A stretch of 42,735 bases of DNA, from positions 1 through 42,735 of the forward strand of contig JACQSA010000005.1 in NCBI GenBank assembly GCA_016206145.1, in the 5' to 3' direction. The position numbers and the translations under genes were made by a program. The notes beneath the pieces were generated by a model. That model was not told the DNA's origin. It did no database searches and worked only from the letters and a program-made list of their open reading frames with translations. The DNA is from Candidatus Uhrbacteria bacterium. GTDB lineage: Bacteria; Patescibacteriota; Patescibacteriia; JACQRZ01. Positions 1 through 42,735 of the stretch are shown in pieces; positions within the stretch are counted from its first letter, which is position 1, and each line of letters begins with the position of its first letter.

Positions 1-2
1 AG

Positions 3-662
3 TCATTGGAGCGCTCATCAGTTTTTGGAAACGTGTATACCTCACTCGACGGCTCCCTCGTATTTGTATATAAGAATCCTTTCGGTAAGGGATACATGCT
101 ACATGCGAATGAAAGGGACATCGGGCCTCTTGAAGCAATGCCGACTGTCGGTTATCAGCATGACGATACGATTGGCATTGTGTATCAAAAAAAAGAGGGC
201 TCATTTGTACTGCATCACGGTGAAGAATATGGCCCGTATACACTTCGCATCATACCTGATTCACTTATAACAGAATCAAATGCGACTAATTGGAGTGTAA
301 AAGGAACCGATGCAAAAAATCAAGAAATTGCGCTCATAAACGGAAAATTAAGCGATCAGCATTCTTACATTCCGTATGCCTTTCACAGTGGTCCCAATAC
401 CATGATTTCCTATGAAGAAAATGGGAAATTTTTCGTGAGAGTGAACACTACGGTCTACGGACCGTATGACATTGTGTATGATGAATATGCGGCACCATTC
501 CAATGGACATTCAAATATGAGCAAGGTGACACGCGTATGGTTGTTGTGAATGGTAGAGAATATCCCGATGGTCAGTATGTGTTCATGAACGAAACCTCAT
601 GGATGACAACCCCACAGAAGAACGGCAAGGCATACGTTCAAGTGGGAATTTTCCAGCGGTAG
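3..662 (+). CDS. hypothetical repeat protein, C-terminal portion (ORF open to the window edge)
   Basis: The frame stays open back to position 3; the TTG at 6 is only the track's surrogate start. There are about six tandem ~33-aa units ending in NGxxYGPY-like motifs (HHGEEYGPYTL, NTTVYGPYDIVY, NGREYPDGQYVF). No family recognised. Confidence 0.5.
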   Translation, partial: SLERSSVFGNVYTSLDGSLVFVYKNPFGKGYMLHANERDIGPLEAMPTVGYQHDDTIGIVYQKKEGSFVLHHGEEYGPYTLRIIPDSLITESNATNWSVKGTDAKNQEIALINGKLSDQHSYIPYAFHSGPNTMISYEENGKFFVRVNTTVYGPYDIVYDEYAAPFQWTFKYEQGDTRMVVVNGREYPDGQYVFMNETSWMTTPQKNGKAYVQVGIFQR

Positions 663-676
663 AGCGCCTTCCCCCA

Positions 677-1876
677 TTATTTCCGGATAATGAACTTCCG
701 GTGGTAGATGGAATATTTCAGGATATAGTAAAGCACAATCGCAACAGAAGCGACGATAGTAACGACAATAAACGACGAAGAAGAAATTGCGTGCCATTCG
801 GTATTCCACGGAAAGGCGATATTCATCCCAAAGAAACCCGTAATGGCTGTCACCATGGTGATTATCTTGAGAGCGTTCAATTCCCGTTGTGTGTTTTCTG
901 TGTAGAGCGATTCAAGAAGTGAGAGCGTTTCCTTGACATATTCAATTGTCATTGCCCAGAGGTCTTTCATATACCGCAGATCGGCAATCATATTTTCAAA
1001 TTTTAAAAGATTGCATTCTTCCAGTTCCCCTTTTACTTCGGGGCGCAAGAGCACGTATCGCGCATGTGCGATGTCACCCATTTGATTAAGCCTGGCATTG
1101 ATGAAAAGAAGGGTTTTTAGAAAATCCATAATTTTTCTGCGAACAACAGGAAAATCTTTATAGCGCAGATCGTAAGATTCTCGAATTTCCGAGATGTGAT
1201 CCCACATGGACCTGTGGATATTGAGATAGTCCCTGAGTTGCTTCTTAAATTCTTCCAAAAAAATCACATTTGCAACCAAATCGTCAATCACTTTATCGCG
1301 TCGTACATCACGCTTGAAAAGTCGGAATATCGTAAACACTTTCCCAAAGAAAATTTGAGAGGTTTGCGAAGAAACCGAGTGATCATACTCTTCGGTAAGA
1401 GTCGTATAGAGTTTTTTGACATCATTTTCTGTGGCGTTTTCCACAGTCATAATAATAGGATAAAACTCGCTTATGTCGCACAGGCTTTTTGGCAGGCGCG
1501 CGCCGCGGCTAAAAAGATAGGCAAGTGCAGGTCCCATTTTGTCCCGATGATATTTTTCAATGTCTTTGCGAGTTTGGTTCACGTCGGCAATGCTGTCTGT
1601 CGATAGAGCAAAAATTCCGTCCTCTATTACGGAAAAATGGTACGGCCCCGATTTCATCCTCAGTACTTCAAAATCGTTTTCTTCGGTAAGTTCCACTGAA
1701 GATACATCGAGAGCCTTGCGGTATTTATCGAGCTGCGTAGCGTCAAGATGGATAGAAGCATAATTGCCACGAAAAAAATCATGCATCTCTTTGAGATGAA
1801 TGGTGGTCCGTTGCAACCACGTAACTAGATACATGCGTGTTACTTTCATATATGAACAGTATACATCATTTGACAT
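677..1876 (-). CDS. corA: CorA-family Mg2+/Co2+ transporter
   Basis: The C-terminus has two TM helices flanking the CorA signature loop (ITGFFGMNIAFPW, GMN motif). The ORF runs to 1921 but that would overlap the ppa start. The ATG at 1876 (MSNDVY...) has GGAGGG about 11 nt upstream. Confidence 0.8.
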   Translation of the reverse strand: MSNDVYCSYMKVTRMYLVTWLQRTTIHLKEMHDFFRGNYASIHLDATQLDKYRKALDVSSVELTEENDFEVLRMKSGPYHFSVIEDGIFALSTDSIADVNQTRKDIEKYHRDKMGPALAYLFSRGARLPKSLCDISEFYPIIMTVENATENDVKKLYTTLTEEYDHSVSSQTSQIFFGKVFTIFRLFKRDVRRDKVIDDLVANVIFLEEFKKQLRDYLNIHRSMWDHISEIRESYDLRYKDFPVVRRKIMDFLKTLLFINARLNQMGDIAHARYVLLRPEVKGELEECNLLKFENMIADLRYMKDLWAMTIEYVKETLSLLESLYTENTQRELNALKIITMVTAITGFFGMNIAFPWNTEWHAISSSSFIVVTIVASVAIVLYYILKYSIYHRKFIIRK

Positions 1877-1910
1877 TGTCGCCAAAACCCTCCTATCATA
1901 TACTTGAAAT

Positions 1911-2435
1911 ATGGAACACAATAAAATACTGAAACTTCACGAAATACCGTTTGAGACTGCAGAGAGATTCAAGGCAGTCATAGAAATTGAAAAAGGATCA
2001 AATTTTAAATACGAGTATGATGAGAAAAGCAGCTCTTTCATACTCGATTTTGTTTTTACACCCGATCTTGTATTTTCTCATGCGTATGGCTTTATCCCCG
2101 GCACGCTCTCAGGAGACGGCGATACGCTTGATGCGTTTGTGCTATCTTCCCGCGCATTGAAGCAAGGTGATGTCGTAGATGTCCGCGTGATAGGCATGAT
2201 CGATCTGCTTGATCGAGGAGAAGAGGATTTTAAGATCATAACTGTTTCACTCGAAGATGAAGCCTATCAAAACGTCTGCGACATTTCTCAACTCGGGGAT
2301 CAATGGACAACGGATATGAAGAAATTTTATCAGAAACTTGATGAACAGAAAAATAAAAATACAGTCATTCGAGGGTTTCGAGATGCCAGTATCGCAATCG
2401 CAGAAATTCAGCGTGCGCATGAAGCGTTTATTTGA
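1911..2435 (+). CDS. ppa: inorganic pyrophosphatase (family I)
   Basis: EIEKGSNFKYEYDE..., YGFIPGTLSGDGDTLDAFVLS and the ~174 aa length are typical of soluble PPase. TATACT at 1899-1904 lies 6 nt before the ATG. Confidence 0.9.
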   Translation: MEHNKILKLHEIPFETAERFKAVIEIEKGSNFKYEYDEKSSSFILDFVFTPDLVFSHAYGFIPGTLSGDGDTLDAFVLSSRALKQGDVVDVRVIGMIDLLDRGEEDFKIITVSLEDEAYQNVCDISQLGDQWTTDMKKFYQKLDEQKNKNTVIRGFRDASIAIAEIQRAHEAFI

Positions 2436-2436
2436 T

Positions 2437-3978
2437 ATGCGTGAACCAAAAAAACATCCGCCCGTTGTCCTGATTGTCCTTGATGGATGGGGACACAGAG
2501 ACGAGAAGGAACACAATGCAATTGCGCAGGCACGCACTCCTTTTCTTGATTCACTATACGCGAAGTATCCATATACGCTTCTTGATGCGAGCGGGCAAGC
2601 ACTCGGTTTACCGGAAGGACAGGCGGGTACGAGCGAGATAGGACATCTTACCATCGGAGCTGGCAGAGTGATCGATACTGATCTTGTGCGTATCACAGAA
2701 GCCATGCATAAAGGAGAATTTGAAACAAACCAGACGTTCAAAACTCTTTTTGACCATGTGGTATCCCACGACTCTACACTCCACATACTTGGATTGGTGA
2801 GTCCCGGAGGCATCCATAGCCATAGCTCTCACATTGAGGGTGTCTTGCATGCCGCAAAAAATGCAGGAGTAAAAAAAATCGCAATTCATGCATTCACTGA
2901 CGGTCGAGATACTCCTCCTCAAAGCGGAAAGCAGTACCTGCAGGAACTTGAATCCTTTCTGGAGGATTTGCAAATAGGTTTCATCGCCAGCATAAGCGGC
3001 AGATTTTATTCCATGGACCGTGATCATAATTGGCATCGCGTCGCAAAAGCAGAGGATGCGATCTTTCGAGCTACAAGCACGCATACGCATCAGGCCCGCC
3101 CATCTGAGGTCATTGATGTGCTTTATCGTCATGGCCATGTGGATGAGCATATTGAGCCCATCGTTTTTGTGGATGACGGAGGAAAAAGCTATCCGGTTGA
3201 AAAAAATGATGGCGCGATTTTTATCAATTTTCGCGCGGATCGCGCGCGCATGCTTTCCCGTAGATTCATTGATTGTCAGAAGGAAATGAACTTGTGTTTT
3301 GCCACCATGACCGAATATGAAAAAAACGGAGCATCACTTGTCGCGTTTCGCGGTATAGGAGTTGAAACGACACTTGCAGCTGAAATTTCGAAGGTCGGCT
3401 TGCGAAGCGTGCATATCGCGGAAACGGAAAAATATGCGCATGCCACGTATTTTCTTAATGGGGGGAAAGAAGAACCTCACGAGGAGGAGTCTCATGTATT
3501 GATCGAGAGCCGTAAAGACATACGGACGCATGATGAGGCGCCCGAGATGAAGGCTGCTGAAATTACTGACGCAGCGCTTGAGTACATCAACGAGGGTATA
3601 GATTTTATTTTTATCAATTACGCGAATGCCGACATGGTGGCTCACACTGCAAATTTTTCAGCAACCATACAGGCAGTCGAATGTATTGACGCTCAATTGC
3701 AACGGTTGGTGCCGTATGTACTTGGAAAGGGCGGCATCGTATGTATTACTGCTGATCATGGAAACGCCGAAGTTGGCATAGATCCTTCGTCGGGGATTTT
3801 ACATACCGCCCATACCACGCATAAAGTGCCCGCGATACTTACTATGGAGGGAGTTGTCCTTCGGAGCGGAGGCGGTCTTAGAGATATTGCCCCAACGATC
3901 CTGGATATTATGGGTATTCCCATACCTCCGAGCATGACAGGCGTATCGTTACTCGAATCATTATCCACTCGACAGTAA
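2437..3978 (+). CDS. gpmI: 2,3-bisphosphoglycerate-independent phosphoglycerate mutase
   Basis: PPVVLIVLDGWGHRDE, GTSEIGHLTIGAGR, GGIHSH, ADMVAHT and TADHGNAE motifs. The start is set at the ATG at 2437, 1 nt after the ppa stop. The track ORF from 2338 would overlap ppa by 98 nt. Confidence 0.9.
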   Translation: MREPKKHPPVVLIVLDGWGHRDEKEHNAIAQARTPFLDSLYAKYPYTLLDASGQALGLPEGQAGTSEIGHLTIGAGRVIDTDLVRITEAMHKGEFETNQTFKTLFDHVVSHDSTLHILGLVSPGGIHSHSSHIEGVLHAAKNAGVKKIAIHAFTDGRDTPPQSGKQYLQELESFLEDLQIGFIASISGRFYSMDRDHNWHRVAKAEDAIFRATSTHTHQARPSEVIDVLYRHGHVDEHIEPIVFVDDGGKSYPVEKNDGAIFINFRADRARMLSRRFIDCQKEMNLCFATMTEYEKNGASLVAFRGIGVETTLAAEISKVGLRSVHIAETEKYAHATYFLNGGKEEPHEEESHVLIESRKDIRTHDEAPEMKAAEITDAALEYINEGIDFIFINYANADMVAHTANFSATIQAVECIDAQLQRLVPYVLGKGGIVCITADHGNAEVGIDPSSGILHTAHTTHKVPAILTMEGVVLRSGGGLRDIAPTILDIMGIPIPPSMTGVSLLESLSTRQ

Positions 3979-3988
3979 TCACTATTTT

Positions 3989-3997
3989 TGCTATAAT
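3989..3997 (+). promoter_or_regulatory. extended -10 promoter element TGCTATAAT
   Basis: TGnTATAAT sits in the intergenic gap 33 nt upstream of the ATG at 4030. It is one of eight similar TGnTAnnnT sites in + strand intergenic regions. Confidence 0.45.
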
Positions 3998-4029
3998 TTT
4001 AAACAAGTTAATTCATTATTTTTTGACCC

Positions 4030-5385
4030 ATGCAAGCAAAAAATATTTCGATATCATTCAGTGTGTTAATAGTAGCCCTTATTTTTGGGCTTTCTGTTTT
4101 TATGGTGTGGGCGCAAGAGGACTCTTTGTCCGAGAAGCCTAAGAAACCCGCGCTTGAGGAACAGAAGTTTGAGAAACCTATGCCCGTCGAGGAACCAAAA
4201 GGACAGGCTCAGGAACCTTCACCCGAGGAACCAAAAATGCAGAATGTAGACAAAAGGGAAATGAGCGATTTTCAGCGTGAGATGAAGGATCTTGTGCGCG
4301 AATCGAAAAAGCTCCTCGGAGATTTGAAAAAAGTGAAAGACTCTCAGGAGTGGCAGCAGACGATAAGTGAAATTATAAAAAATGCGTCAAGTTGCGCTTC
4401 TAAAGTGCTTACCCTTCCTGCCGAAGATCGCCGTTCGCACATTGATGACTGCCGAAGCGAAAGATATTGGGATTCAATGCAAGAAATTCGAGATGAATTT
4501 GTTCCACCGCAGGATATCAAGAATGCCATGAATGACGTAAAACGACAATTAAAGGAACTCGCAAACTATAAAAAACAGATTCTTAAAGCAGCAGCGGACA
4601 CGGATACAAGTAAAATTGATCAATTGGTATCTCAGATAAACGGACATAAAACGAACATTGAGTCTTCCAAAGGCAGGGACCAGAAGGATGCGTTACAAGA
4701 GTTTTGGGGAAATAATTATTGGGATGAGATCAATAAACTACGCGCTCAAGTAGAGCTTCCCAAGGAATTAAAACAGATTCTAAAAGAAATTGCGTTTGCT
4801 GAAAAAGATTCAAAAGCGCGAAATGTTCAAAAAGCCTTTGAATTTTTCGGATTGGATTATAGTCAGCTCGCAAAACTTGTTACTGCGAAGAAAGAAAGCA
4901 TTGCGCAGATTCAGTCGCTCGCAAACAACGGAGACTTTGAAGCCGCAAGTGAATTGATGCAAGAAAGCATCCATGAAGGGTGGCACCCCGGTGATTTGAG
5001 GCATTTTATGGGAATGATGAGAGAAACGCATGAACGCATGAAGAATATCAAGGACGATCAAATTCTTGAACAGATTCTTGCGATCATGGAGCCTATTGGA
5101 CAGAGTTTTATGGAGGAAGATGTGCGCGGCGCGCGGGATGCGATGGTAGAATTTACAGATCAAATGCGCAAGTACGAAAGCCTTTTCAGGCCATATTATC
5201 GAGGAGGTGTAAAGGAATTAAGCAAAAAGACTCTTGGCGCGCTTGATAAACTGGAAGGTCTTATTCAGAAAAAATTAGAAAAAGGAGAATTAAAGAAAAC
5301 GCCAGAGCCACAAGATAATGAGCCACAAAAAACAGAAAATGGCGGTGAGAACGTCCCATCTCCCGCGGTTGAACAGTCACTATAG
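4030..5385 (+). CDS. hypothetical membrane-anchored/secreted coiled-coil protein
   Basis: N-terminal hydrophobic helix (ISFSVLIVALIFGLSVFMVWA), then a Pro/Glu/Lys-rich spacer (PVEEPK...PEEPK) and long charged helical sequence. A strong terminator follows. Confidence 0.6.
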   Translation: MQAKNISISFSVLIVALIFGLSVFMVWAQEDSLSEKPKKPALEEQKFEKPMPVEEPKGQAQEPSPEEPKMQNVDKREMSDFQREMKDLVRESKKLLGDLKKVKDSQEWQQTISEIIKNASSCASKVLTLPAEDRRSHIDDCRSERYWDSMQEIRDEFVPPQDIKNAMNDVKRQLKELANYKKQILKAAADTDTSKIDQLVSQINGHKTNIESSKGRDQKDALQEFWGNNYWDEINKLRAQVELPKELKQILKEIAFAEKDSKARNVQKAFEFFGLDYSQLAKLVTAKKESIAQIQSLANNGDFEAASELMQESIHEGWHPGDLRHFMGMMRETHERMKNIKDDQILEQILAIMEPIGQSFMEEDVRGARDAMVEFTDQMRKYESLFRPYYRGGVKELSKKTLGALDKLEGLIQKKLEKGELKKTPEPQDNEPQKTENGGENVPSPAVEQSL

Positions 5386-5404
5386 GGTATAGCACTTTCG
5401 CTCG

Positions 5405-5438
5405 AAACATCCCCCTAAAAGAAGGGGGATGTTTTTTT
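5405..5438 (+). terminator. rho-independent terminator
   Basis: AAACATCCCCC / TAAAAGAA / GGGGGATGTTT is an 11-bp stem followed by a T-run, 20 nt after the stop at 5385. Confidence 0.8.
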
Positions 5439-5469
5439 AAAGTAATCCACAGTACAATTTTTTTATGCA

Positions 5470-5478
5470 TGATATAAT
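5470..5478 (+). promoter_or_regulatory. extended -10 promoter element TGATATAAT
   Basis: TGnTATAAT lies 27 nt upstream of the pepA ATG and downstream of the preceding terminator. Confidence 0.45.
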
Positions 5479-5504
5479 CAGCCTCAATAAAAGAATACGA
5501 AAGT

Positions 5505-7010
5505 ATGAGAAAAATTACGCATAGACAAATTTCCCTTCAAAAGGCTGCCGCAACAACAAGTTCTGTGCTTGTATTTGCGGGATTTGAGAATATCTCATGG
5601 AACACGCATCCTTTTTTCAAGTTTATTTTGCCCGCGGACAAAGAATATCTTTTGCACGTAGAAAAGGACACAAAGAAAGATGTGGGCATTTTAGAGAAAG
5701 TGATTTTGCCCTTAGGAAAGAGAAAAGTGCTTTTGTTTGGTCTTGGCGCGAATGAAAAATGGTCTTTTCGGTCGTTTGAACGCGCAGTACGTTGCTTGGC
5801 ACACTTAGCGAAAAAATACAAAATTGGATCATTCACAGTACATCTTGATGACTTTAAGGTTCCGGGAATTGATAGGGAGAAAATCGCGGAAGGGTTTGCG
5901 GCAAATATTGAGCTTGCTGACTATGAATTTGTCACGCACCGCGAGCCGCCTAAAGAAGGGTGGCCGGCATTGAAGAATATTTTTTATGTGTGCGGCGCGA
6001 ATAAAAATGTTGCCGCGCAACTTTCCACTGGCTCGCTGATCGGTCGAGAAGTGAATTATGCGCGGGAGCTTGCCAATACGCCTGGCGGTCTGATGACGCC
6101 GACGCATGTGGCGAATGCGGCGCGCGCTACCGGCAAGGAAGCGGGCTTTTCCGTTCGTGTACTTTCTGAAAAAGAAATGAAAAAACTCGGAATGGGAGGT
6201 GTTTTGGGAGTATCTGCAGGCAGTACCGAAGAGGCTCAATTTGTTATCATGGAATATTGGGGAAAGAAAAGCAAAAAAGATCCCTTTGTCTTTATTGGCA
6301 AAGGAATTACGTTTGATAGCGGAGGATTGCAGATAAAGCCGTCGCAATCGATGGAAGAGATGCATATGGATATGAGCGGGGGAGCTGCGGTGATTGCGGC
6401 GCTTTCTGTGATCGCTCGAATGAAACTGCCCATCAACTGCGTGGGGATCATACCCGCAGTGGAAAATATGCCATCGGGCGGAAGTTATCGGCCGGGGGAT
6501 TTGCTGAAAACAATGTCTTCAAAAACCATTGAGATCGGTCATACTGACGCCGAAGGCAGAGTCGTCCTTTCAGACGCGCTCACCTATGCCGAACGATATA
6601 CGCCAAAACTTGTTGTGGATGTTGCCACATTGACAGGTGCGTGCACAGTGGCATTGGGACATTATCTGTCTGCGCTTCTCACGCCTCAGGATCACGTTGC
6701 AAAATTTATGCGCGCATGCGGAGATGCAAGCGGGGACTATGTGTGGCAACTGCCTTTATGGGAAGAATATGAATCTCATGTCAAGGGATACTCCGGAGAC
6801 GTGATGAATACGGGTCGGTATCGAGAAGCGGGGACGATTCAAGGAGCAATATTTTTGCATCAATTTGCAAAAAATTTTCCTGCATGGGCGCATATTGATA
6901 TCGCATCGACAATGACAGGTAAAGAAGATCAATGGTTAGCAAGAGGAGCGAGCGGCGCGGGAACAAGATTGCTTATAGAAGTTGCGCGCAGGTATAAGGA
7001 GTTTTTTTAA
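5505..7010 (+). CDS. pepA: leucyl aminopeptidase (M17)
   Basis: NTPGGLMTP, GKGITFDSGGLQIKP, MHMDMSGGAAV and HTDAEGRVVLSDAL (the NTDAEGRL signature region). Confidence 0.9.
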   Translation: MRKITHRQISLQKAAATTSSVLVFAGFENISWNTHPFFKFILPADKEYLLHVEKDTKKDVGILEKVILPLGKRKVLLFGLGANEKWSFRSFERAVRCLAHLAKKYKIGSFTVHLDDFKVPGIDREKIAEGFAANIELADYEFVTHREPPKEGWPALKNIFYVCGANKNVAAQLSTGSLIGREVNYARELANTPGGLMTPTHVANAARATGKEAGFSVRVLSEKEMKKLGMGGVLGVSAGSTEEAQFVIMEYWGKKSKKDPFVFIGKGITFDSGGLQIKPSQSMEEMHMDMSGGAAVIAALSVIARMKLPINCVGIIPAVENMPSGGSYRPGDLLKTMSSKTIEIGHTDAEGRVVLSDALTYAERYTPKLVVDVATLTGACTVALGHYLSALLTPQDHVAKFMRACGDASGDYVWQLPLWEEYESHVKGYSGDVMNTGRYREAGTIQGAIFLHQFAKNFPAWAHIDIASTMTGKEDQWLARGASGAGTRLLIEVARRYKEFF

Positions 7011-7047
7011 AGGTATTAATTTTTAATTATCATATTGATTTGGTCCT

Positions 7048-7257
7048 ATGGACTCCGTCTATATTTGCCCGGAATGCGGACAAGAATATGACGAACCCGG
7101 AATCTGCGATTCCTGCCAAGTGGAACTCATCGAAGAGGGCGGGGACGAAGAATTAGGGGAAGAAGGATTGTCGCTCGATGATGAATCCGGCGGTGGAAAT
7201 ACTTCATCCTATGGCATGGGTTCCGGAGGTTTTGACGACGAAGAGGATACGATTTAG
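7048..7257 (+). CDS. small zinc-ribbon protein with acidic tail
   Basis: CPECG...CDSC four-Cys ribbon followed by a Glu/Asp/Gly-rich tail. No family assigned. Confidence 0.5.
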   Translation: MDSVYICPECGQEYDEPGICDSCQVELIEEGGDEELGEEGLSLDDESGGGNTSSYGMGSGGFDDEEDTI

Positions 7258-7293
7258 AATTATTACTGGCGCGTAGACTCCTCATTCGAAGTA

Positions 7294-7302
7294 TGGTATA
7301 CT
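7294..7302 (+). promoter_or_regulatory. extended -10 promoter element TGGTATACT
   Basis: TGnTATACT sits in the intergenic gap upstream of the ATG at 7348. Confidence 0.4.
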
Positions 7303-7347
7303 CTCATTACATGTGAGTATGTTGTTTTATACATAATAATATATCGT

Positions 7348-7668
7348 ATGAGCGCAAAAAGTTTTTTGAAAGGAGCCACTATCGGCGCGATAGTTGCATC
7401 AGTAGCAGCGCTATTGTGCGCCCCGCAGGCAGGGAAAAAATCCCGCAGAGAAGTGACAAAATTAGCAACCATGCTTGCAAAGAAAATTAGTGTGCAGGCC
7501 CGTTCTATGGAGAAATTGTCAAAACACGCCTATGAGGAATTGGTTACTCAATCGGTTACTGACTATGCGAAAGGCAAGACCGTTGCGAAAGAATATTATG
7601 ATGAAGTCGCAAAAATTTTAAAAAGCAATTGGAAAGAAATCAAAGAGGTGCTTCGCAAGAAAGAATAA
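7348..7668 (+). CDS. YtxH-domain protein
   Basis: N-terminal FLKGATIGAIVASVAALLCAPQAGKKSRREV followed by a charged helix, which is the typical YtxH layout. Confidence 0.7.
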   Translation: MSAKSFLKGATIGAIVASVAALLCAPQAGKKSRREVTKLATMLAKKISVQARSMEKLSKHAYEELVTQSVTDYAKGKTVAKEYYDEVAKILKSNWKEIKEVLRKKE

Positions 7669-7675
7669 TTTTTTT

Positions 7676-8104
7676 ATGGCGTATACTATCAAACGACAGA
7701 AAGATAATACGATTATCTCTGTCGATGCAGCAAAAGAAATAGATGCGTTTCTCGATGCGGCGCGAGGGCTGTATGCGAGTATGTATGATTTTGAAAAAAT
7801 ACGCGGCCGTACAGAGAGGGTAAAGATTGTGGTAGAAGGAAAATCTGTGGAAGATTTGCTCCGCGCATGGCTTCAAGAACTTTTAGACCGGCGTAGCATC
7901 CATGGGATTATCTACGGCAGCTTTTCAATCGTTTCCATTCAAAAAATCAGCAATACCCAATACCTTCTCACCGGATCTGCGCATGGAGAGGCGCATGACC
8001 CTCGCCTACATCCAATGATCAATGATCCGCACCTACTTCCCAAAAGTATTTCCTATAAGGGGAAAGATAAGAAATTTTCCTGCTCGTTTCAGATCACACA
8101 CTAG
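7676..8104 (+). CDS. archease-like protein (divergent)
   Basis: The archease-like pattern ...FLDAARGLYASM...VKIVVEGKSVEDLLRAWLQELL...GEAHDPRLH...SISYKG is present. However, the N-terminal HTAD metal motif reads NTII. Confidence 0.5.
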   Translation: MAYTIKRQKDNTIISVDAAKEIDAFLDAARGLYASMYDFEKIRGRTERVKIVVEGKSVEDLLRAWLQELLDRRSIHGIIYGSFSIVSIQKISNTQYLLTGSAHGEAHDPRLHPMINDPHLLPKSISYKGKDKKFSCSFQITH

Positions 8105-8106
8105 AC

Positions 8107-8592
8107 ATGACTCTCGAGTTGCTTACAAGAGTATTATTGATCTTGCTTGGCGCAGTTGTACTCAACGGCCTTGTCCGTTCCGGTATACGCCGCATCATGC
8201 GAGGTGGTAAAGGGGCTGAGCTCCGCATTCGGGGAGTTGCATTTTTTTTGGATCGGGCGAGTTCTGTTTTTTTTGCTGTCATAGCCATTATGATGGTCCT
8301 GGATTCATTTCGGATCGATACCCGGCCGCTTCTTACCGGAGTCGGAGTCGCAGGATTATTTGCAACGTTCGCTTCTCAAGCGATTTTGAAAGATGTGTTC
8401 AGTGGAATTTTTGTTTTTTTTGAGGATCTTTATGAGGAAGGAGACCGCATCGCGCTTGATGACACAAAGGGAGTAGTGCAACGCCTTACATTGCGTAAAA
8501 CAGTCCTTAAGGACCGCACAGGGAGACTTCATCACATTCCTCATGGGGGCGTAAAAATTGTCACTGTGGAAGCAAAACGCCGCACGGTATGA
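8107..8592 (+). CDS. short MscS-family mechanosensitive channel-like protein
   Basis: Pore helix plus beta-domain pattern: GVGVAGLFATFASQAILKDVFSGIFVFFEDLYEEGDRIALDDTKGVVQRLTLRKTVLKDRTGRLHHIPHG. At 161 aa it lacks the usual C-terminal domain. Confidence 0.65.
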   Translation: MTLELLTRVLLILLGAVVLNGLVRSGIRRIMRGGKGAELRIRGVAFFLDRASSVFFAVIAIMMVLDSFRIDTRPLLTGVGVAGLFATFASQAILKDVFSGIFVFFEDLYEEGDRIALDDTKGVVQRLTLRKTVLKDRTGRLHHIPHGGVKIVTVEAKRRTV

Positions 8593-10070
8593 CAGAGCGC
8601 ACTTTTAAACGTTTTTTGGAGATTATCCCAGGCCTTCTTGTCTGGGTGACTTTTTTTCTGGGCATTTTTTTCTCTTTTTTGAAGCCAGTGTGGGTGATGT
8701 ACTTTATTATTTTGTTTGATTTATATTGGCTTTTCAGAGTTTTTTATTTCATTATTTTTCTCATTCTTTCTTGGAGGCACTATACACGGGCGCAGAGGAG
8801 AGACTGGCAAAGTGAGCTTACTTCACAGCCTGCATGGCGATCGTATTATCATTTGATTTTTTTGCCAATGTATCGGGAGTCGTACGATATTGTACAAAGC
8901 ACATGCGACGCGCTTTTGCGCACAGAATATCCTAAAGATCGGTTTATCATCATATTGGCGGGCGAGGAACGGGCAGGAGAACATTTCATCAGCATTGCAA
9001 AGAGAATACAAGCCGAATACAAGGATTCTTTTTTTAAACTCCTTATTACTGTCCATCCGAAGGACTTGGAAGGGGAGATTGCTGCAAAGGGTGCGAATAT
9101 TCACTATGCGGGCATGCGAGCGCAGGAGTTGATTGATCAGCTTGGCATACCGTATGAACATATTATCGTGTCTACCTTTGATATTGATACGATTGCGCAT
9201 CCTCACTATTTTGCGTGCCTTGCATATACATATATTACTCATCCCACTCCTACGCGATCGAGCTATCAGCCGGTAGTGTTGTATAATAATACGATTTGGG
9301 AAACATCTCCTGCCATGCGTTTGGCAGCGTTTAGCACTACATTTTGGCTTTTGACAGAACTTGCGCGTCCTGATCGTCTATTCACTTTTTCCTCGCATAG
9401 CATGAGCTTTCGTGCGCTCGTCGATGTGGGGTTTTGGCAGAAAGATATTGTCAGCGAGGACTCTCGAATTTTTTTCCAGTGTTTTACCCACTATGATGGG
9501 GATTACACGGTTACTCCGATTTATATCCCATTATCCATGGATACGGTAAGCGGGAACTCTTTGCGCGAAGGATTGTGGAATCTCTATCAACAGCAGAGAA
9601 GATGGGCATGGGGCGTTGAGCATTTTCCGTATCTCGTCATGAAGTTCTTGCACAATCCGCGCATATCCCTAAGAAAAAAATGCAAAACGCTTCTTGTTCA
9701 GATTGAGGGAATGTACACATGGGCGACTGCTCCGATTATCATTTTTTTTCTTGGGAGGCTTCCATTGTTTTTTGTAGGAGAACACGAGCGGTTTACCGTG
9801 CTTGCTCAGAACACGCCTCTTCTCCTTGAATTTCTCTTAAATCTCAGCATGGGAGGAATTTTGCTGATCGGAATTCTTTCCTTTTTTCTTCTTCCGAAAC
9901 GCCCTTTTGCGATTCCGCGTTTTCGCGTCCTTACAATGATTTTTCAATGGGCATTGCTCCCCATCTCTTTGATTTTTTTCAGCTGCATACCGGCAATTGA
10001 CGCGCAGACACGATTAATGCTGGGAAAATATCTTGGATTTACTGTTACAGAAAAACTGCGAAAAGCATAG
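8589..10070 (+). CDS. membrane-embedded processive family-2 glycosyltransferase (cellulose/PNAG-synthase-like)
   Basis: N- and C-terminal TM helices surround a GT-A core with DxD-like STFDIDT, SEDSRIF (TED-like) and QQQRRWAWG (QxxRW). ATGA overlap with the upstream gene. Confidence 0.75.
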   Translation: MTERTFKRFLEIIPGLLVWVTFFLGIFFSFLKPVWVMYFIILFDLYWLFRVFYFIIFLILSWRHYTRAQRRDWQSELTSQPAWRSYYHLIFLPMYRESYDIVQSTCDALLRTEYPKDRFIIILAGEERAGEHFISIAKRIQAEYKDSFFKLLITVHPKDLEGEIAAKGANIHYAGMRAQELIDQLGIPYEHIIVSTFDIDTIAHPHYFACLAYTYITHPTPTRSSYQPVVLYNNTIWETSPAMRLAAFSTTFWLLTELARPDRLFTFSSHSMSFRALVDVGFWQKDIVSEDSRIFFQCFTHYDGDYTVTPIYIPLSMDTVSGNSLREGLWNLYQQQRRWAWGVEHFPYLVMKFLHNPRISLRKKCKTLLVQIEGMYTWATAPIIIFFLGRLPLFFVGEHERFTVLAQNTPLLLEFLLNLSMGGILLIGILSFFLLPKRPFAIPRFRVLTMIFQWALLPISLIFFSCIPAIDAQTRLMLGKYLGFTVTEKLRKA

Positions 10071-10098
10071 ACCCTTTGCAAAATAACATTATGTATTT

Positions 10099-10220
10099 CT
10101 TCCGGCTCCTTTCTGCCCAATTTCACCCGGAAATTGCGCTGAACTCCTCAAAATATCTCGATATTCCTCCTCATTCATCATCAATTTCCGGACAAAATCT
10201 GATCAGGAATGACCGGGAAG
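10099..10220 (-). ncRNA. candidate structured RNA, copy A (unclassified family; paralog at 36760-36882)
   Basis: Three helices are shared with copy B: an outer CTTCCGG/CCGGGAAG helix; helix 2 at 10125-10136 with 10182-10193; and a hairpin at 10050-10067 style position (10150-10167). Helices 2 and 3 differ from copy B by compensatory changes. Helix-end A-C mismatches on the + strand become G-U pairs on the - strand. Confidence 0.45.
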
Positions 10221-10239
10221 CTATTTTGAAAAAGGTCAT

Positions 10240-11229
10240 ATGAAGAGCCATTCCGTCGTCATTAGCCTTGTGGTATACAACGGCGAACCCTATCTTAAGA
10301 AATGCTTGGAGAGTATACACGCTCAAATCTATACTGATTACTCGCTTGTAATCGTAGACAATGCTTCCATAGATAATTCTCGAGAGCTGATACGGCAGTA
10401 TGGAGCACGTGCAACCGTGATTTTTCAAAACGAGAATATCGGTTTTTCGCGTGCGCATAATCATGTAATTCGCGCCAGTAATTCGGATTTTATTTTTATA
10501 CTCAATCAGGACTGCGTGCTTTCACCTGACTATATTGAGAGGTGTGTTGCGGTACTCAAAGAAGGTGATATGCGCGCAAGTGTTACCGGCAGTTTGGTGA
10601 GGATAGATCGGTTGACCAATTTGTCTGGGAATGGTATGATAGACACCCTCGGGTTATGCATTCATCGCACATTTCACATCGCAAATATCGGATCAGGGCT
10701 TCCGATAGAACGGATTCCCAAACGCCCGTTTCAGGTCTTTGGGGTGAGCGCGACGGCTGCGCTCTATCGTCGAAAATCGCTTGCGGATGTGGCGCACCAT
10801 GCAACCCAGGAAGAATATTTTGATGAAGATTTTTTTATGTATAAGGAAGATGTAGACCTCGCGTTTCGGCTTCACCACGGAGGTTTTAGTTCGTGGTGTG
10901 AGCCGCGCGCGCGCGGATATCATGTGCGTTCGACCGAATCCAGGCTTTTTGTCCGCGCAAATCCATTTATCAATACGCGGTCGTATCAAAACCATCTACT
11001 TTTTTTAATGAAGAATATGACGTGGCCTCTTATGTGGAGATACGGTTTATTTATTGTGCTTTATGAAATTGCAAAAATATGCTATCTGGCGGTATGGGAG
11101 CCATCAACACTTCAAACCCTTTCGAGTGCATGGAAACTGCGGCACAAGATGAAGCGCAAACGGCCGCATAACGCACGGTACGCACACCCGCTTTCATTCG
11201 GATGTAAAGCTTTTCCTCATGCAAATTGA
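10240..11229 (+). CDS. family-2 glycosyltransferase
   Basis: VVISLVVYNGEPYLKKCLESIHAQ...IVDNASIDNS...NIGFSRAHN...DEDFFMYKEDVDLAFR is a typical GT2 (rhamnosyltransferase-like) core. Confidence 0.8.
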   Translation: MKSHSVVISLVVYNGEPYLKKCLESIHAQIYTDYSLVIVDNASIDNSRELIRQYGARATVIFQNENIGFSRAHNHVIRASNSDFIFILNQDCVLSPDYIERCVAVLKEGDMRASVTGSLVRIDRLTNLSGNGMIDTLGLCIHRTFHIANIGSGLPIERIPKRPFQVFGVSATAALYRRKSLADVAHHATQEEYFDEDFFMYKEDVDLAFRLHHGGFSSWCEPRARGYHVRSTESRLFVRANPFINTRSYQNHLLFLMKNMTWPLMWRYGLFIVLYEIAKICYLAVWEPSTLQTLSSAWKLRHKMKRKRPHNARYAHPLSFGCKAFPHAN

Positions 11230-12028
11230 CGTTTCTATTGTTCTTGTGAATTACTGTGCGCGGGGATTGGTGCGCGAGTGTATCAAGGGGCTAAAGCGGC
11301 TTACTACAAATCTTAGGTTGGAGATCATTGTTGTTGACAATAGCAACGATAAGCAACTTGCGGATTTATTAGCTGAACGGTTTGGTGACGTGAAGTATAT
11401 TCCCATGCAGACGAATGTGGGATTTGCCCGCGCGAATAATATGGGAATCAGCCACTCGGGCGGGAAATACATCCTCATTCTCAATTATGATATCACGCCG
11501 CTTCCCGACTCCCTCGACACGCTGGTATCTTATATGGATGTACATCCTCAGACAGGGATCGTAGGCCCGCAGCTTCTCAACCCCGACGGCACAACACAAA
11601 ATTCCTGCTATCGTTTTCATTCTCTTGTGACGCCATTTTTGCGCAGGACATGGTTTGGAAAAATATGGAAAGGAAAAAGACATATTGATCGTTTCTTGAT
11701 GCGCGACACTCTCATTGGTCAACCGACTGACGTAGATTGGTTATTGGGAGCCTGCCTGCTCGTGCGCGCATCATGCATTGCGGATGTGGGGTTGATGGAT
11801 GAGCGGTTTTTCCTGTATTTTGAAGATACGGACTGGTGCAGGCGTTTTTGGGATGCGGGCTATAAGGTCAAATATGTCCCGGACGCGAAGATGATCCATT
11901 TGCACAGGCGAGATTCGGCACAGGGCGGCGCTCTTGCGGTTATTTTTCATTCATCAACCCGTATCCATATCGCGAGTTGGATCAAATATATTCTTAAGTG
12001 GAGAAACAATGGAAAACACATTGCATGA
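11219..12028 (+). CDS. family-2 glycosyltransferase
   Basis: VSIVLVNY...IIVVDNSNDKQ...NVGFARANN...DERFFLYFEDTDWCRR. It overlaps the upstream GT2 gene by 11 nt. Confidence 0.8.
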   Translation: MQIDVSIVLVNYCARGLVRECIKGLKRLTTNLRLEIIVVDNSNDKQLADLLAERFGDVKYIPMQTNVGFARANNMGISHSGGKYILILNYDITPLPDSLDTLVSYMDVHPQTGIVGPQLLNPDGTTQNSCYRFHSLVTPFLRRTWFGKIWKGKRHIDRFLMRDTLIGQPTDVDWLLGACLLVRASCIADVGLMDERFFLYFEDTDWCRRFWDAGYKVKYVPDAKMIHLHRRDSAQGGALAVIFHSSTRIHIASWIKYILKWRNNGKHIA

Positions 12029-13886
12029 ATCACGAGGAGAGGCATTGAAGGGTTTTTTCATTTTATTTTTTCTTGTGGTGGTAGGAGGAGGAGTTCTTCT
12101 TGCGTTTCAGACATGGAAGACCGTTGGCAAAATCGAAGTGCTTGGAGTGTCTGCGTACACGCATCTCTCACACGCAGCCGAGGAATTTGTGCCGGAAAAT
12201 TTCACATTGGCAAAGCAAGAATTGGAAGGAGCAAAACATGATATTGATGAAATTGTACGTTTGCTTGGAGGCGTATCGTATTTGCGATATGTGCCATTTT
12301 GGTCTTCACGATATGAATCACTGTATTCTTTTTCGCGTATTGTACAGCAGTTTATTGATACCGGCGTACAACTTTCAAGCCTTGTTGAGCATATTTCAGA
12401 GCCGATACGCGCCACTGACGGGACCATTACTATCACGCGAATGTCAGATGAGGATAAGCGAGTGGTACTCGAAAGGACTGTGCAATCAATTCCTCGTTTG
12501 CAAAGTATGCGTGCGACATTACAAATTCTTGGTAGCACATTGCGCGGTATTTCTGACGATGCCTTGGAAAAAGTTCTTGTTCCTATTAAAAGCGATCTGC
12601 TCGCGAAGGGAGATTATATTACTTACACCATAGATCAAGCGCTTCCTCTTCTTGAAGTGATTCCACTTTTTGTGGGATACAACAAAGAAAAAGAGTATCT
12701 CTTGCTTCTTCAAGATCCGACAGAATTGAGGCCGACAGGAGGTTTAATCGAGATGTACTCCCTCCTTCGTGTAAAGGATGCGGCAATTCTCTCTCTTCGT
12801 TCTGAAAAAACATACGGTGACATACGAGGATCCGGATTTGCAAGATTGCCCGCACTTGCGGAATTTACCGCGCAAGAAATTCCAGGGGGATTTTTGCAAG
12901 ACACAAATTGGCAAAGCGATTTTTCTAAAAGCGCACAGCACGCCGTAGAGGCATTCCGTAGCGCAGAGGGCGGCGATATTGACGGCGTGATTGGTGTGAC
13001 GCCCGAATTCTTTATCTCACTCCTTCGCATGACAGGAGATATCCGCATTGGAGATACAGTGTGGTCAAGTACGCGCTTTATTGATGAGCTCCATGGCCAA
13101 CTTGCAAGCGGGTCGCCTCCTCTTGGAAAACTTACTCGAGCCATTATTGATGCAGTCAACGGTATGAAATTTCAAAAGATTTACGACGTGACCAAACTCG
13201 TGGAAGCTCGCTTGAATGAAAAGCATATTCTGTTATGGTTTTCAGATCCGAAACTGAATGAATTTGCAAAATCGAACAACTGGACAGGTGAGATACGCGC
13301 CACTGGCGGGGATTTTATGATGATTACTGATGGCAATGTAGGGAGTAAAAAGACAGATCCGTTTATCCAGCGCACTGTCACAAGGGATATTGTGGAAGAT
13401 GAACTTGATAATCTTACTGTGTCACTTGAAATCCTCTACCGTAATAATGCCACTATTACCCCCTCCACGGACCGCTATCGCGACCATATAGAAGTGATAG
13501 TCCCGGAAGGGAGTCAGCTGCTTCGATCGGTTGGATTCCGAAAGAATGATGAGGGACGCGAAGAAGGACAGGTGGATGTACGCGATGCGCAAGGATATAC
13601 TGTGTTTGAGGGATTTACTGTGGTGGAGCCTTTTCAAAACCAGAAGATTCAGCTAGAGTACCGATTGCCAAAACGCCTTGCGAAAAAAATTTTGAATAAG
13701 GGAACGTATTCGTTTTTTGTCCAAAAACAGCCAGGGTCTATGCAAAATCTTACGGCGACATTTTTTTTCAAAAAACCGGTTAAAAGTTTTACAAACGGCG
13801 GATTCTTTACTCAGAAGGCCGGGGGTGCCGGAGTTCAATTTCAAACAGATTTGCGCGTTGACCGAGAATTTCATATTCAGTTTTGA
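12009..13886 (+). CDS. DUF4012-domain envelope protein
   Basis: N-terminal TM (FFILFFLVVVGGGVLLAF) and the DUF4012-like core YLLLLQDPTELRPTGGLI. The start is moved to the ATG at 12009 (MENTLHE); the upstream part of the track ORF overlaps the GT2 gene. Confidence 0.7.
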   Translation: MENTLHESRGEALKGFFILFFLVVVGGGVLLAFQTWKTVGKIEVLGVSAYTHLSHAAEEFVPENFTLAKQELEGAKHDIDEIVRLLGGVSYLRYVPFWSSRYESLYSFSRIVQQFIDTGVQLSSLVEHISEPIRATDGTITITRMSDEDKRVVLERTVQSIPRLQSMRATLQILGSTLRGISDDALEKVLVPIKSDLLAKGDYITYTIDQALPLLEVIPLFVGYNKEKEYLLLLQDPTELRPTGGLIEMYSLLRVKDAAILSLRSEKTYGDIRGSGFARLPALAEFTAQEIPGGFLQDTNWQSDFSKSAQHAVEAFRSAEGGDIDGVIGVTPEFFISLLRMTGDIRIGDTVWSSTRFIDELHGQLASGSPPLGKLTRAIIDAVNGMKFQKIYDVTKLVEARLNEKHILLWFSDPKLNEFAKSNNWTGEIRATGGDFMMITDGNVGSKKTDPFIQRTVTRDIVEDELDNLTVSLEILYRNNATITPSTDRYRDHIEVIVPEGSQLLRSVGFRKNDEGREEGQVDVRDAQGYTVFEGFTVVEPFQNQKIQLEYRLPKRLAKKILNKGTYSFFVQKQPGSMQNLTATFFFKKPVKSFTNGGFFTQKAGGAGVQFQTDLRVDREFHIQF

Positions 13887-13898
13887 TTCTTACCACAC

Positions 13899-14909
13899 AT
13901 GTTTGCAAAAAAGGTTGGCATAGATTTAGGCACAACGAACGTCTTAGTGCATATTCCAAAAAAGGGGATCGTTATCAACGAGCCTTCTGTTGTTGCTATT
14001 TCCACTATTGATCGTAAAGTACTGGCGGTCGGGAGGGATGCCAAGGAAATGTTGGGCCGCACACCGGACACAATCGTTGCGTATCGTCCCCTCAAAGATG
14101 GCGTGATTGCCGATTACCGCACCACAGAGGCAATGCTTCGATATTTTATTAACAAGGCAATTGGGGGAGTGCGTCTTTTTCGGCCAGAGGTGATGGTGGC
14201 AGTGCCTGCGGGGATAACTTCTACAGAACGAAGAGCTGTCATTGACGCAACTCTTGCCGCCGGAGCAAAGGCCGCCTATATCATCAAAGAACCGATTGCC
14301 GCAGCGATTGGCGCAAATATCCCGATTGGAAATGCATCCGGACACATGATTATGGATATCGGCGGCGGCACTTCCGAAATTGCAGTCATATCTTTGGGAG
14401 GTATTGTTGCTTCGTCTTCTGTGCGCATCGGAGGAAATAAATTTGACCTTGGAATTGTTGAGCATATTCGCAAGAAATTTGGTCTTGCCATTGGTGATCG
14501 TACTGCAGAAGAAGTGAAGATCACTATAGGATCTGCGTTGTATCTCGAAGAAAAACTTAGTATGGAGGTGAGAGGTCGTGATAATGTTACGGGATTGCCA
14601 AAGACTATTTCTATCACTTCAGATGATGTGACAGACGCTGTTTCCAATGAGCTTGATGGTATTATTTCCGCCCTTAAAGGTGTATTGCAAAATACTCCGC
14701 CAGAACTTGCGGCTGATATTATTGATCGAGGTATTATTATGTCAGGAGGCACGTGTCTTTTACGTAATTTTGACCAGCTTGTTGCACGCGCTACGGGTAT
14801 CCCTGCATACGTCGCGGATCAGGCATTATTGTGTGTCGCAAAAGGCACTGGCATTGTCCTTGAGAATCTCGATGCGTACAAGAGAAGTATTTTAGCGACC
14901 AAGTCGTAA
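13899..14909 (+). CDS. mreB: rod-shape-determining actin homolog MreB
   Basis: VGIDLGTTNVLV, DGVIADY, EPIAAAIGA, DIGGGTSEIAVISLGG and IIMSGGTCLLRNFD. Confidence 0.92.
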   Translation: MFAKKVGIDLGTTNVLVHIPKKGIVINEPSVVAISTIDRKVLAVGRDAKEMLGRTPDTIVAYRPLKDGVIADYRTTEAMLRYFINKAIGGVRLFRPEVMVAVPAGITSTERRAVIDATLAAGAKAAYIIKEPIAAAIGANIPIGNASGHMIMDIGGGTSEIAVISLGGIVASSSVRIGGNKFDLGIVEHIRKKFGLAIGDRTAEEVKITIGSALYLEEKLSMEVRGRDNVTGLPKTISITSDDVTDAVSNELDGIISALKGVLQNTPPELAADIIDRGIIMSGGTCLLRNFDQLVARATGIPAYVADQALLCVAKGTGIVLENLDAYKRSILATKS

Positions 14910-14935
14910 TGCGTCGTTTTTTATACAAATGCGTA

Positions 14936-14965
14936 TTGACAGCAAGTTTATCTTAGGATAAACTT
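14936..14965 (+). promoter_or_regulatory. sigma70-type promoter with overlapping palindromic operator (TA operon)
   Basis: TTGACA (14936-14941), a 17-nt spacer, then TAAACT (14959-14964). A perfect 9-bp palindrome, AAGTTTATC-TTAG-GATAAACTT (14944-14965), spans the spacer and the -10. This layout is typical of antitoxin autoregulation. Confidence 0.6.
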
Positions 14966-14993
14966 AGCGGCAATAAGGCATCATAAGAATGGT

Positions 14994-15209
14994 ATGAAAA
15001 ATATCGTTGGACTCAAGGAATTACGCGAAAATATGGATACCTATGCCTCACGTGTCAGGAGAGGGGAATCTTTTGTAGTTGTAAGGAAATCAAAACCTCT
15101 TTTTAGTATTAATCCCGTAGAGATCGAGGAGATGTGGGAGACTATTATTGATTTTTCGAAGATCAAGAAGGGAGGGGTGCGAATTGAAGATATACTGAAA
15201 AAGCTCTAG
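14994..15209 (+). CDS. type II antitoxin, Phd/YefM-like
   Basis: 71 aa. The N-terminus VGLKELRENMDTYASRVRRGESFVVVRKSKPLF matches the Phd/YefM pattern, and the gene sits 8 nt upstream of a RelE-like gene. Confidence 0.75.
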   Translation: MKNIVGLKELRENMDTYASRVRRGESFVVVRKSKPLFSINPVEIEEMWETIIDFSKIKKGGVRIEDILKKL

Positions 15210-15216
15210 CCCTTCT

Positions 15217-15459
15217 ATGGATAAGATACAAAAAGCCCTGCGTAAACTCAGTGATACACAGAGAGCTTTTGTGAAAGAAATCCTTGATAAGCTTCACGCA
15301 AACAAGACCCAAGGACTTGATATCGCAAAACTGAAAGACCATTACAATATCTATCGGGTTCGTAAAGGTAGAGTAAGAATTATATTTCGTATTGAAAATA
15401 CTACGATCTATTTATTAAAAATAGATCGTCGGAGCGACACTACCTATAACAAATTTTGA
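15217..15459 (+). CDS. type II toxin, RelE/ParE superfamily
   Basis: 80 aa. ...YRVRKGRVRIIFRIENTTIYLLKIDRRSDTY is the characteristic RelE/ParE C-terminal strand pattern. Confidence 0.7.
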   Translation: MDKIQKALRKLSDTQRAFVKEILDKLHANKTQGLDIAKLKDHYNIYRVRKGRVRIIFRIENTTIYLLKIDRRSDTTYNKF

Positions 15460-15465
15460 GAAATT

Positions 15466-15495
15466 GAGTCTATAGAAAATTGATTCTACAGACTC
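15466..15495. repeat. intergenic hairpin repeat, family H, copy 1
   Basis: GAGTCTATAGAA-AATTGA-TTCTACAGACTC forms a 12-bp stem with one A-C mismatch (G-U on the - strand). The arms match the hairpin at 33537-33570 and the inverted-repeat arms at 36721-36745 and 36884-36908. Confidence 0.6.
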
Positions 15496-15614
15496 CCTTC
15501 CGAGGTGTCAAAGGCGGCAATTGAGGGATCGAGTCCTTAGAATAAAGATTTGCACTGTGTGCAAATTATGCGAAAGCCACACCACTTTGAAGTAAGATGT
15601 GTTCACACATTATT

Positions 15615-15643
15615 TTGACAGAACGAATAATCGCATGTACTAT
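15615..15643 (+). promoter_or_regulatory. sigma70-type promoter for the MNT-HEPN operon
   Basis: TTGACA (15615-15620), a 17-nt spacer, then TACTAT (15638-15643), ending 25 nt upstream of the ATG at 15668. Confidence 0.5.
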
Positions 15644-15667
15644 TGAGTACGTAAGAAATTTACTTCT

Positions 15668-16003
15668 ATGCTTCAAAAAAATCGTAAAAAAATTGAAAAG
15701 ATTACAAAAAAAATTATTGCACAGTATAAACCCGAAAAGATCGTTTTGTTTGGCTCTTATGCATGGGGCGCGCCTCAGATAGACAGTGATGTTGATTTGC
15801 TGGTGATTAAAAATACGAACGCATCTCTTCTTGATCGTGAGAGAGAACTCAGAACAATCTTATGGGGAAGTGGATCTCCTACAGATTTACTTATATATAC
15901 CCCAAGTGAACTTAAGCGGAGTATGACTATTAAAAATAATTTGTTTATCAAAGATATCGTTGCACGAGGTTTGACATTATATGCAAAGAACCCAGTACGT
16001 TGA
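15668..16003 (+). CDS. minimal nucleotidyltransferase (MNT), putative type VII antitoxin
   Basis: LFGSYAWGAPQIDSDVDLLV is the GS-x-G...DxD pol-beta-fold NTase motif. 111 aa, overlapping the downstream HEPN gene by 23 nt. Confidence 0.8.
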   Translation: MLQKNRKKIEKITKKIIAQYKPEKIVLFGSYAWGAPQIDSDVDLLVIKNTNASLLDRERELRTILWGSGSPTDLLIYTPSELKRSMTIKNNLFIKDIVARGLTLYAKNPVR

Positions 16004-16367
16004 CCTTTGGATTATTCGTGCTTCTGAGGATATTGATGCAGCCGAAGCCCTACTAGAAGCAGGAGGTCCATGGAATCCAATTTGTTTTCACGCACAACAA
16101 GCTGCGGAGAAATATCTCAAGGCTTTCCTTGCTTTCCATAATAAAAACGTCGGTAAAATTCATCAGCTTGATTCCCTTGCTTCCGATTGCGAGTTGATTG
16201 ATAAAGAATTTATCACATTGCGTGAAGATGCAATTCATCTCACACATTTTTATATCAGCACTCGTTATCCTGCCGATATTCCAACCTACGGTAAAACTGA
16301 CGCGAAACATGCGCTTGAGGCCGCAAGAAGAATAAGTGAATTCGTAAGCAAGAAGATTGTGAAGTAG
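15981..16367 (+). CDS. HEPN-domain protein, putative toxin partner of MNT
   Basis: Helical 128-aa protein with AQQAAEKYLKAFL and YISTRYP motifs of the PF05168-type HEPN domain. A clear Rx4-6H RNase motif is not evident. Confidence 0.75.
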   Translation: MQRTQYVDLWIIRASEDIDAAEALLEAGGPWNPICFHAQQAAEKYLKAFLAFHNKNVGKIHQLDSLASDCELIDKEFITLREDAIHLTHFYISTRYPADIPTYGKTDAKHALEAARRISEFVSKKIVK

Positions 16368-16389
16368 ATAAGATGTATACTTACTTCAC

Positions 16390-17511
16390 ATGACCATCGG
16401 CATTGACGCATCCCGAGCGTTTCGGGGAAAAAAGACGGGTACTGAATGGTATTCGTATCATGTGATACAAGAGATTGTCCGACAAAACCAGTCTGATTTG
16501 ATTGTATTATATGTCGATCGAAAAGTTACTTCAGAGGAGATCGGATTTGATATCCCACAATCGGTAAAAATCAAGTACCTTGGTTGGCCCATAAGAAGAT
16601 TGTGGACTCAAGGAAGATTATCACTTGAGATGTTGATCCATTCCCCAGATGTACTTTTTGTACCTTCGCATGCGATCCCATTGATTCATCCAAAAAAAAC
16701 AGTTACGACGATTCACGATGTCGGTTTTTTACAATACCCGGAATCATATTCGCAAAAGGATTTACGCTATCTCCAGTGGTCTACTCAGTACGCGGTGGAG
16801 AACGCATCATCTCTGATAACAGTTTCCGAATTTAGCAAACGCGAGCTCATTTCTCATTACCGTGCATCGCAACAAAAGATTCATGTAATACACCTTGGGT
16901 ATGACGAAGACATATATCATCCTTACCCGCAAGATGAGATTTTGCCAGTGCAAAAGAAATATCATCTCCATACTCCATACCTTCTGTGTATCGCGCGTCT
17001 AGAATCACGGAAAAATATCCCATTTTTTATTGACGTCTTTGATGTCATGAAAGAAAATGGATACGCAGGCGAGTTTGTATTGATTGGACAAGAAGGATAT
17101 GACGCGAAAAAGATTCTTAATCGCATCAAGGCAAGCCCCTTCGCATCGTCAATTCACTATCTTGGCTGGATCGAGGAAAAAGAAAAAGCCACTCTTCTTT
17201 CAGGCGCCGATTGTCTTGTATTCCCAAGTCTCTACGAAGGATTCGGTCTACCATTATTAGAAGCTCAAGGATGTGGCATACCGGTGATCACATCAAATAC
17301 AACCTCTCTTCCTGAAGTAGGCGGGGATGGCGCGTTGTATTGTAATCCTACTGTTATCTCTGAATGGGTGGAGAAGTTTCAGAACATAATGGCAGATGCA
17401 GATCTAAAAGACAGTATGCGGCAAAAAGGGTTTGAAAATATAAAACGTTTTTCTTGGCAGGAGACAGCCGCACAAACGCTGAAAATTATAGTCATGAATT
17501 TGTATGCGTAA
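16390..17511 (+). CDS. family-4 (GT-B) glycosyltransferase
   Basis: C-terminal EGFGLPLLEAQGCGIPVITSNTTSLPEVGGDGALY is the E-x7-E GT4 signature region. TATACT at 16376-16381 lies 8 nt before the ATG. Confidence 0.85.
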   Translation: MTIGIDASRAFRGKKTGTEWYSYHVIQEIVRQNQSDLIVLYVDRKVTSEEIGFDIPQSVKIKYLGWPIRRLWTQGRLSLEMLIHSPDVLFVPSHAIPLIHPKKTVTTIHDVGFLQYPESYSQKDLRYLQWSTQYAVENASSLITVSEFSKRELISHYRASQQKIHVIHLGYDEDIYHPYPQDEILPVQKKYHLHTPYLLCIARLESRKNIPFFIDVFDVMKENGYAGEFVLIGQEGYDAKKILNRIKASPFASSIHYLGWIEEKEKATLLSGADCLVFPSLYEGFGLPLLEAQGCGIPVITSNTTSLPEVGGDGALYCNPTVISEWVEKFQNIMADADLKDSMRQKGFENIKRFSWQETAAQTLKIIVMNLYA

Positions 17512-20500
17512 AGAAGTAAAACCATCATCGCAAGATGTAATAGCTGAGACTTTTCATCGTGCGGAGCGTGTACAGTATTCACCAGCTTTTTCGCAGGAGA
17601 TAGTTACGCGACTCAAGCCCAGAGAGAACGAACAAACGAACGAATATATTCATCGTTTGCTCTCAGGCAAAGATCGCAACACTTTTGCAATTGCACCAGA
17701 GGTACGAGTCTTCCTTGCTGACCTTGCGTCGAAAGGCGATATGGTGCCGCGGCAAGAATTGGAAGCGTTTCTTCTTGCGTTAGCTGCCACGCCAAAACCT
17801 GCGGATCAAGTGAAGCTTCTTGATCGATCAAAGAATTTTTTAGATGCAGAGACTCTGAAGAGAAAAAGACATGAATGGAGTCGGTATTTTTTGAATCAAT
17901 TCGTTCTTGAAACTGTTGAACCGCAAGCAGCGCTCTTTGAGTATTATGGCAACCTCACGCCAGAAGAACGCAAATCACTCGGCGCTAAAATCGAACAATC
18001 GCTTGAAACGGCGCAAAAAAAAGAGTATGCACGCGATGGTACGCTACTCCTGTATAAAAGCATGACACTAGAAGAAAGATTTCGGTACCAGCATTATATT
18101 GATCGCACCCTAGAGATAGTATTAGAATCGTTTCGATTTGACTTTGTTCAAAATACGGCTCTACTCTTGTTTGATTTTTTTAAAAGTTTGAGATCTGAAG
18201 AATTTGCTCATTATCAGGAACCATTTCGTGAATTCATAGAAAAACTTCGACGAAGTAAGAACCACGGACTTTTACTTCAGAACATAGGGGAATTGTCTAG
18301 GGAAATACGGGAAGAACACGCTGATAGTATTCAATGGGCATTTGATCAAGATGAATTAGATGGAGCGATTCCATCCGTGATTATATACTATGCATCTTTG
18401 CCTCCCGCAGAGAGAAAGGGGCATCAAAATGCAATCCAATCAGCTCTCCAGCGTCATATTGCAATGGGAGATTATGTCACTGTGTTGAAATTCTGTTCAA
18501 CGCTTTCTGCCGAAGAGAGACCATTGTGTGCCGACATCATAGAAGCATCTGTGGAGTATATATATGAGTATTCTGACGATAATCCCAAATCTAGTTATGA
18601 GATATTGCTTGAGTATTATGCACATTCTTCACCAGACGTACGCGCTAGCGGGCAATCTCGTATTGATGAAATTTTCTCTATGCCACATACGGGGCGATAC
18701 CCTAGAGTGAATATTAGAGCATTGTTTCAATTTCTTGCCGAAATTCCTTCCGAAGAACGAAGTGTCAAGTACATGGATCGCATGAAGATCGTTCTTTCTT
18801 CGTATCTTAGTAACGGCAAGCAGGATGACGATGCTCCTTTATTCGCTTTTCTCGCATCGCTTACCTCTCAGGAGCGGACGGAATTGAGTGAGCCTATATC
18901 TGGTATTATTCGCCAAGAGCTTAGATCGAATGTTGGCTTTGGAAAGTTCGCCCGACTTTGTGGCGCACTCGGTGTAGAGGATCGCGAATTGTTATCTCCT
19001 GATATGCCAAGCCGGATCCCGCATGCGCTCGCAAGCGAATGCGGTAACCTCGAACTCAAGGAATATTATTTGAAAGAGCTCTGTAAGTATGTGATATTGC
19101 ATAATGAATCGCTGCTCGCGCTTGACCTGCTCATGCGCCCTCGAAAGGCAATCGCGCTGACGCTAGGTTTGCAAGCTCTTGAGGTTACAGACCCATTACC
19201 CGCATTGAGTTGGGATTTGTCATCACAGCAACGCGAAACACTTCTCCTTTCTTTTAAAGAGTTGATTGACAGCAATAACCTTTCGGTTAATTCCATCGGT
19301 CGTCTTTCCTTGCCATATCGACCACGCGGTCGGCAAGGAAAGGGATTTGAGGATCATTTGGTTAGATGGTTTACAACGCTTCGATTCTTTTACTCGCTAC
19401 CGGTCGACATCGGTCCGAATATAGCAAGTGCACATATAAGAAAATTTCGCGACATTGTTGAACAATCAGATCCATCTCTTCGCAGTCATGTTTTTTTACG
19501 GCAAATACTTAAAGAAATACGAGCATTACAATCTCGCATCCCCGATATTTTAAAAGACGCTATAGACAGCCCTGATCTTTCATCTGATGATATTATGAAT
19601 TTTTTCGAACGCTGGAACAATGATGTCGCGTCAATACTGGTGTATGCTTCTCGCGTGCAAAAAGAGGGCAGCAACCAGGAGGATACGCACGTTTCCAAAA
19701 ATTTGCTAGCAGAGATAATACATGGAGAGGTCAATAATGATTTTTTTGATCGGCGATACGATCTCAAAGACCCGCTGGTCAGAAAGCAGCTCAAACCGCT
19801 TATTGGCGGCTTGCCAAAAGTTAAAGCAAAGGAAGTTCTCACGGCATATCACGAAGGCGCTCGATTTTTACATAACGCAGAAGGAGAGCAAGAGGGAGGT
19901 GGAGTCTTTGACCTCCCGATTCCATTACCCCAACACGTCATAGATCATCTCGCTGAACAAATTTTTCTCGACCGTCATGTACACGAGCTTTTTAAACTCC
20001 CTGCCTTTTCCGGTCTCACTCGTGCAGAATGGACGCGTGCTACACAATTTGGGTTTGGGTTCTTTCGTCGAGGAGGCGAACCATGGGAAGAAGTCTACAC
20101 AAAGCCCACTGAATTCAGAAAACGCTATGACGGTAAGGTACCCAGTGAGTATATTGAGGCTTTCATTTCCCTTCATCAATTTTTTGGAGATGTATGCAAA
20201 GGAAGGAAACCACCTTCAAAGTTATTAAAAAAGTTTGAAATTTTTGCGCAAAAATTTCCTAAGGATCTTATTGCGAGTGGTGTCATGCAAGGTGACATAT
20301 TTTCGTACTTACAAGCAGAGCTTACTGCACTCCAAATTCCTCGATCTCGTGAGGCTCAAGCGAGAAGAGCACTCCTCATCCATACTACTGATCATCCAAA
20401 GACGCTTCTTGAGATCGGGAAATACCCTGCAAATACAGGCTCTTGTCAAAGTTATGATTATCCGAGTTTTACACTCGCACAGTGTCTTTTGGGATACGTA

Positions 20501-20968
20501 TTTGATGCTCATATCATGGCAACGGTTGTAAGGGAATTCGAAGTACCACCATCGCTTACAAGGGTTGATGACGTTGAAATACTTTCTATTGACGAACGGC
20601 TTTTATCTGCGCAAATTCAGTCTTCAGATGGATCTGTTTTTAGCATAAAAATCACTAAGCCTATTGCCCGCGAGATTAGTTTTTTTGGAAAAAAGGGAAA
20701 GCAATGCATCGTAAGTCCTGCAAGAGAATATGTCCAACCAGGTGCTATGCAACATGATTTGGCGCGCCAACTTCTTACTGACTCCTGGGAGCAGTTTACA
20801 CAAAAACTGAAAGATAAGGGTGCAAACATTCGCTTACACAACCCTAATGAAAATGATGTTACTATTGCAGGGAGCAGGAACCCGGCTGGGCACTACAACG
20901 ATATTGTTTCTGGAGCGTGCGGTGAGCATGGAGAGTCATATATGCTTTCCCGTTCAGATGATATGTGA
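17504..20968 (+). CDS. large hypothetical protein (1154 aa) with N-terminal helical repeats
   Basis: Uninterrupted ORF overlapping the GT4 stop by 8 nt. Residues ~140-500 carry about ten repeats of 35-42 aa with an aromatic pair followed by L-[STP]-x-E-E-R (LTPEER, MTLEER, LPPAER, LSAEER, IPSEER, LTSQER). No family recognised for the C-terminal ~650 aa. Confidence 0.7.
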   Translation: MRKEVKPSSQDVIAETFHRAERVQYSPAFSQEIVTRLKPRENEQTNEYIHRLLSGKDRNTFAIAPEVRVFLADLASKGDMVPRQELEAFLLALAATPKPADQVKLLDRSKNFLDAETLKRKRHEWSRYFLNQFVLETVEPQAALFEYYGNLTPEERKSLGAKIEQSLETAQKKEYARDGTLLLYKSMTLEERFRYQHYIDRTLEIVLESFRFDFVQNTALLLFDFFKSLRSEEFAHYQEPFREFIEKLRRSKNHGLLLQNIGELSREIREEHADSIQWAFDQDELDGAIPSVIIYYASLPPAERKGHQNAIQSALQRHIAMGDYVTVLKFCSTLSAEERPLCADIIEASVEYIYEYSDDNPKSSYEILLEYYAHSSPDVRASGQSRIDEIFSMPHTGRYPRVNIRALFQFLAEIPSEERSVKYMDRMKIVLSSYLSNGKQDDDAPLFAFLASLTSQERTELSEPISGIIRQELRSNVGFGKFARLCGALGVEDRELLSPDMPSRIPHALASECGNLELKEYYLKELCKYVILHNESLLALDLLMRPRKAIALTLGLQALEVTDPLPALSWDLSSQQRETLLLSFKELIDSNNLSVNSIGRLSLPYRPRGRQGKGFEDHLVRWFTTLRFFYSLPVDIGPNIASAHIRKFRDIVEQSDPSLRSHVFLRQILKEIRALQSRIPDILKDAIDSPDLSSDDIMNFFERWNNDVASILVYASRVQKEGSNQEDTHVSKNLLAEIIHGEVNNDFFDRRYDLKDPLVRKQLKPLIGGLPKVKAKEVLTAYHEGARFLHNAEGEQEGGGVFDLPIPLPQHVIDHLAEQIFLDRHVHELFKLPAFSGLTRAEWTRATQFGFGFFRRGGEPWEEVYTKPTEFRKRYDGKVPSEYIEAFISLHQFFGDVCKGRKPPSKLLKKFEIFAQKFPKDLIASGVMQGDIFSYLQAELTALQIPRSREAQARRALLIHTTDHPKTLLEIGKYPANTGSCQSYDYPSFTLAQCLLGYVFDAHIMATVVREFEVPPSLTRVDDVEILSIDERLLSAQIQSSDGSVFSIKITKPIAREISFFGKKGKQCIVSPAREYVQPGAMQHDLARQLLTDSWEQFTQKLKDKGANIRLHNPNENDVTIAGSRNPAGHYNDIVSGACGEHGESYMLSRSDDM

Positions 20969-20980
20969 TACACTTTTTTC

Positions 20981-21718
20981 ATGGTTGATCAAATATCAAA
21001 GCAGTATATTTCGGTGTTATCTGAAGCGAGGGCTAGCGGGCTTCTCCATCATGCGTATCTTTTGGTGGGTTCTTTACAGTCTTCAAAAAAACAGATAGCA
21101 GAAAATTTTTTACAGACATTACCCGCGTATGATCGCATGCATTGCACTCTTGAAGATAAAGAAAATAAAGAGGAAACACGCACGACGATTTCTATTGATC
21201 AAATACGTGAAGTCATACACTCGCTGACTCGGATTGCTGAAGAAGGCAAGTATCGCGTGATTTGGATCGATCCGGCAGAAGCGCTTACAAAAGAAGCGGC
21301 AAATGCCTTACTTAAAGTGCTAGAGGAGCCGCCAGCACATACCCTTTTTCTGCTTTTCTCGCAAAGCGTTCGAAGCGTGTTGCCTACTATAGCATCGCGT
21401 TGCCATATTCTTCGATTTCCTCTGCCCACTCGCAAGGAACTCTCTTCCTCATTTGATCAAATGCGCAGCACGGATATCTATGCAAAGATGGAGCCCCTCA
21501 TATTAGAAGACAGTTTTGAAAAACTTATTGGATTTAGTCGTGTATCTGTTGATGATTTTGATGGGATTGAATACACTTTAGAACACTATATTCATAATTC
21601 AAACAATCAGAATCAATATGCTCACGCGCTACGCTCTTATCTGGGATTGAGGGAGTGCAAAAGCGCATACAAAAATCATGTCACTAAGACGGGGTGCGTT
21701 GATTTGATGCATTTATGA
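20981..21718 (+). CDS. holB: DNA polymerase III delta' subunit
   Basis: HHAYLLVGS..., KYRVIWIDPAEALTKEAANALLKVLEEPPAHTLFLLFS and SRC (sensor) motifs of clamp-loader AAA+ subunits. Confidence 0.8.
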   Translation: MVDQISKQYISVLSEARASGLLHHAYLLVGSLQSSKKQIAENFLQTLPAYDRMHCTLEDKENKEETRTTISIDQIREVIHSLTRIAEEGKYRVIWIDPAEALTKEAANALLKVLEEPPAHTLFLLFSQSVRSVLPTIASRCHILRFPLPTRKELSSSFDQMRSTDIYAKMEPLILEDSFEKLIGFSRVSVDDFDGIEYTLEHYIHNSNNQNQYAHALRSYLGLRECKSAYKNHVTKTGCVDLMHL

Positions 21719-22839
21719 TCAATGGATCTTACACCAAGAATGATCTGCTTTCGTTTGCGCGTACCGCAAGCGTGCTTGTACTTATCATAACAGGCTTTCT
21801 TTTTTTGGGAGCCGCATGCAGCCTAAAAACTTCAGCGGCAAAAACGCCTGGACTTTTTAAATCAGTAGATAAAGGCGCAACATGGAAACCGAAAACAATC
21901 ATGTTCACGGCAAAAGGAAATAAAAGCAGACTTGCGGATATCGAAGTCGTATCTCTTGCGATCGATCCGCGCAATTCGAATTACGTGTTCATGGGTACAT
22001 TGCAGGACGGACTGTATGCTTCAGAGAATGCGGGAGAGTCGTGGACACTTTTGATTCCAAGCAATCGGATCAACGACATAGCATTTGACCTCAGTTCGCG
22101 CTGTGTACTGTACGCGCTCACCCCCAAACAACTCTACAAAACGTCTGACTGCGCAAGTAGCTGGGATGTCATACTCAACGAAACTCGCTCGGATGTCGAC
22201 CTCACTAGTATGGTCTTAGACACGTTATCGCCACATATACTCTATGTGACAACAAGCGCGGGCGATATATTTCAAAGCCAGGATCGAGGGGTCACATGGA
22301 AGCCTTTATATCGTTTCTCGCAAACATCGATTCGGAAAATTATTGTTGACCGATATCATCCTGAGATTCTTTATATCGTAACGGCGAGTGGCGATATCTA
22401 TCGTTCTGGCGATAGGGGATTTCTTTGGGACCTTATTTCAGGATATATTAAAAAAGAGTATAATTCGGATACGCTCTATCGCGGTCTTATCGGACTCTCG
22501 CGTGAAGATAGTATTTTATTTGCTTCGCGCGATGCTCTTTATCGCACAATAAACGCAGGCAAGACATGGCAACGGCTTTCGCTCTTGACGAGACAGGCTG
22601 AAACCATTATCTTCGCATTAGCGGTAAACCCGGAGAATGATTCAGAAATATATTACACAACACGCGATACGTTATACCGCACTTCTGATGCAGGAAAGAC
22701 GTGGCAAGCAGATCCATTGCCGCCGCAACGTTCCGGGTCGGTCATTGCCATTGATCCGAATAATATCGCGCATATGTATCTTGGATTGCGTGCGCTGCAA
22801 AAAAAATCCCGCTTTTTTTATTCACCCAATGAAGAGTAA
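21715..22839 (+). CDS. BNR/Asp-box repeat beta-propeller protein (Ycf48/sortilin-like), membrane or lipid anchored
   Basis: Six Asp-box-like motifs: SVDKGATW, SENAGESW, SQDRGVTW, SGDRGFLW, INAGKTW and SDAGKTW. N-terminal hydrophobic segment ends in LGAAC. ATGA overlap with holB. Confidence 0.7.
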   Translation: MINGSYTKNDLLSFARTASVLVLIITGFLFLGAACSLKTSAAKTPGLFKSVDKGATWKPKTIMFTAKGNKSRLADIEVVSLAIDPRNSNYVFMGTLQDGLYASENAGESWTLLIPSNRINDIAFDLSSRCVLYALTPKQLYKTSDCASSWDVILNETRSDVDLTSMVLDTLSPHILYVTTSAGDIFQSQDRGVTWKPLYRFSQTSIRKIIVDRYHPEILYIVTASGDIYRSGDRGFLWDLISGYIKKEYNSDTLYRGLIGLSREDSILFASRDALYRTINAGKTWQRLSLLTRQAETIIFALAVNPENDSEIYYTTRDTLYRTSDAGKTWQADPLPPQRSGSVIAIDPNNIAHMYLGLRALQKKSRFFYSPNEE

Positions 22840-22857
22840 CATGGCTTATCTCACTAT

Positions 22858-23409
22858 ATGACGGATATAAAATCATGCACGCAGGAATTCGAAAAACAAG
22901 TGTCCCATTTTCGCGATGAACTATCGCGCCTGCGCACAGGACGTGCGAATGCGTCGTTAGTTGAACATGTGTCGGTCGACGCATATGGGATTCTTACGCC
23001 GCTTCTTCAGCTTGCATCTATCAGTATTCCCGACGCTCGCACTATACTTATATCGCCTTGGGACGCATCAATCCTCAAAGAAATCGAAAAAGCGATTGTA
23101 CTCGCGCAGGTGGGTGCGCAACCGATGAACGACGGAAGTGCGATCCGTGTATCGTTGCCTGCCCTCACAGAAGAAAATCGAAAGACTCTTGTCAAACTTC
23201 TTAATGAGCGCACGGAAAAAGCACGCGTTGCCGCCAGAGGAATCCGCGATGAGGTCAAAGAATCAATCATATCCGCGCATAAAAAGAAAGAGCTTACAGA
23301 TGATGATAAGTTCCAGCAGCTAAAAAAGCTTGACGAGATAACTCGCAAATATACGGACATGATGGACGCCATACGGGCAACAAAGGAAAAAGAAATCATG
23401 TCAATATAA
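22858..23409 (+). CDS. frr: ribosome recycling factor
   Basis: 183 aa with FRDELSRLRTGRANASLVEHVSVDAYG and ISPWD...LPALTEENRK, which is canonical RRF. Confidence 0.92.
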   Translation: MTDIKSCTQEFEKQVSHFRDELSRLRTGRANASLVEHVSVDAYGILTPLLQLASISIPDARTILISPWDASILKEIEKAIVLAQVGAQPMNDGSAIRVSLPALTEENRKTLVKLLNERTEKARVAARGIRDEVKESIISAHKKKELTDDDKFQQLKKLDEITRKYTDMMDAIRATKEKEIMSI

Positions 23410-23417
23410 CCAGGACT

Positions 23418-24491
23418 ATGATCGATACATTATTCACAATCGCTCTTCTTTTAGTTATTCTCAGCGTACTGGTCGTCATTCACGAATTGGGCCATTTTGT
23501 GGCTGCGCGGATTTTTGGAGTTGCAGTGGAAGAATTCGGTTTAGGATTTCCGCCACGGGCCGCAATACTAAAGAAAGGGAAGCAGACAACATATACACTG
23601 AATTGGCTCCCATTCGGAGGTTTTGTGAAATTGAAAGGAGAGCAAGGAGAATCGCGCGATGCAGATAGTTTTTCCGCTCAAGCAATATGGAAAAAAATAG
23701 TTATCCTTGCCGCGGGCGTGTGCATGAATCTTGTATTTACGGTTTTTGTATTTACTGTAGGATTTACCTTCGGAGTGCCTCAGAGCGTGGAAGGAGTATC
23801 GGATATCTCCTCACTGCGGGATTTTCGTGTCCAAATCATAAATGTCAGGCCGGATAGTCCCGCGCAAGAAGCCGGACTGCAGAGCGGGGATAGCATCAAG
23901 TCAATCAGCGGCCAATCGTTTACAAAGATATCAGACATACAGCAGTATCTTGGTAGTCGCGAGGGCATACCGCTTTCTGTTGAGATTCAACGAGTAGATA
24001 CCCCTCCTCTTTTCATAGATATTGCTCCCAGAAAACTTAGCGAGAACGGACCTGTAGGATTTGGAGTCGGGCTTGTTGCCATGGCTACTGTTTCCTATCC
24101 TGTGCATATCGCTTTTTGGGAGTCTGTCAAGACGACCGGCGTGCTTGCAAAAACCATATTTTTGACGTTGGGAAACGCCTTTCAGAAACGGGAATTTGAT
24201 GGATTCGTAGGACCTGTCGGCATTGCCAAGCATGCGGCTGAGGCTGCAAAGCTTGGGATTTCTTACCTTCTCAATTTAATGGCGCTTATTTCCGTGAGCC
24301 TCGCGATTTTTAATGTATTGCCGATCCCTGCGCTTGACGGAGGGAGAATCCTTTTTGCCATTATTGAAAAAATCAGAGGCCGGACAATAAAACCTGAAGT
24401 AGAAAATAGCATCCATCTAGTCGGTTTTGTTCTTTTACTGGTTCTTTTACTGGTCGTTACTGTCCGTGACGTTGGCAATATAATACGGTAA
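23418..24491 (+). CDS. rseP: RIP zinc metalloprotease RseP (site-2 protease)
   Basis: HELGHF (HExxH) in TM1, a central PDZ-like segment, and C-terminal NVLPIPALDGGR (the LDG motif). Confidence 0.85.
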   Translation: MIDTLFTIALLLVILSVLVVIHELGHFVAARIFGVAVEEFGLGFPPRAAILKKGKQTTYTLNWLPFGGFVKLKGEQGESRDADSFSAQAIWKKIVILAAGVCMNLVFTVFVFTVGFTFGVPQSVEGVSDISSLRDFRVQIINVRPDSPAQEAGLQSGDSIKSISGQSFTKISDIQQYLGSREGIPLSVEIQRVDTPPLFIDIAPRKLSENGPVGFGVGLVAMATVSYPVHIAFWESVKTTGVLAKTIFLTLGNAFQKREFDGFVGPVGIAKHAAEAAKLGISYLLNLMALISVSLAIFNVLPIPALDGGRILFAIIEKIRGRTIKPEVENSIHLVGFVLLLVLLLVVTVRDVGNIIR

Positions 24492-24513
24492 GCAATATAG
24501 CGACCCTACCCTG

Positions 24514-25014
24514 ATGGATGTCGATATTTTCTTTTTCTTGAATCAATTTGCAGGACTTGATTCACGCGTAGATCAAGTCATTTATTTTCTGGCAGTATAT
24601 GCAATTTTTATATTTCCACTTTTTCTTATTGGACTTCGTGCGTGGAGGGCAACGCTTTTTAAAGGGATCTATGCGCTTTGCATCGCGTATCTTGCGAATG
24701 CGTTGATTGCGCTTGCCTGGTACCGCGAACGCCCATTTCGCGACCTTGACGCACACGTGGGTGTGGACACATCAACGCTTTTTGATTCATTTCCTTCCGA
24801 TCATGCCGCGTTGGCTGCGAGCGCCGCAGTGATCATCCTTTTTGCTTCACGCAGAAGAGGAATAGCTGCAGCAGCGCTTGCTGTGTGTATCGCAGTATCA
24901 CGAATTGTCGTGGGAGTGCACTATCCTTCTGACGTAATGGCAGGTATCGGCATTGGGATACTTTCAGCGGTTCTGGTAGAGCATTACATCAGTAAAAAAA
25001 ATCACAACGTATGA
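24514..25014 (+). CDS. PAP2-family phosphatase (undecaprenyl-diphosphatase-like)
   Basis: PAP2 motifs RERPF, SFPSDHAA and SRIVVGVHYPSDV, with several TM helices. Confidence 0.75.
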   Translation: MDVDIFFFLNQFAGLDSRVDQVIYFLAVYAIFIFPLFLIGLRAWRATLFKGIYALCIAYLANALIALAWYRERPFRDLDAHVGVDTSTLFDSFPSDHAALAASAAVIILFASRRRGIAAAALAVCIAVSRIVVGVHYPSDVMAGIGIGILSAVLVEHYISKKNHNV

Positions 25015-25991
25015 GAGCGGTCGGTATCTTTCTTTCTATATTTTTTATAGGGATACTTTTTTTTGCATACCGAATTTTTTCACCTGTACACATGAATGTG
25101 CCTGTCATGCGATTTTCAGTAGCTCCCGGGTTATCATCTGACCAGCTTGCAAATGAGTTGGCAGAAAAGGGAATATTTCGCAATAGTATAGATTTTTCGC
25201 TTATCCACTTCATTACTCCGCAAATTGCAAAAGAGGGGATTTATTATTTCGTGGAAGGGATGAGCGAGTATGAGATATATCGCGCTCTTGCCGCGGGACC
25301 TGTGCGCAAAGAAAAAATCATCACTATTATCGAGGGTTGGACATTACATGACATCGCCGAGTATCTTTCTGGCCAAGGATTTGAAAGTCCAGGAGTATTT
25401 ATCGCCACAGCAACTCAGGATTGGAGTGCATCACATTCTTTTTTGCAGCGCGCGCAAGGACTCTCGTCTCTTGAGGGCTACCTCTTTCCTGACACGTATA
25501 GGGTCTATGAGGATTCATCCTCGCGGGATATAATTGGAAAAATGCTTTTGAATTTCGATAAAAAGTTTTCTTCTGAAATGAAACACGATATTCAAAACAA
25601 CGGGCGTACCATCCATGAGGTCGTGACACTTGCCAGCATTATCGAGCGGGAGGTGCCAAAAGACCAAGACCGCGTGCTTGTGTCTGATATATTTTTACGG
25701 AGACTCAAGAAAAATATGGCCTTGCAAGCCGATTCCACAGTGAATTATGTGACAGGCAAAAGCTCGCCACAAGTGAGCCTTTCCGACACCTCTATTGATT
25801 CGCCATACAATACCTACAAGTATCGTGGATTGCCCCCGGGACCAATCGGGAACCCAAGCCTTTCATCTCTGAGGGCAGCTATCTATCCGCAGCCCAATCC
25901 CTATTTTTATTTTCTTACGGGAAAAGACGGAAGAGTCCATTATAGTAAAACATTCGAGGAACATAAGAAAAAAAAGGATATGTATTTATGA
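25011..25991 (+). CDS. mltG: endolytic murein transglycosylase MltG (YceG-like)
   Basis: N-terminal TM, LASIIEREV, LQADSTVNY and SPYNTYKYRGLPPGPIGNPS. Confidence 0.88.
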   Translation: MRAVGIFLSIFFIGILFFAYRIFSPVHMNVPVMRFSVAPGLSSDQLANELAEKGIFRNSIDFSLIHFITPQIAKEGIYYFVEGMSEYEIYRALAAGPVRKEKIITIIEGWTLHDIAEYLSGQGFESPGVFIATATQDWSASHSFLQRAQGLSSLEGYLFPDTYRVYEDSSSRDIIGKMLLNFDKKFSSEMKHDIQNNGRTIHEVVTLASIIEREVPKDQDRVLVSDIFLRRLKKNMALQADSTVNYVTGKSSPQVSLSDTSIDSPYNTYKYRGLPPGPIGNPSLSSLRAAIYPQPNPYFYFLTGKDGRVHYSKTFEEHKKKKDMYL

Positions 25992-26193
25992 TGCGCGTAT
26001 GAAGAATTATTCTCGCTCCAAGGGCAAAAAAGGCACGACGCAATATCGTACTCCAAGCAGTTTTCGGGTGCGAAAGGCAATTGCTTCACGTATTTGTGCT
26101 GTTCCGAAAGCATTACGGCAGCCTCGTTACACTGTTCAATAATATACGATCTTTGCTATACTCTACAAAGCAGTTCATAATTCTATATATAAT

Positions 26194-29100
26194 ATGCCAA
26201 AACGCATTGCCCTTTTGATCGGAGTGAGCGTCGTTGTGCTCATACTCATTGGAGGGTTTTTTTATTATTTTTCAAGCGCGGGGAGGTTTGCGTTTCAAAA
26301 GACTGCTACGTTTGAATTGCAGCCTCAGAAAATAAGAGGAGAGGTTGAGATTGAACCCAGTACAAGCTTTCTTGTAAAAAGCTCCCGTCCGGTAGCACCG
26401 GAGAAACTAAAAGAATCATTGACTATCGAGCCGAAAGTCGAGATGACTGTGCAGTCAGTCGATGATACGACATTCAATGTAACGCCCACAGAAGAGCTTG
26501 CGAGTGACACAGTATATACGGTAGCTATTGACGCGCCTTTGGCCGCTAAAAAACAAAGTTGGGCATACCAAGTTATTGCGCCTTTCGAAGTTATTTCCAC
26601 AATCCCGGGTAATCATGTCAACAGTGTGCCGATACGCACAGGAATTGAAATCACATTGAATCGTGAGACTGTTCCTTTCCAAGATTATTTTGAAATTTCA
26701 CCGGCAATTGCCGGAACATTCGAGCAGAAAGAAGAGAAACTTATTTTTGTCCCGCAAGAACCACTGGCATATAAAACAATTTATACAGTGAAGCTCAAGA
26801 AAGGACTCAAGGAAAAAGAGAGTCCCGATACTCTTTCAGACGATACTGTCTTTACGTTTGAAACAGAAGACAAAGAGCGACCCGCAATGGATACTGGCTA
26901 TCTTGGGTTCCAAAGAACGTTTTGGGATTTTGTTCCCACTCAGGCGCCTGTATTTGGCCTTTCATCCAGCGGAATAAAAGAGGTGCGGCTGAAAATATAT
27001 CGGTTTAAGGGTCATGAGGATTTTTTGCAGGAATATAGCCGCATTACGAATGAGCGGGAGCAATGGTCGAACTTCCATAATCTGCTTGAATTTCGCGTCA
27101 AACCCGACCAAAAGATTTTCGATGCGAAGCTGAAAGTGGAAGAGCTTGATTATAGTTCGTATGCAGTACTGCCGCAAAAATTGCCTGCCGGTTTTTATGG
27201 AGTCGAGGCGTATAGCGCCGATGAGCTAGAGGATATTACATGGCTACAAGTAACCCCACTCATAGGATTTTCTGCAGTGAGCGGAGGAAATAGCATTGTC
27301 TGGATCAAGGATCATAAGACAAAGGACGGTATCGCAGAGGCAACCATTTCGTATCGAGGCCGTGTATTGGGAGCCACAGACGTGCAAGGACTTGCGACTT
27401 TTCCTACCCCACAGGAGCATATTCTTGGCACTCCTGAAAACGAGGAAGAAGAGGCATGGAAATATCCTTTTGCGGTCGTTACGCATGGGTTAGACACCTT
27501 GCTTTTGTCATTGTTCGAAGACAGTGCAACGCAAGGAGATGAATGGTGGACCGGATTAACAGTTGATAAGCCGATTTATCTTCCGACAGACTCCATTCAT
27601 TTTTGGGGATTTGCAAGACGGCGCGATGATACTGACATCAAGGGTAATGAAGTGGAAGTTCAGATTCGGAATGCCTACGATTACGAATACGATGATGCCG
27701 CATACGTTCAGACAAAGGCGCGCATAGGGACTTCCAATACGTTTATTGGCACAATTGAGTATGCTTCCTTGCGTCCGGGGTACTATAGCCTTGTGGTAAG
27801 CTATCAAGGCAAGACGGTGGTAGCTCAGCAAATCAATATACAAACATATGTAAAGCCCGCATATACCCTCTCCGTAGAGCCGGATCGGCACGCCGCGTAT
27901 GCGGGAGAAAAAATTTCCTATACTGTCAAAGCGAATTTTTTTGACGGTACGCCGGTACGCGGCTTGCAGATTCTCTATACTGATCCTGACTCAAAGAATG
28001 AAGATACTGAAGGGAAAAGTGCGCTTGTATTGAATGCAGATGGGCAAGGAACTTTTACTACGAAAAGCATCTCCCATAGAGAAGATGCCAAGACAGGATC
28101 GCCACTCATAGATACTACGTATGTTGAGCCTGCTTTTGCTGAAGAAGCCGAGATACACGCAAGCGCCTCTTTTCTTGCGTTTCCTGCTCGACAGATTATG
28201 ACTGTCGATCCCAGCTATGATACAAAAAAAACGCATTTTGCAGTTTCACTGCATTCAGTTGATATCGCAAAAGGTCTTGCGGCAGAGGGCGGGATGGATG
28301 AAACGTTGTACTATGGATCGCCCGTCGCCAATCATCCCATCAAAGTGAAAGTGACTCGAACCGAATATAGAAAAAAGGTTTCAAGCCGTAAGTATGATCC
28401 TTATACAAAAACAACATATCCGGTATATGAGTATCACACGATAGAGACTGATCTGCCGTCAACAGAAATTCGTACGGATGCAAGCGGCAAGGCACAATTT
28501 TCATGGGAAGGCGATGATACATATTCCTATACCGTGAAGTTTGAAACAAAGGACGAAAAAGGAGTTACGCTTTTTTCCGAACATTCTGTGTTTATAAAAT
28601 CAATGTATGAGTATTACGATGCCCCATTAGGCGTTTCTCTTTCAAAGGACGAGCCTGACAAAATTTATTATACGATTGGGCAACCTATACGCCTATCTGT
28701 GGAGCGAAATGACGGCGCGGCATTACAGAAAGAAAAAGAAAGATACCTGTACTTGCGTACGGTAAATGAATCAATATCACCATTCATCTCTGATTCACCC
28801 ACATATCGCGACACATTTACTGATACATACATTCCGAATGTGGAAATCATTGGAGTATGGTTTTCGGGCGACCGTTTTTACGATACTGCCGGATATTGGC
28901 AAGAGGCTGAGAGTTTATATTATGATTCGCAGGAACGTGCACTTTCGATTTCCATCAGAAAAGATCGCGATCGATATCGTCCGCGTGAAACAGTCAAGTT
29001 ATCGGTAGACGTGAAGGATCCCAAAGGCGAACCTCGTAAAGCTCATGTGCTTGTGTCAGCAATCGATGAGGCATTAAAAACATTCGGGGAGGTGCCGACG

Positions 29101-31509
29101 CTTGAACCTCAAATATATCGAGGCCTCAATTCTCGACTTATCTTGCACTCTACTCACGAGCATCCCGTCACGTCTGGCGCAGAGGGTGGGGGTTGTTTTG
29201 TCGCGGACACATCGATTCTCACCCCGAGCGGTGAACGTCCCATTCAAGATTTGCGTGAAGGCGATTATGTACTTACCAAAGCAACAAGATCCGATCCGAC
29301 GCTTATTCCCGCACGGATACATCACGTGAGTTCTCATATAGATAATGAGTATATGGATATCAATGGAAACTTTTTTCTCACTCCAAATCATCGGCTGCTG
29401 GTAAATAATAAGTGGACACCCGCGGGCGCCGTAAAGAGAGGAGATACGCTTTTAGATTCACACAGTGAGAAGGTCCCTGTATTATCTGTATCGCGAACGC
29501 AACAGACCGGGCGGGTATATAATATTGAGATAGAGAATCAACATACTTTTTTTGCGGAAGGATTGTATGTCCATAATCAGGAAAAAGGTGGCGGGGATGA
29601 AAGTGGAATTTCACGAACAGATTTTAAAGATACAGTATATTTTGAGGAGATAGGTACAAACGAGAAAGGCCATGCAGAAGTTTCTTTCCCGTTGCCTGAC
29701 AACCTCACCTCATGGTCTGTGAAGGCAGAGGCGATCACGAATGATTTGTTTACAGGAGTGGACGAAATCGGAATACCCGTGAGTATGCCCTTTTTCGTTG
29801 ATGCGACATTGAATAAGACATATCTTGCGGGAGATCAGCTGACATTGCGATTGCGGACATTCGGAACGGAGGCGCCTGAAGGACAGATCAAGTATCGCGT
29901 CGAAAGTCCCACGTTGCCTTTTAAGAGCATTGAAAAGGAAGGAGGCAGATCCATAGAATTGCCTCTTGGATCCCTTAGCGGGGGATTGCATACACTCACT
30001 ATCACTGCGAGCGCAGGAGCATTTACTGACACTCTCGTAAGAACTCTTGATGTGCGGGATACCTATTTTATTAAATCAGCTTCTGAATATCGTTCACTTA
30101 AAAGGGGGGAAGAGGCGCGCTTTGAGTCTGCTGCACATTCAGTACAGGGATATGCCACCCTGACCGCATGTTCTTGTGATCGAAGCCGATATGGATCATT
30201 GGTATCAGGGCTCCGTTATGGAGGAATACGTCTTGATGAACAGGCTGCTTCCGCAGTTGCATCTGAACTTGAAAAAAAATATTTTGGCGTTACTGACGAA
30301 GATATTGCCGATATAGATCTTGCGACATATCAGCGTGAGACAGGAGGGTTTGGTATTGTGTTCTATGGTGGCGATGATCTTTATTCAAGCGCCCTTATAG
30401 CGCATGCAGCACGGTTTTCCAACGCAATGTTGTACAACGAAGGAGAGCTGATTTCCTATCTCTATACTTCACTCAATGATGTCAAAGCAGATCGTACACG
30501 GCAAATCTATGCATTGTGGGGCCTTGCTGCACTTCGAAAGCCTATCCTGGTTGATCTGCAACCTTATCTGAACGACCCCACAACTACTCTTGAGGAACGC
30601 GTGTACCTTGCTTCTGCGCTGGCAACACTTGGCGCACACGAGAAAGCAAAAGAGTATTATCAATCCCAGATCAAAAACAAACTCATTGAACAAAAGCCGT
30701 TCCTTTATGTGCGCGGACTCAAGAATACAGATACTGACCTTCGAGTGACAGGCATCATAGCGTATTTGCTTTCTGCGCTTCAAGACGATACTGCCCAGTC
30801 GGCAGGAGCATATCTGTTTGAATATGAACCACATGAAACTCGCATTGATCTGGAGAGGGCGTTTTATCTCGCTACGCTATTGCCGACACTTGAAGAAGGC
30901 AACGCAACGTTCGAATATCAAACAGCGCTCGGCATTGAAACAATCACTCTTGCCAAGGGCGTTTCATTTCATAAGAAATTGAGCCCAGAAGATTTATCTC
31001 ACGTAGCAATTCGCACTCGTAGCGGCACCCTCAATATAGCTACCGTATATGACACTGCTGATCCGTCAAAAAAATCTTCACCTGATCCTGCCATTCAGAT
31101 TCAGCGTTCATATACACTGAAAGGAGACAAGCGTTTCACTCAGCTGCATAATGGGGACCTTGTAAAAATTACATTATCTCCAAAGATAGATAAGAGCGTG
31201 CAGGCAAATGTCTTTCAAATCACGGATTATGTGCCGAGCGGATTGCGTGTAGTGGAATCTCTGCCGGTAGGGGGGTATTCTGATGAAGAGGAGGATCAAG
31301 ACAGGCACGATGTCAGAGGGTATCCTTTTCTTGTGGATGGTCAACGAGTGGTATTCGATTGGTACAAAGACAAGGATCAGCGCGCGTTCTATTACTATGC
31401 TCGCGTCGTATCTTCCGGCATCTATCGAGGGCAGAACGCTGAGATCCAATCTGTACTTTCGAGCGATAGTGTAAATTATTCCAGTGAGGAATCAGTGAGC
31501 ATACAGTAA
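26194..31509 (+). CDS. alpha-2-macroglobulin-family protein (bacterial A2M/MG-domain), membrane anchored, interrupted by a Hint domain
   Basis: N-terminal TM, a long series of MG-like beta-sandwich segments, and the A2M block RTDFKDTVYFEE...FPLPDNLTSWSVKAEA. This is followed by a helical TED-like region and a C-terminal beta domain. The length without the 128-aa insert is 1643 aa, typical of bacterial A2Ms. Confidence 0.85.
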   Translation: MPKRIALLIGVSVVVLILIGGFFYYFSSAGRFAFQKTATFELQPQKIRGEVEIEPSTSFLVKSSRPVAPEKLKESLTIEPKVEMTVQSVDDTTFNVTPTEELASDTVYTVAIDAPLAAKKQSWAYQVIAPFEVISTIPGNHVNSVPIRTGIEITLNRETVPFQDYFEISPAIAGTFEQKEEKLIFVPQEPLAYKTIYTVKLKKGLKEKESPDTLSDDTVFTFETEDKERPAMDTGYLGFQRTFWDFVPTQAPVFGLSSSGIKEVRLKIYRFKGHEDFLQEYSRITNEREQWSNFHNLLEFRVKPDQKIFDAKLKVEELDYSSYAVLPQKLPAGFYGVEAYSADELEDITWLQVTPLIGFSAVSGGNSIVWIKDHKTKDGIAEATISYRGRVLGATDVQGLATFPTPQEHILGTPENEEEEAWKYPFAVVTHGLDTLLLSLFEDSATQGDEWWTGLTVDKPIYLPTDSIHFWGFARRRDDTDIKGNEVEVQIRNAYDYEYDDAAYVQTKARIGTSNTFIGTIEYASLRPGYYSLVVSYQGKTVVAQQINIQTYVKPAYTLSVEPDRHAAYAGEKISYTVKANFFDGTPVRGLQILYTDPDSKNEDTEGKSALVLNADGQGTFTTKSISHREDAKTGSPLIDTTYVEPAFAEEAEIHASASFLAFPARQIMTVDPSYDTKKTHFAVSLHSVDIAKGLAAEGGMDETLYYGSPVANHPIKVKVTRTEYRKKVSSRKYDPYTKTTYPVYEYHTIETDLPSTEIRTDASGKAQFSWEGDDTYSYTVKFETKDEKGVTLFSEHSVFIKSMYEYYDAPLGVSLSKDEPDKIYYTIGQPIRLSVERNDGAALQKEKERYLYLRTVNESISPFISDSPTYRDTFTDTYIPNVEIIGVWFSGDRFYDTAGYWQEAESLYYDSQERALSISIRKDRDRYRPRETVKLSVDVKDPKGEPRKAHVLVSAIDEALKTFGEVPTLEPQIYRGLNSRLILHSTHEHPVTSGAEGGGCFVADTSILTPSGERPIQDLREGDYVLTKATRSDPTLIPARIHHVSSHIDNEYMDINGNFFLTPNHRLLVNNKWTPAGAVKRGDTLLDSHSEKVPVLSVSRTQQTGRVYNIEIENQHTFFAEGLYVHNQEKGGGDESGISRTDFKDTVYFEEIGTNEKGHAEVSFPLPDNLTSWSVKAEAITNDLFTGVDEIGIPVSMPFFVDATLNKTYLAGDQLTLRLRTFGTEAPEGQIKYRVESPTLPFKSIEKEGGRSIELPLGSLSGGLHTLTITASAGAFTDTLVRTLDVRDTYFIKSASEYRSLKRGEEARFESAAHSVQGYATLTACSCDRSRYGSLVSGLRYGGIRLDEQAASAVASELEKKYFGVTDEDIADIDLATYQRETGGFGIVFYGGDDLYSSALIAHAARFSNAMLYNEGELISYLYTSLNDVKADRTRQIYALWGLAALRKPILVDLQPYLNDPTTTLEERVYLASALATLGAHEKAKEYYQSQIKNKLIEQKPFLYVRGLKNTDTDLRVTGIIAYLLSALQDDTAQSAGAYLFEYEPHETRIDLERAFYLATLLPTLEEGNATFEYQTALGIETITLAKGVSFHKKLSPEDLSHVAIRTRSGTLNIATVYDTADPSKKSSPDPAIQIQRSYTLKGDKRFTQLHNGDLVKITLSPKIDKSVQANVFQITDYVPSGLRVVESLPVGGYSDEEEDQDRHDVRGYPFLVDGQRVVFDWYKDKDQRAFYYYARVVSSGIYRGQNAEIQSVLSSDSVNYSSEESVSIQ
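29194..29577 (+). mobile_element. mini-intein / bacterial intein-like (BIL) Hint domain, 128 aa, no endonuclease
   Basis: In-frame insert at residues 1001-1128. Block A is CFVADTSILTPSG, block B LTPNH (TxxH), block F VYNIEIENQHTFFAEG and block G LYVHN. The residue after the terminal Asn is Gln, not Cys/Ser/Thr. Confidence 0.75.
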
Positions 31510-32336
31510 TGCATCGTGCTTCTGTATTTTTGCTTGCGCTTGCCATCCCGCTCTCGCACCCGTTTCTTTTTACAGGTGATGAGTTATTGATTAAGAAAAT
31601 AGTTTTAGGTCCACCTATATATCAACACAGCTCGCCATATCCTCGAGATGTGTATGCAGGAATACTTCCACATCATGCTCCGTTGACATTTCCGCTCATT
31701 GCAAGTTTCTATAGAGATCTTGCGCGATCAGGCGCAGGCATTGATACATTCGTAGTCCTTGGTCCGGATCATTTTAACAGGGCTTCAGACGAGATCGTGT
31801 TATCGGATAGGGCGTTTGAGACCCCGTTTGGAATTTTAAGAAATGATGCGCGTCTCGGAAAAAAAATAATTGCTGCGCACATTGGCCGTATTGATCGCGC
31901 TCCTTTCGAAAAAGAGCATGCGATTCATAGCCACACCGCGTTTATTAAAAAGTATTTTCCTCGTGCGCGCATTGTGCCTATTTTGTTTCACGCGAGCGCG
32001 TCATTACAATCTGCAGAAGCGCTTGGCGTCCTTCTGTCAAAAAATAATAAAAAAAAGATTTTTCTGGTCGGCAGTATAGACTTTTCTCACTATCGCAAGG
32101 CAACGGACGCTCGTCCTATCGATGAACGTTCCGCTCGCCTTTTACGCACTCTTGATGAGCGGAACGTTCAATTCATTGACGCAGATTCTCCGGCTGCTCT
32201 GGCAGCTCTGCTACGATTTGTACGTGCGGTTCCCGGCGTGCAGTTCCTTGATAGCCACGTATATAATACGGCAGATTTCAGTTCAAATTCACTGAGTACG
32301 ACAGGTTATATTATTGGAGTGTTCGGAAGGCCTTGA
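31509..32336 (+). CDS. Memo-like protein (AmmeMemoRadiSam system protein B family)
   Basis: GILPHHAPL, VVLGPDHF, EHAIHSHTAFIKKYFP and VGSIDFSHY. The start codon overlaps the A2M stop (TAATG). Confidence 0.75.
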   Translation: MHRASVFLLALAIPLSHPFLFTGDELLIKKIVLGPPIYQHSSPYPRDVYAGILPHHAPLTFPLIASFYRDLARSGAGIDTFVVLGPDHFNRASDEIVLSDRAFETPFGILRNDARLGKKIIAAHIGRIDRAPFEKEHAIHSHTAFIKKYFPRARIVPILFHASASLQSAEALGVLLSKNNKKKIFLVGSIDFSHYRKATDARPIDERSARLLRTLDERNVQFIDADSPAALAALLRFVRAVPGVQFLDSHVYNTADFSSNSLSTTGYIIGVFGRP

Positions 32337-32356
32337 CAGGCATATAGGATCTTGTA

Positions 32357-32365
32357 TGCTATATT
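32357..32365 (+). promoter_or_regulatory. extended -10 promoter element TGCTATATT (rplJL operon)
   Basis: TGnTATATT lies about 170 nt upstream of rplJ, immediately before the structured leader. Confidence 0.45.
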
Positions 32366-32370
32366 TATTC

Positions 32371-32512
32371 CCACAGACAATGGGTCTGGTTCAATCCAGA
32401 TAAATATTGCGCGATTAGATTGCGCGATTACCTATCGAGGGAGACGATAAAGCTTTTGTGTATAGAAAGCAATCGTCACAGTCTGTGGACTCTTCATAAG
32501 GTCCATTTTTTT
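32371..32512 (+). promoter_or_regulatory. structured rplJ (L10) leader, candidate autoregulatory element
   Basis: A long-range helix, CCACAGAC (32371-32378) with GTCTGTGG (32481-32488), encloses two hairpins: TCTGG/CCAGA (32385-32400) and GACGAT...ATCGTC (32443-32477). A small hairpin TGGAC...GTCCA (32486-32505) followed by T7 shares bases with the long-range helix. Confidence 0.5.
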
Positions 32513-32532
32513 ATACCATAAATCAAATTAGT

Positions 32533-33066
32533 ATGGCACGCAGTCGTGATAGTAAACAACAAGTGATCGACACGATTCAGGGCAATCTTGCAAAAAGCTC
32601 GGCGGTTTTTTTCATTAATTTGCAAGGGCTCAGCGTAAAAGAGGCGAGCGCATTGCGAAAAGAATGCAGGGCACACAACCTTTCTTGTTTAATGGCAAAA
32701 AAGACATTATTCAGAAAAGTGTTTAGCGAAGCGAAGGTGGAGGGCATTGATTTTAAAAAGCTTCAAGGTGAAGTTGCGGCAGCATTTAGTTTTACCGATG
32801 AAGTATCTCCGGCAAGAGTGCTCGAGAAATTTAAAAAAGAACACGAGAAATTTCATATATTGCGAGGAGTCGTACTTGGAGGTCCTGATGGAGTGCAGCA
32901 TCTGGATGCAGCGGCGATTGCACGATTGTCCCGGCTCCCTTCACGCGAAGAACTTCTTGGTAACCTAGTTGGAGCTTTGGAAAATCCGCTGCGAGGATTG
33001 GTTGGAGTTGTGCAAGGACCTTTGCGTGGATTTATCACGGTCCTCAATGCACTTGCTACTAGATAG
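32533..33066 (+). CDS. rplJ: 50S ribosomal protein L10
   Basis: KQQVIDTIQGNLAKSSAVFFINLQGLSVKEASALRKECR and the position directly upstream of rplL. Confidence 0.9.
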   Translation: MARSRDSKQQVIDTIQGNLAKSSAVFFINLQGLSVKEASALRKECRAHNLSCLMAKKTLFRKVFSEAKVEGIDFKKLQGEVAAAFSFTDEVSPARVLEKFKKEHEKFHILRGVVLGGPDGVQHLDAAAIARLSRLPSREELLGNLVGALENPLRGLVGVVQGPLRGFITVLNALATR

Positions 33067-33103
33067 ATTGTTTACTTAATTTTATTCTTTAATAGTGACT
33101 TAT

Positions 33104-33505
33104 ATGTCAGAGGAAAAAAGTACGTCAGTCCCTGAGAAATTTCAAGATCTCGTCGCAAAGATTGAGAAACTCTCAGTATTAGAGCTTTCCGAGCTCGTAA
33201 AAATTCTCGAAGAGAAGTTTGGCGTTTCTGCAACGCCCGTAGTCGCCGCAGTCGCTTCTTCCGGTGCGCCTGCCGCAGAGGCAGTCGAAGAACAAACTTC
33301 ATTTACTGTTGAGTTGACAGAATCAGGAGCTACGAAGATCAATGTGATCAAGGCGGTTCGCGAGCTCACTCAACTTGGCTTAAAAGAAGCAAAAGACTTG
33401 GTAGATGGCGCTCCAAAAATAGTAAAGGAAGGCGCTACAAAAGATGAAGCGGCAAATATGAAAAAGAAACTCGAAGACGCGGGTGGCAAAGTTACCCTCA
33501 AGTAA
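33104..33505 (+). CDS. rplL: 50S ribosomal protein L7/L12
   Basis: [19 protein letters not shown], an Ala-rich hinge, and [33 protein letters not shown]. The ATG at 33104 is preferred over the GTG at 33095. Confidence 0.92.
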
Positions 33506-33536
33506 TCCTTCGATTGCCGACTTTGGCGACCTCGGG

Positions 33537-33570
33537 ATGAATCTATAGAAACAATTTTCTACAGATTCAT
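33537..33570. repeat. intergenic hairpin repeat, family H, copy 2
   Basis: ATGAATCTATAGAAA-CAAT-TTTCTACAGATTCAT forms a 15-bp stem. Its single A-C mismatch is at the same stem position as in copy 1 (G-U on the - strand). Confidence 0.6.
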
Positions 33571-33577
33571 TTTGTGC

Positions 33578-33611
33578 AAAAAATCTCCTTCGATTTGGAG
33601 GGGATTTTTTT
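33578..33611. terminator. candidate bidirectional terminator between convergent rplL and the 774-aa gene
   Basis: AAAAAATCTCC-TTCGATTT-GGAGGGGATTTTTTT. The GC core is only 4 bp, with a 3-nt bulge and A/T extensions. T-runs are present on both strands. Confidence 0.4.
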
Positions 33612-35934
33612 ATAGCTTGATTTTTTCAAGCGGGATTTTGAGAAGTGTGCCGCCGCTAATGGCAAATAGATCAGATTTTGTGGCAATAATATCTTGTATG
33701 CCATTCGAAAAGAGAGGGGAAGAAACGCTCAGCACGTAGGCGTATGTCCGTTTGTCGAAGACTAAGATTCTTTTTTCGATACTATCAAGAAGATAGAGAT
33801 AGTCAGTCTCATCATTTGTCCACAGTTGCGTGATCTCGGATATGGGATTTTGAAGTACGGGAAGTGGAATCGATCTTGTTTTCTGACCCGCATTGTATAC
33901 ATCGATGGTCATGGCATTTACCAGAACATACACATTACCATCTATTGCAAATTGCCTCGCATTTTGCACCACACTGCCATCACGTATCCATAGCGCTCCC
34001 TCCCCAAACCCTGTTCCCTTTCTGTCATGGCGGGCGATTACTCCTTTTACGCCATCTAAGGTGTACAAGCGTTTATTAAATATTGCGATATCAGTAAGGG
34101 TGCGCCCCCCATCACTATATGGTACCGCTTGCATTGAATCTTCATTTGCATTGTAGGAAAACAATCTATTCGATCCGCTGCATATATATCGCAATGCTTC
34201 TGTGAACGAGGTAGCACACGGGATTGATGATATTTTTGTTTGTGTATTGACTTGTTTCACTTCGCCATTTTTCACATTCACAGTATATATGCCATCCCCA
34301 TTTATCAAGACGAGCGGCATTATGCCGCTTCCCGCAAAGCGAATCGTTTCTGGTGATGGAATGCGTTGGTCAAGAGCCGCAACAACTGTGGGTGCGCCAA
34401 TCTCCACTATGCGAGACACTTTCCCTTGGATTACTCTGTAACGTTCCTGAAGCCGCGAAAGAGTATTCGCAAGATCCGTATTGGTGAGTTTTTGATCTGC
34501 GATATCACGAATAATGCGATCTGCCTCAGACAACGTTTGCTTTGTTTTATCGTCACCTTCATAAATAATGCTCGCCTCGGCAAGGTTTAGGTTCTGCTCG
34601 ATTTTATTGAGTACATCACGTTGCTGAGCTTCGGTTTTTTTTACTGACCGTTTGTCTGCAATACTAAAAAGGCTTTGAATAAAAAGGAGCGCAAATAGTA
34701 TACCTACTATAAAAAGAGCTTTTGAATTTGGCGGGAGAGGGCGAAATTTAGCATCAAATTGCAATTTAATATATTTCCCCATACGGATCATCTGCTTTTG
34801 AGAGACTGGCAGGAGGTTATTTTGTATAAAAGTACGAAGCTTGGAAACGATCGTCACTATACGTGGAATAATGCCACTAGGCAAAGAACGAATTCCTGGA
34901 ATTATATTGTTGTAAAAATGCGACGGTCTATGAAATTGAACCATTCGCACAGAGCGAATGATACGCACGTTGCCGGATACTATATTTTTTGCTTGCGTCC
35001 CAAGGCTTTTTGCGATTGTGAGTGCAATGTAAAGGACGCTGCGAATCATTTTTGTTTTTAAAACTGTGGATGTGCCTTTCTGCTTTTCCAAAAGATTCTC
35101 AATGGAAGAGTGTGAAATAGTGCTTCGTTGTTCCTTTGTATTGACGGGAATGGGCGCGCTCCATGGGTCAATGAATATTGCAGTAAAATCATGTTTTGCA
35201 TTTGCTTTTGAAAGGAGGTGATGGAAGTATTGAGTGAGGGATTCAGTTTTTTGATTCGTAAGAGAATGTTTCAATTGCTCCAATGAAACATAATCAAGAA
35301 ACGCTTGATTACAAAGAACGAGTTTGCTTTGGGGAATTGATATAGCTCCACTAATGACACTTGAAAAAAGCCGCTGAGTGTTTTCTTTGTGTTCATCACT
35401 CGCGGAATCCTGGATATCTATGAGTGAATACGCTGTTGACGGATGAGATCCTTTTGTCGGGTATAGCAGGTGTGCCCGTACTGCTCTGCCATGAGTACAA
35501 AGAAAGAGCGAACCATCCATAATCGCTCCAAGAATAAAATGAATCTTCTGCAGATCAAGGCTTGATGTCTTTGGTGCGTCTTCTATGAGATCCTGTAGCG
35601 CTCTCGAAAGATGCTCATTTGTATATTGCAACGAATGTTCAAAAATGAATTCATAGGGACTCACATTCTCCGAACCAAGAATCTGTTCGATATTGTCCGG
35701 ACTTCGATGATAGAAATCGAGAAAATTTTTTACAATCTGCTCGATGAATGTCCGATAGATCGGAAGCGTATTCTGGATGTGAAAGATGCCCAAAAGAGAT
35801 ATCTTCGTAATTGCACTTTCAATTTCTGGCTCGCAAAATACATAGGACAAATCGTCATTCCTTTTTCCAGGTATTGATAGGTAAGACATTGAAATACTAT
35901 GGTTTTTAGAGCTATTTTCGGGCTTATTCATCAT
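33610..35934 (-). CDS. large hypothetical membrane protein (774 aa)
   Basis: Uninterrupted ORF. It has a ~400-aa N-terminal soluble region, one clear TM (ALFIVGILFALLFIQSLFSIA), a charged helical linker and a ~280-aa beta-rich C-terminal region. No family recognised. Confidence 0.7.
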   Translation of the reverse strand: MMNKPENSSKNHSISMSYLSIPGKRNDDLSYVFCEPEIESAITKISLLGIFHIQNTLPIYRTFIEQIVKNFLDFYHRSPDNIEQILGSENVSPYEFIFEHSLQYTNEHLSRALQDLIEDAPKTSSLDLQKIHFILGAIMDGSLFLCTHGRAVRAHLLYPTKGSHPSTAYSLIDIQDSASDEHKENTQRLFSSVISGAISIPQSKLVLCNQAFLDYVSLEQLKHSLTNQKTESLTQYFHHLLSKANAKHDFTAIFIDPWSAPIPVNTKEQRSTISHSSIENLLEKQKGTSTVLKTKMIRSVLYIALTIAKSLGTQAKNIVSGNVRIIRSVRMVQFHRPSHFYNNIIPGIRSLPSGIIPRIVTIVSKLRTFIQNNLLPVSQKQMIRMGKYIKLQFDAKFRPLPPNSKALFIVGILFALLFIQSLFSIADKRSVKKTEAQQRDVLNKIEQNLNLAEASIIYEGDDKTKQTLSEADRIIRDIADQKLTNTDLANTLSRLQERYRVIQGKVSRIVEIGAPTVVAALDQRIPSPETIRFAGSGIMPLVLINGDGIYTVNVKNGEVKQVNTQTKISSIPCATSFTEALRYICSGSNRLFSYNANEDSMQAVPYSDGGRTLTDIAIFNKRLYTLDGVKGVIARHDRKGTGFGEGALWIRDGSVVQNARQFAIDGNVYVLVNAMTIDVYNAGQKTRSIPLPVLQNPISEITQLWTNDETDYLYLLDSIEKRILVFDKRTYAYVLSVSSPLFSNGIQDIIATKSDLFAISGGTLLKIPLEKIKL

Positions 35935-36053
35935 GTCCGTAATAAGGGGTTTACAAATATGCTAATACTATACTATACTCATTCTGATGGCGCAAGAACT
36001 AACAATGAACATTTTTAGTATTCAATCATAAGCTAATCATTCGCAGTAGATAT

Positions 36054-36695
36054 ATGCTTGAACAATTATTTGGCTCAAGGACCAGAACACGCCTTCTTCA
36101 TCTTTTTTTAAAGAATCCGCAGGAGAAATTTTTTATTAGAGAATTGACAAGGAAAATAGATACGCAAATCAATTCTGTACGCAGAGAATTAAAAAATCTT
36201 CGCGAGTGCGGAATCATTGATGAGGTTCTTGACAACAGCACAGCATCAAATAATTCAGTACTTATTCCTCCCACAAAAAAAACTAGTCGGAAAAAAGACA
36301 GCACTTTACGCAAATATTTTCAGGCGAACAATACATTTCTCTTATTTGATGAGTTGAAGGAGCTTTTTTTAAAGAGCCCATTACTTTTGCAAAATCGATT
36401 TGTGCGCGAAATATCGCTATTCGGCGCAATTGATTACGCGTTGATGTCTGGTTTTTTTGTCGGGAGGTCTGATACTCCTGTTGATCTTTTGATTGTGGGC
36501 GATGTCGATAGGCATAAGCTCGCTCGTTTCATTTCATCATTAGAGAAAGAAATCGATCAGGAAATCAATTACGCCTTGATGAAGCTTTCCGAGTATCATT
36601 ATCGAAAGAGTATTACTGATCGATTTCTCTTTACGATCCTAGAGGGAAAGAAAATCGTGCTCATTGATCGGCTCCCTGTGCGTGAGAAGTCCTAG
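36054..36695 (+). CDS. winged-helix (ArsR-like) transcriptional regulator with C-terminal NTase-like domain
   Basis: LFGSRTRTRLLHLFLKNPQEKFFIRELTRKIDTQINSVRRELKNLRECGII is a wHTH. The C-terminal FGAIDYALMSGFFVGRSDTPVDLLIVGDVD resembles a degenerate nucleotidyltransferase fold. Confidence 0.7.
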   Translation: MLEQLFGSRTRTRLLHLFLKNPQEKFFIRELTRKIDTQINSVRRELKNLRECGIIDEVLDNSTASNNSVLIPPTKKTSRKKDSTLRKYFQANNTFLLFDELKELFLKSPLLLQNRFVREISLFGAIDYALMSGFFVGRSDTPVDLLIVGDVDRHKLARFISSLEKEIDQEINYALMKLSEYHYRKSITDRFLFTILEGKKIVLIDRLPVREKS

Positions 36696-36720
36696 CGACA
36701 TATTTTCCTGATGTGCTATA

Positions 36721-36908
36721 GTAACATTGAGACTGTAGAAAAATATCAGGTGTTACTTTCTTCCGGCTCCTTTGCAGCCCAATTTCGCCCCAAAAAGTCG
36801 CTAAACTTGTCAGAATACTCCAGTATTCTTCCGTATTCATCATCCTTTTTGGAACAAAATTGAATCGGAAATGACCAGGAAGCTATTTTTCTACAATCTC
36901 AATGTTAC
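36721..36908. repeat. composite element: 25-bp inverted repeat enclosing the structured core, copy B
   Basis: GTAACATTGAGACTGTAGAAAAATA (36721-36745) against TATTTTTCTACAATCTCAATGTTAC (36884-36908) is 24/25 complementary. The single C-A mismatch becomes G-U on the - strand. The arms are homologous to the family H hairpins. Confidence 0.6.
36760..36882 (-). ncRNA. candidate structured RNA, copy B (paralog of 10099-10220)
   Basis: Same three-helix layout as copy A: outer CTTCCGG/CCAGGAAG, helix 2 at 36787-36797 with 36845-36855, and a hairpin at 36812-36829. Single-stranded blocks are conserved (+ strand: CTCCTTT, GCCCAATTTC, CGCTRAACT, ATTCATCAT). Confidence 0.45.
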
Positions 36909-36923
36909 TCAAATGTATGGAAT

Positions 36924-37427
36924 ATGCCGTTGTTACAAGAAGAAGTTACATTGGATAGTGACGAAAAAATAATTGGTTTTTTTCGGCCTCATATTTTTTT
37001 TGTCATAGCGTGGGGATTGCCGCTGGCGTTGGGGCTGGTTGTGCTTTTTATTTTTATGTTCAAGATTTTTCAGATCGGTGTGATTGGGGTAGCGCTTTTT
37101 TTTGTTGTCTTTTTTTTCTTTGTATTCTTGCTTTCAAGCAGAGTGGTAGCATGGTATGGTACGCTTTGTGTCCTTACGAACAGAAGGTTGCTTTCAATTC
37201 GAAGAGTCAGTCTTTTAAAAAAACAAGTGACTGAGGTTCTTTTAGGCAACATCTCTGAACTCTCCTATACGACAAAGGGAATTATTCAGACAATACTTCG
37301 TTTTGGCAATGTGCATCTGACAGTATTTGCGACCAATACAAAATTCACCCTTCATAATATACCGTATCCTCAGCAAGTGATGGATGTCATTTCCGGACAG
37401 ATTGCAACGCGAAAGGGTTCTGTATGA
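36924..37427 (+). CDS. bacterial PH-domain (bPH_2/YdbS-like) membrane protein
   Basis: DEKIIGFFRPH, then two TM helices, then a PH-like beta region (LCVLTNRRLLSIRR...). Confidence 0.65.
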   Translation: MPLLQEEVTLDSDEKIIGFFRPHIFFVIAWGLPLALGLVVLFIFMFKIFQIGVIGVALFFVVFFFFVFLLSSRVVAWYGTLCVLTNRRLLSIRRVSLLKKQVTEVLLGNISELSYTTKGIIQTILRFGNVHLTVFATNTKFTLHNIPYPQQVMDVISGQIATRKGSV

Positions 37428-37831
37428 GTGTGTTTCAGCAATTGATTAGGTCGCGGCTTGCGACTATTGTCATAGGTATATTTTTGCTTGCAACGCTTTA
37501 TCAGACAATACGAGTCGCATATAAGTCGTATGAAACCCAGACGCAAATCGCTGCGCTACAATCTCAAATTGATCAAAGTATAAAAAAACGAGAACAGCTT
37601 ACGCAATTGCAAGCCCTGCTCCAAAGCGATTTTTTTGCGGAACGCGAGGCTCGAATAAAACTTGGAATGAAGAAATCGAATGAGCAGGTTGCGGTAATAC
37701 CGATCCAGGATGACGGTAGCAAAGGCGGATCTGAGTTTTTTGAGAACGCAAAAAAATCAATGCTTGAAAAGGAAGGTTCAAAAACAAATAATTCCACATT
37801 GTGGTGGAAATATTTTTTTTCCAGGAAATAG
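37424..37831 (+). CDS. septum formation initiator FtsB/DivIC-like protein
   Basis: Single N-terminal TM, a coiled coil (IAALQSQIDQSIKKREQLTQLQALLQS) and DFFAEREARIKLGMKKSNEQV, typical of DivIC/FtsB. ATGA overlap with the upstream gene. Confidence 0.65.
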   Translation: MSVFQQLIRSRLATIVIGIFLLATLYQTIRVAYKSYETQTQIAALQSQIDQSIKKREQLTQLQALLQSDFFAEREARIKLGMKKSNEQVAVIPIQDDGSKGGSEFFENAKKSMLEKEGSKTNNSTLWWKYFFSRK

Positions 37832-37851
37832 GTCGGGCATTAATTTTCTCG

Positions 37852-37925
37852 TGGAGCCCCCTGTCAGAATCGAACTGACACTTGTGGTTTACGATACCAC
37901 TGTTCTGCCATTGAACTAAGGGGGC
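37852..37925 (-). tRNA. tRNA-Thr (anticodon CGT), CCA encoded
   Basis: The hand-folded cloverleaf has acceptor GCCCCCT/AGGGGGC, D stem GTTC/GAAC and anticodon stem GTGGT/ACCAC. The anticodon loop is ATCGTAA and the T arm GTCAG-TTCGATT-CTGAC. Discriminator T, then CCA. Confidence 0.9.
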
Positions 37926-37985
37926 ATACGTTTTTATTTGAGACAACAACTTGCGTGCGCGGACTCACTTTGCTATCATATCCAC

Positions 37986-38234
37986 ATGCATATCATTTTC
38001 TATACAAAATCCGGATGTCCTTGGTGCGATGAAGTTCGCACACTTTTAGAGTCGAAGGGCGTTGCTTTTGAAGAACGTGAATGTCGGAACAGTAAGGAAA
38101 ACTATAATGAACTTGTGAAGAAATCCGGCCAAACGCTCACTCCTACATTAGACATTGACGGTGAGATTATCGCCGATACAGATGTATCGGCAGTAGCAGA
38201 ATATTTCCAAAAAAAAGGAATCTCAGGTTTTTAA
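37986..38234 (+). CDS. glutaredoxin-like protein
   Basis: IIFYTKSGCPWCDEVRTLL (CPWC active site) and TLTPTLDIDGE. The ATG at 37986 is preferred; the track ORF starts at a TTG at 37938. TGCTATCAT ends 6 nt before this ATG. Confidence 0.75.
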   Translation: MHIIFYTKSGCPWCDEVRTLLESKGVAFEERECRNSKENYNELVKKSGQTLTPTLDIDGEIIADTDVSAVAEYFQKKGISGF

Positions 38235-38284
38235 TACTATATAAAAAAACAAATCCCCGCAAGTCTTTTTTTCCGATCACCTTT

Positions 38285-39982
38285 ATGAAAAATCATAAAT
38301 ATATTTTTATCGTTGGCGGAGTAATGTCAGGCGTTGGCAAGGGCATTGCGTGCGCTTCCATTGGAAAAATTCTCCAATCCCGAGGATTTCGTGTAAATCC
38401 GATTAAGATCGACCCCTATCTAAATGTGGATGCGGGCACTATGAACCCAAAGGAGCACGGGGAGGTCTTTGTGCTTGAGAGCGGACTTGAGTGCGATCAG
38501 GATATGGGGAACTATGAGAGGTTTATGGATGTTGCCCTGCATGAAGAAAATTACATGACGAACGGGATGGTATTTAAGACCGTGATCGACCGCGAACGCA
38601 GTTTAGGATATAACGGCCGATGCGTCGAACCGTTGTTTCATATTGTGGAAGAATCACTTGCGCGCATCCACGCATCAGTAAAAAAATCAGAAGCAGATAT
38701 CACTTTGGTTGAAATTGGCGGCACAGTCGGTGAATACCAAAATGCGCTTTTTGTTGAAGCCGCACGCACTATGAAGCTTCGGAATCCAGAGGACGTAATT
38801 TTTGTACTAGTAAGCTATCTGCCGATCCCGCATATGGTAGGGGAGATGAAAACGAAACCTACTCAGTATGCAATTCGGACAATGAATACATACGGAGTAA
38901 ATCCGGATATTATCATCGCACGTGCAGAACGGCCCCTTGACGATCAGAGAAAAAGAAAAATTGCTGATTTTGGTAATATCCCGTATGAAAATATTATTTC
39001 AGCTCCCGATGTCGAGATGATTTATGACGTTCCTTTGAATTTTGACAAAGACGGTTTGAGCGATATCATCCTTTCTCTCTTGCATATGAAAGGCAAACTA
39101 AAATCGGACATGTTGCCGTGGAGGAAAATGGTGCAGAAAGCAAAGAAAGCAGAAGACGAAGTTACGATTGCGCTGATCGGAAAATACTTCAAAACAGGAG
39201 ATTATTTTCTTTCCGACGTATATATTTCAGTGATTGAATCCCTCAAGCATGCCGCGTATCTCATTGACTGTAAACCGAAATTCGAATGGATTGATTCTTT
39301 GGACTACGAAGAAGATCCTTCGCTTGTAAGTACACTCTCTTCCTATGATGGCATTTTAGTTCCGGGAGGATTTGGTTCGAGGGGCATTGAAGGAAAAATC
39401 CAAGCTATCCGTTATGTGCGGGAAAAAAAGATCCCATACTTCGGCCTTTGCTACGGCATGCAGCTTGCATTGGTTGAGTATGCAAGAAATGAGATGGGTT
39501 TTGCAGACGCGCATACTACTGAAGTCCATAGAAAAACTTCTCATCCCGTGATTGATATCCTGCCTGAACAAGTCGAAAATCTTCGAAGCGGCAATTATGG
39601 AGCAAGTATGCGCCTTGGCGTGTATCCTGCAGTGTTAGTGAAGGGCACCATTGCCTACCATGCGTACTCTCATGCCACGCAAGGGAGATGGTCTCCTGCT
39701 CAATCATCTGAAAATGAATTTAGAATCAAAGAGCGGCATCGCCACCGTTATGAAGTCAATCCTGAGTATGTAACTCAGTTTGAAAAAAATGGCGTCATGT
39801 TTTCAGGCGTGTCGCCCGATCGAGTGCTCATGGAGATAATGGAACTGCCACAAGAAACACATCCCTTTTTTGTAGCGACGCAGTTTCATCCTGAGTTTAC
39901 AGGAAGCCTATTGCATCCACACCCGTTGTTTACTGAATTTATCCGAGTTGCAAGTGAACGCAGGAAATCAAAGAAAAAATGA
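38285..39982 (+). CDS. pyrG: CTP synthase
   Basis: KYIFIVGGVMSGVGKGI, DPYLNVDAGTMNP, GLCYGMQL (GATase Cys) and HRHRYEVN. Confidence 0.95.
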   Translation: MKNHKYIFIVGGVMSGVGKGIACASIGKILQSRGFRVNPIKIDPYLNVDAGTMNPKEHGEVFVLESGLECDQDMGNYERFMDVALHEENYMTNGMVFKTVIDRERSLGYNGRCVEPLFHIVEESLARIHASVKKSEADITLVEIGGTVGEYQNALFVEAARTMKLRNPEDVIFVLVSYLPIPHMVGEMKTKPTQYAIRTMNTYGVNPDIIIARAERPLDDQRKRKIADFGNIPYENIISAPDVEMIYDVPLNFDKDGLSDIILSLLHMKGKLKSDMLPWRKMVQKAKKAEDEVTIALIGKYFKTGDYFLSDVYISVIESLKHAAYLIDCKPKFEWIDSLDYEEDPSLVSTLSSYDGILVPGGFGSRGIEGKIQAIRYVREKKIPYFGLCYGMQLALVEYARNEMGFADAHTTEVHRKTSHPVIDILPEQVENLRSGNYGASMRLGVYPAVLVKGTIAYHAYSHATQGRWSPAQSSENEFRIKERHRHRYEVNPEYVTQFEKNGVMFSGVSPDRVLMEIMELPQETHPFFVATQFHPEFTGSLLHPHPLFTEFIRVASERRKSKKK

Positions 39983-40005
39983 ACTTCCGACATTCAAATC
40001 ACTTT

Positions 40006-40079
40006 TGGAGCGGGTAACGGGAATCGGACCCGTGTCTCATGCTTGGGAAGCATGCATACTACCATTGTACTATACCCGC
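40006..40079 (-). tRNA. tRNA-Gly (anticodon CCC), CCA encoded
   Basis: The hand-folded cloverleaf has acceptor GCGGGTA/TACCCGC and anticodon stem CATGC/GCATG with loop TTCCCAA. The T arm is ACGGG-TCCGATT-CCCGT. The T-loop reads TCCGATT, so position 55 is C. Confidence 0.85.
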
Positions 40080-40129
40080 CTATACGGTACTCAAAAAATT
40101 TGATATACTCACGAAGTATATCCATAGAG

Positions 40130-40834
40130 ATGAAATTTTACAAGATTTTGGAGAGTATTGTTTTTAGCATTCCATTACTGTTTATAAGTAATTCTGTCTA
40201 TGCTACGCAGGATATCGTTTCAAAAGATTGTGGTATGCGCATACCGCGTATGAATATTGAATCGGACACAATCACTCTGCGAAAGATTGACGGCATATTG
40301 GTTGATAGTTTTTTTCCGAGCAATGAGCGTATGAAGCGTTTGAGCAAAGTGTGTGAGTTTGCACTTGGAGAGGAAACGAAATATAATAAGGAAGCGCACG
40401 TTACGGTTTTTTTTGAGTATGAAAAAACTGATTTTCGTCCGCGGGTCTCTACATGGGATCAGATGAAAAAATTATGGATACCCTATCCAAGTACCATGAA
40501 TAGAAAGACTGAGACTGTCAGCGCTGATCTGCCGTTTAAAAAACAATATATTGCAGTTTTTGCGGATGAGAGCTTGGAATATATGGGGCTTGCAAGCTGG
40601 TATCGCCATTCACGGTATCCCATGGGATCTGCAACAAATATTTTTCCGATTGGGACGAAATTAAAAGTGACGAATCGCGACACAGGCAAAGATACTATGG
40701 TTACAGTGACATCTACATGGACCAATAAAGATAAGAGGCGCGTGATAGACCTTGTGCGTACCGCATTTGAGAAAATTGCAAATCCACGGGAGGGTTTAAT
40801 TCGGGTACTAATAGAACGTATTTCGGAATCATGA
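40130..40834 (+). CDS. RlpA-like (double-psi beta-barrel) secreted protein
   Basis: Signal-like N-terminus MKFYKILESIVFSIPLLFISNSVYA. The C-terminal GLASWYRH...IFPIGTKLKVTNRDTGKDTMVTVTSTW...RVIDLVRTAFEKIA resembles the RlpA DPBB domain. The start was trimmed from 40043 because that extension overlaps tRNA-Gly. Confidence 0.65.
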   Translation: MKFYKILESIVFSIPLLFISNSVYATQDIVSKDCGMRIPRMNIESDTITLRKIDGILVDSFFPSNERMKRLSKVCEFALGEETKYNKEAHVTVFFEYEKTDFRPRVSTWDQMKKLWIPYPSTMNRKTETVSADLPFKKQYIAVFADESLEYMGLASWYRHSRYPMGSATNIFPIGTKLKVTNRDTGKDTMVTVTSTWTNKDKRRVIDLVRTAFEKIANPREGLIRVLIERISES

Positions 40835-41511
40835 TTAAATTTGATAGTGTTCACAAAACATATCCAGGCAATATCGAAGTCCTCAAAGACGTGACGTTTT
40901 CAGTAGGAAGCGGTGAATTCGTTTTTTTGGTTGGCCAGAGCGGTGCGGGCAAATCAACCTTGGTTAAGCTTTTGACTTCTGAAGAGAGGCCGTCGAAAGG
41001 AAGAGTAGAGGTTGGCGGGTGGGATATTACGCGCATTCCCCGTCGCGATATTCCACGTTTAAGAAGGCAAATTGGAGTTGTGTATCAGGACTTTAAACTT
41101 ATTGAAAAGAAAACACTGTGGGAAAATGTTGCATTTGCCCTTGAAGTCTGCGGAGAGTCATTTCATACGGTCCGTACCGTAGTGCCGCAAGTTCTCAATA
41201 TTGTGGGGCTGGAGGAAAAAGCTGATCGATATCCACAGCAGCTCTCGGGAGGAGAACAGCAACGGGCGGCGATTGCTCGTGCGCTTGTAAATCGTCCGAA
41301 ATTATTGATTGCTGATGAGCCGACAGGAGACCTTGACTCACTCACCGCAAAAGGAATTGTTGACCTTTTATTGCGGATCAATTCAGTCGGTACCACCATT
41401 CTCTTTGTCACTCACAATCGAGAAATCGTCAATATGCTGAAACGCCGCGTGATTCTTATTCATGACGGCGGAGTAAGATCAGATAAATCACGAGCTAAAT
41501 ATTTTTTATAA
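40831..41511 (+). CDS. ftsE: cell-division ABC ATPase FtsE
   Basis: GQSGAGKSTL (Walker A), LSGGEQQR (signature), LLIADEPTGDLD (Walker B), and its position upstream of ftsX. Confidence 0.92.
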   Translation: MIKFDSVHKTYPGNIEVLKDVTFSVGSGEFVFLVGQSGAGKSTLVKLLTSEERPSKGRVEVGGWDITRIPRRDIPRLRRQIGVVYQDFKLIEKKTLWENVAFALEVCGESFHTVRTVVPQVLNIVGLEEKADRYPQQLSGGEQQRAAIARALVNRPKLLIADEPTGDLDSLTAKGIVDLLLRINSVGTTILFVTHNREIVNMLKRRVILIHDGGVRSDKSRAKYFL

Positions 41512-41518
41512 TCAAGAT

Positions 41519-42439
41519 ATGTTGCGAGCACACGCTCGAATAGTAAAATTTGCATTGCAGAATTTTTTCAGAAATTTTTGGCTTTCTGCAGTTACGATTT
41601 TTATTCTTACGCTTTCGTTTCTCACGGTGAATTTTTTTATCCTCGCAAACGGTTTTACTGATGCCGTTGTGCAACGCATTGAAGATCGCATCACGATTAA
41701 AGTGTACTTTGCGCCTTCCACACAAGAAAGTGATGTAAAAGTATTTGCAGACCAGATCGGAGCGCTTCCTCAAGTTGCCTTGGTAACCTATATTTCCAAA
41801 CAGCAAGCGCTCGATGAATTTAAGTCAGGTTTTGCAGATCAAGAGAATGCGCGTATCGAAGAAGCGTTAGGTGAACTTGAAACGAATCCTTTGCCTTCAA
41901 GCGTTTTAATAAGTGCGCATACGGTGGAAGACTATCCTGCGATCCTTTCTGCGATAGACCAAAGCGCATATGCGGGATTGATAGAGAAGCGCAGTTACGA
42001 TGATCATCGAGGGTTTTTGACAACATTGGAACAAATGAAAAAAAAGATCCGTGAAGCCGGCACAGGGATCACTATATTTTTTGCATTGATCATTGCACTG
42101 ATTGTCTATAATACAATCCGAATCACGATTTATTCGCGTCGTAAAGAGTTTGGGATCATGAAGCTCGTCGGTGCGAGCAATTGGTTTATCCGCGCGCCTC
42201 TTATTCTTGAAAGCATTTTCTACTCATTGGCTTCGCTTGCGCTGACTATCTTGATACTCTATCCGACGCTTAGTTTTCTCCAGCCCTATATCGCACGATA
42301 TTTTGATGGACTCGCATTTGATGTGCTTGGATATTTTAACAGTAGTTTTGTCGAGATCTTTGGGTATCAGCTTGCCTCTTCATTAGTATTAAATATTCTC
42401 ACATCGGGACTTGCGATCGGAAGGTATTTGAGGGTGTAG
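41519..42439 (+). CDS. ftsX: cell-division permease-like protein FtsX
   Basis: N-terminal TM, a periplasmic-type domain, then three C-terminal TM helices with EFGIMKLVGASNWFIRAPLILE. Confidence 0.88.
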   Translation: MLRAHARIVKFALQNFFRNFWLSAVTIFILTLSFLTVNFFILANGFTDAVVQRIEDRITIKVYFAPSTQESDVKVFADQIGALPQVALVTYISKQQALDEFKSGFADQENARIEEALGELETNPLPSSVLISAHTVEDYPAILSAIDQSAYAGLIEKRSYDDHRGFLTTLEQMKKKIREAGTGITIFFALIIALIVYNTIRITIYSRRKEFGIMKLVGASNWFIRAPLILESIFYSLASLALTILILYPTLSFLQPYIARYFDGLAFDVLGYFNSSFVEIFGYQLASSLVLNILTSGLAIGRYLRV

Positions 42440-42498
42440 AAGTACTGTTTACAGAATCAACAGCGAGTGATACGATTTCATTCAAAGTAATTTACTAA

Positions 42499-42569
42499 TG
42501 GGGGGTCGTCTAACGGCAGGACAGCAGCCTTTGAAGCTGTATATGAAGGTTCGATTCCTTCCCCCCCAG
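42499..42569 (+). tRNA. tRNA-Gln (anticodon TTG), CCA not encoded
   Basis: The hand-folded cloverleaf has acceptor TGGGGGG/CCCCCCA (U1-A72, as in bacterial tRNA-Gln) and D stem GTCT/GGAC. The anticodon stem is GCAGC/GCTGT with loop CTTTGAA, and the T arm is GAAGG-TTCGATT-CCTTC. Discriminator G. Confidence 0.88.
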
Positions 42570-42587
42570 GAAAAATGCATTTTGTGC

Positions 42588-42614
42588 AAAAATCTCCTCT
42601 CCAAGGAGATTTTT
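42588..42614 (+). terminator. candidate terminator hairpin downstream of tRNA-Gln
   Basis: AAAAATCTCC-TCTCCAA-GGAGATTTTT is a perfect 10-bp stem. It shares a 20-nt 5' block with the hairpin after rplL. Confidence 0.45.
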
Positions 42615-42735
42615 GGTATTAGGATTCCCCCGCCTGAATTCAAAATTTTTCTTACAATCAAAAACAAAATCCCATGGTTTTTTAAAATCCACCCGAGCCC
42701 TTCGCTCCGCGAGGAGGCGGTTCACGGTGCAAGGC

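Follow-up and report, generated by a model that had tools for sequence, protein, structure and literature searches.

Two stretches of the window (the whole 42,735-nt stretch of DNA analysed) belong to a repeat family that is present in many copies, is absent from orthologous sites and has no ORF or promoter of its own. The strand required to pair is the G-rich strand, which is the minus strand of the window. With a probability of about two in three, these repeats form a new Candidatus Uhrbacteria family of small, non-coding, non-autonomous mobile elements resembling REPINs or palindromic MITEs, which would be moved in trans via the folded G-rich strand. The mobility proposed here is read from the outcome of insertion (filled and empty sites), not from observed movement. 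The hosts of the repeat are tiny groundwater bacteria; Patescibacteria have very small, streamlined genomes, and a literature search found no paper on such MITE- or REPIN-like repeats in Patescibacteria or the candidate phyla radiation.

Extent, architecture and copies of the repeat

A sequence-only reading of the window had described two diverged copies of a ~122-nt element and proposed it as a candidate structured RNA. The two window copies are real: positions 10099-10220 can be aligned over their full length with 36760-36882, with a mean column identity of 84% (20-nt flanks included), and every conserved block named in that reading is present. The length, however, was underestimated, and many further copies lie elsewhere. 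Alignment of 13-20 copies with their flanks moves the left end of the unit outward by ~30 nt and the right end by ~20 nt, giving a unit of ~175 nt. Copy A occupies 10067-10239 on the minus strand (173 nt, terminal subtype 2: ATAGACCCTTTGCAAAATA ... TATTTTGAAAAAGGTCAT), and copy B occupies 36728-36901, also on the minus strand (174 nt, terminal subtype 1: TGAGACTGTAGAAAAATA ... TATTTTTCTACAATCTCA). Over the full unit the two are 67% identical. Covariance-model matches on the minus strand score 167.7 bits for copy A and 189.3 bits for copy B, and neither nhmmer nor the covariance model finds a third copy within the 42,735-nt window.

Each copy is an imperfect palindrome over its whole length. 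The architecture, from the outside in, can be read as a 17-bp terminal helix, two invariant inverted blocks of ~15 nt with fixed mismatches, a long spacer helix in which all change is compensatory, and a small apical hairpin. The 17-bp terminal helix (P1) is found in every copy. Its left arm lies at 10070-10085 in copy A, pairing with 10222-10237, and at 36729-36745 in copy B, pairing with 36884-36900; in copy B the palindrome continues to 36721-36908. Between P1 and P2, one arm only carries an unpaired bulge of 13-17 nt (36746-36759 in copy B, TCAGGTGTTACTTT on the plus strand), whose length is conserved across the copy alignment and whose sequence is conserved only in part. The portion of copy A noticed earlier (10099-10220, minus strand) holds P2 (outer CTTCCGG/CCGGGAAG), the long P3, the internal loop and the apical hairpin P4, and the corresponding portion of copy B (36760-36882, minus strand) is likewise the inner part of the full unit.

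The ends of the unit are inverted termini (e.g. TGAGACTGTAGAAAAATA ... TATTTTTCTACAGTCTCA) and vary more than the interior across copies. At least five terminal versions exist (GAGACTGTAG, AGACCCTTTGC, AGAGACCTCTGC, AGAGCCCATCA and GAGACTGCAGCG), each matched at the opposite end of its own copy, so that the two ends covary. Ends that covary and are less conserved than the interior are unlike the transposase-binding ends of a classical MITE, a point counted against the mobile reading.

Invariant stretches are found only internally (TCTTCCGGCTCCTTTC and GACCNGGAAGCT). Core block 1 reads CTTCCGGCTCCTTT on the plus strand and AAAGGAGCCGGAAG on the folded strand; it lies at 10099-10112 in copy A and recurs at 36760-36773 in copy B, and none of the 17 full copies departs from it. 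Core block 2, GACCNGGAAGCT, lies at 10211-10222 in copy A, with the same block at 36873-36884 in copy B. The outer helix noted earlier, CTTCCGG/CCNGGAAG, is present and equally invariant (17/17 full copies). The 17 full copies sharing these blocks come from at least five assemblies. The blocks stand ~97 nt apart as measured on the copies. Block 2 repeats block 1 imperfectly in inverted orientation, the pairing between them being broken by fixed mismatches and a single bulged base. Because the core-block pairs never vary, the blocks are conserved as sequence, beyond the needs of the helix.

Two scans looked for further copies. The pattern CGGCTCCTTTN{1,4}GCCCAATTT, run over one genome per species, gave 21 loci, 10 of them from the single assembly JACPHV01; the remaining 11 are unrelated chance matches, a number close to the ~17 expected beforehand from the 19 specified bases and the size of the collection. 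The second scan covered metagenome contigs and required the two invariant blocks at fixed spacing. At least 11 full copies come from the MAG JACPHV01 (Candidatus Uhrbacteria), together with 4 that are internally deleted, and 6 more come from three metagenome assemblies (on L024, L038 with two, L041, L043 and L044/L045). None of these loci belongs to the window's own genome. A covariance-model search confirmed 18 full or end-truncated copies and recovered three of the four internally deleted ones; the fourth (L018:2105-2165) comes from nhmmer and direct reading. The internally deleted copies measure 48-106 nt, retain both ends and have lost the core. Viral contigs, phage records and plasmid records gave no matches. 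The search for homologs in relatives that the sequence-only reading had called for has in this way supplied many further copies.

Some of these copies are close to those of the window. Copy A is 89% identical to the copy in L019, and copy B is 88% identical to the copy in L002 and 87-88% identical to several copies of the MAG. Between the window's genome and the MAG, MreB is 94% identical as protein and only 28% identical at four-fold sites, which amounts to saturation. Since the element is near-identical while four-fold sites are saturated, either the family passes from lineage to lineage or strong element-level selection maintains it. Near-identity across synonymously saturated lineages points to active spread, probably with horizontal transfer, and also to a mobilising enzyme.

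Filled and empty sites, neighbours and landing preference

Evidence for insertion comes from orthologous sites. At site A, the window and its relatives share the neighbourhood YtxH, archease, MscS, 493-aa glycosyltransferase, GT2, GT2 and DUF4012, and the GT2 protein of the relatives is 72%, 68% and 59% identical to that of the window. In L048-L051 and L059 the site is empty: the 493-aa gene and GT2 share an ATGA overlap, leaving no intergenic DNA. The window has 173 nt between AAAAGC and ATGAAG. The site is also empty in the syntenic JACPHV locus (L017, corresponding to window 7348-17511). Copy A has separated two formerly overlapping glycosyltransferase genes. The TAG stop codon of the 493-aa glycosyltransferase gene (10068-10070, plus strand) falls inside its left end, the GT2 start codon (10240-10242, plus strand) follows immediately after its right end, and its last bases, GAAAAAGG, give GT2 a Shine-Dalgarno-like sequence (AAAGG). 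A subtype-2 copy in L019 shows the identical arrangement of stop, element and ATG, there ahead of dnaX.

Site B is empty in L054/55, L057 and L058. The bPH-like protein of its relatives is 90%, 80% and 76% identical to that of the window, and their intergenic gap is just 22-60 nt. This gap includes an extended -10 box (TGGTATAAT, TGGTATACT or TGGTAGAAT) homologous to TGCTATAGT of the window, and the same box stands at the homologous position in the element-less loci L054, L056, L057 and L058. In the window it belongs to a native sigma-70-type promoter of the bPH-like/DivIC operon (36695-36722, plus strand; GCGACA, 16 nt, TG-n-TATAGT), with the -35 element GCGACA placed at 36695 by a promoter scan. 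The promoter lies outside the element, and copy B starts 5 nt past its -10 hexamer. Because it is conserved in relatives without the element, TGCTATAGT is native rather than element-borne. The promoter-like sequence at 36714 had been taken as an argument for a 5' leader; it is indeed present, but as the promoter of the operon. Copy B sits at about +1 of the bPH-like/DivIC operon, adding a hairpin of ~174 nt at the start of the transcript.

A third site, at the ytxH promoter, shows the reverse distribution. It is filled in JACPHV (L017:14-194), where the copy begins 2 nt after TGGTATAGT, and empty in the window (TGGTATACT at 7294) and in L049, with the promoter retained. As orthologous sites are empty in these three cases, the copies are taken as lineage-specific insertions. 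It also follows from the absence of copies at orthologous sites that no copy is needed by its neighbours.

Three further comparisons were set aside. The 188-nt gap of L056 at site B, considered as a decayed copy, has no significant similarity and no palindrome. L024 does not form a filled/empty pair with the window, its 493-aa neighbour being an unrelated flippase and not the window's glycosyltransferase, and L019/L052 do not form one either, the neighbour in L019 being dnaX and not GT2.

Filled/empty comparisons and a listing of flanks reveal no consistent direct repeat flanking the copies. The two bases beyond GAGAC/GTCTC mostly continue the palindrome. The flank data fit either no duplication or a 2-bp AT/TA duplication, which, AT and TA being self-complementary, would look the same as a continuation of the palindrome.

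The sequence just beyond the ends is AT-rich. In 11 of 20 copies a TAnnnT hexamer lies 0-3 nt from the left end (p about 1e-9), and in 5 of 20 one lies 0-3 nt from the right end (p about 0.004), compared with 5.5% for positions chosen at random within these loci. A full extended -10 box with TG lies 2-9 nt upstream of copy B and of the copies in L017, L005 and L002; for two of these (window B and L017) an ancestral extended -10 promoter was verified 2-5 nt upstream. In L018 the -10 arrangement is at the opposite end, ahead of wecG. New copies would target promoter-proximal AT-rich DNA, often 0-9 nt past a -10-like TAnnnT hexamer, and landing just past -10 hexamers would leave many copies at the start of a 5' UTR or between cistrons.

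The genes flanking the copies are unrelated, housekeeping genes with nothing in common. They include dnaX, clpB, wecG, mgsA, a NUDIX protein, a Xer-like recombinase, an M23 peptidase, gltX and a TrmB-type regulator; a surface protein, ornithine/aspartate carbamoyltransferase, an ABC ATPase, a pilus ATPase, ftsH, thyX and glyA; and a type IV coupling protein, an RRM protein and a sigma factor. This range bears on the suggestion, left open in the sequence-only reading, of a plus-strand cis-regulatory leader (riboswitch or attenuator) for envelope genes. Both window copies do lie directly upstream of plus-strand genes, and copy B follows a promoter. Yet the orthologous genes of relatives lack the element, other copies sit by dnaX, clpB, ftsH, thyX and glyA or between convergent genes, and the plus strand folds worse than the antisense strand, so that a leader tied to envelope genes is highly improbable. 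The accompanying question of whether copies always precede envelope genes is answered in the negative by the same neighbours.

Copies occupy co-directional, convergent and divergent gaps in both orientations, with a modest orientation bias. In ~13 of the 17 full copies the better-folding strand is antisense to the left-flank gene, and in 15 of 21 copies it is the strand whose flanks have a negative GC skew. The bias could reflect the mode of insertion, or the loss of copies that put the tighter hairpin in mRNA. This placement of the folded strand is the reverse of what the IS200/IS605 model predicts.

The folded strand and what it may encode

The consensus structure, built on the 17 full copies with RNAalifold, is an unbranched hairpin of 59 pairs at -61.8 kcal/mol on the minus strand, compared with 46 pairs and -15.5 kcal/mol on the plus strand. 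In the minus-strand structure 94.7% of cells are standard pairs and 27 of the 59 pairs show compensatory changes. None of 500 column shuffles matched the real alignment on any of five measures, and sliding the partners by 1-3 columns lowers pairing to 38-54%. Helix 1 (the terminal P1) contributes 14 pairs, 9 of them with compensatory changes, across the five terminal subtypes. Between copies A and B, four helix 2 positions differ on both sides (CCGGAAATTG/CAATTTCCGG vs CCAAAAAG/CTTTTTGG), and the apical hairpin is built from different bases (AATAT..ATATT vs AGAATAC..GTATTCT), both as first described. The covariation noticed in two copies extends across the family.

The preference for the minus strand, first seen as A-C mismatches on the plus strand that become G-U on the other, also holds in the larger set. 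At paired positions the minus strand has 92 G-U cells at 24 positions vs 5 A-C cells at 4, a contrast inflated somewhat by choosing the structure on the strand where G-U pairs. The energies of individual copies and the plus-strand consensus are independent of that choice. All 17 copies fold 10-26 kcal/mol better on the minus than on the plus strand. Copy A, whose folded, G-rich strand is the minus strand of the window, reaches -58.8 kcal/mol over 10064-10243 (z = -3.7), and copy B -76.3 kcal/mol over 36721-36908 (z = -10). Plus-strand folds of the copies range from -43 to -75 kcal/mol, with the window copies at -43 to -50. The plus strand of the window has a GC skew of +0.065, and the elements are C-rich on it (-0.21 and -0.29). 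Mutation bias was considered as a source of the G-U asymmetry and rejected, as deamination bias of the leading or coding strand would produce an asymmetry in the other direction. Tolerance of G-U fits RNA at least as well as DNA, and it was counted against the mobile reading.

The main rival is a family of minus-strand small RNA genes. Each copy would encode a rod-like RNA of ~175 nt, antisense to the 5' end or junction of its neighbours, with a protein-binding loop, and the genes would have spread by duplication or transposition. The strand asymmetry just described, the sequence-invariant asymmetric UCA/GGAG internal loop and covariation over the whole length are all in its favour, as is the lack of a match to any known family. 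Across the whole window, Rfam 15 at gathering thresholds returns only 3 tRNAs, and relaxing the filters over both copies gives a best match of 22 bits, against thresholds of 60-100; the earlier failure to recognise an RNA family agrees with this. The signals expected around an RNA gene are less favourable. No promoter is predicted on either strand inside either window copy, no terminator lies downstream of the hairpin on the minus strand, and the sequences past the element ends have nothing conserved in common. Copies are found either way round, in gaps that are convergent, divergent or intra-operon, internally deleted copies without a core persist, and orthologous sites lack copies. Because G-U tolerance and a sequence-conserved loop are expected of RNA, this reading retains some probability, though it is unlikely. 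What stood of the structured-RNA proposal is a conserved, covarying and minus-biased structure; a discrete RNA gene of 122 nt did not. Strong covariation is in itself no proof of a functional RNA, because mobile palindromes of the REPIN type also preserve helices. The opposing case raised at the outset, a MITE conserved as DNA with no helix preservation, was likewise right in one half: the family behaves like a MITE or REPIN, but its helices are preserved.

A small protein gene or type I toxin-antitoxin locus is scarcely credible. Each window copy does contain short ORFs on its two strands. Their length is nonetheless unconserved, the minus-strand ORF ranging from 4 to >40 codons and missing in two copies, and the start of the plus-strand ATGACC ORF is AGG in two copies. 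A 1-nt indel shifts the invariant block into different frames in copies A and B, amino-acid identity is as predicted from 84% DNA identity, and the peptides are not hydrophobic.

Integron attC sites form cassette arrays and have RYYYAAC/GTTRRRY core sites, with intI nearby. The repeats were rejected as such sites: the window copies are 26 kb apart and the others are on many contigs, not in arrays, the ends are GAGAC/GTCTC-like, and the window has no integrase.

Use of the plus strand by the host deserves separate consideration. A mobile element could have been co-opted as an mRNA terminator or attenuator, an RNase III site, a stabiliser, or a mask of the ribosome-binding site through the anti-Shine-Dalgarno-like CUCCUUUC. 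Such use would explain why copies persist beside promoters and in intercistronic gaps. Copy B begins close to +1 of a native promoter; copy A and the L019 copy provide a stop codon and the Shine-Dalgarno-like AAAGG and abut an ATG; the plus-strand P2-P4 hairpin is followed by CUAUUUUU; and the plus strand still folds, at the energies given above. Correia/nemis and ERIC elements have effects of this kind. Set against this, the structure is optimised on the opposite strand, the affected genes share nothing, and close relatives function without the insert. Co-option fits the mobile-element explanation as a secondary effect and leaves the conservation unexplained, and as an explanation in its own right it is unlikely. 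Both window copies are expected to be passively co-transcribed as a weaker-folding plus-strand RNA, and any effects on expression would be a by-product of insertion rather than the cause of conservation.

Mobilisation and comparison with known systems

For the preferred explanation, a non-autonomous mobile element, copying would take place in trans by an enzyme encoded elsewhere. This enzyme would recognise the invariant asymmetric core in the folded single-stranded G-rich strand, and the substrate is most likely single-stranded DNA rather than RNA, as with RAYT or IS200-type HUH/Y1 enzymes. The window and the ~40 ORFs adjacent to copies (~70 kb of the MAG inspected) yielded no transposase, HUH/Y1 or reverse-transcriptase gene, and no Y1_Tnp domain was found in those ~40 ORFs. 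The ~200 kb of sequence retrieved contains no full-length insertion sequence with the same ends. The only candidate mobiliser beside copies, a Xer-like tyrosine recombinase close to two of them on L022, was rejected as most likely housekeeping. The lack of a clear target-site duplication and of a mobilising gene near the copies was counted against the mobile reading.

A more specific version of the mechanism is speculative and rather improbable. The invariant loop would be read in the folded single strand, and insertion would take place into the template strand at melted promoter DNA near the -10 hexamer. Targeting of melted promoters would explain at once the adjacency to -10 hexamers, the apparent lack of a target duplication and the position of the folded strand antisense to the promoter. 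In a variant of this idea, the folded strand could be RNA, a mobile antisense regulator of transcription start regions. If true, targeting of melted promoters would be a mode undescribed for bacterial transposons and would imply an undescribed enzyme of Patescibacteria.

The family also matters beyond its mechanism. By landing at -10 boxes and between coupled genes, the repeat can rewire expression in hosts with few regulators. And as mobile palindromes covary well, RNA-motif screens in these genomes need a check of copy number and empty sites first.

The closest known relatives in form are REPINs, which have been described mainly in Pseudomonas and enterobacteria. REPINs are symmetrical, palindromic, non-coding units of ~100 nt or more, doublets of REP sequences that are predicted to form hairpins in ssDNA or mRNA and are mobilised by RAYT (HUH/Y1) transposases (PMC3116915). 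Within each unit two 16-mers in inverted orientation are invariant, and the less conserved spacer between them often shows compensatory changes (PMC3116915; Bertels and Rainey 2011). Their mobilisation is proposed to proceed via a single-copy HUH/Y1 transposase acting on the folded single strand, and in the GI REPIN 71 bp separate the first bases of the two 16-mers (PMC3116915). The Uhrbacteria element shares the inverted invariant blocks, the compensatory spacer, extragenic dispersal, a predicted hairpin and non-autonomy. A REP is a short imperfect palindrome with a conserved 5' GTAG, and a RAYT gene is usually single-copy and flanked by the repeats. The Uhrbacteria block CTTCCGGCTCCTTT is no REP, in that it has no internal palindrome and no preceding GTAG; GTAG occurs in the element only at the subtype-1 and subtype-5 termini. 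The element adds a covarying 17-bp terminal helix and a one-sided bulge of 13-17 nt, the unit is longer (~175 nt) with its blocks ~97 nt apart rather than 71 bp, the host is a Patescibacterium, and no RAYT gene is present among the ~40 ORFs next to the copies.

Correia/nemis elements (Neisseria) and ERIC elements (enterobacteria) are multi-copy imperfect palindromes of 100-170 bp with inverted ends and intergenic positions. They often lie in transcription units and near promoter elements, where they are co-transcribed as long hairpins. The Uhrbacteria element is likewise a multi-copy intergenic palindrome with inverted ends, found near promoters. In Correia elements the 26-bp ends are well conserved and a TA duplication is present. 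The Uhrbacteria element has, by comparison with that description, variable and covarying ends around an invariant interior, strongly strand-asymmetric pairing and no evident duplication. With classical MITEs, which are mobilised by a DDE transposase that binds their ends, it shares small size, non-coding and multi-copy character, terminal inverted repeats and presence/absence polymorphism. It differs from them in that its ends covary around a fixed interior, which is atypical, and in that no clear duplication is seen.

IS200/IS605 elements, which move by a single-strand 'peel and paste' mechanism, and their non-autonomous derivatives (palindrome-associated transposable elements) lack terminal inverted repeats and carry a different subterminal hairpin at each end. 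They use a fixed target of 4-5 nt directly 5' of the left end, and have their active strand on the lagging-strand template. The derivatives resemble the Uhrbacteria repeat in strand-specific folding, in the lack of a clear target duplication and in a target signal mainly on one flank. The repeat differs in being a whole-length palindrome with inverted termini, its target preference is a degenerate TAnnnT or AT-rich sequence, and its folded strand lies mostly on the opposite strand.

Distribution of element copies across loci and assemblies

The ~175-nt imperfect-palindrome element is locally clustered in the JACPHV01 metagenome-assembled genome (MAG), where four copies, one full and three with both ends kept and the interior lost, lie within 6 kb of one contig (JACPHV010000032.1; L018:2105–7827) and surround clpB, wecG, a TsaB-like gene, and mgsA. 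Within one divergent promoter region, a pair of these copies is in opposite orientation. This interval is a local hot spot for element copies.

Three contigs or fetched loci start within a copy (L001, 1–87; L003, 1–137; L038, 1–125), which suggests that the element breaks short-read assemblies; MAG copy counts may be too low. Two other loci (L054, 1–98; L055, 1–100) start ~100 nt 5′ of the bPH-like gene but lack the element, and are no evidence of such breakage.

At L043, a copy (2541–2721) is flanked on one side by an ORF of unknown function and on the other by a gene for a VirD4/TraG-like type IV coupling protein, and is oriented opposite to both. This copy may reside on a conjugative element, a location that, if true, would offer a route for horizontal spread. 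At L022 (2638–5078), two copies, including the most diverged of all those found, flank a XerC/D-like tyrosine recombinase gene (2950–3936, minus strand). No other recombinase gene was seen adjoining element copies, and this one probably encodes the housekeeping Xer protein.

Promoter architecture of the clade

The extended −10 box TGnTAtAaT is well conserved in the clade's promoters, as compared across window positions 7294–7302 (the ytxH promoter) and 36714–36722 (the bPH-like/DivIC operon), and loci L049, L054, L056, L057, and L058. These boxes are still alignable among relatives despite otherwise diverged intergenic DNA. The 5′ UTRs are short (22–45 nt), with little or no Shine–Dalgarno sequence. 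In a more distant relative (L056; protein 66% identical), the orthologous counterpart of site B, the copy-bearing gap upstream of the bPH-like gene, is a 188-nt gap (2313–2500) 3′ of the same −10 box, containing no palindrome and bearing no detectable relationship to the element.

Other coding features of the window

Four sizeable ORFs matched no Pfam family at the thresholds applied: those of 451 aa (4030–5385), 1154 aa (17504–20968), and 213 aa (36054–36695) on the plus strand, and one of 774 aa (33610–35934) on the minus strand. A 1771-aa alpha-2-macroglobulin-like protein (26194–31509, plus strand) has Big_5, MG2, A2M_BRD, and A2M domains, with a HINT/PT-HINT domain at residues ~1001–1128, between the bait-region and A2M domains; this segment is possibly an intein or an intein-like insertion of the bacterial type.

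On the plus strand at 15668–16367, a small gene matching the NTP_transf_2/Pol-beta nucleotidyltransferase domain (15668–16003) is overlapped by a 128-aa ORF (15981–16367), a candidate partner judged by layout, and the arrangement is that of an MNT/HEPN-type toxin–antitoxin pair.

Follow-up and report, generated by a model that had tools for sequence, protein, structure and literature searches.

What does a Hint domain that lacks a splicing nucleophile do inside the bait loop of an alpha-2-macroglobulin (A2M)-like protein? The question is raised by a 1771-aa open reading frame in the window, the 42,735-nt stretch of DNA that was analysed as a whole. The initial annotation had read residues 1001-1128 (29194-29577) as a Hint domain of 128 aa with four splicing blocks and without a homing endonuclease, related to type A bacterial intein-like (BIL) domains and placed in the bait region of an A2M; translation and length bear out the coordinates and size, and its claims on identity, site and +1 residue hold, with one qualification on the last. 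It had also known of no precedent, and no description of a Hint or intein in an A2M was found in the literature searched. The arrangement is apparently an undescribed design, in which the host and the site are new and the kind of Hint is known. The landmarks of the host are the following.

26194..31509, forward strand: host open reading frame, 1771 aa (Pfam Big_5, MG2, A2M_BRD and A2M; family profile).
26206..26271, forward strand: N-terminal hydrophobic helix, aa 5-26, IALLIGVSVVVLILIGGFFYYF, with Lys-Arg before the helix (sequence reading).
28654..29076, forward strand: A2M_BRD (PF07703), aa 821-961, upstream of the Hint (Pfam 37.3 bits, cut-off 22.7).
29614..29856, forward strand: RTDFKDT motif and Pfam A2M domain, aa 1141/1147-1221 (Pfam, family profile).
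30220..30243, forward strand: GGIRLDEQ, aa 1343-1350, degenerate thioester site without Cys (alignment).

The family profile of the host matches E. coli YfhM/ECAM (E = 4e-36), Salmonella A2M (E = 5e-28) and human A2M (E = 3e-19), as well as TEP1, CD109 and C3/C4/C5, which together with the Pfam domains corroborates the A2M-like assignment. The segment of aa 1141-1221, the counterpart of the post-bait segment in A2M and of alpha'-NT in complement, opens with RTDFKDT (aa 1141-1147), of which R1141, F1144 and D1146 are invariant in the alignment of the host family, and also contains LPDNLTSW (aa 1167-1174, nt 29692-29715). The N-terminal helix is a predicted signal anchor that would leave most of the protein outside the cytoplasm. 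In the alignment, GGIRLDEQ stands where canonical bacterial A2Ms (P0051, P0053, P0056, P0060) have their PYGC[x]EQ thioester motif. The only cysteines in the whole host protein are residues 1001, 1326 and 1328, and no CxEQ thioester occurs in the alignment in the host, its Hint-bearing relatives or the Hint-less members. By these features the host is a thioester-less A2M-like protein with predicted membrane anchoring. The thioester-bearing E. coli YfhM/ECAM and Salmonella A2M and the thioester-less YfaS/MagD likewise have a chain of MG domains, N-terminal membrane anchoring, a bait-region domain, an A2M domain and a TED-like region; the CPR host differs in having a TM helix rather than a lipobox, no CxEQ, and a Hint in the bait loop. 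The parts of this Hint and its flanks are listed below.

29176..29193, forward strand: N-flank GAEGGG, aa 995-1000; Gly1000 is the -1 residue and provides the carbonyl of the would-be thioester.
29194..29577, forward strand: Hint domain of the type A BIL kind, aa 1001-1128, 128 aa (profiles, predicted fold).
29194..29196, forward strand: Cys1001, the invariant block A nucleophile, followed by an invariant Phe (alignments; Phe2 in 79/79).
29380..29391, forward strand: block B T-P-N-H, with Thr1063 and His1066 both invariant (alignments).
29515..29562, forward strand: block F VYNIEIENQHTFFAEG, aa 1108-1123 (alignment).
29572..29577, forward strand: block G His1127-Asn1128, the Asn cyclisation site, with VHN invariant in 79/79 (alignments).
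29578..29613, forward strand: C-flank QEKGGGDESGIS, aa 1129-1140; Gln1129 is the +1 and Lys1131 (nt 29584-29586) the +3 residue.

Translation of 29134-29640 reads ...TSGAEGGG up to the N-terminal junction, CFVADTSILTPSG...LTPNH...VYNIEIENQHTFFAEGLYVHN within the domain and QEKGGGDESGISRTDFKDT after the C-terminal junction, with LTPNH at aa 1062-1066 and LYVHN at aa 1124-1128 (Asn1128 is nt 29575-29577). Pfam PT-HINT (PF07591) is the best Pfam match to the domain (E = 1.1e-9, 39.1 bits against a cut-off of 27.7); Hint_2 (32.4 bits, cut-off 28.4) and NCBIfam intein_Cterm also exceed their cut-offs, and the excised segment alone gives E = 1.6e-10 with PT-HINT and 7.3e-10 with Hint_2. Pfam Intein_splicing (21.9 and 30.8 bits against 35.8) and Pfam Hint (PF01079) score below theirs. 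Superposed on BIL and intein structures that have been solved, the AlphaFold2 model of the 128 aa (mean pLDDT 96.2, pTM 0.88) gives TM 0.74-0.90. The domain leaves no room for a homing endonuclease, and no endonuclease insertion or remnant lies within it. The insert is almost certainly an active BIL-type Hint at the bait-loop site, its activity being predicted from these sequence features.

The Hint sits in a Gly-rich loop between the Pfam A2M_BRD and A2M domains, and exactly 12 residues (1129-1140) separate Asn1128 from RTDFKDT, as had been claimed. The insertion point aligns to about residue 720-723 of human A2M, whose bait region we take to be residues 690-728 in the numbering of UniProt P01023. 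By this alignment the site is equivalent to the C-terminal part of the human bait region. At this position in the loop, Hint-less relatives have AE[KR]GG, and the loop without the Hint has a median length of 55 residues against 54.5 in these relatives. The same topological site, a loop that interrupts MG6 before R-x-x-F-x-[DE], is held in pro-C3/C4/C5 by the beta-alpha linker, and the family profile aligns to the C5, C4 and C3 chains downstream of it. That linker is cut by a furin-type host protease and the chains stay associated, whereas the CPR protein would make the cut itself and lose a whole domain by it.

The same Hint at the same site was verified in 79 species-level genomes, of which all those with informative titles are CPR-type; at least 79 species, and probably about 150 in total, have a Hint in an A2M-like bait loop. 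The arrangement is a conserved family trait rather than a peculiarity of the window, and its retention in at least 79 CPR/Patescibacteria species, all ultra-small bacteria, indicates a real design. The catalytic residues C1, T63, H66, H127 and N128 are invariant in 22 sequences at 34-68% identity, in 28 more distant sequences and in the 79 loci. The Hint is also the most conserved stretch of the protein, with a mean pairwise identity of 0.46 versus 0.30-0.32 for the flanking host parts, and 19 of the 23 invariant columns are Gly1000 and Hint residues. A catalytically dead Hint, kept in the bait loop as a structural or binding module, is hardly credible against this record: dead Hint domains normally lose catalytic residues, whereas C1, the Thr-His pair of block B and the terminal His-Asn are invariant in over 100 sequences whose identity in the domain is otherwise only about 46%.

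The flanks are conserved as well, with Gly at -1 in 77/79 and at -2 in 75/79 loci and Lys at +2 or +3 in all 79. The +1 residue is Asp in 34, Glu in 25, Gln in 8, Ala in 6, Ser in 4 and Asn in 2 of the 79 loci. The initial annotation had proposed that homologues be surveyed for a nucleophile at this position; Cys or Thr was found in none of the 79 and the residue is non-nucleophilic in 75, as expected, and the Ser of the other four is the exception. The Hint and the remainder of the gene have the same GC content, so the domain did not arrive recently. Hint-less lineages nest within Hint-bearing clades (100/100 bootstrap), and the main Hint clades include the Hints of very divergent hosts (P0048, P0201, P0210). 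The Hint is inherited with the host gene, largely vertically.

Among solved structures, BIL domains come closest in both sequence and predicted fold, before true inteins. Tetrahymena thermophila BUBL BIL2 (PDB 6y75/6tmm) is the best by sequence (E = 1.6e-6 with a single sequence, 9e-17 with a profile; fold TM 0.89), and the predicted fold superposes on the BIL of Clostridium thermocellum (PDB 2lwy) with TM 0.90 and an rmsd of 1.8 Å. Type A BILs, reportedly described by Amitai et al. in 2003 and Dassa et al. in 2004, share with the CPR Hint the Cys1, the block B TxxH, the C-terminal His-Asn, the lack of a +1 nucleophile, a length of about 130 aa without endonuclease and a location in variable regions of secreted or surface proteins, where BILs sometimes stand in tandem. 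The C-terminal His-Asn is their defining mark (PMC4031507). In type A BILs, a thioester forms at the N-terminus, Asn cyclisation brings about cleavage, and attack by the freed amine can lead to ligation; BILs without a +1 nucleophile give predominantly cleaved products (PMC7664689; PMC4031507); a single +1 change to Ser/Thr/Cys greatly improves their splicing (PMC7664689). The CPR Hint differs as an orthologous single-copy insert in the A2M bait loop of many lineages, with Lys invariant at +2/+3. In BUBL BIL2, the N-flank likewise ends in Gly-Gly, but the domain is eukaryotic, is flanked by ubiquitin-like domains and has His at the block-F position that is Asn in the CPR Hint. The PT-HINT match recalls the pretoxin HINT of polymorphic toxins, and orthologue P0015 bears the NCBI name 'polymorphic toxin-type HINT domain-containing protein'. 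HINT domains in secreted toxins are autoproteolytic releasing peptidases (PMC3482391). In contrast to these, no C-terminal toxin domain and no immunity gene are present here; the rest of the macroglobulin follows the Hint, with a Memo-like gene downstream.

An ordinary class-1 mini-intein with canonical splicing is highly improbable. The Mtu RecA splicing domain (3ifj/2in0) has the same fold and blocks A, B, F and G, the Mtu RecA mini-intein is a significant match, and the intein_Cterm match and the four Ser at +1 also fit. Canonical splicing is, however, contradicted by Gln1129 at +1 and finds no nucleophile in 75/79 loci; Asn1110 of block F stands opposite the Asp of the Mtu RecA intein in the alignment, and 79/79 orthologues have Asn there; and the Intein_splicing score, the absence of an endonuclease or remnant, the rank of BIL structures above inteins and the location, which is a variable loop in a secreted or surface protein and no conserved catalytic site, all argue against it. 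Largely vertical inheritance with the host is a further difference from class-1 mini-inteins.

Most likely, as its residues predict, the Hint excises itself through a Gly1000-Cys1001 thioester and Asn1128 cyclisation. The five steps of the proposed mechanism are drawn from the conserved residues and published BIL and intein chemistry. In the first, export would leave the host anchored in the membrane through its N-terminal helix. The Hint would then fold, and Cys1001, with Thr1063/His1066, would attack the Gly1000 carbonyl to give the Gly1000-S-Cys1001 thioester. Trans-esterification would not follow, because Gln stands at +1 and Asn replaces the Asp that splicing inteins have in block F. In the fourth step, Asn1128, with His1127, would cyclise and cut the Asn1128-Gln1129 bond, and in the fifth the thioester would be resolved. 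Self-cutting of the bait and a reactive thioester at Gly1000-Cys1001, the two outcomes envisaged by the initial annotation, would both be chemically sound.

For the resolution of the thioester we tentatively favor, with slightly less than even confidence, a cleavage-dominant course with a two-chain product. The 14-kDa Hint would be released and a nicked macroglobulin left behind, comprising a membrane-anchored N-fragment of ~110 kDa that ends at Gly1000 and a C-fragment of ~70 kDa that starts at Gln1129, and a minor fraction would be re-joined through amine attack. MG6 of A2M and C3 is built from segments on both sides of the bait or linker; the two chains would therefore stay together non-covalently, just as those of A2M do after protease cutting and those of C3/C4 after furin processing. 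A classical A2M whose bait has been cut is a spent trap, and constitutive self-cutting would thus seem to defeat the trapping function. The published cleavage-dominant results with BILs were obtained in foreign flanking contexts, and ligation rather than cleavage could be what the invariant Lys at +2/+3 and the Gly-Gly at -2/-1 are adapted to.

A less probable but still sizeable alternative is self-excision with re-ligation, in which thioester formation and Asn cyclisation would be followed by an almost entirely intramolecular amine resolution that leaves an intact bait loop, the Hint being a tolerated passenger. Attack by the alpha-amine of Gln1129 would yield a normal peptide bond; attack by the epsilon-amine of the invariant Lys1131 would instead bridge the loop with an isopeptide and leave Gln-Glu as a free stub. 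Type A BILs are able to splice without a +1 nucleophile (PMC4031507), and the closest solved relative, Tetrahymena BIL2, is reported to resolve its thioester on a lysine epsilon-amine and so to form isopeptide bonds (PMC8616854). The Lys at +2/+3 in 79/79 and the Gly-Gly before Cys1 fit this course, but Lys after His-Asn is general in the same Hint subfamily, unrelated hosts included, and K/R-G-G is present in Hint-less loops too, so the Lys is no specific evidence for ligation here. The existence of Hint-less sister lineages inside Hint-bearing clades implies that the host can work without the insert, and together with the equal loop length it fits a re-ligated continuous loop at least as well as a permanent cut; the placement of the P0048, P0201 and P0210 Hints is likewise passenger-like. 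Against re-ligation, Ser, Thr or Cys at +1 would help splicing, yet Ser occurs in 4/79 and Cys/Thr in 0/79, and the block-F Asp is never restored. Many CPR lineages have, moreover, kept the Hint, which exceeds its host in conservation, whereas a flexible loop should tolerate imprecise deletions and a useless passenger should be lost more often.

The cleavage-dominant reading has also to be set against one in which the Gly1000-Cys1001 thioester is itself the functional output. This unlikely course would have the thioester persist until a foreign nucleophile attacks, for instance a lysine on an attacking protease or an amine of the cell wall or of a host cell. The membrane-anchored N-terminal 1000 residues would thereby become covalently attached via Gly1000, and this chemistry, of the Hedgehog or BUBL kind, would take over the function of the TED thioester that the host protein lacks. 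In Hedgehog, the thioester transfers the N-terminal part to a nucleophile; its C-terminal autoprocessing domain has the Hint fold (1at0, TM 0.76) and a G/CF junction, which the invariant G/CF junction of the CPR Hint resembles, but it has a sterol-recognition region and neither a terminal His-Asn nor C-terminal cleavage. The nearest solved relative provides a further precedent, as BUBL shows ATP-independent, BIL-driven conjugation to lysines of other proteins (PMC8616854). In similar organisms, pilin-like and other surface proteins carry the same Hint subfamily on their C-terminal side, which would fit a general role in attaching the N-terminal partner. The host and all Hint-bearing relatives lack a CxEQ thioester, but the Hint-less members are equally thioester-less; thioester loss does not correlate with Hint gain, and a replacement of the one by the other is not demonstrable. 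C-terminal cleavage would be superfluous in a pure warhead, yet His-Asn is invariant, which places this cleavage also under selection. A further argument against the warhead is that thioesters hydrolyse readily in Gly-rich loops exposed to water.

Downstream of the host gene lies one further feature.

31509..32336, forward strand: Memo-like gene (PF01875) with an N-terminal signal/anchor; its start overlaps the A2M stop.

The operon partner of the host differs from that in the best-known E. coli A2M case, where it is PBP1C. The Memo-like gene adjoins the host gene in 49 of 80 loci; it is conserved as a partner in the operon of the host and shows no specificity for the Hint.

The host is a single long ORF at 26194..31509 (+), which encodes a 1771-aa alpha-2-macroglobulin (A2M)-like protein, and the translation of its junction region reads ...HPVTSGAEGGG/CFVADTSILTPSG...FFLTPNHRLLV...GRVYNIEIENQHTFFAEGLYVHN/QEKGGGDESGISRTDFKDTVYF, in which slashes mark the two boundaries of the Hint insert. 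Positions are counted backwards from Gly1000 (-1) and forwards from Gln1129 (+1), and the residue and nucleotide positions were checked by script.

29194-29196 (+): Cys1001, first residue of the insert
residues 1063-1066 (+): block B, TPNH
residues 1108-1123 (+): block F
29572-29577 (+): His1127-Asn1128, end of the insert
residue 1129 (+): Gln at the +1 position
residues 1141-1147 (+): RTDFKDT motif, with 12 residues between Asn1128 and the motif
residues 1167-1174 (+): LPDNLTSW

The Hint match is beyond chance. In the full protein, the Pfam families PT-HINT and Hint_2 reach 39.1 bits (cut-off 27.7; E = 1.1e-9) and 32.4 bits (cut-off 28.4); the isolated segment gives E values of 1.6e-10 and 7.3e-10, respectively, and the score of NCBIfam intein_Cterm exceeds its cut-off. 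The AlphaFold2 model obtained from 22 homologous domains (mean pLDDT 96.2) is all-beta, and this predicted horseshoe fold gives Foldseek TM scores of 0.74-0.90 to bacterial intein-like (BIL) domains, inteins and Hedgehog. The nucleophile and the block B TxxH of the HINT superfamily are present as Cys1001, Thr1063 and His1066, all of which are invariant. Translation, the Pfam and NCBIfam scores and the model agree with the initial annotation, which had proposed a Hint domain with all splicing blocks at 29194-29577, and its Hint assignment is upheld by PT-HINT, Hint_2 and intein_Cterm, all above their cut-offs. Gln as the +1 residue, the 12-residue spacing to the RTDF block and the downstream LPDNLTSW were likewise read correctly. 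A homing endonuclease, which had been said to be absent, would not fit in 128 aa, as this length leaves no space for it.

The host follows the order of the A2M superfamily, in which MG domains precede the bait-region domain and the A2M domain; the Pfam matches are Big_5, MG2, weak MG3 and MG4, A2M_BRD (821-961) and A2M (1147-1221). The family profile matches E. coli YfhM/ECAM (E = 4e-36), Salmonella A2M (5e-28) and human A2M (3e-19), as well as TEP1, CD109 and complement C3/C4/C5. The N-terminus, K3-R4 followed by 22 hydrophobic residues, looks like a signal anchor, and most of the protein is probably extracytoplasmic. The host sequence GGIRLDEQ aligns with PYGC[A/S/L/M/V]EQ of canonical bacterial relatives, the corresponding residues in its relatives are R[IL][DE]Q, and Pfam TED has no match in the host protein. 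Because the Cys of CxEQ is replaced and the only cysteines besides Cys1001 are 1326 and 1328, the host is an A2M-like protein devoid of the thioester and predicted to be membrane-anchored.

The insert sits between the Pfam A2M_BRD and A2M domains. In a single-sequence comparison, residues 1141-1223 align to residues 732-815 of human A2M (6tav, 1474-residue precursor numbering); in a profile comparison, the Hint occupies profile positions ~1051-1182 and the match to human A2M begins at position 1187, which corresponds to residue 728. Both estimates place the C-terminal junction near residues 720-723 of human A2M, in agreement with the earlier assignment of the insert to the bait region, which spans 690-728 in UniProt P01023 and hence includes the junction. 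The R-x-[DE]-F-x-D-T motif following the insert is the counterpart of RKYFPETW in A2M and RSEFPESW in C3. Among relatives the bait loop varies in its sequence and spans 49-90 residues. Measured between the DE[AS] anchor and the R..F.D motif, its median length is 55 residues once the Hint is subtracted vs 54.5 residues in Hint-less relatives; the Hint is thus a clean insertion into a loop of native length.

The arrangement is not peculiar to the window. A homologue search with the whole protein gave 70 proteins; a Hint is present in 22 of them, in the same loop in every case (22/22). The Hint alone gave no matches as the query of a word-indexed homologue search; a profile of the 22 Hints was then searched against 1.84 billion cluster representatives and recovered many further macroglobulins (1750-1900 aa), each with a single Hint starting around residue ~1000-1250, the family totalling 47 proteins. 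A scan of one genome per GTDB species yielded 171 pattern matches, 153 of which encode a relative; the best 80 of these 153 were retained, and the junctions are readable in 79. Those of the best 80 loci with informative titles belong to the CPR/Patescibacteria lineages Collier-, Portnoy-, Peregrini-, Magasanik-, Kerfeld-, Falkow-, Uhr-, Dojka-, Gracili-, Peri- and Nomurabacteria. Several loci (L002, L007, L015, L016, L018, L021, L022 and others) come from MAGs labelled Gammaproteobacteria, Pseudomonadales or Nanoarchaeia; as the gene is otherwise confined to genomes titled as CPR types, these are probably third-party assembly labelling artefacts. In public databases the proteins go by generic names, among them 'Ig-like domain-containing protein' and 'polymorphic toxin-type HINT domain-containing protein'.

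Across the 79 loci the Hint is 128-130 aa long and always has Phe2, Asn in block F and VHN at its end (79/79 for each). The -1 residue is Gly in 77 and Ala in 2, and the -2 residue is Gly in 75. At +1, Asp (34), Glu (25), Gln (8), Ala (6) and Asn (2) account for 75 loci and Ser for the other 4, so that the non-nucleophilic +1 residue noted in the window protein is the prevailing state among its homologues. A lysine follows at +2 (66 loci) or +3 (13 loci) without exception. Ser at +1 (HN/SK...) occurs in proteins P0176 and P0195 and in loci L026, L049, L070 and L074; these orthologues, which keep the block-F Asn, could in principle splice canonically. In 11 of the 79 loci (L005, L009, L010, L025, L041, L073 and 5 more), (A)EKGG stands directly before Cys1 and again directly after His-Asn as a direct repeat; the nucleotide identity in these 11 loci is no more than the shared peptide dictates and gives no DNA-level sign of a target-site duplication. 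The repeat may be a relic of the insertion or may be needed for function.

The best solved relatives by sequence are BIL2 of the Tetrahymena BUBL locus (6y75/6tmm), the Mtu RecA mini-intein and a C. thermocellum BIL (2lwy). The family profile matches the BILs with E values of 9e-17 and 1.5e-16 vs 4e-7 for the best intein, and the predicted-fold ranking places BILs first (TM 0.89 and 0.90; rmsd 1.8-2.5 Å), followed by inteins and Hedgehog. Amitai et al. reportedly observed in 2003 that BILs reside in variable regions of secreted or surface bacterial proteins rather than at conserved sites of housekeeping enzymes. The Gly-rich bait loop of an N-terminally anchored A2M-like protein is a location of this sort, and relatives of the Hint are found in pilin-like and signal-peptide proteins. 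BILs are defined as Hint domains without the +1 nucleophile, so that the branched intermediate does not form (PMC4031507, PMC7664689). Type A BILs keep the C-terminal His-Asn (PMC4031507); they form the N-terminal thioester, cut the C-terminal junction by Asn cyclisation, and give mainly cleavage products, with ligation possible through attack of the freed amine on the thioester (PMC4031507, PMC7664689). The present Hint resembles them in its block G VHN and in Gln1129 at +1, and, judged by sequence, it carries every hallmark of type A. The domain is of a known kind, recognised by Pfam PT-HINT, and the host superfamily is likewise known.

Other Hint classes fit less well. Type B BILs are expected to have no similarity in block G, where this Hint has His-Asn. 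A canonical class-1 intein is contradicted by Gln1129 and the non-nucleophilic residues of 75 of 79 orthologues, and by Asn1110, which stands where Mtu RecA has its block-F Asp and is conserved as Asn in 79/79 loci; this Asp couples the splicing steps in class-1 inteins. Pfam Intein_splicing reaches only 21.9 and 30.8 bits, below the cut-off of 35.8, and the insertion is in a variable loop instead of a highly conserved host site. The pretoxin HINT of polymorphic toxins is disfavoured by the C-terminal 643 aa, which comprise A2M, TED-like and MG8-like regions without a toxin domain, and by a downstream gene that is Memo-like and not an immunity gene. A Hedgehog (Hog) domain has a sterol-recognition region and no His-Asn cleavage, whereas this Hint ends in His-Asn directly before the host loop; with 23.5 bits, Pfam Hint PF01079 falls short of its cut-off of 29.7.

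The residues Cys1, Thr63, His66, His127 and Asn128 of the Hint are invariant among sequences 34-68% identical to that of the window. When 28 full-length proteins that share 21-31% identity with the window protein are aligned, 23 columns are invariant; Gly1000 and Hint residues make up 19 of these, and the remaining four (R1141, F1144, D1146 and G1159) lie shortly downstream. The mean pairwise identity is 0.46 in the Hint, 0.30 in the N-terminal part of the host and 0.32 in the C-terminal part. These alignments are not what an inert or decaying insert would give.

In a neighbour-joining tree built with the Hint removed, Hint-bearing and Hint-less proteins are intermixed: the Hint-less P0010/P0011 fall within the Hint-bearing clade P0001-P0008 (bootstrap 100/100), and the Hint-less P0025/26/28 group with the clade P0013-19 (97/100). 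The core function of the host evidently does not depend on the insert, since these sister lineages do without it. The major clades agree between the Hint and host trees, and the 128-, 129- and 130-residue Hint types track the host clades; discordance is seen for the very divergent hosts P0048, P0201 and P0210, whose Hints nest within the main Hint clades. The correlation between Hint and host distances (r = 0.40, as compared with 0.76-0.89 for 128-residue control windows) first suggested rampant transfer; this was rejected, as the trees share their major clades and the low value is largely due to the three divergent hosts. P0048 (2243 aa) is a bacterial A2M of canonical architecture with Pfam TED and bMG domains, in which YGTEH replaces CxEQ; it is ~20% identical to the main family and carries its Hint at 1409-1537 in the equivalent loop. 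Its nesting within the Hint tree, as for P0201 and P0210, suggests that the Hint was transferred between distant paralogues or was inserted convergently. The GC content of the Hint DNA (0.435-0.469, with 0.41-0.49 around it) speaks against its recent horizontal arrival. That the Hint compensates for the lost TED thioester finds no support either, since close Hint-less relatives have no thioester and no correlation between the two can be shown. The simplest reading of these trees would be one old gain with mostly vertical descent, several losses and a few moves into the same loop of distant paralogues.

The residues that an N-S acyl shift and Asn cyclisation require are all in place and do not vary, and those that trans-esterification requires are absent. 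Cys1001 would accordingly form a thioester with Gly1000, cyclisation of Asn1128 would release Gln1129, and the thioester could then be resolved through attack by water or thiols, by an amine of the protein itself (the alpha-amine of Gln1129 or the epsilon-amine of Lys1131), or by a foreign amine. We tentatively favour self-excision dominated by cleavage, which would leave a two-chain macroglobulin, while giving it somewhat less than an even chance. This view is taken because published BIL biochemistry favours cleavage, because the +1 nucleophile and the block-F Asp have been regained in almost no lineage, and because cutting a loop that interrupts MG6 leaves the chains associated, as they stay in processed C3/C4 and bait-cut A2M. 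It is also taken because HINT domains serve as releasing peptidases in other exported proteins (PMC3482391). The main rival, which we consider possible at perhaps one chance in three, is re-ligation to an intact loop through a peptide or an isopeptide bond. It draws on the existence of sister lineages without the Hint, on the native length of the Hint-subtracted loop, on the conserved Gly-Gly and Lys flanks, and on the nearest solved relative, BIL2, which is reported to form Lys isopeptide bonds (PMC8616854).

It is improbable that the thioester itself acts as a warhead, as Hint-less relatives do without a TED thioester too and C-terminal cleavage is conserved as well. It is also unlikely that the Hint, far from being a passenger, is the reactive centre of a new kind of macroglobulin, in which the Gly1000 thioester is resolved on a lysine. 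Were this the protein's own invariant Lys1131, an isopeptide-stapled bait would result; were it a lysine of an attacking protease or a host-cell surface protein, the target would be tethered to the membrane-anchored N-terminal 1000 residues. If true, the lost thioester trap of A2M would have been re-invented by an ATP-independent, BUBL-like or Hedgehog-like chemistry.

The identification of a Hint/BIL in the bait loop is solid. BIL domains have been known since 2003, mostly from poorly understood, hypervariable proteins. Here a BIL is found at a single orthologous position in a host of well-understood architecture and mechanism, in the one loop whose integrity governs that mechanism, and the arrangement is confirmed in 79 species-level genomes, with the Hint-less sister lineages as natural controls. 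The system thus makes it testable whether native BILs cut, splice or conjugate, and whether they do so adaptively. If the thioester serves conjugation, the macroglobulin superfamily would possess a second chemistry of covalent capture, of independent origin, which would also be a potential protein-ligation tool. In the literature searched, we found no relevant paper combining A2M with Hint, intein or Patescibacteria, and macroglobulins are absent from the polymorphic-toxin survey (PMC3482391). As far as this literature shows, the combination is new: across CPR lineages, a BIL is fixed at an orthologous site in the bait loop of a macroglobulin that lacks the thioester, and an invariant Lys lies two or three residues past the scissile Asn.

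Downstream of the macroglobulin lies a gene matching PF01875.

31509-32336 (+): Memo-like gene with an N-terminal signal/anchor, starting on the last base of the macroglobulin stop codon
L081, 7158-8045: Memo-like gene of another locus
L082, 9845-10729: Memo-like gene of another locus

A Memo-like gene is immediately downstream in 49 of 80 Hint-bearing loci (the best 80 of 153), and it is also found beside Hint-less homologues, one of them from Bacillota. The two genes form a conserved operon, for which we met no description in the literature; with this pair, the little that is known of CPR functions gains a conserved system of the cell surface. The other window genes near the host (RRF, RseP, PAP2, YceG, L10 and L7/L12) are housekeeping genes and are not conserved neighbours across the 80 loci; they agree with the window being, most likely, part of a CPR chromosome. 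Neighbouring genes do not explain the Hint, as only the Memo-like gene is conserved, equally beside Hint-less homologues. No Pfam family matches the window ORFs at 33610-35934 (-; 774 aa) and 36054-36695 (+; 213 aa) with E <= 0.001.

The highest total scores in the search of cluster representatives belong to proteins with 2-13 matched Hint stretches. Three groups can be told apart among the sequences inspected: proteins with a signal peptide and tandem Hints joined by K-G(1-3) linkers, type-IV-pilin-like proteins whose Hints are C-terminal, and other surface proteins. In a survey by rough regular expressions of 284 Hint copies from 118 non-macroglobulin proteins, the +1 residue is Lys in 185, Lys lies within +1 to +3 in 210, and Ser, Thr or Cys is at +1 in 22. 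A lysine next to the C-terminal junction thus belongs to this BIL subfamily as a whole and is not a trait of the macroglobulin. If the Hint were indeed a reactive centre, the tandem and pilin-linked copies would amount to a general 'covalent attachment' toolkit of CPR. We also note that PDB 8w20_A, a 1368-residue 'Intein C-terminal splicing domain-containing protein', contains a match to the Hint profile (residues 1083-1221; E = 2.4e-9) and may be a further structurally characterised non-intein context for a Hint. Signal-peptide proteins such as P0072, P0077, P0082, P0089, P0099, P0103 and P0106, among others, consist of 3-8 tandem Hints with nothing but the K-G(1-3) linkers between them, some of the arrays being followed by a TM helix and a cytoplasmic domain. 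P0075, P0079 and P0080 have type-IV-pilin-like N-termini (such as KGFTIIEIII and KGFTLVEIMVV) and 2-3 Hints toward the C-terminal side, an order of domains in which the Hints could activate the pilin C-terminus as a thioester.
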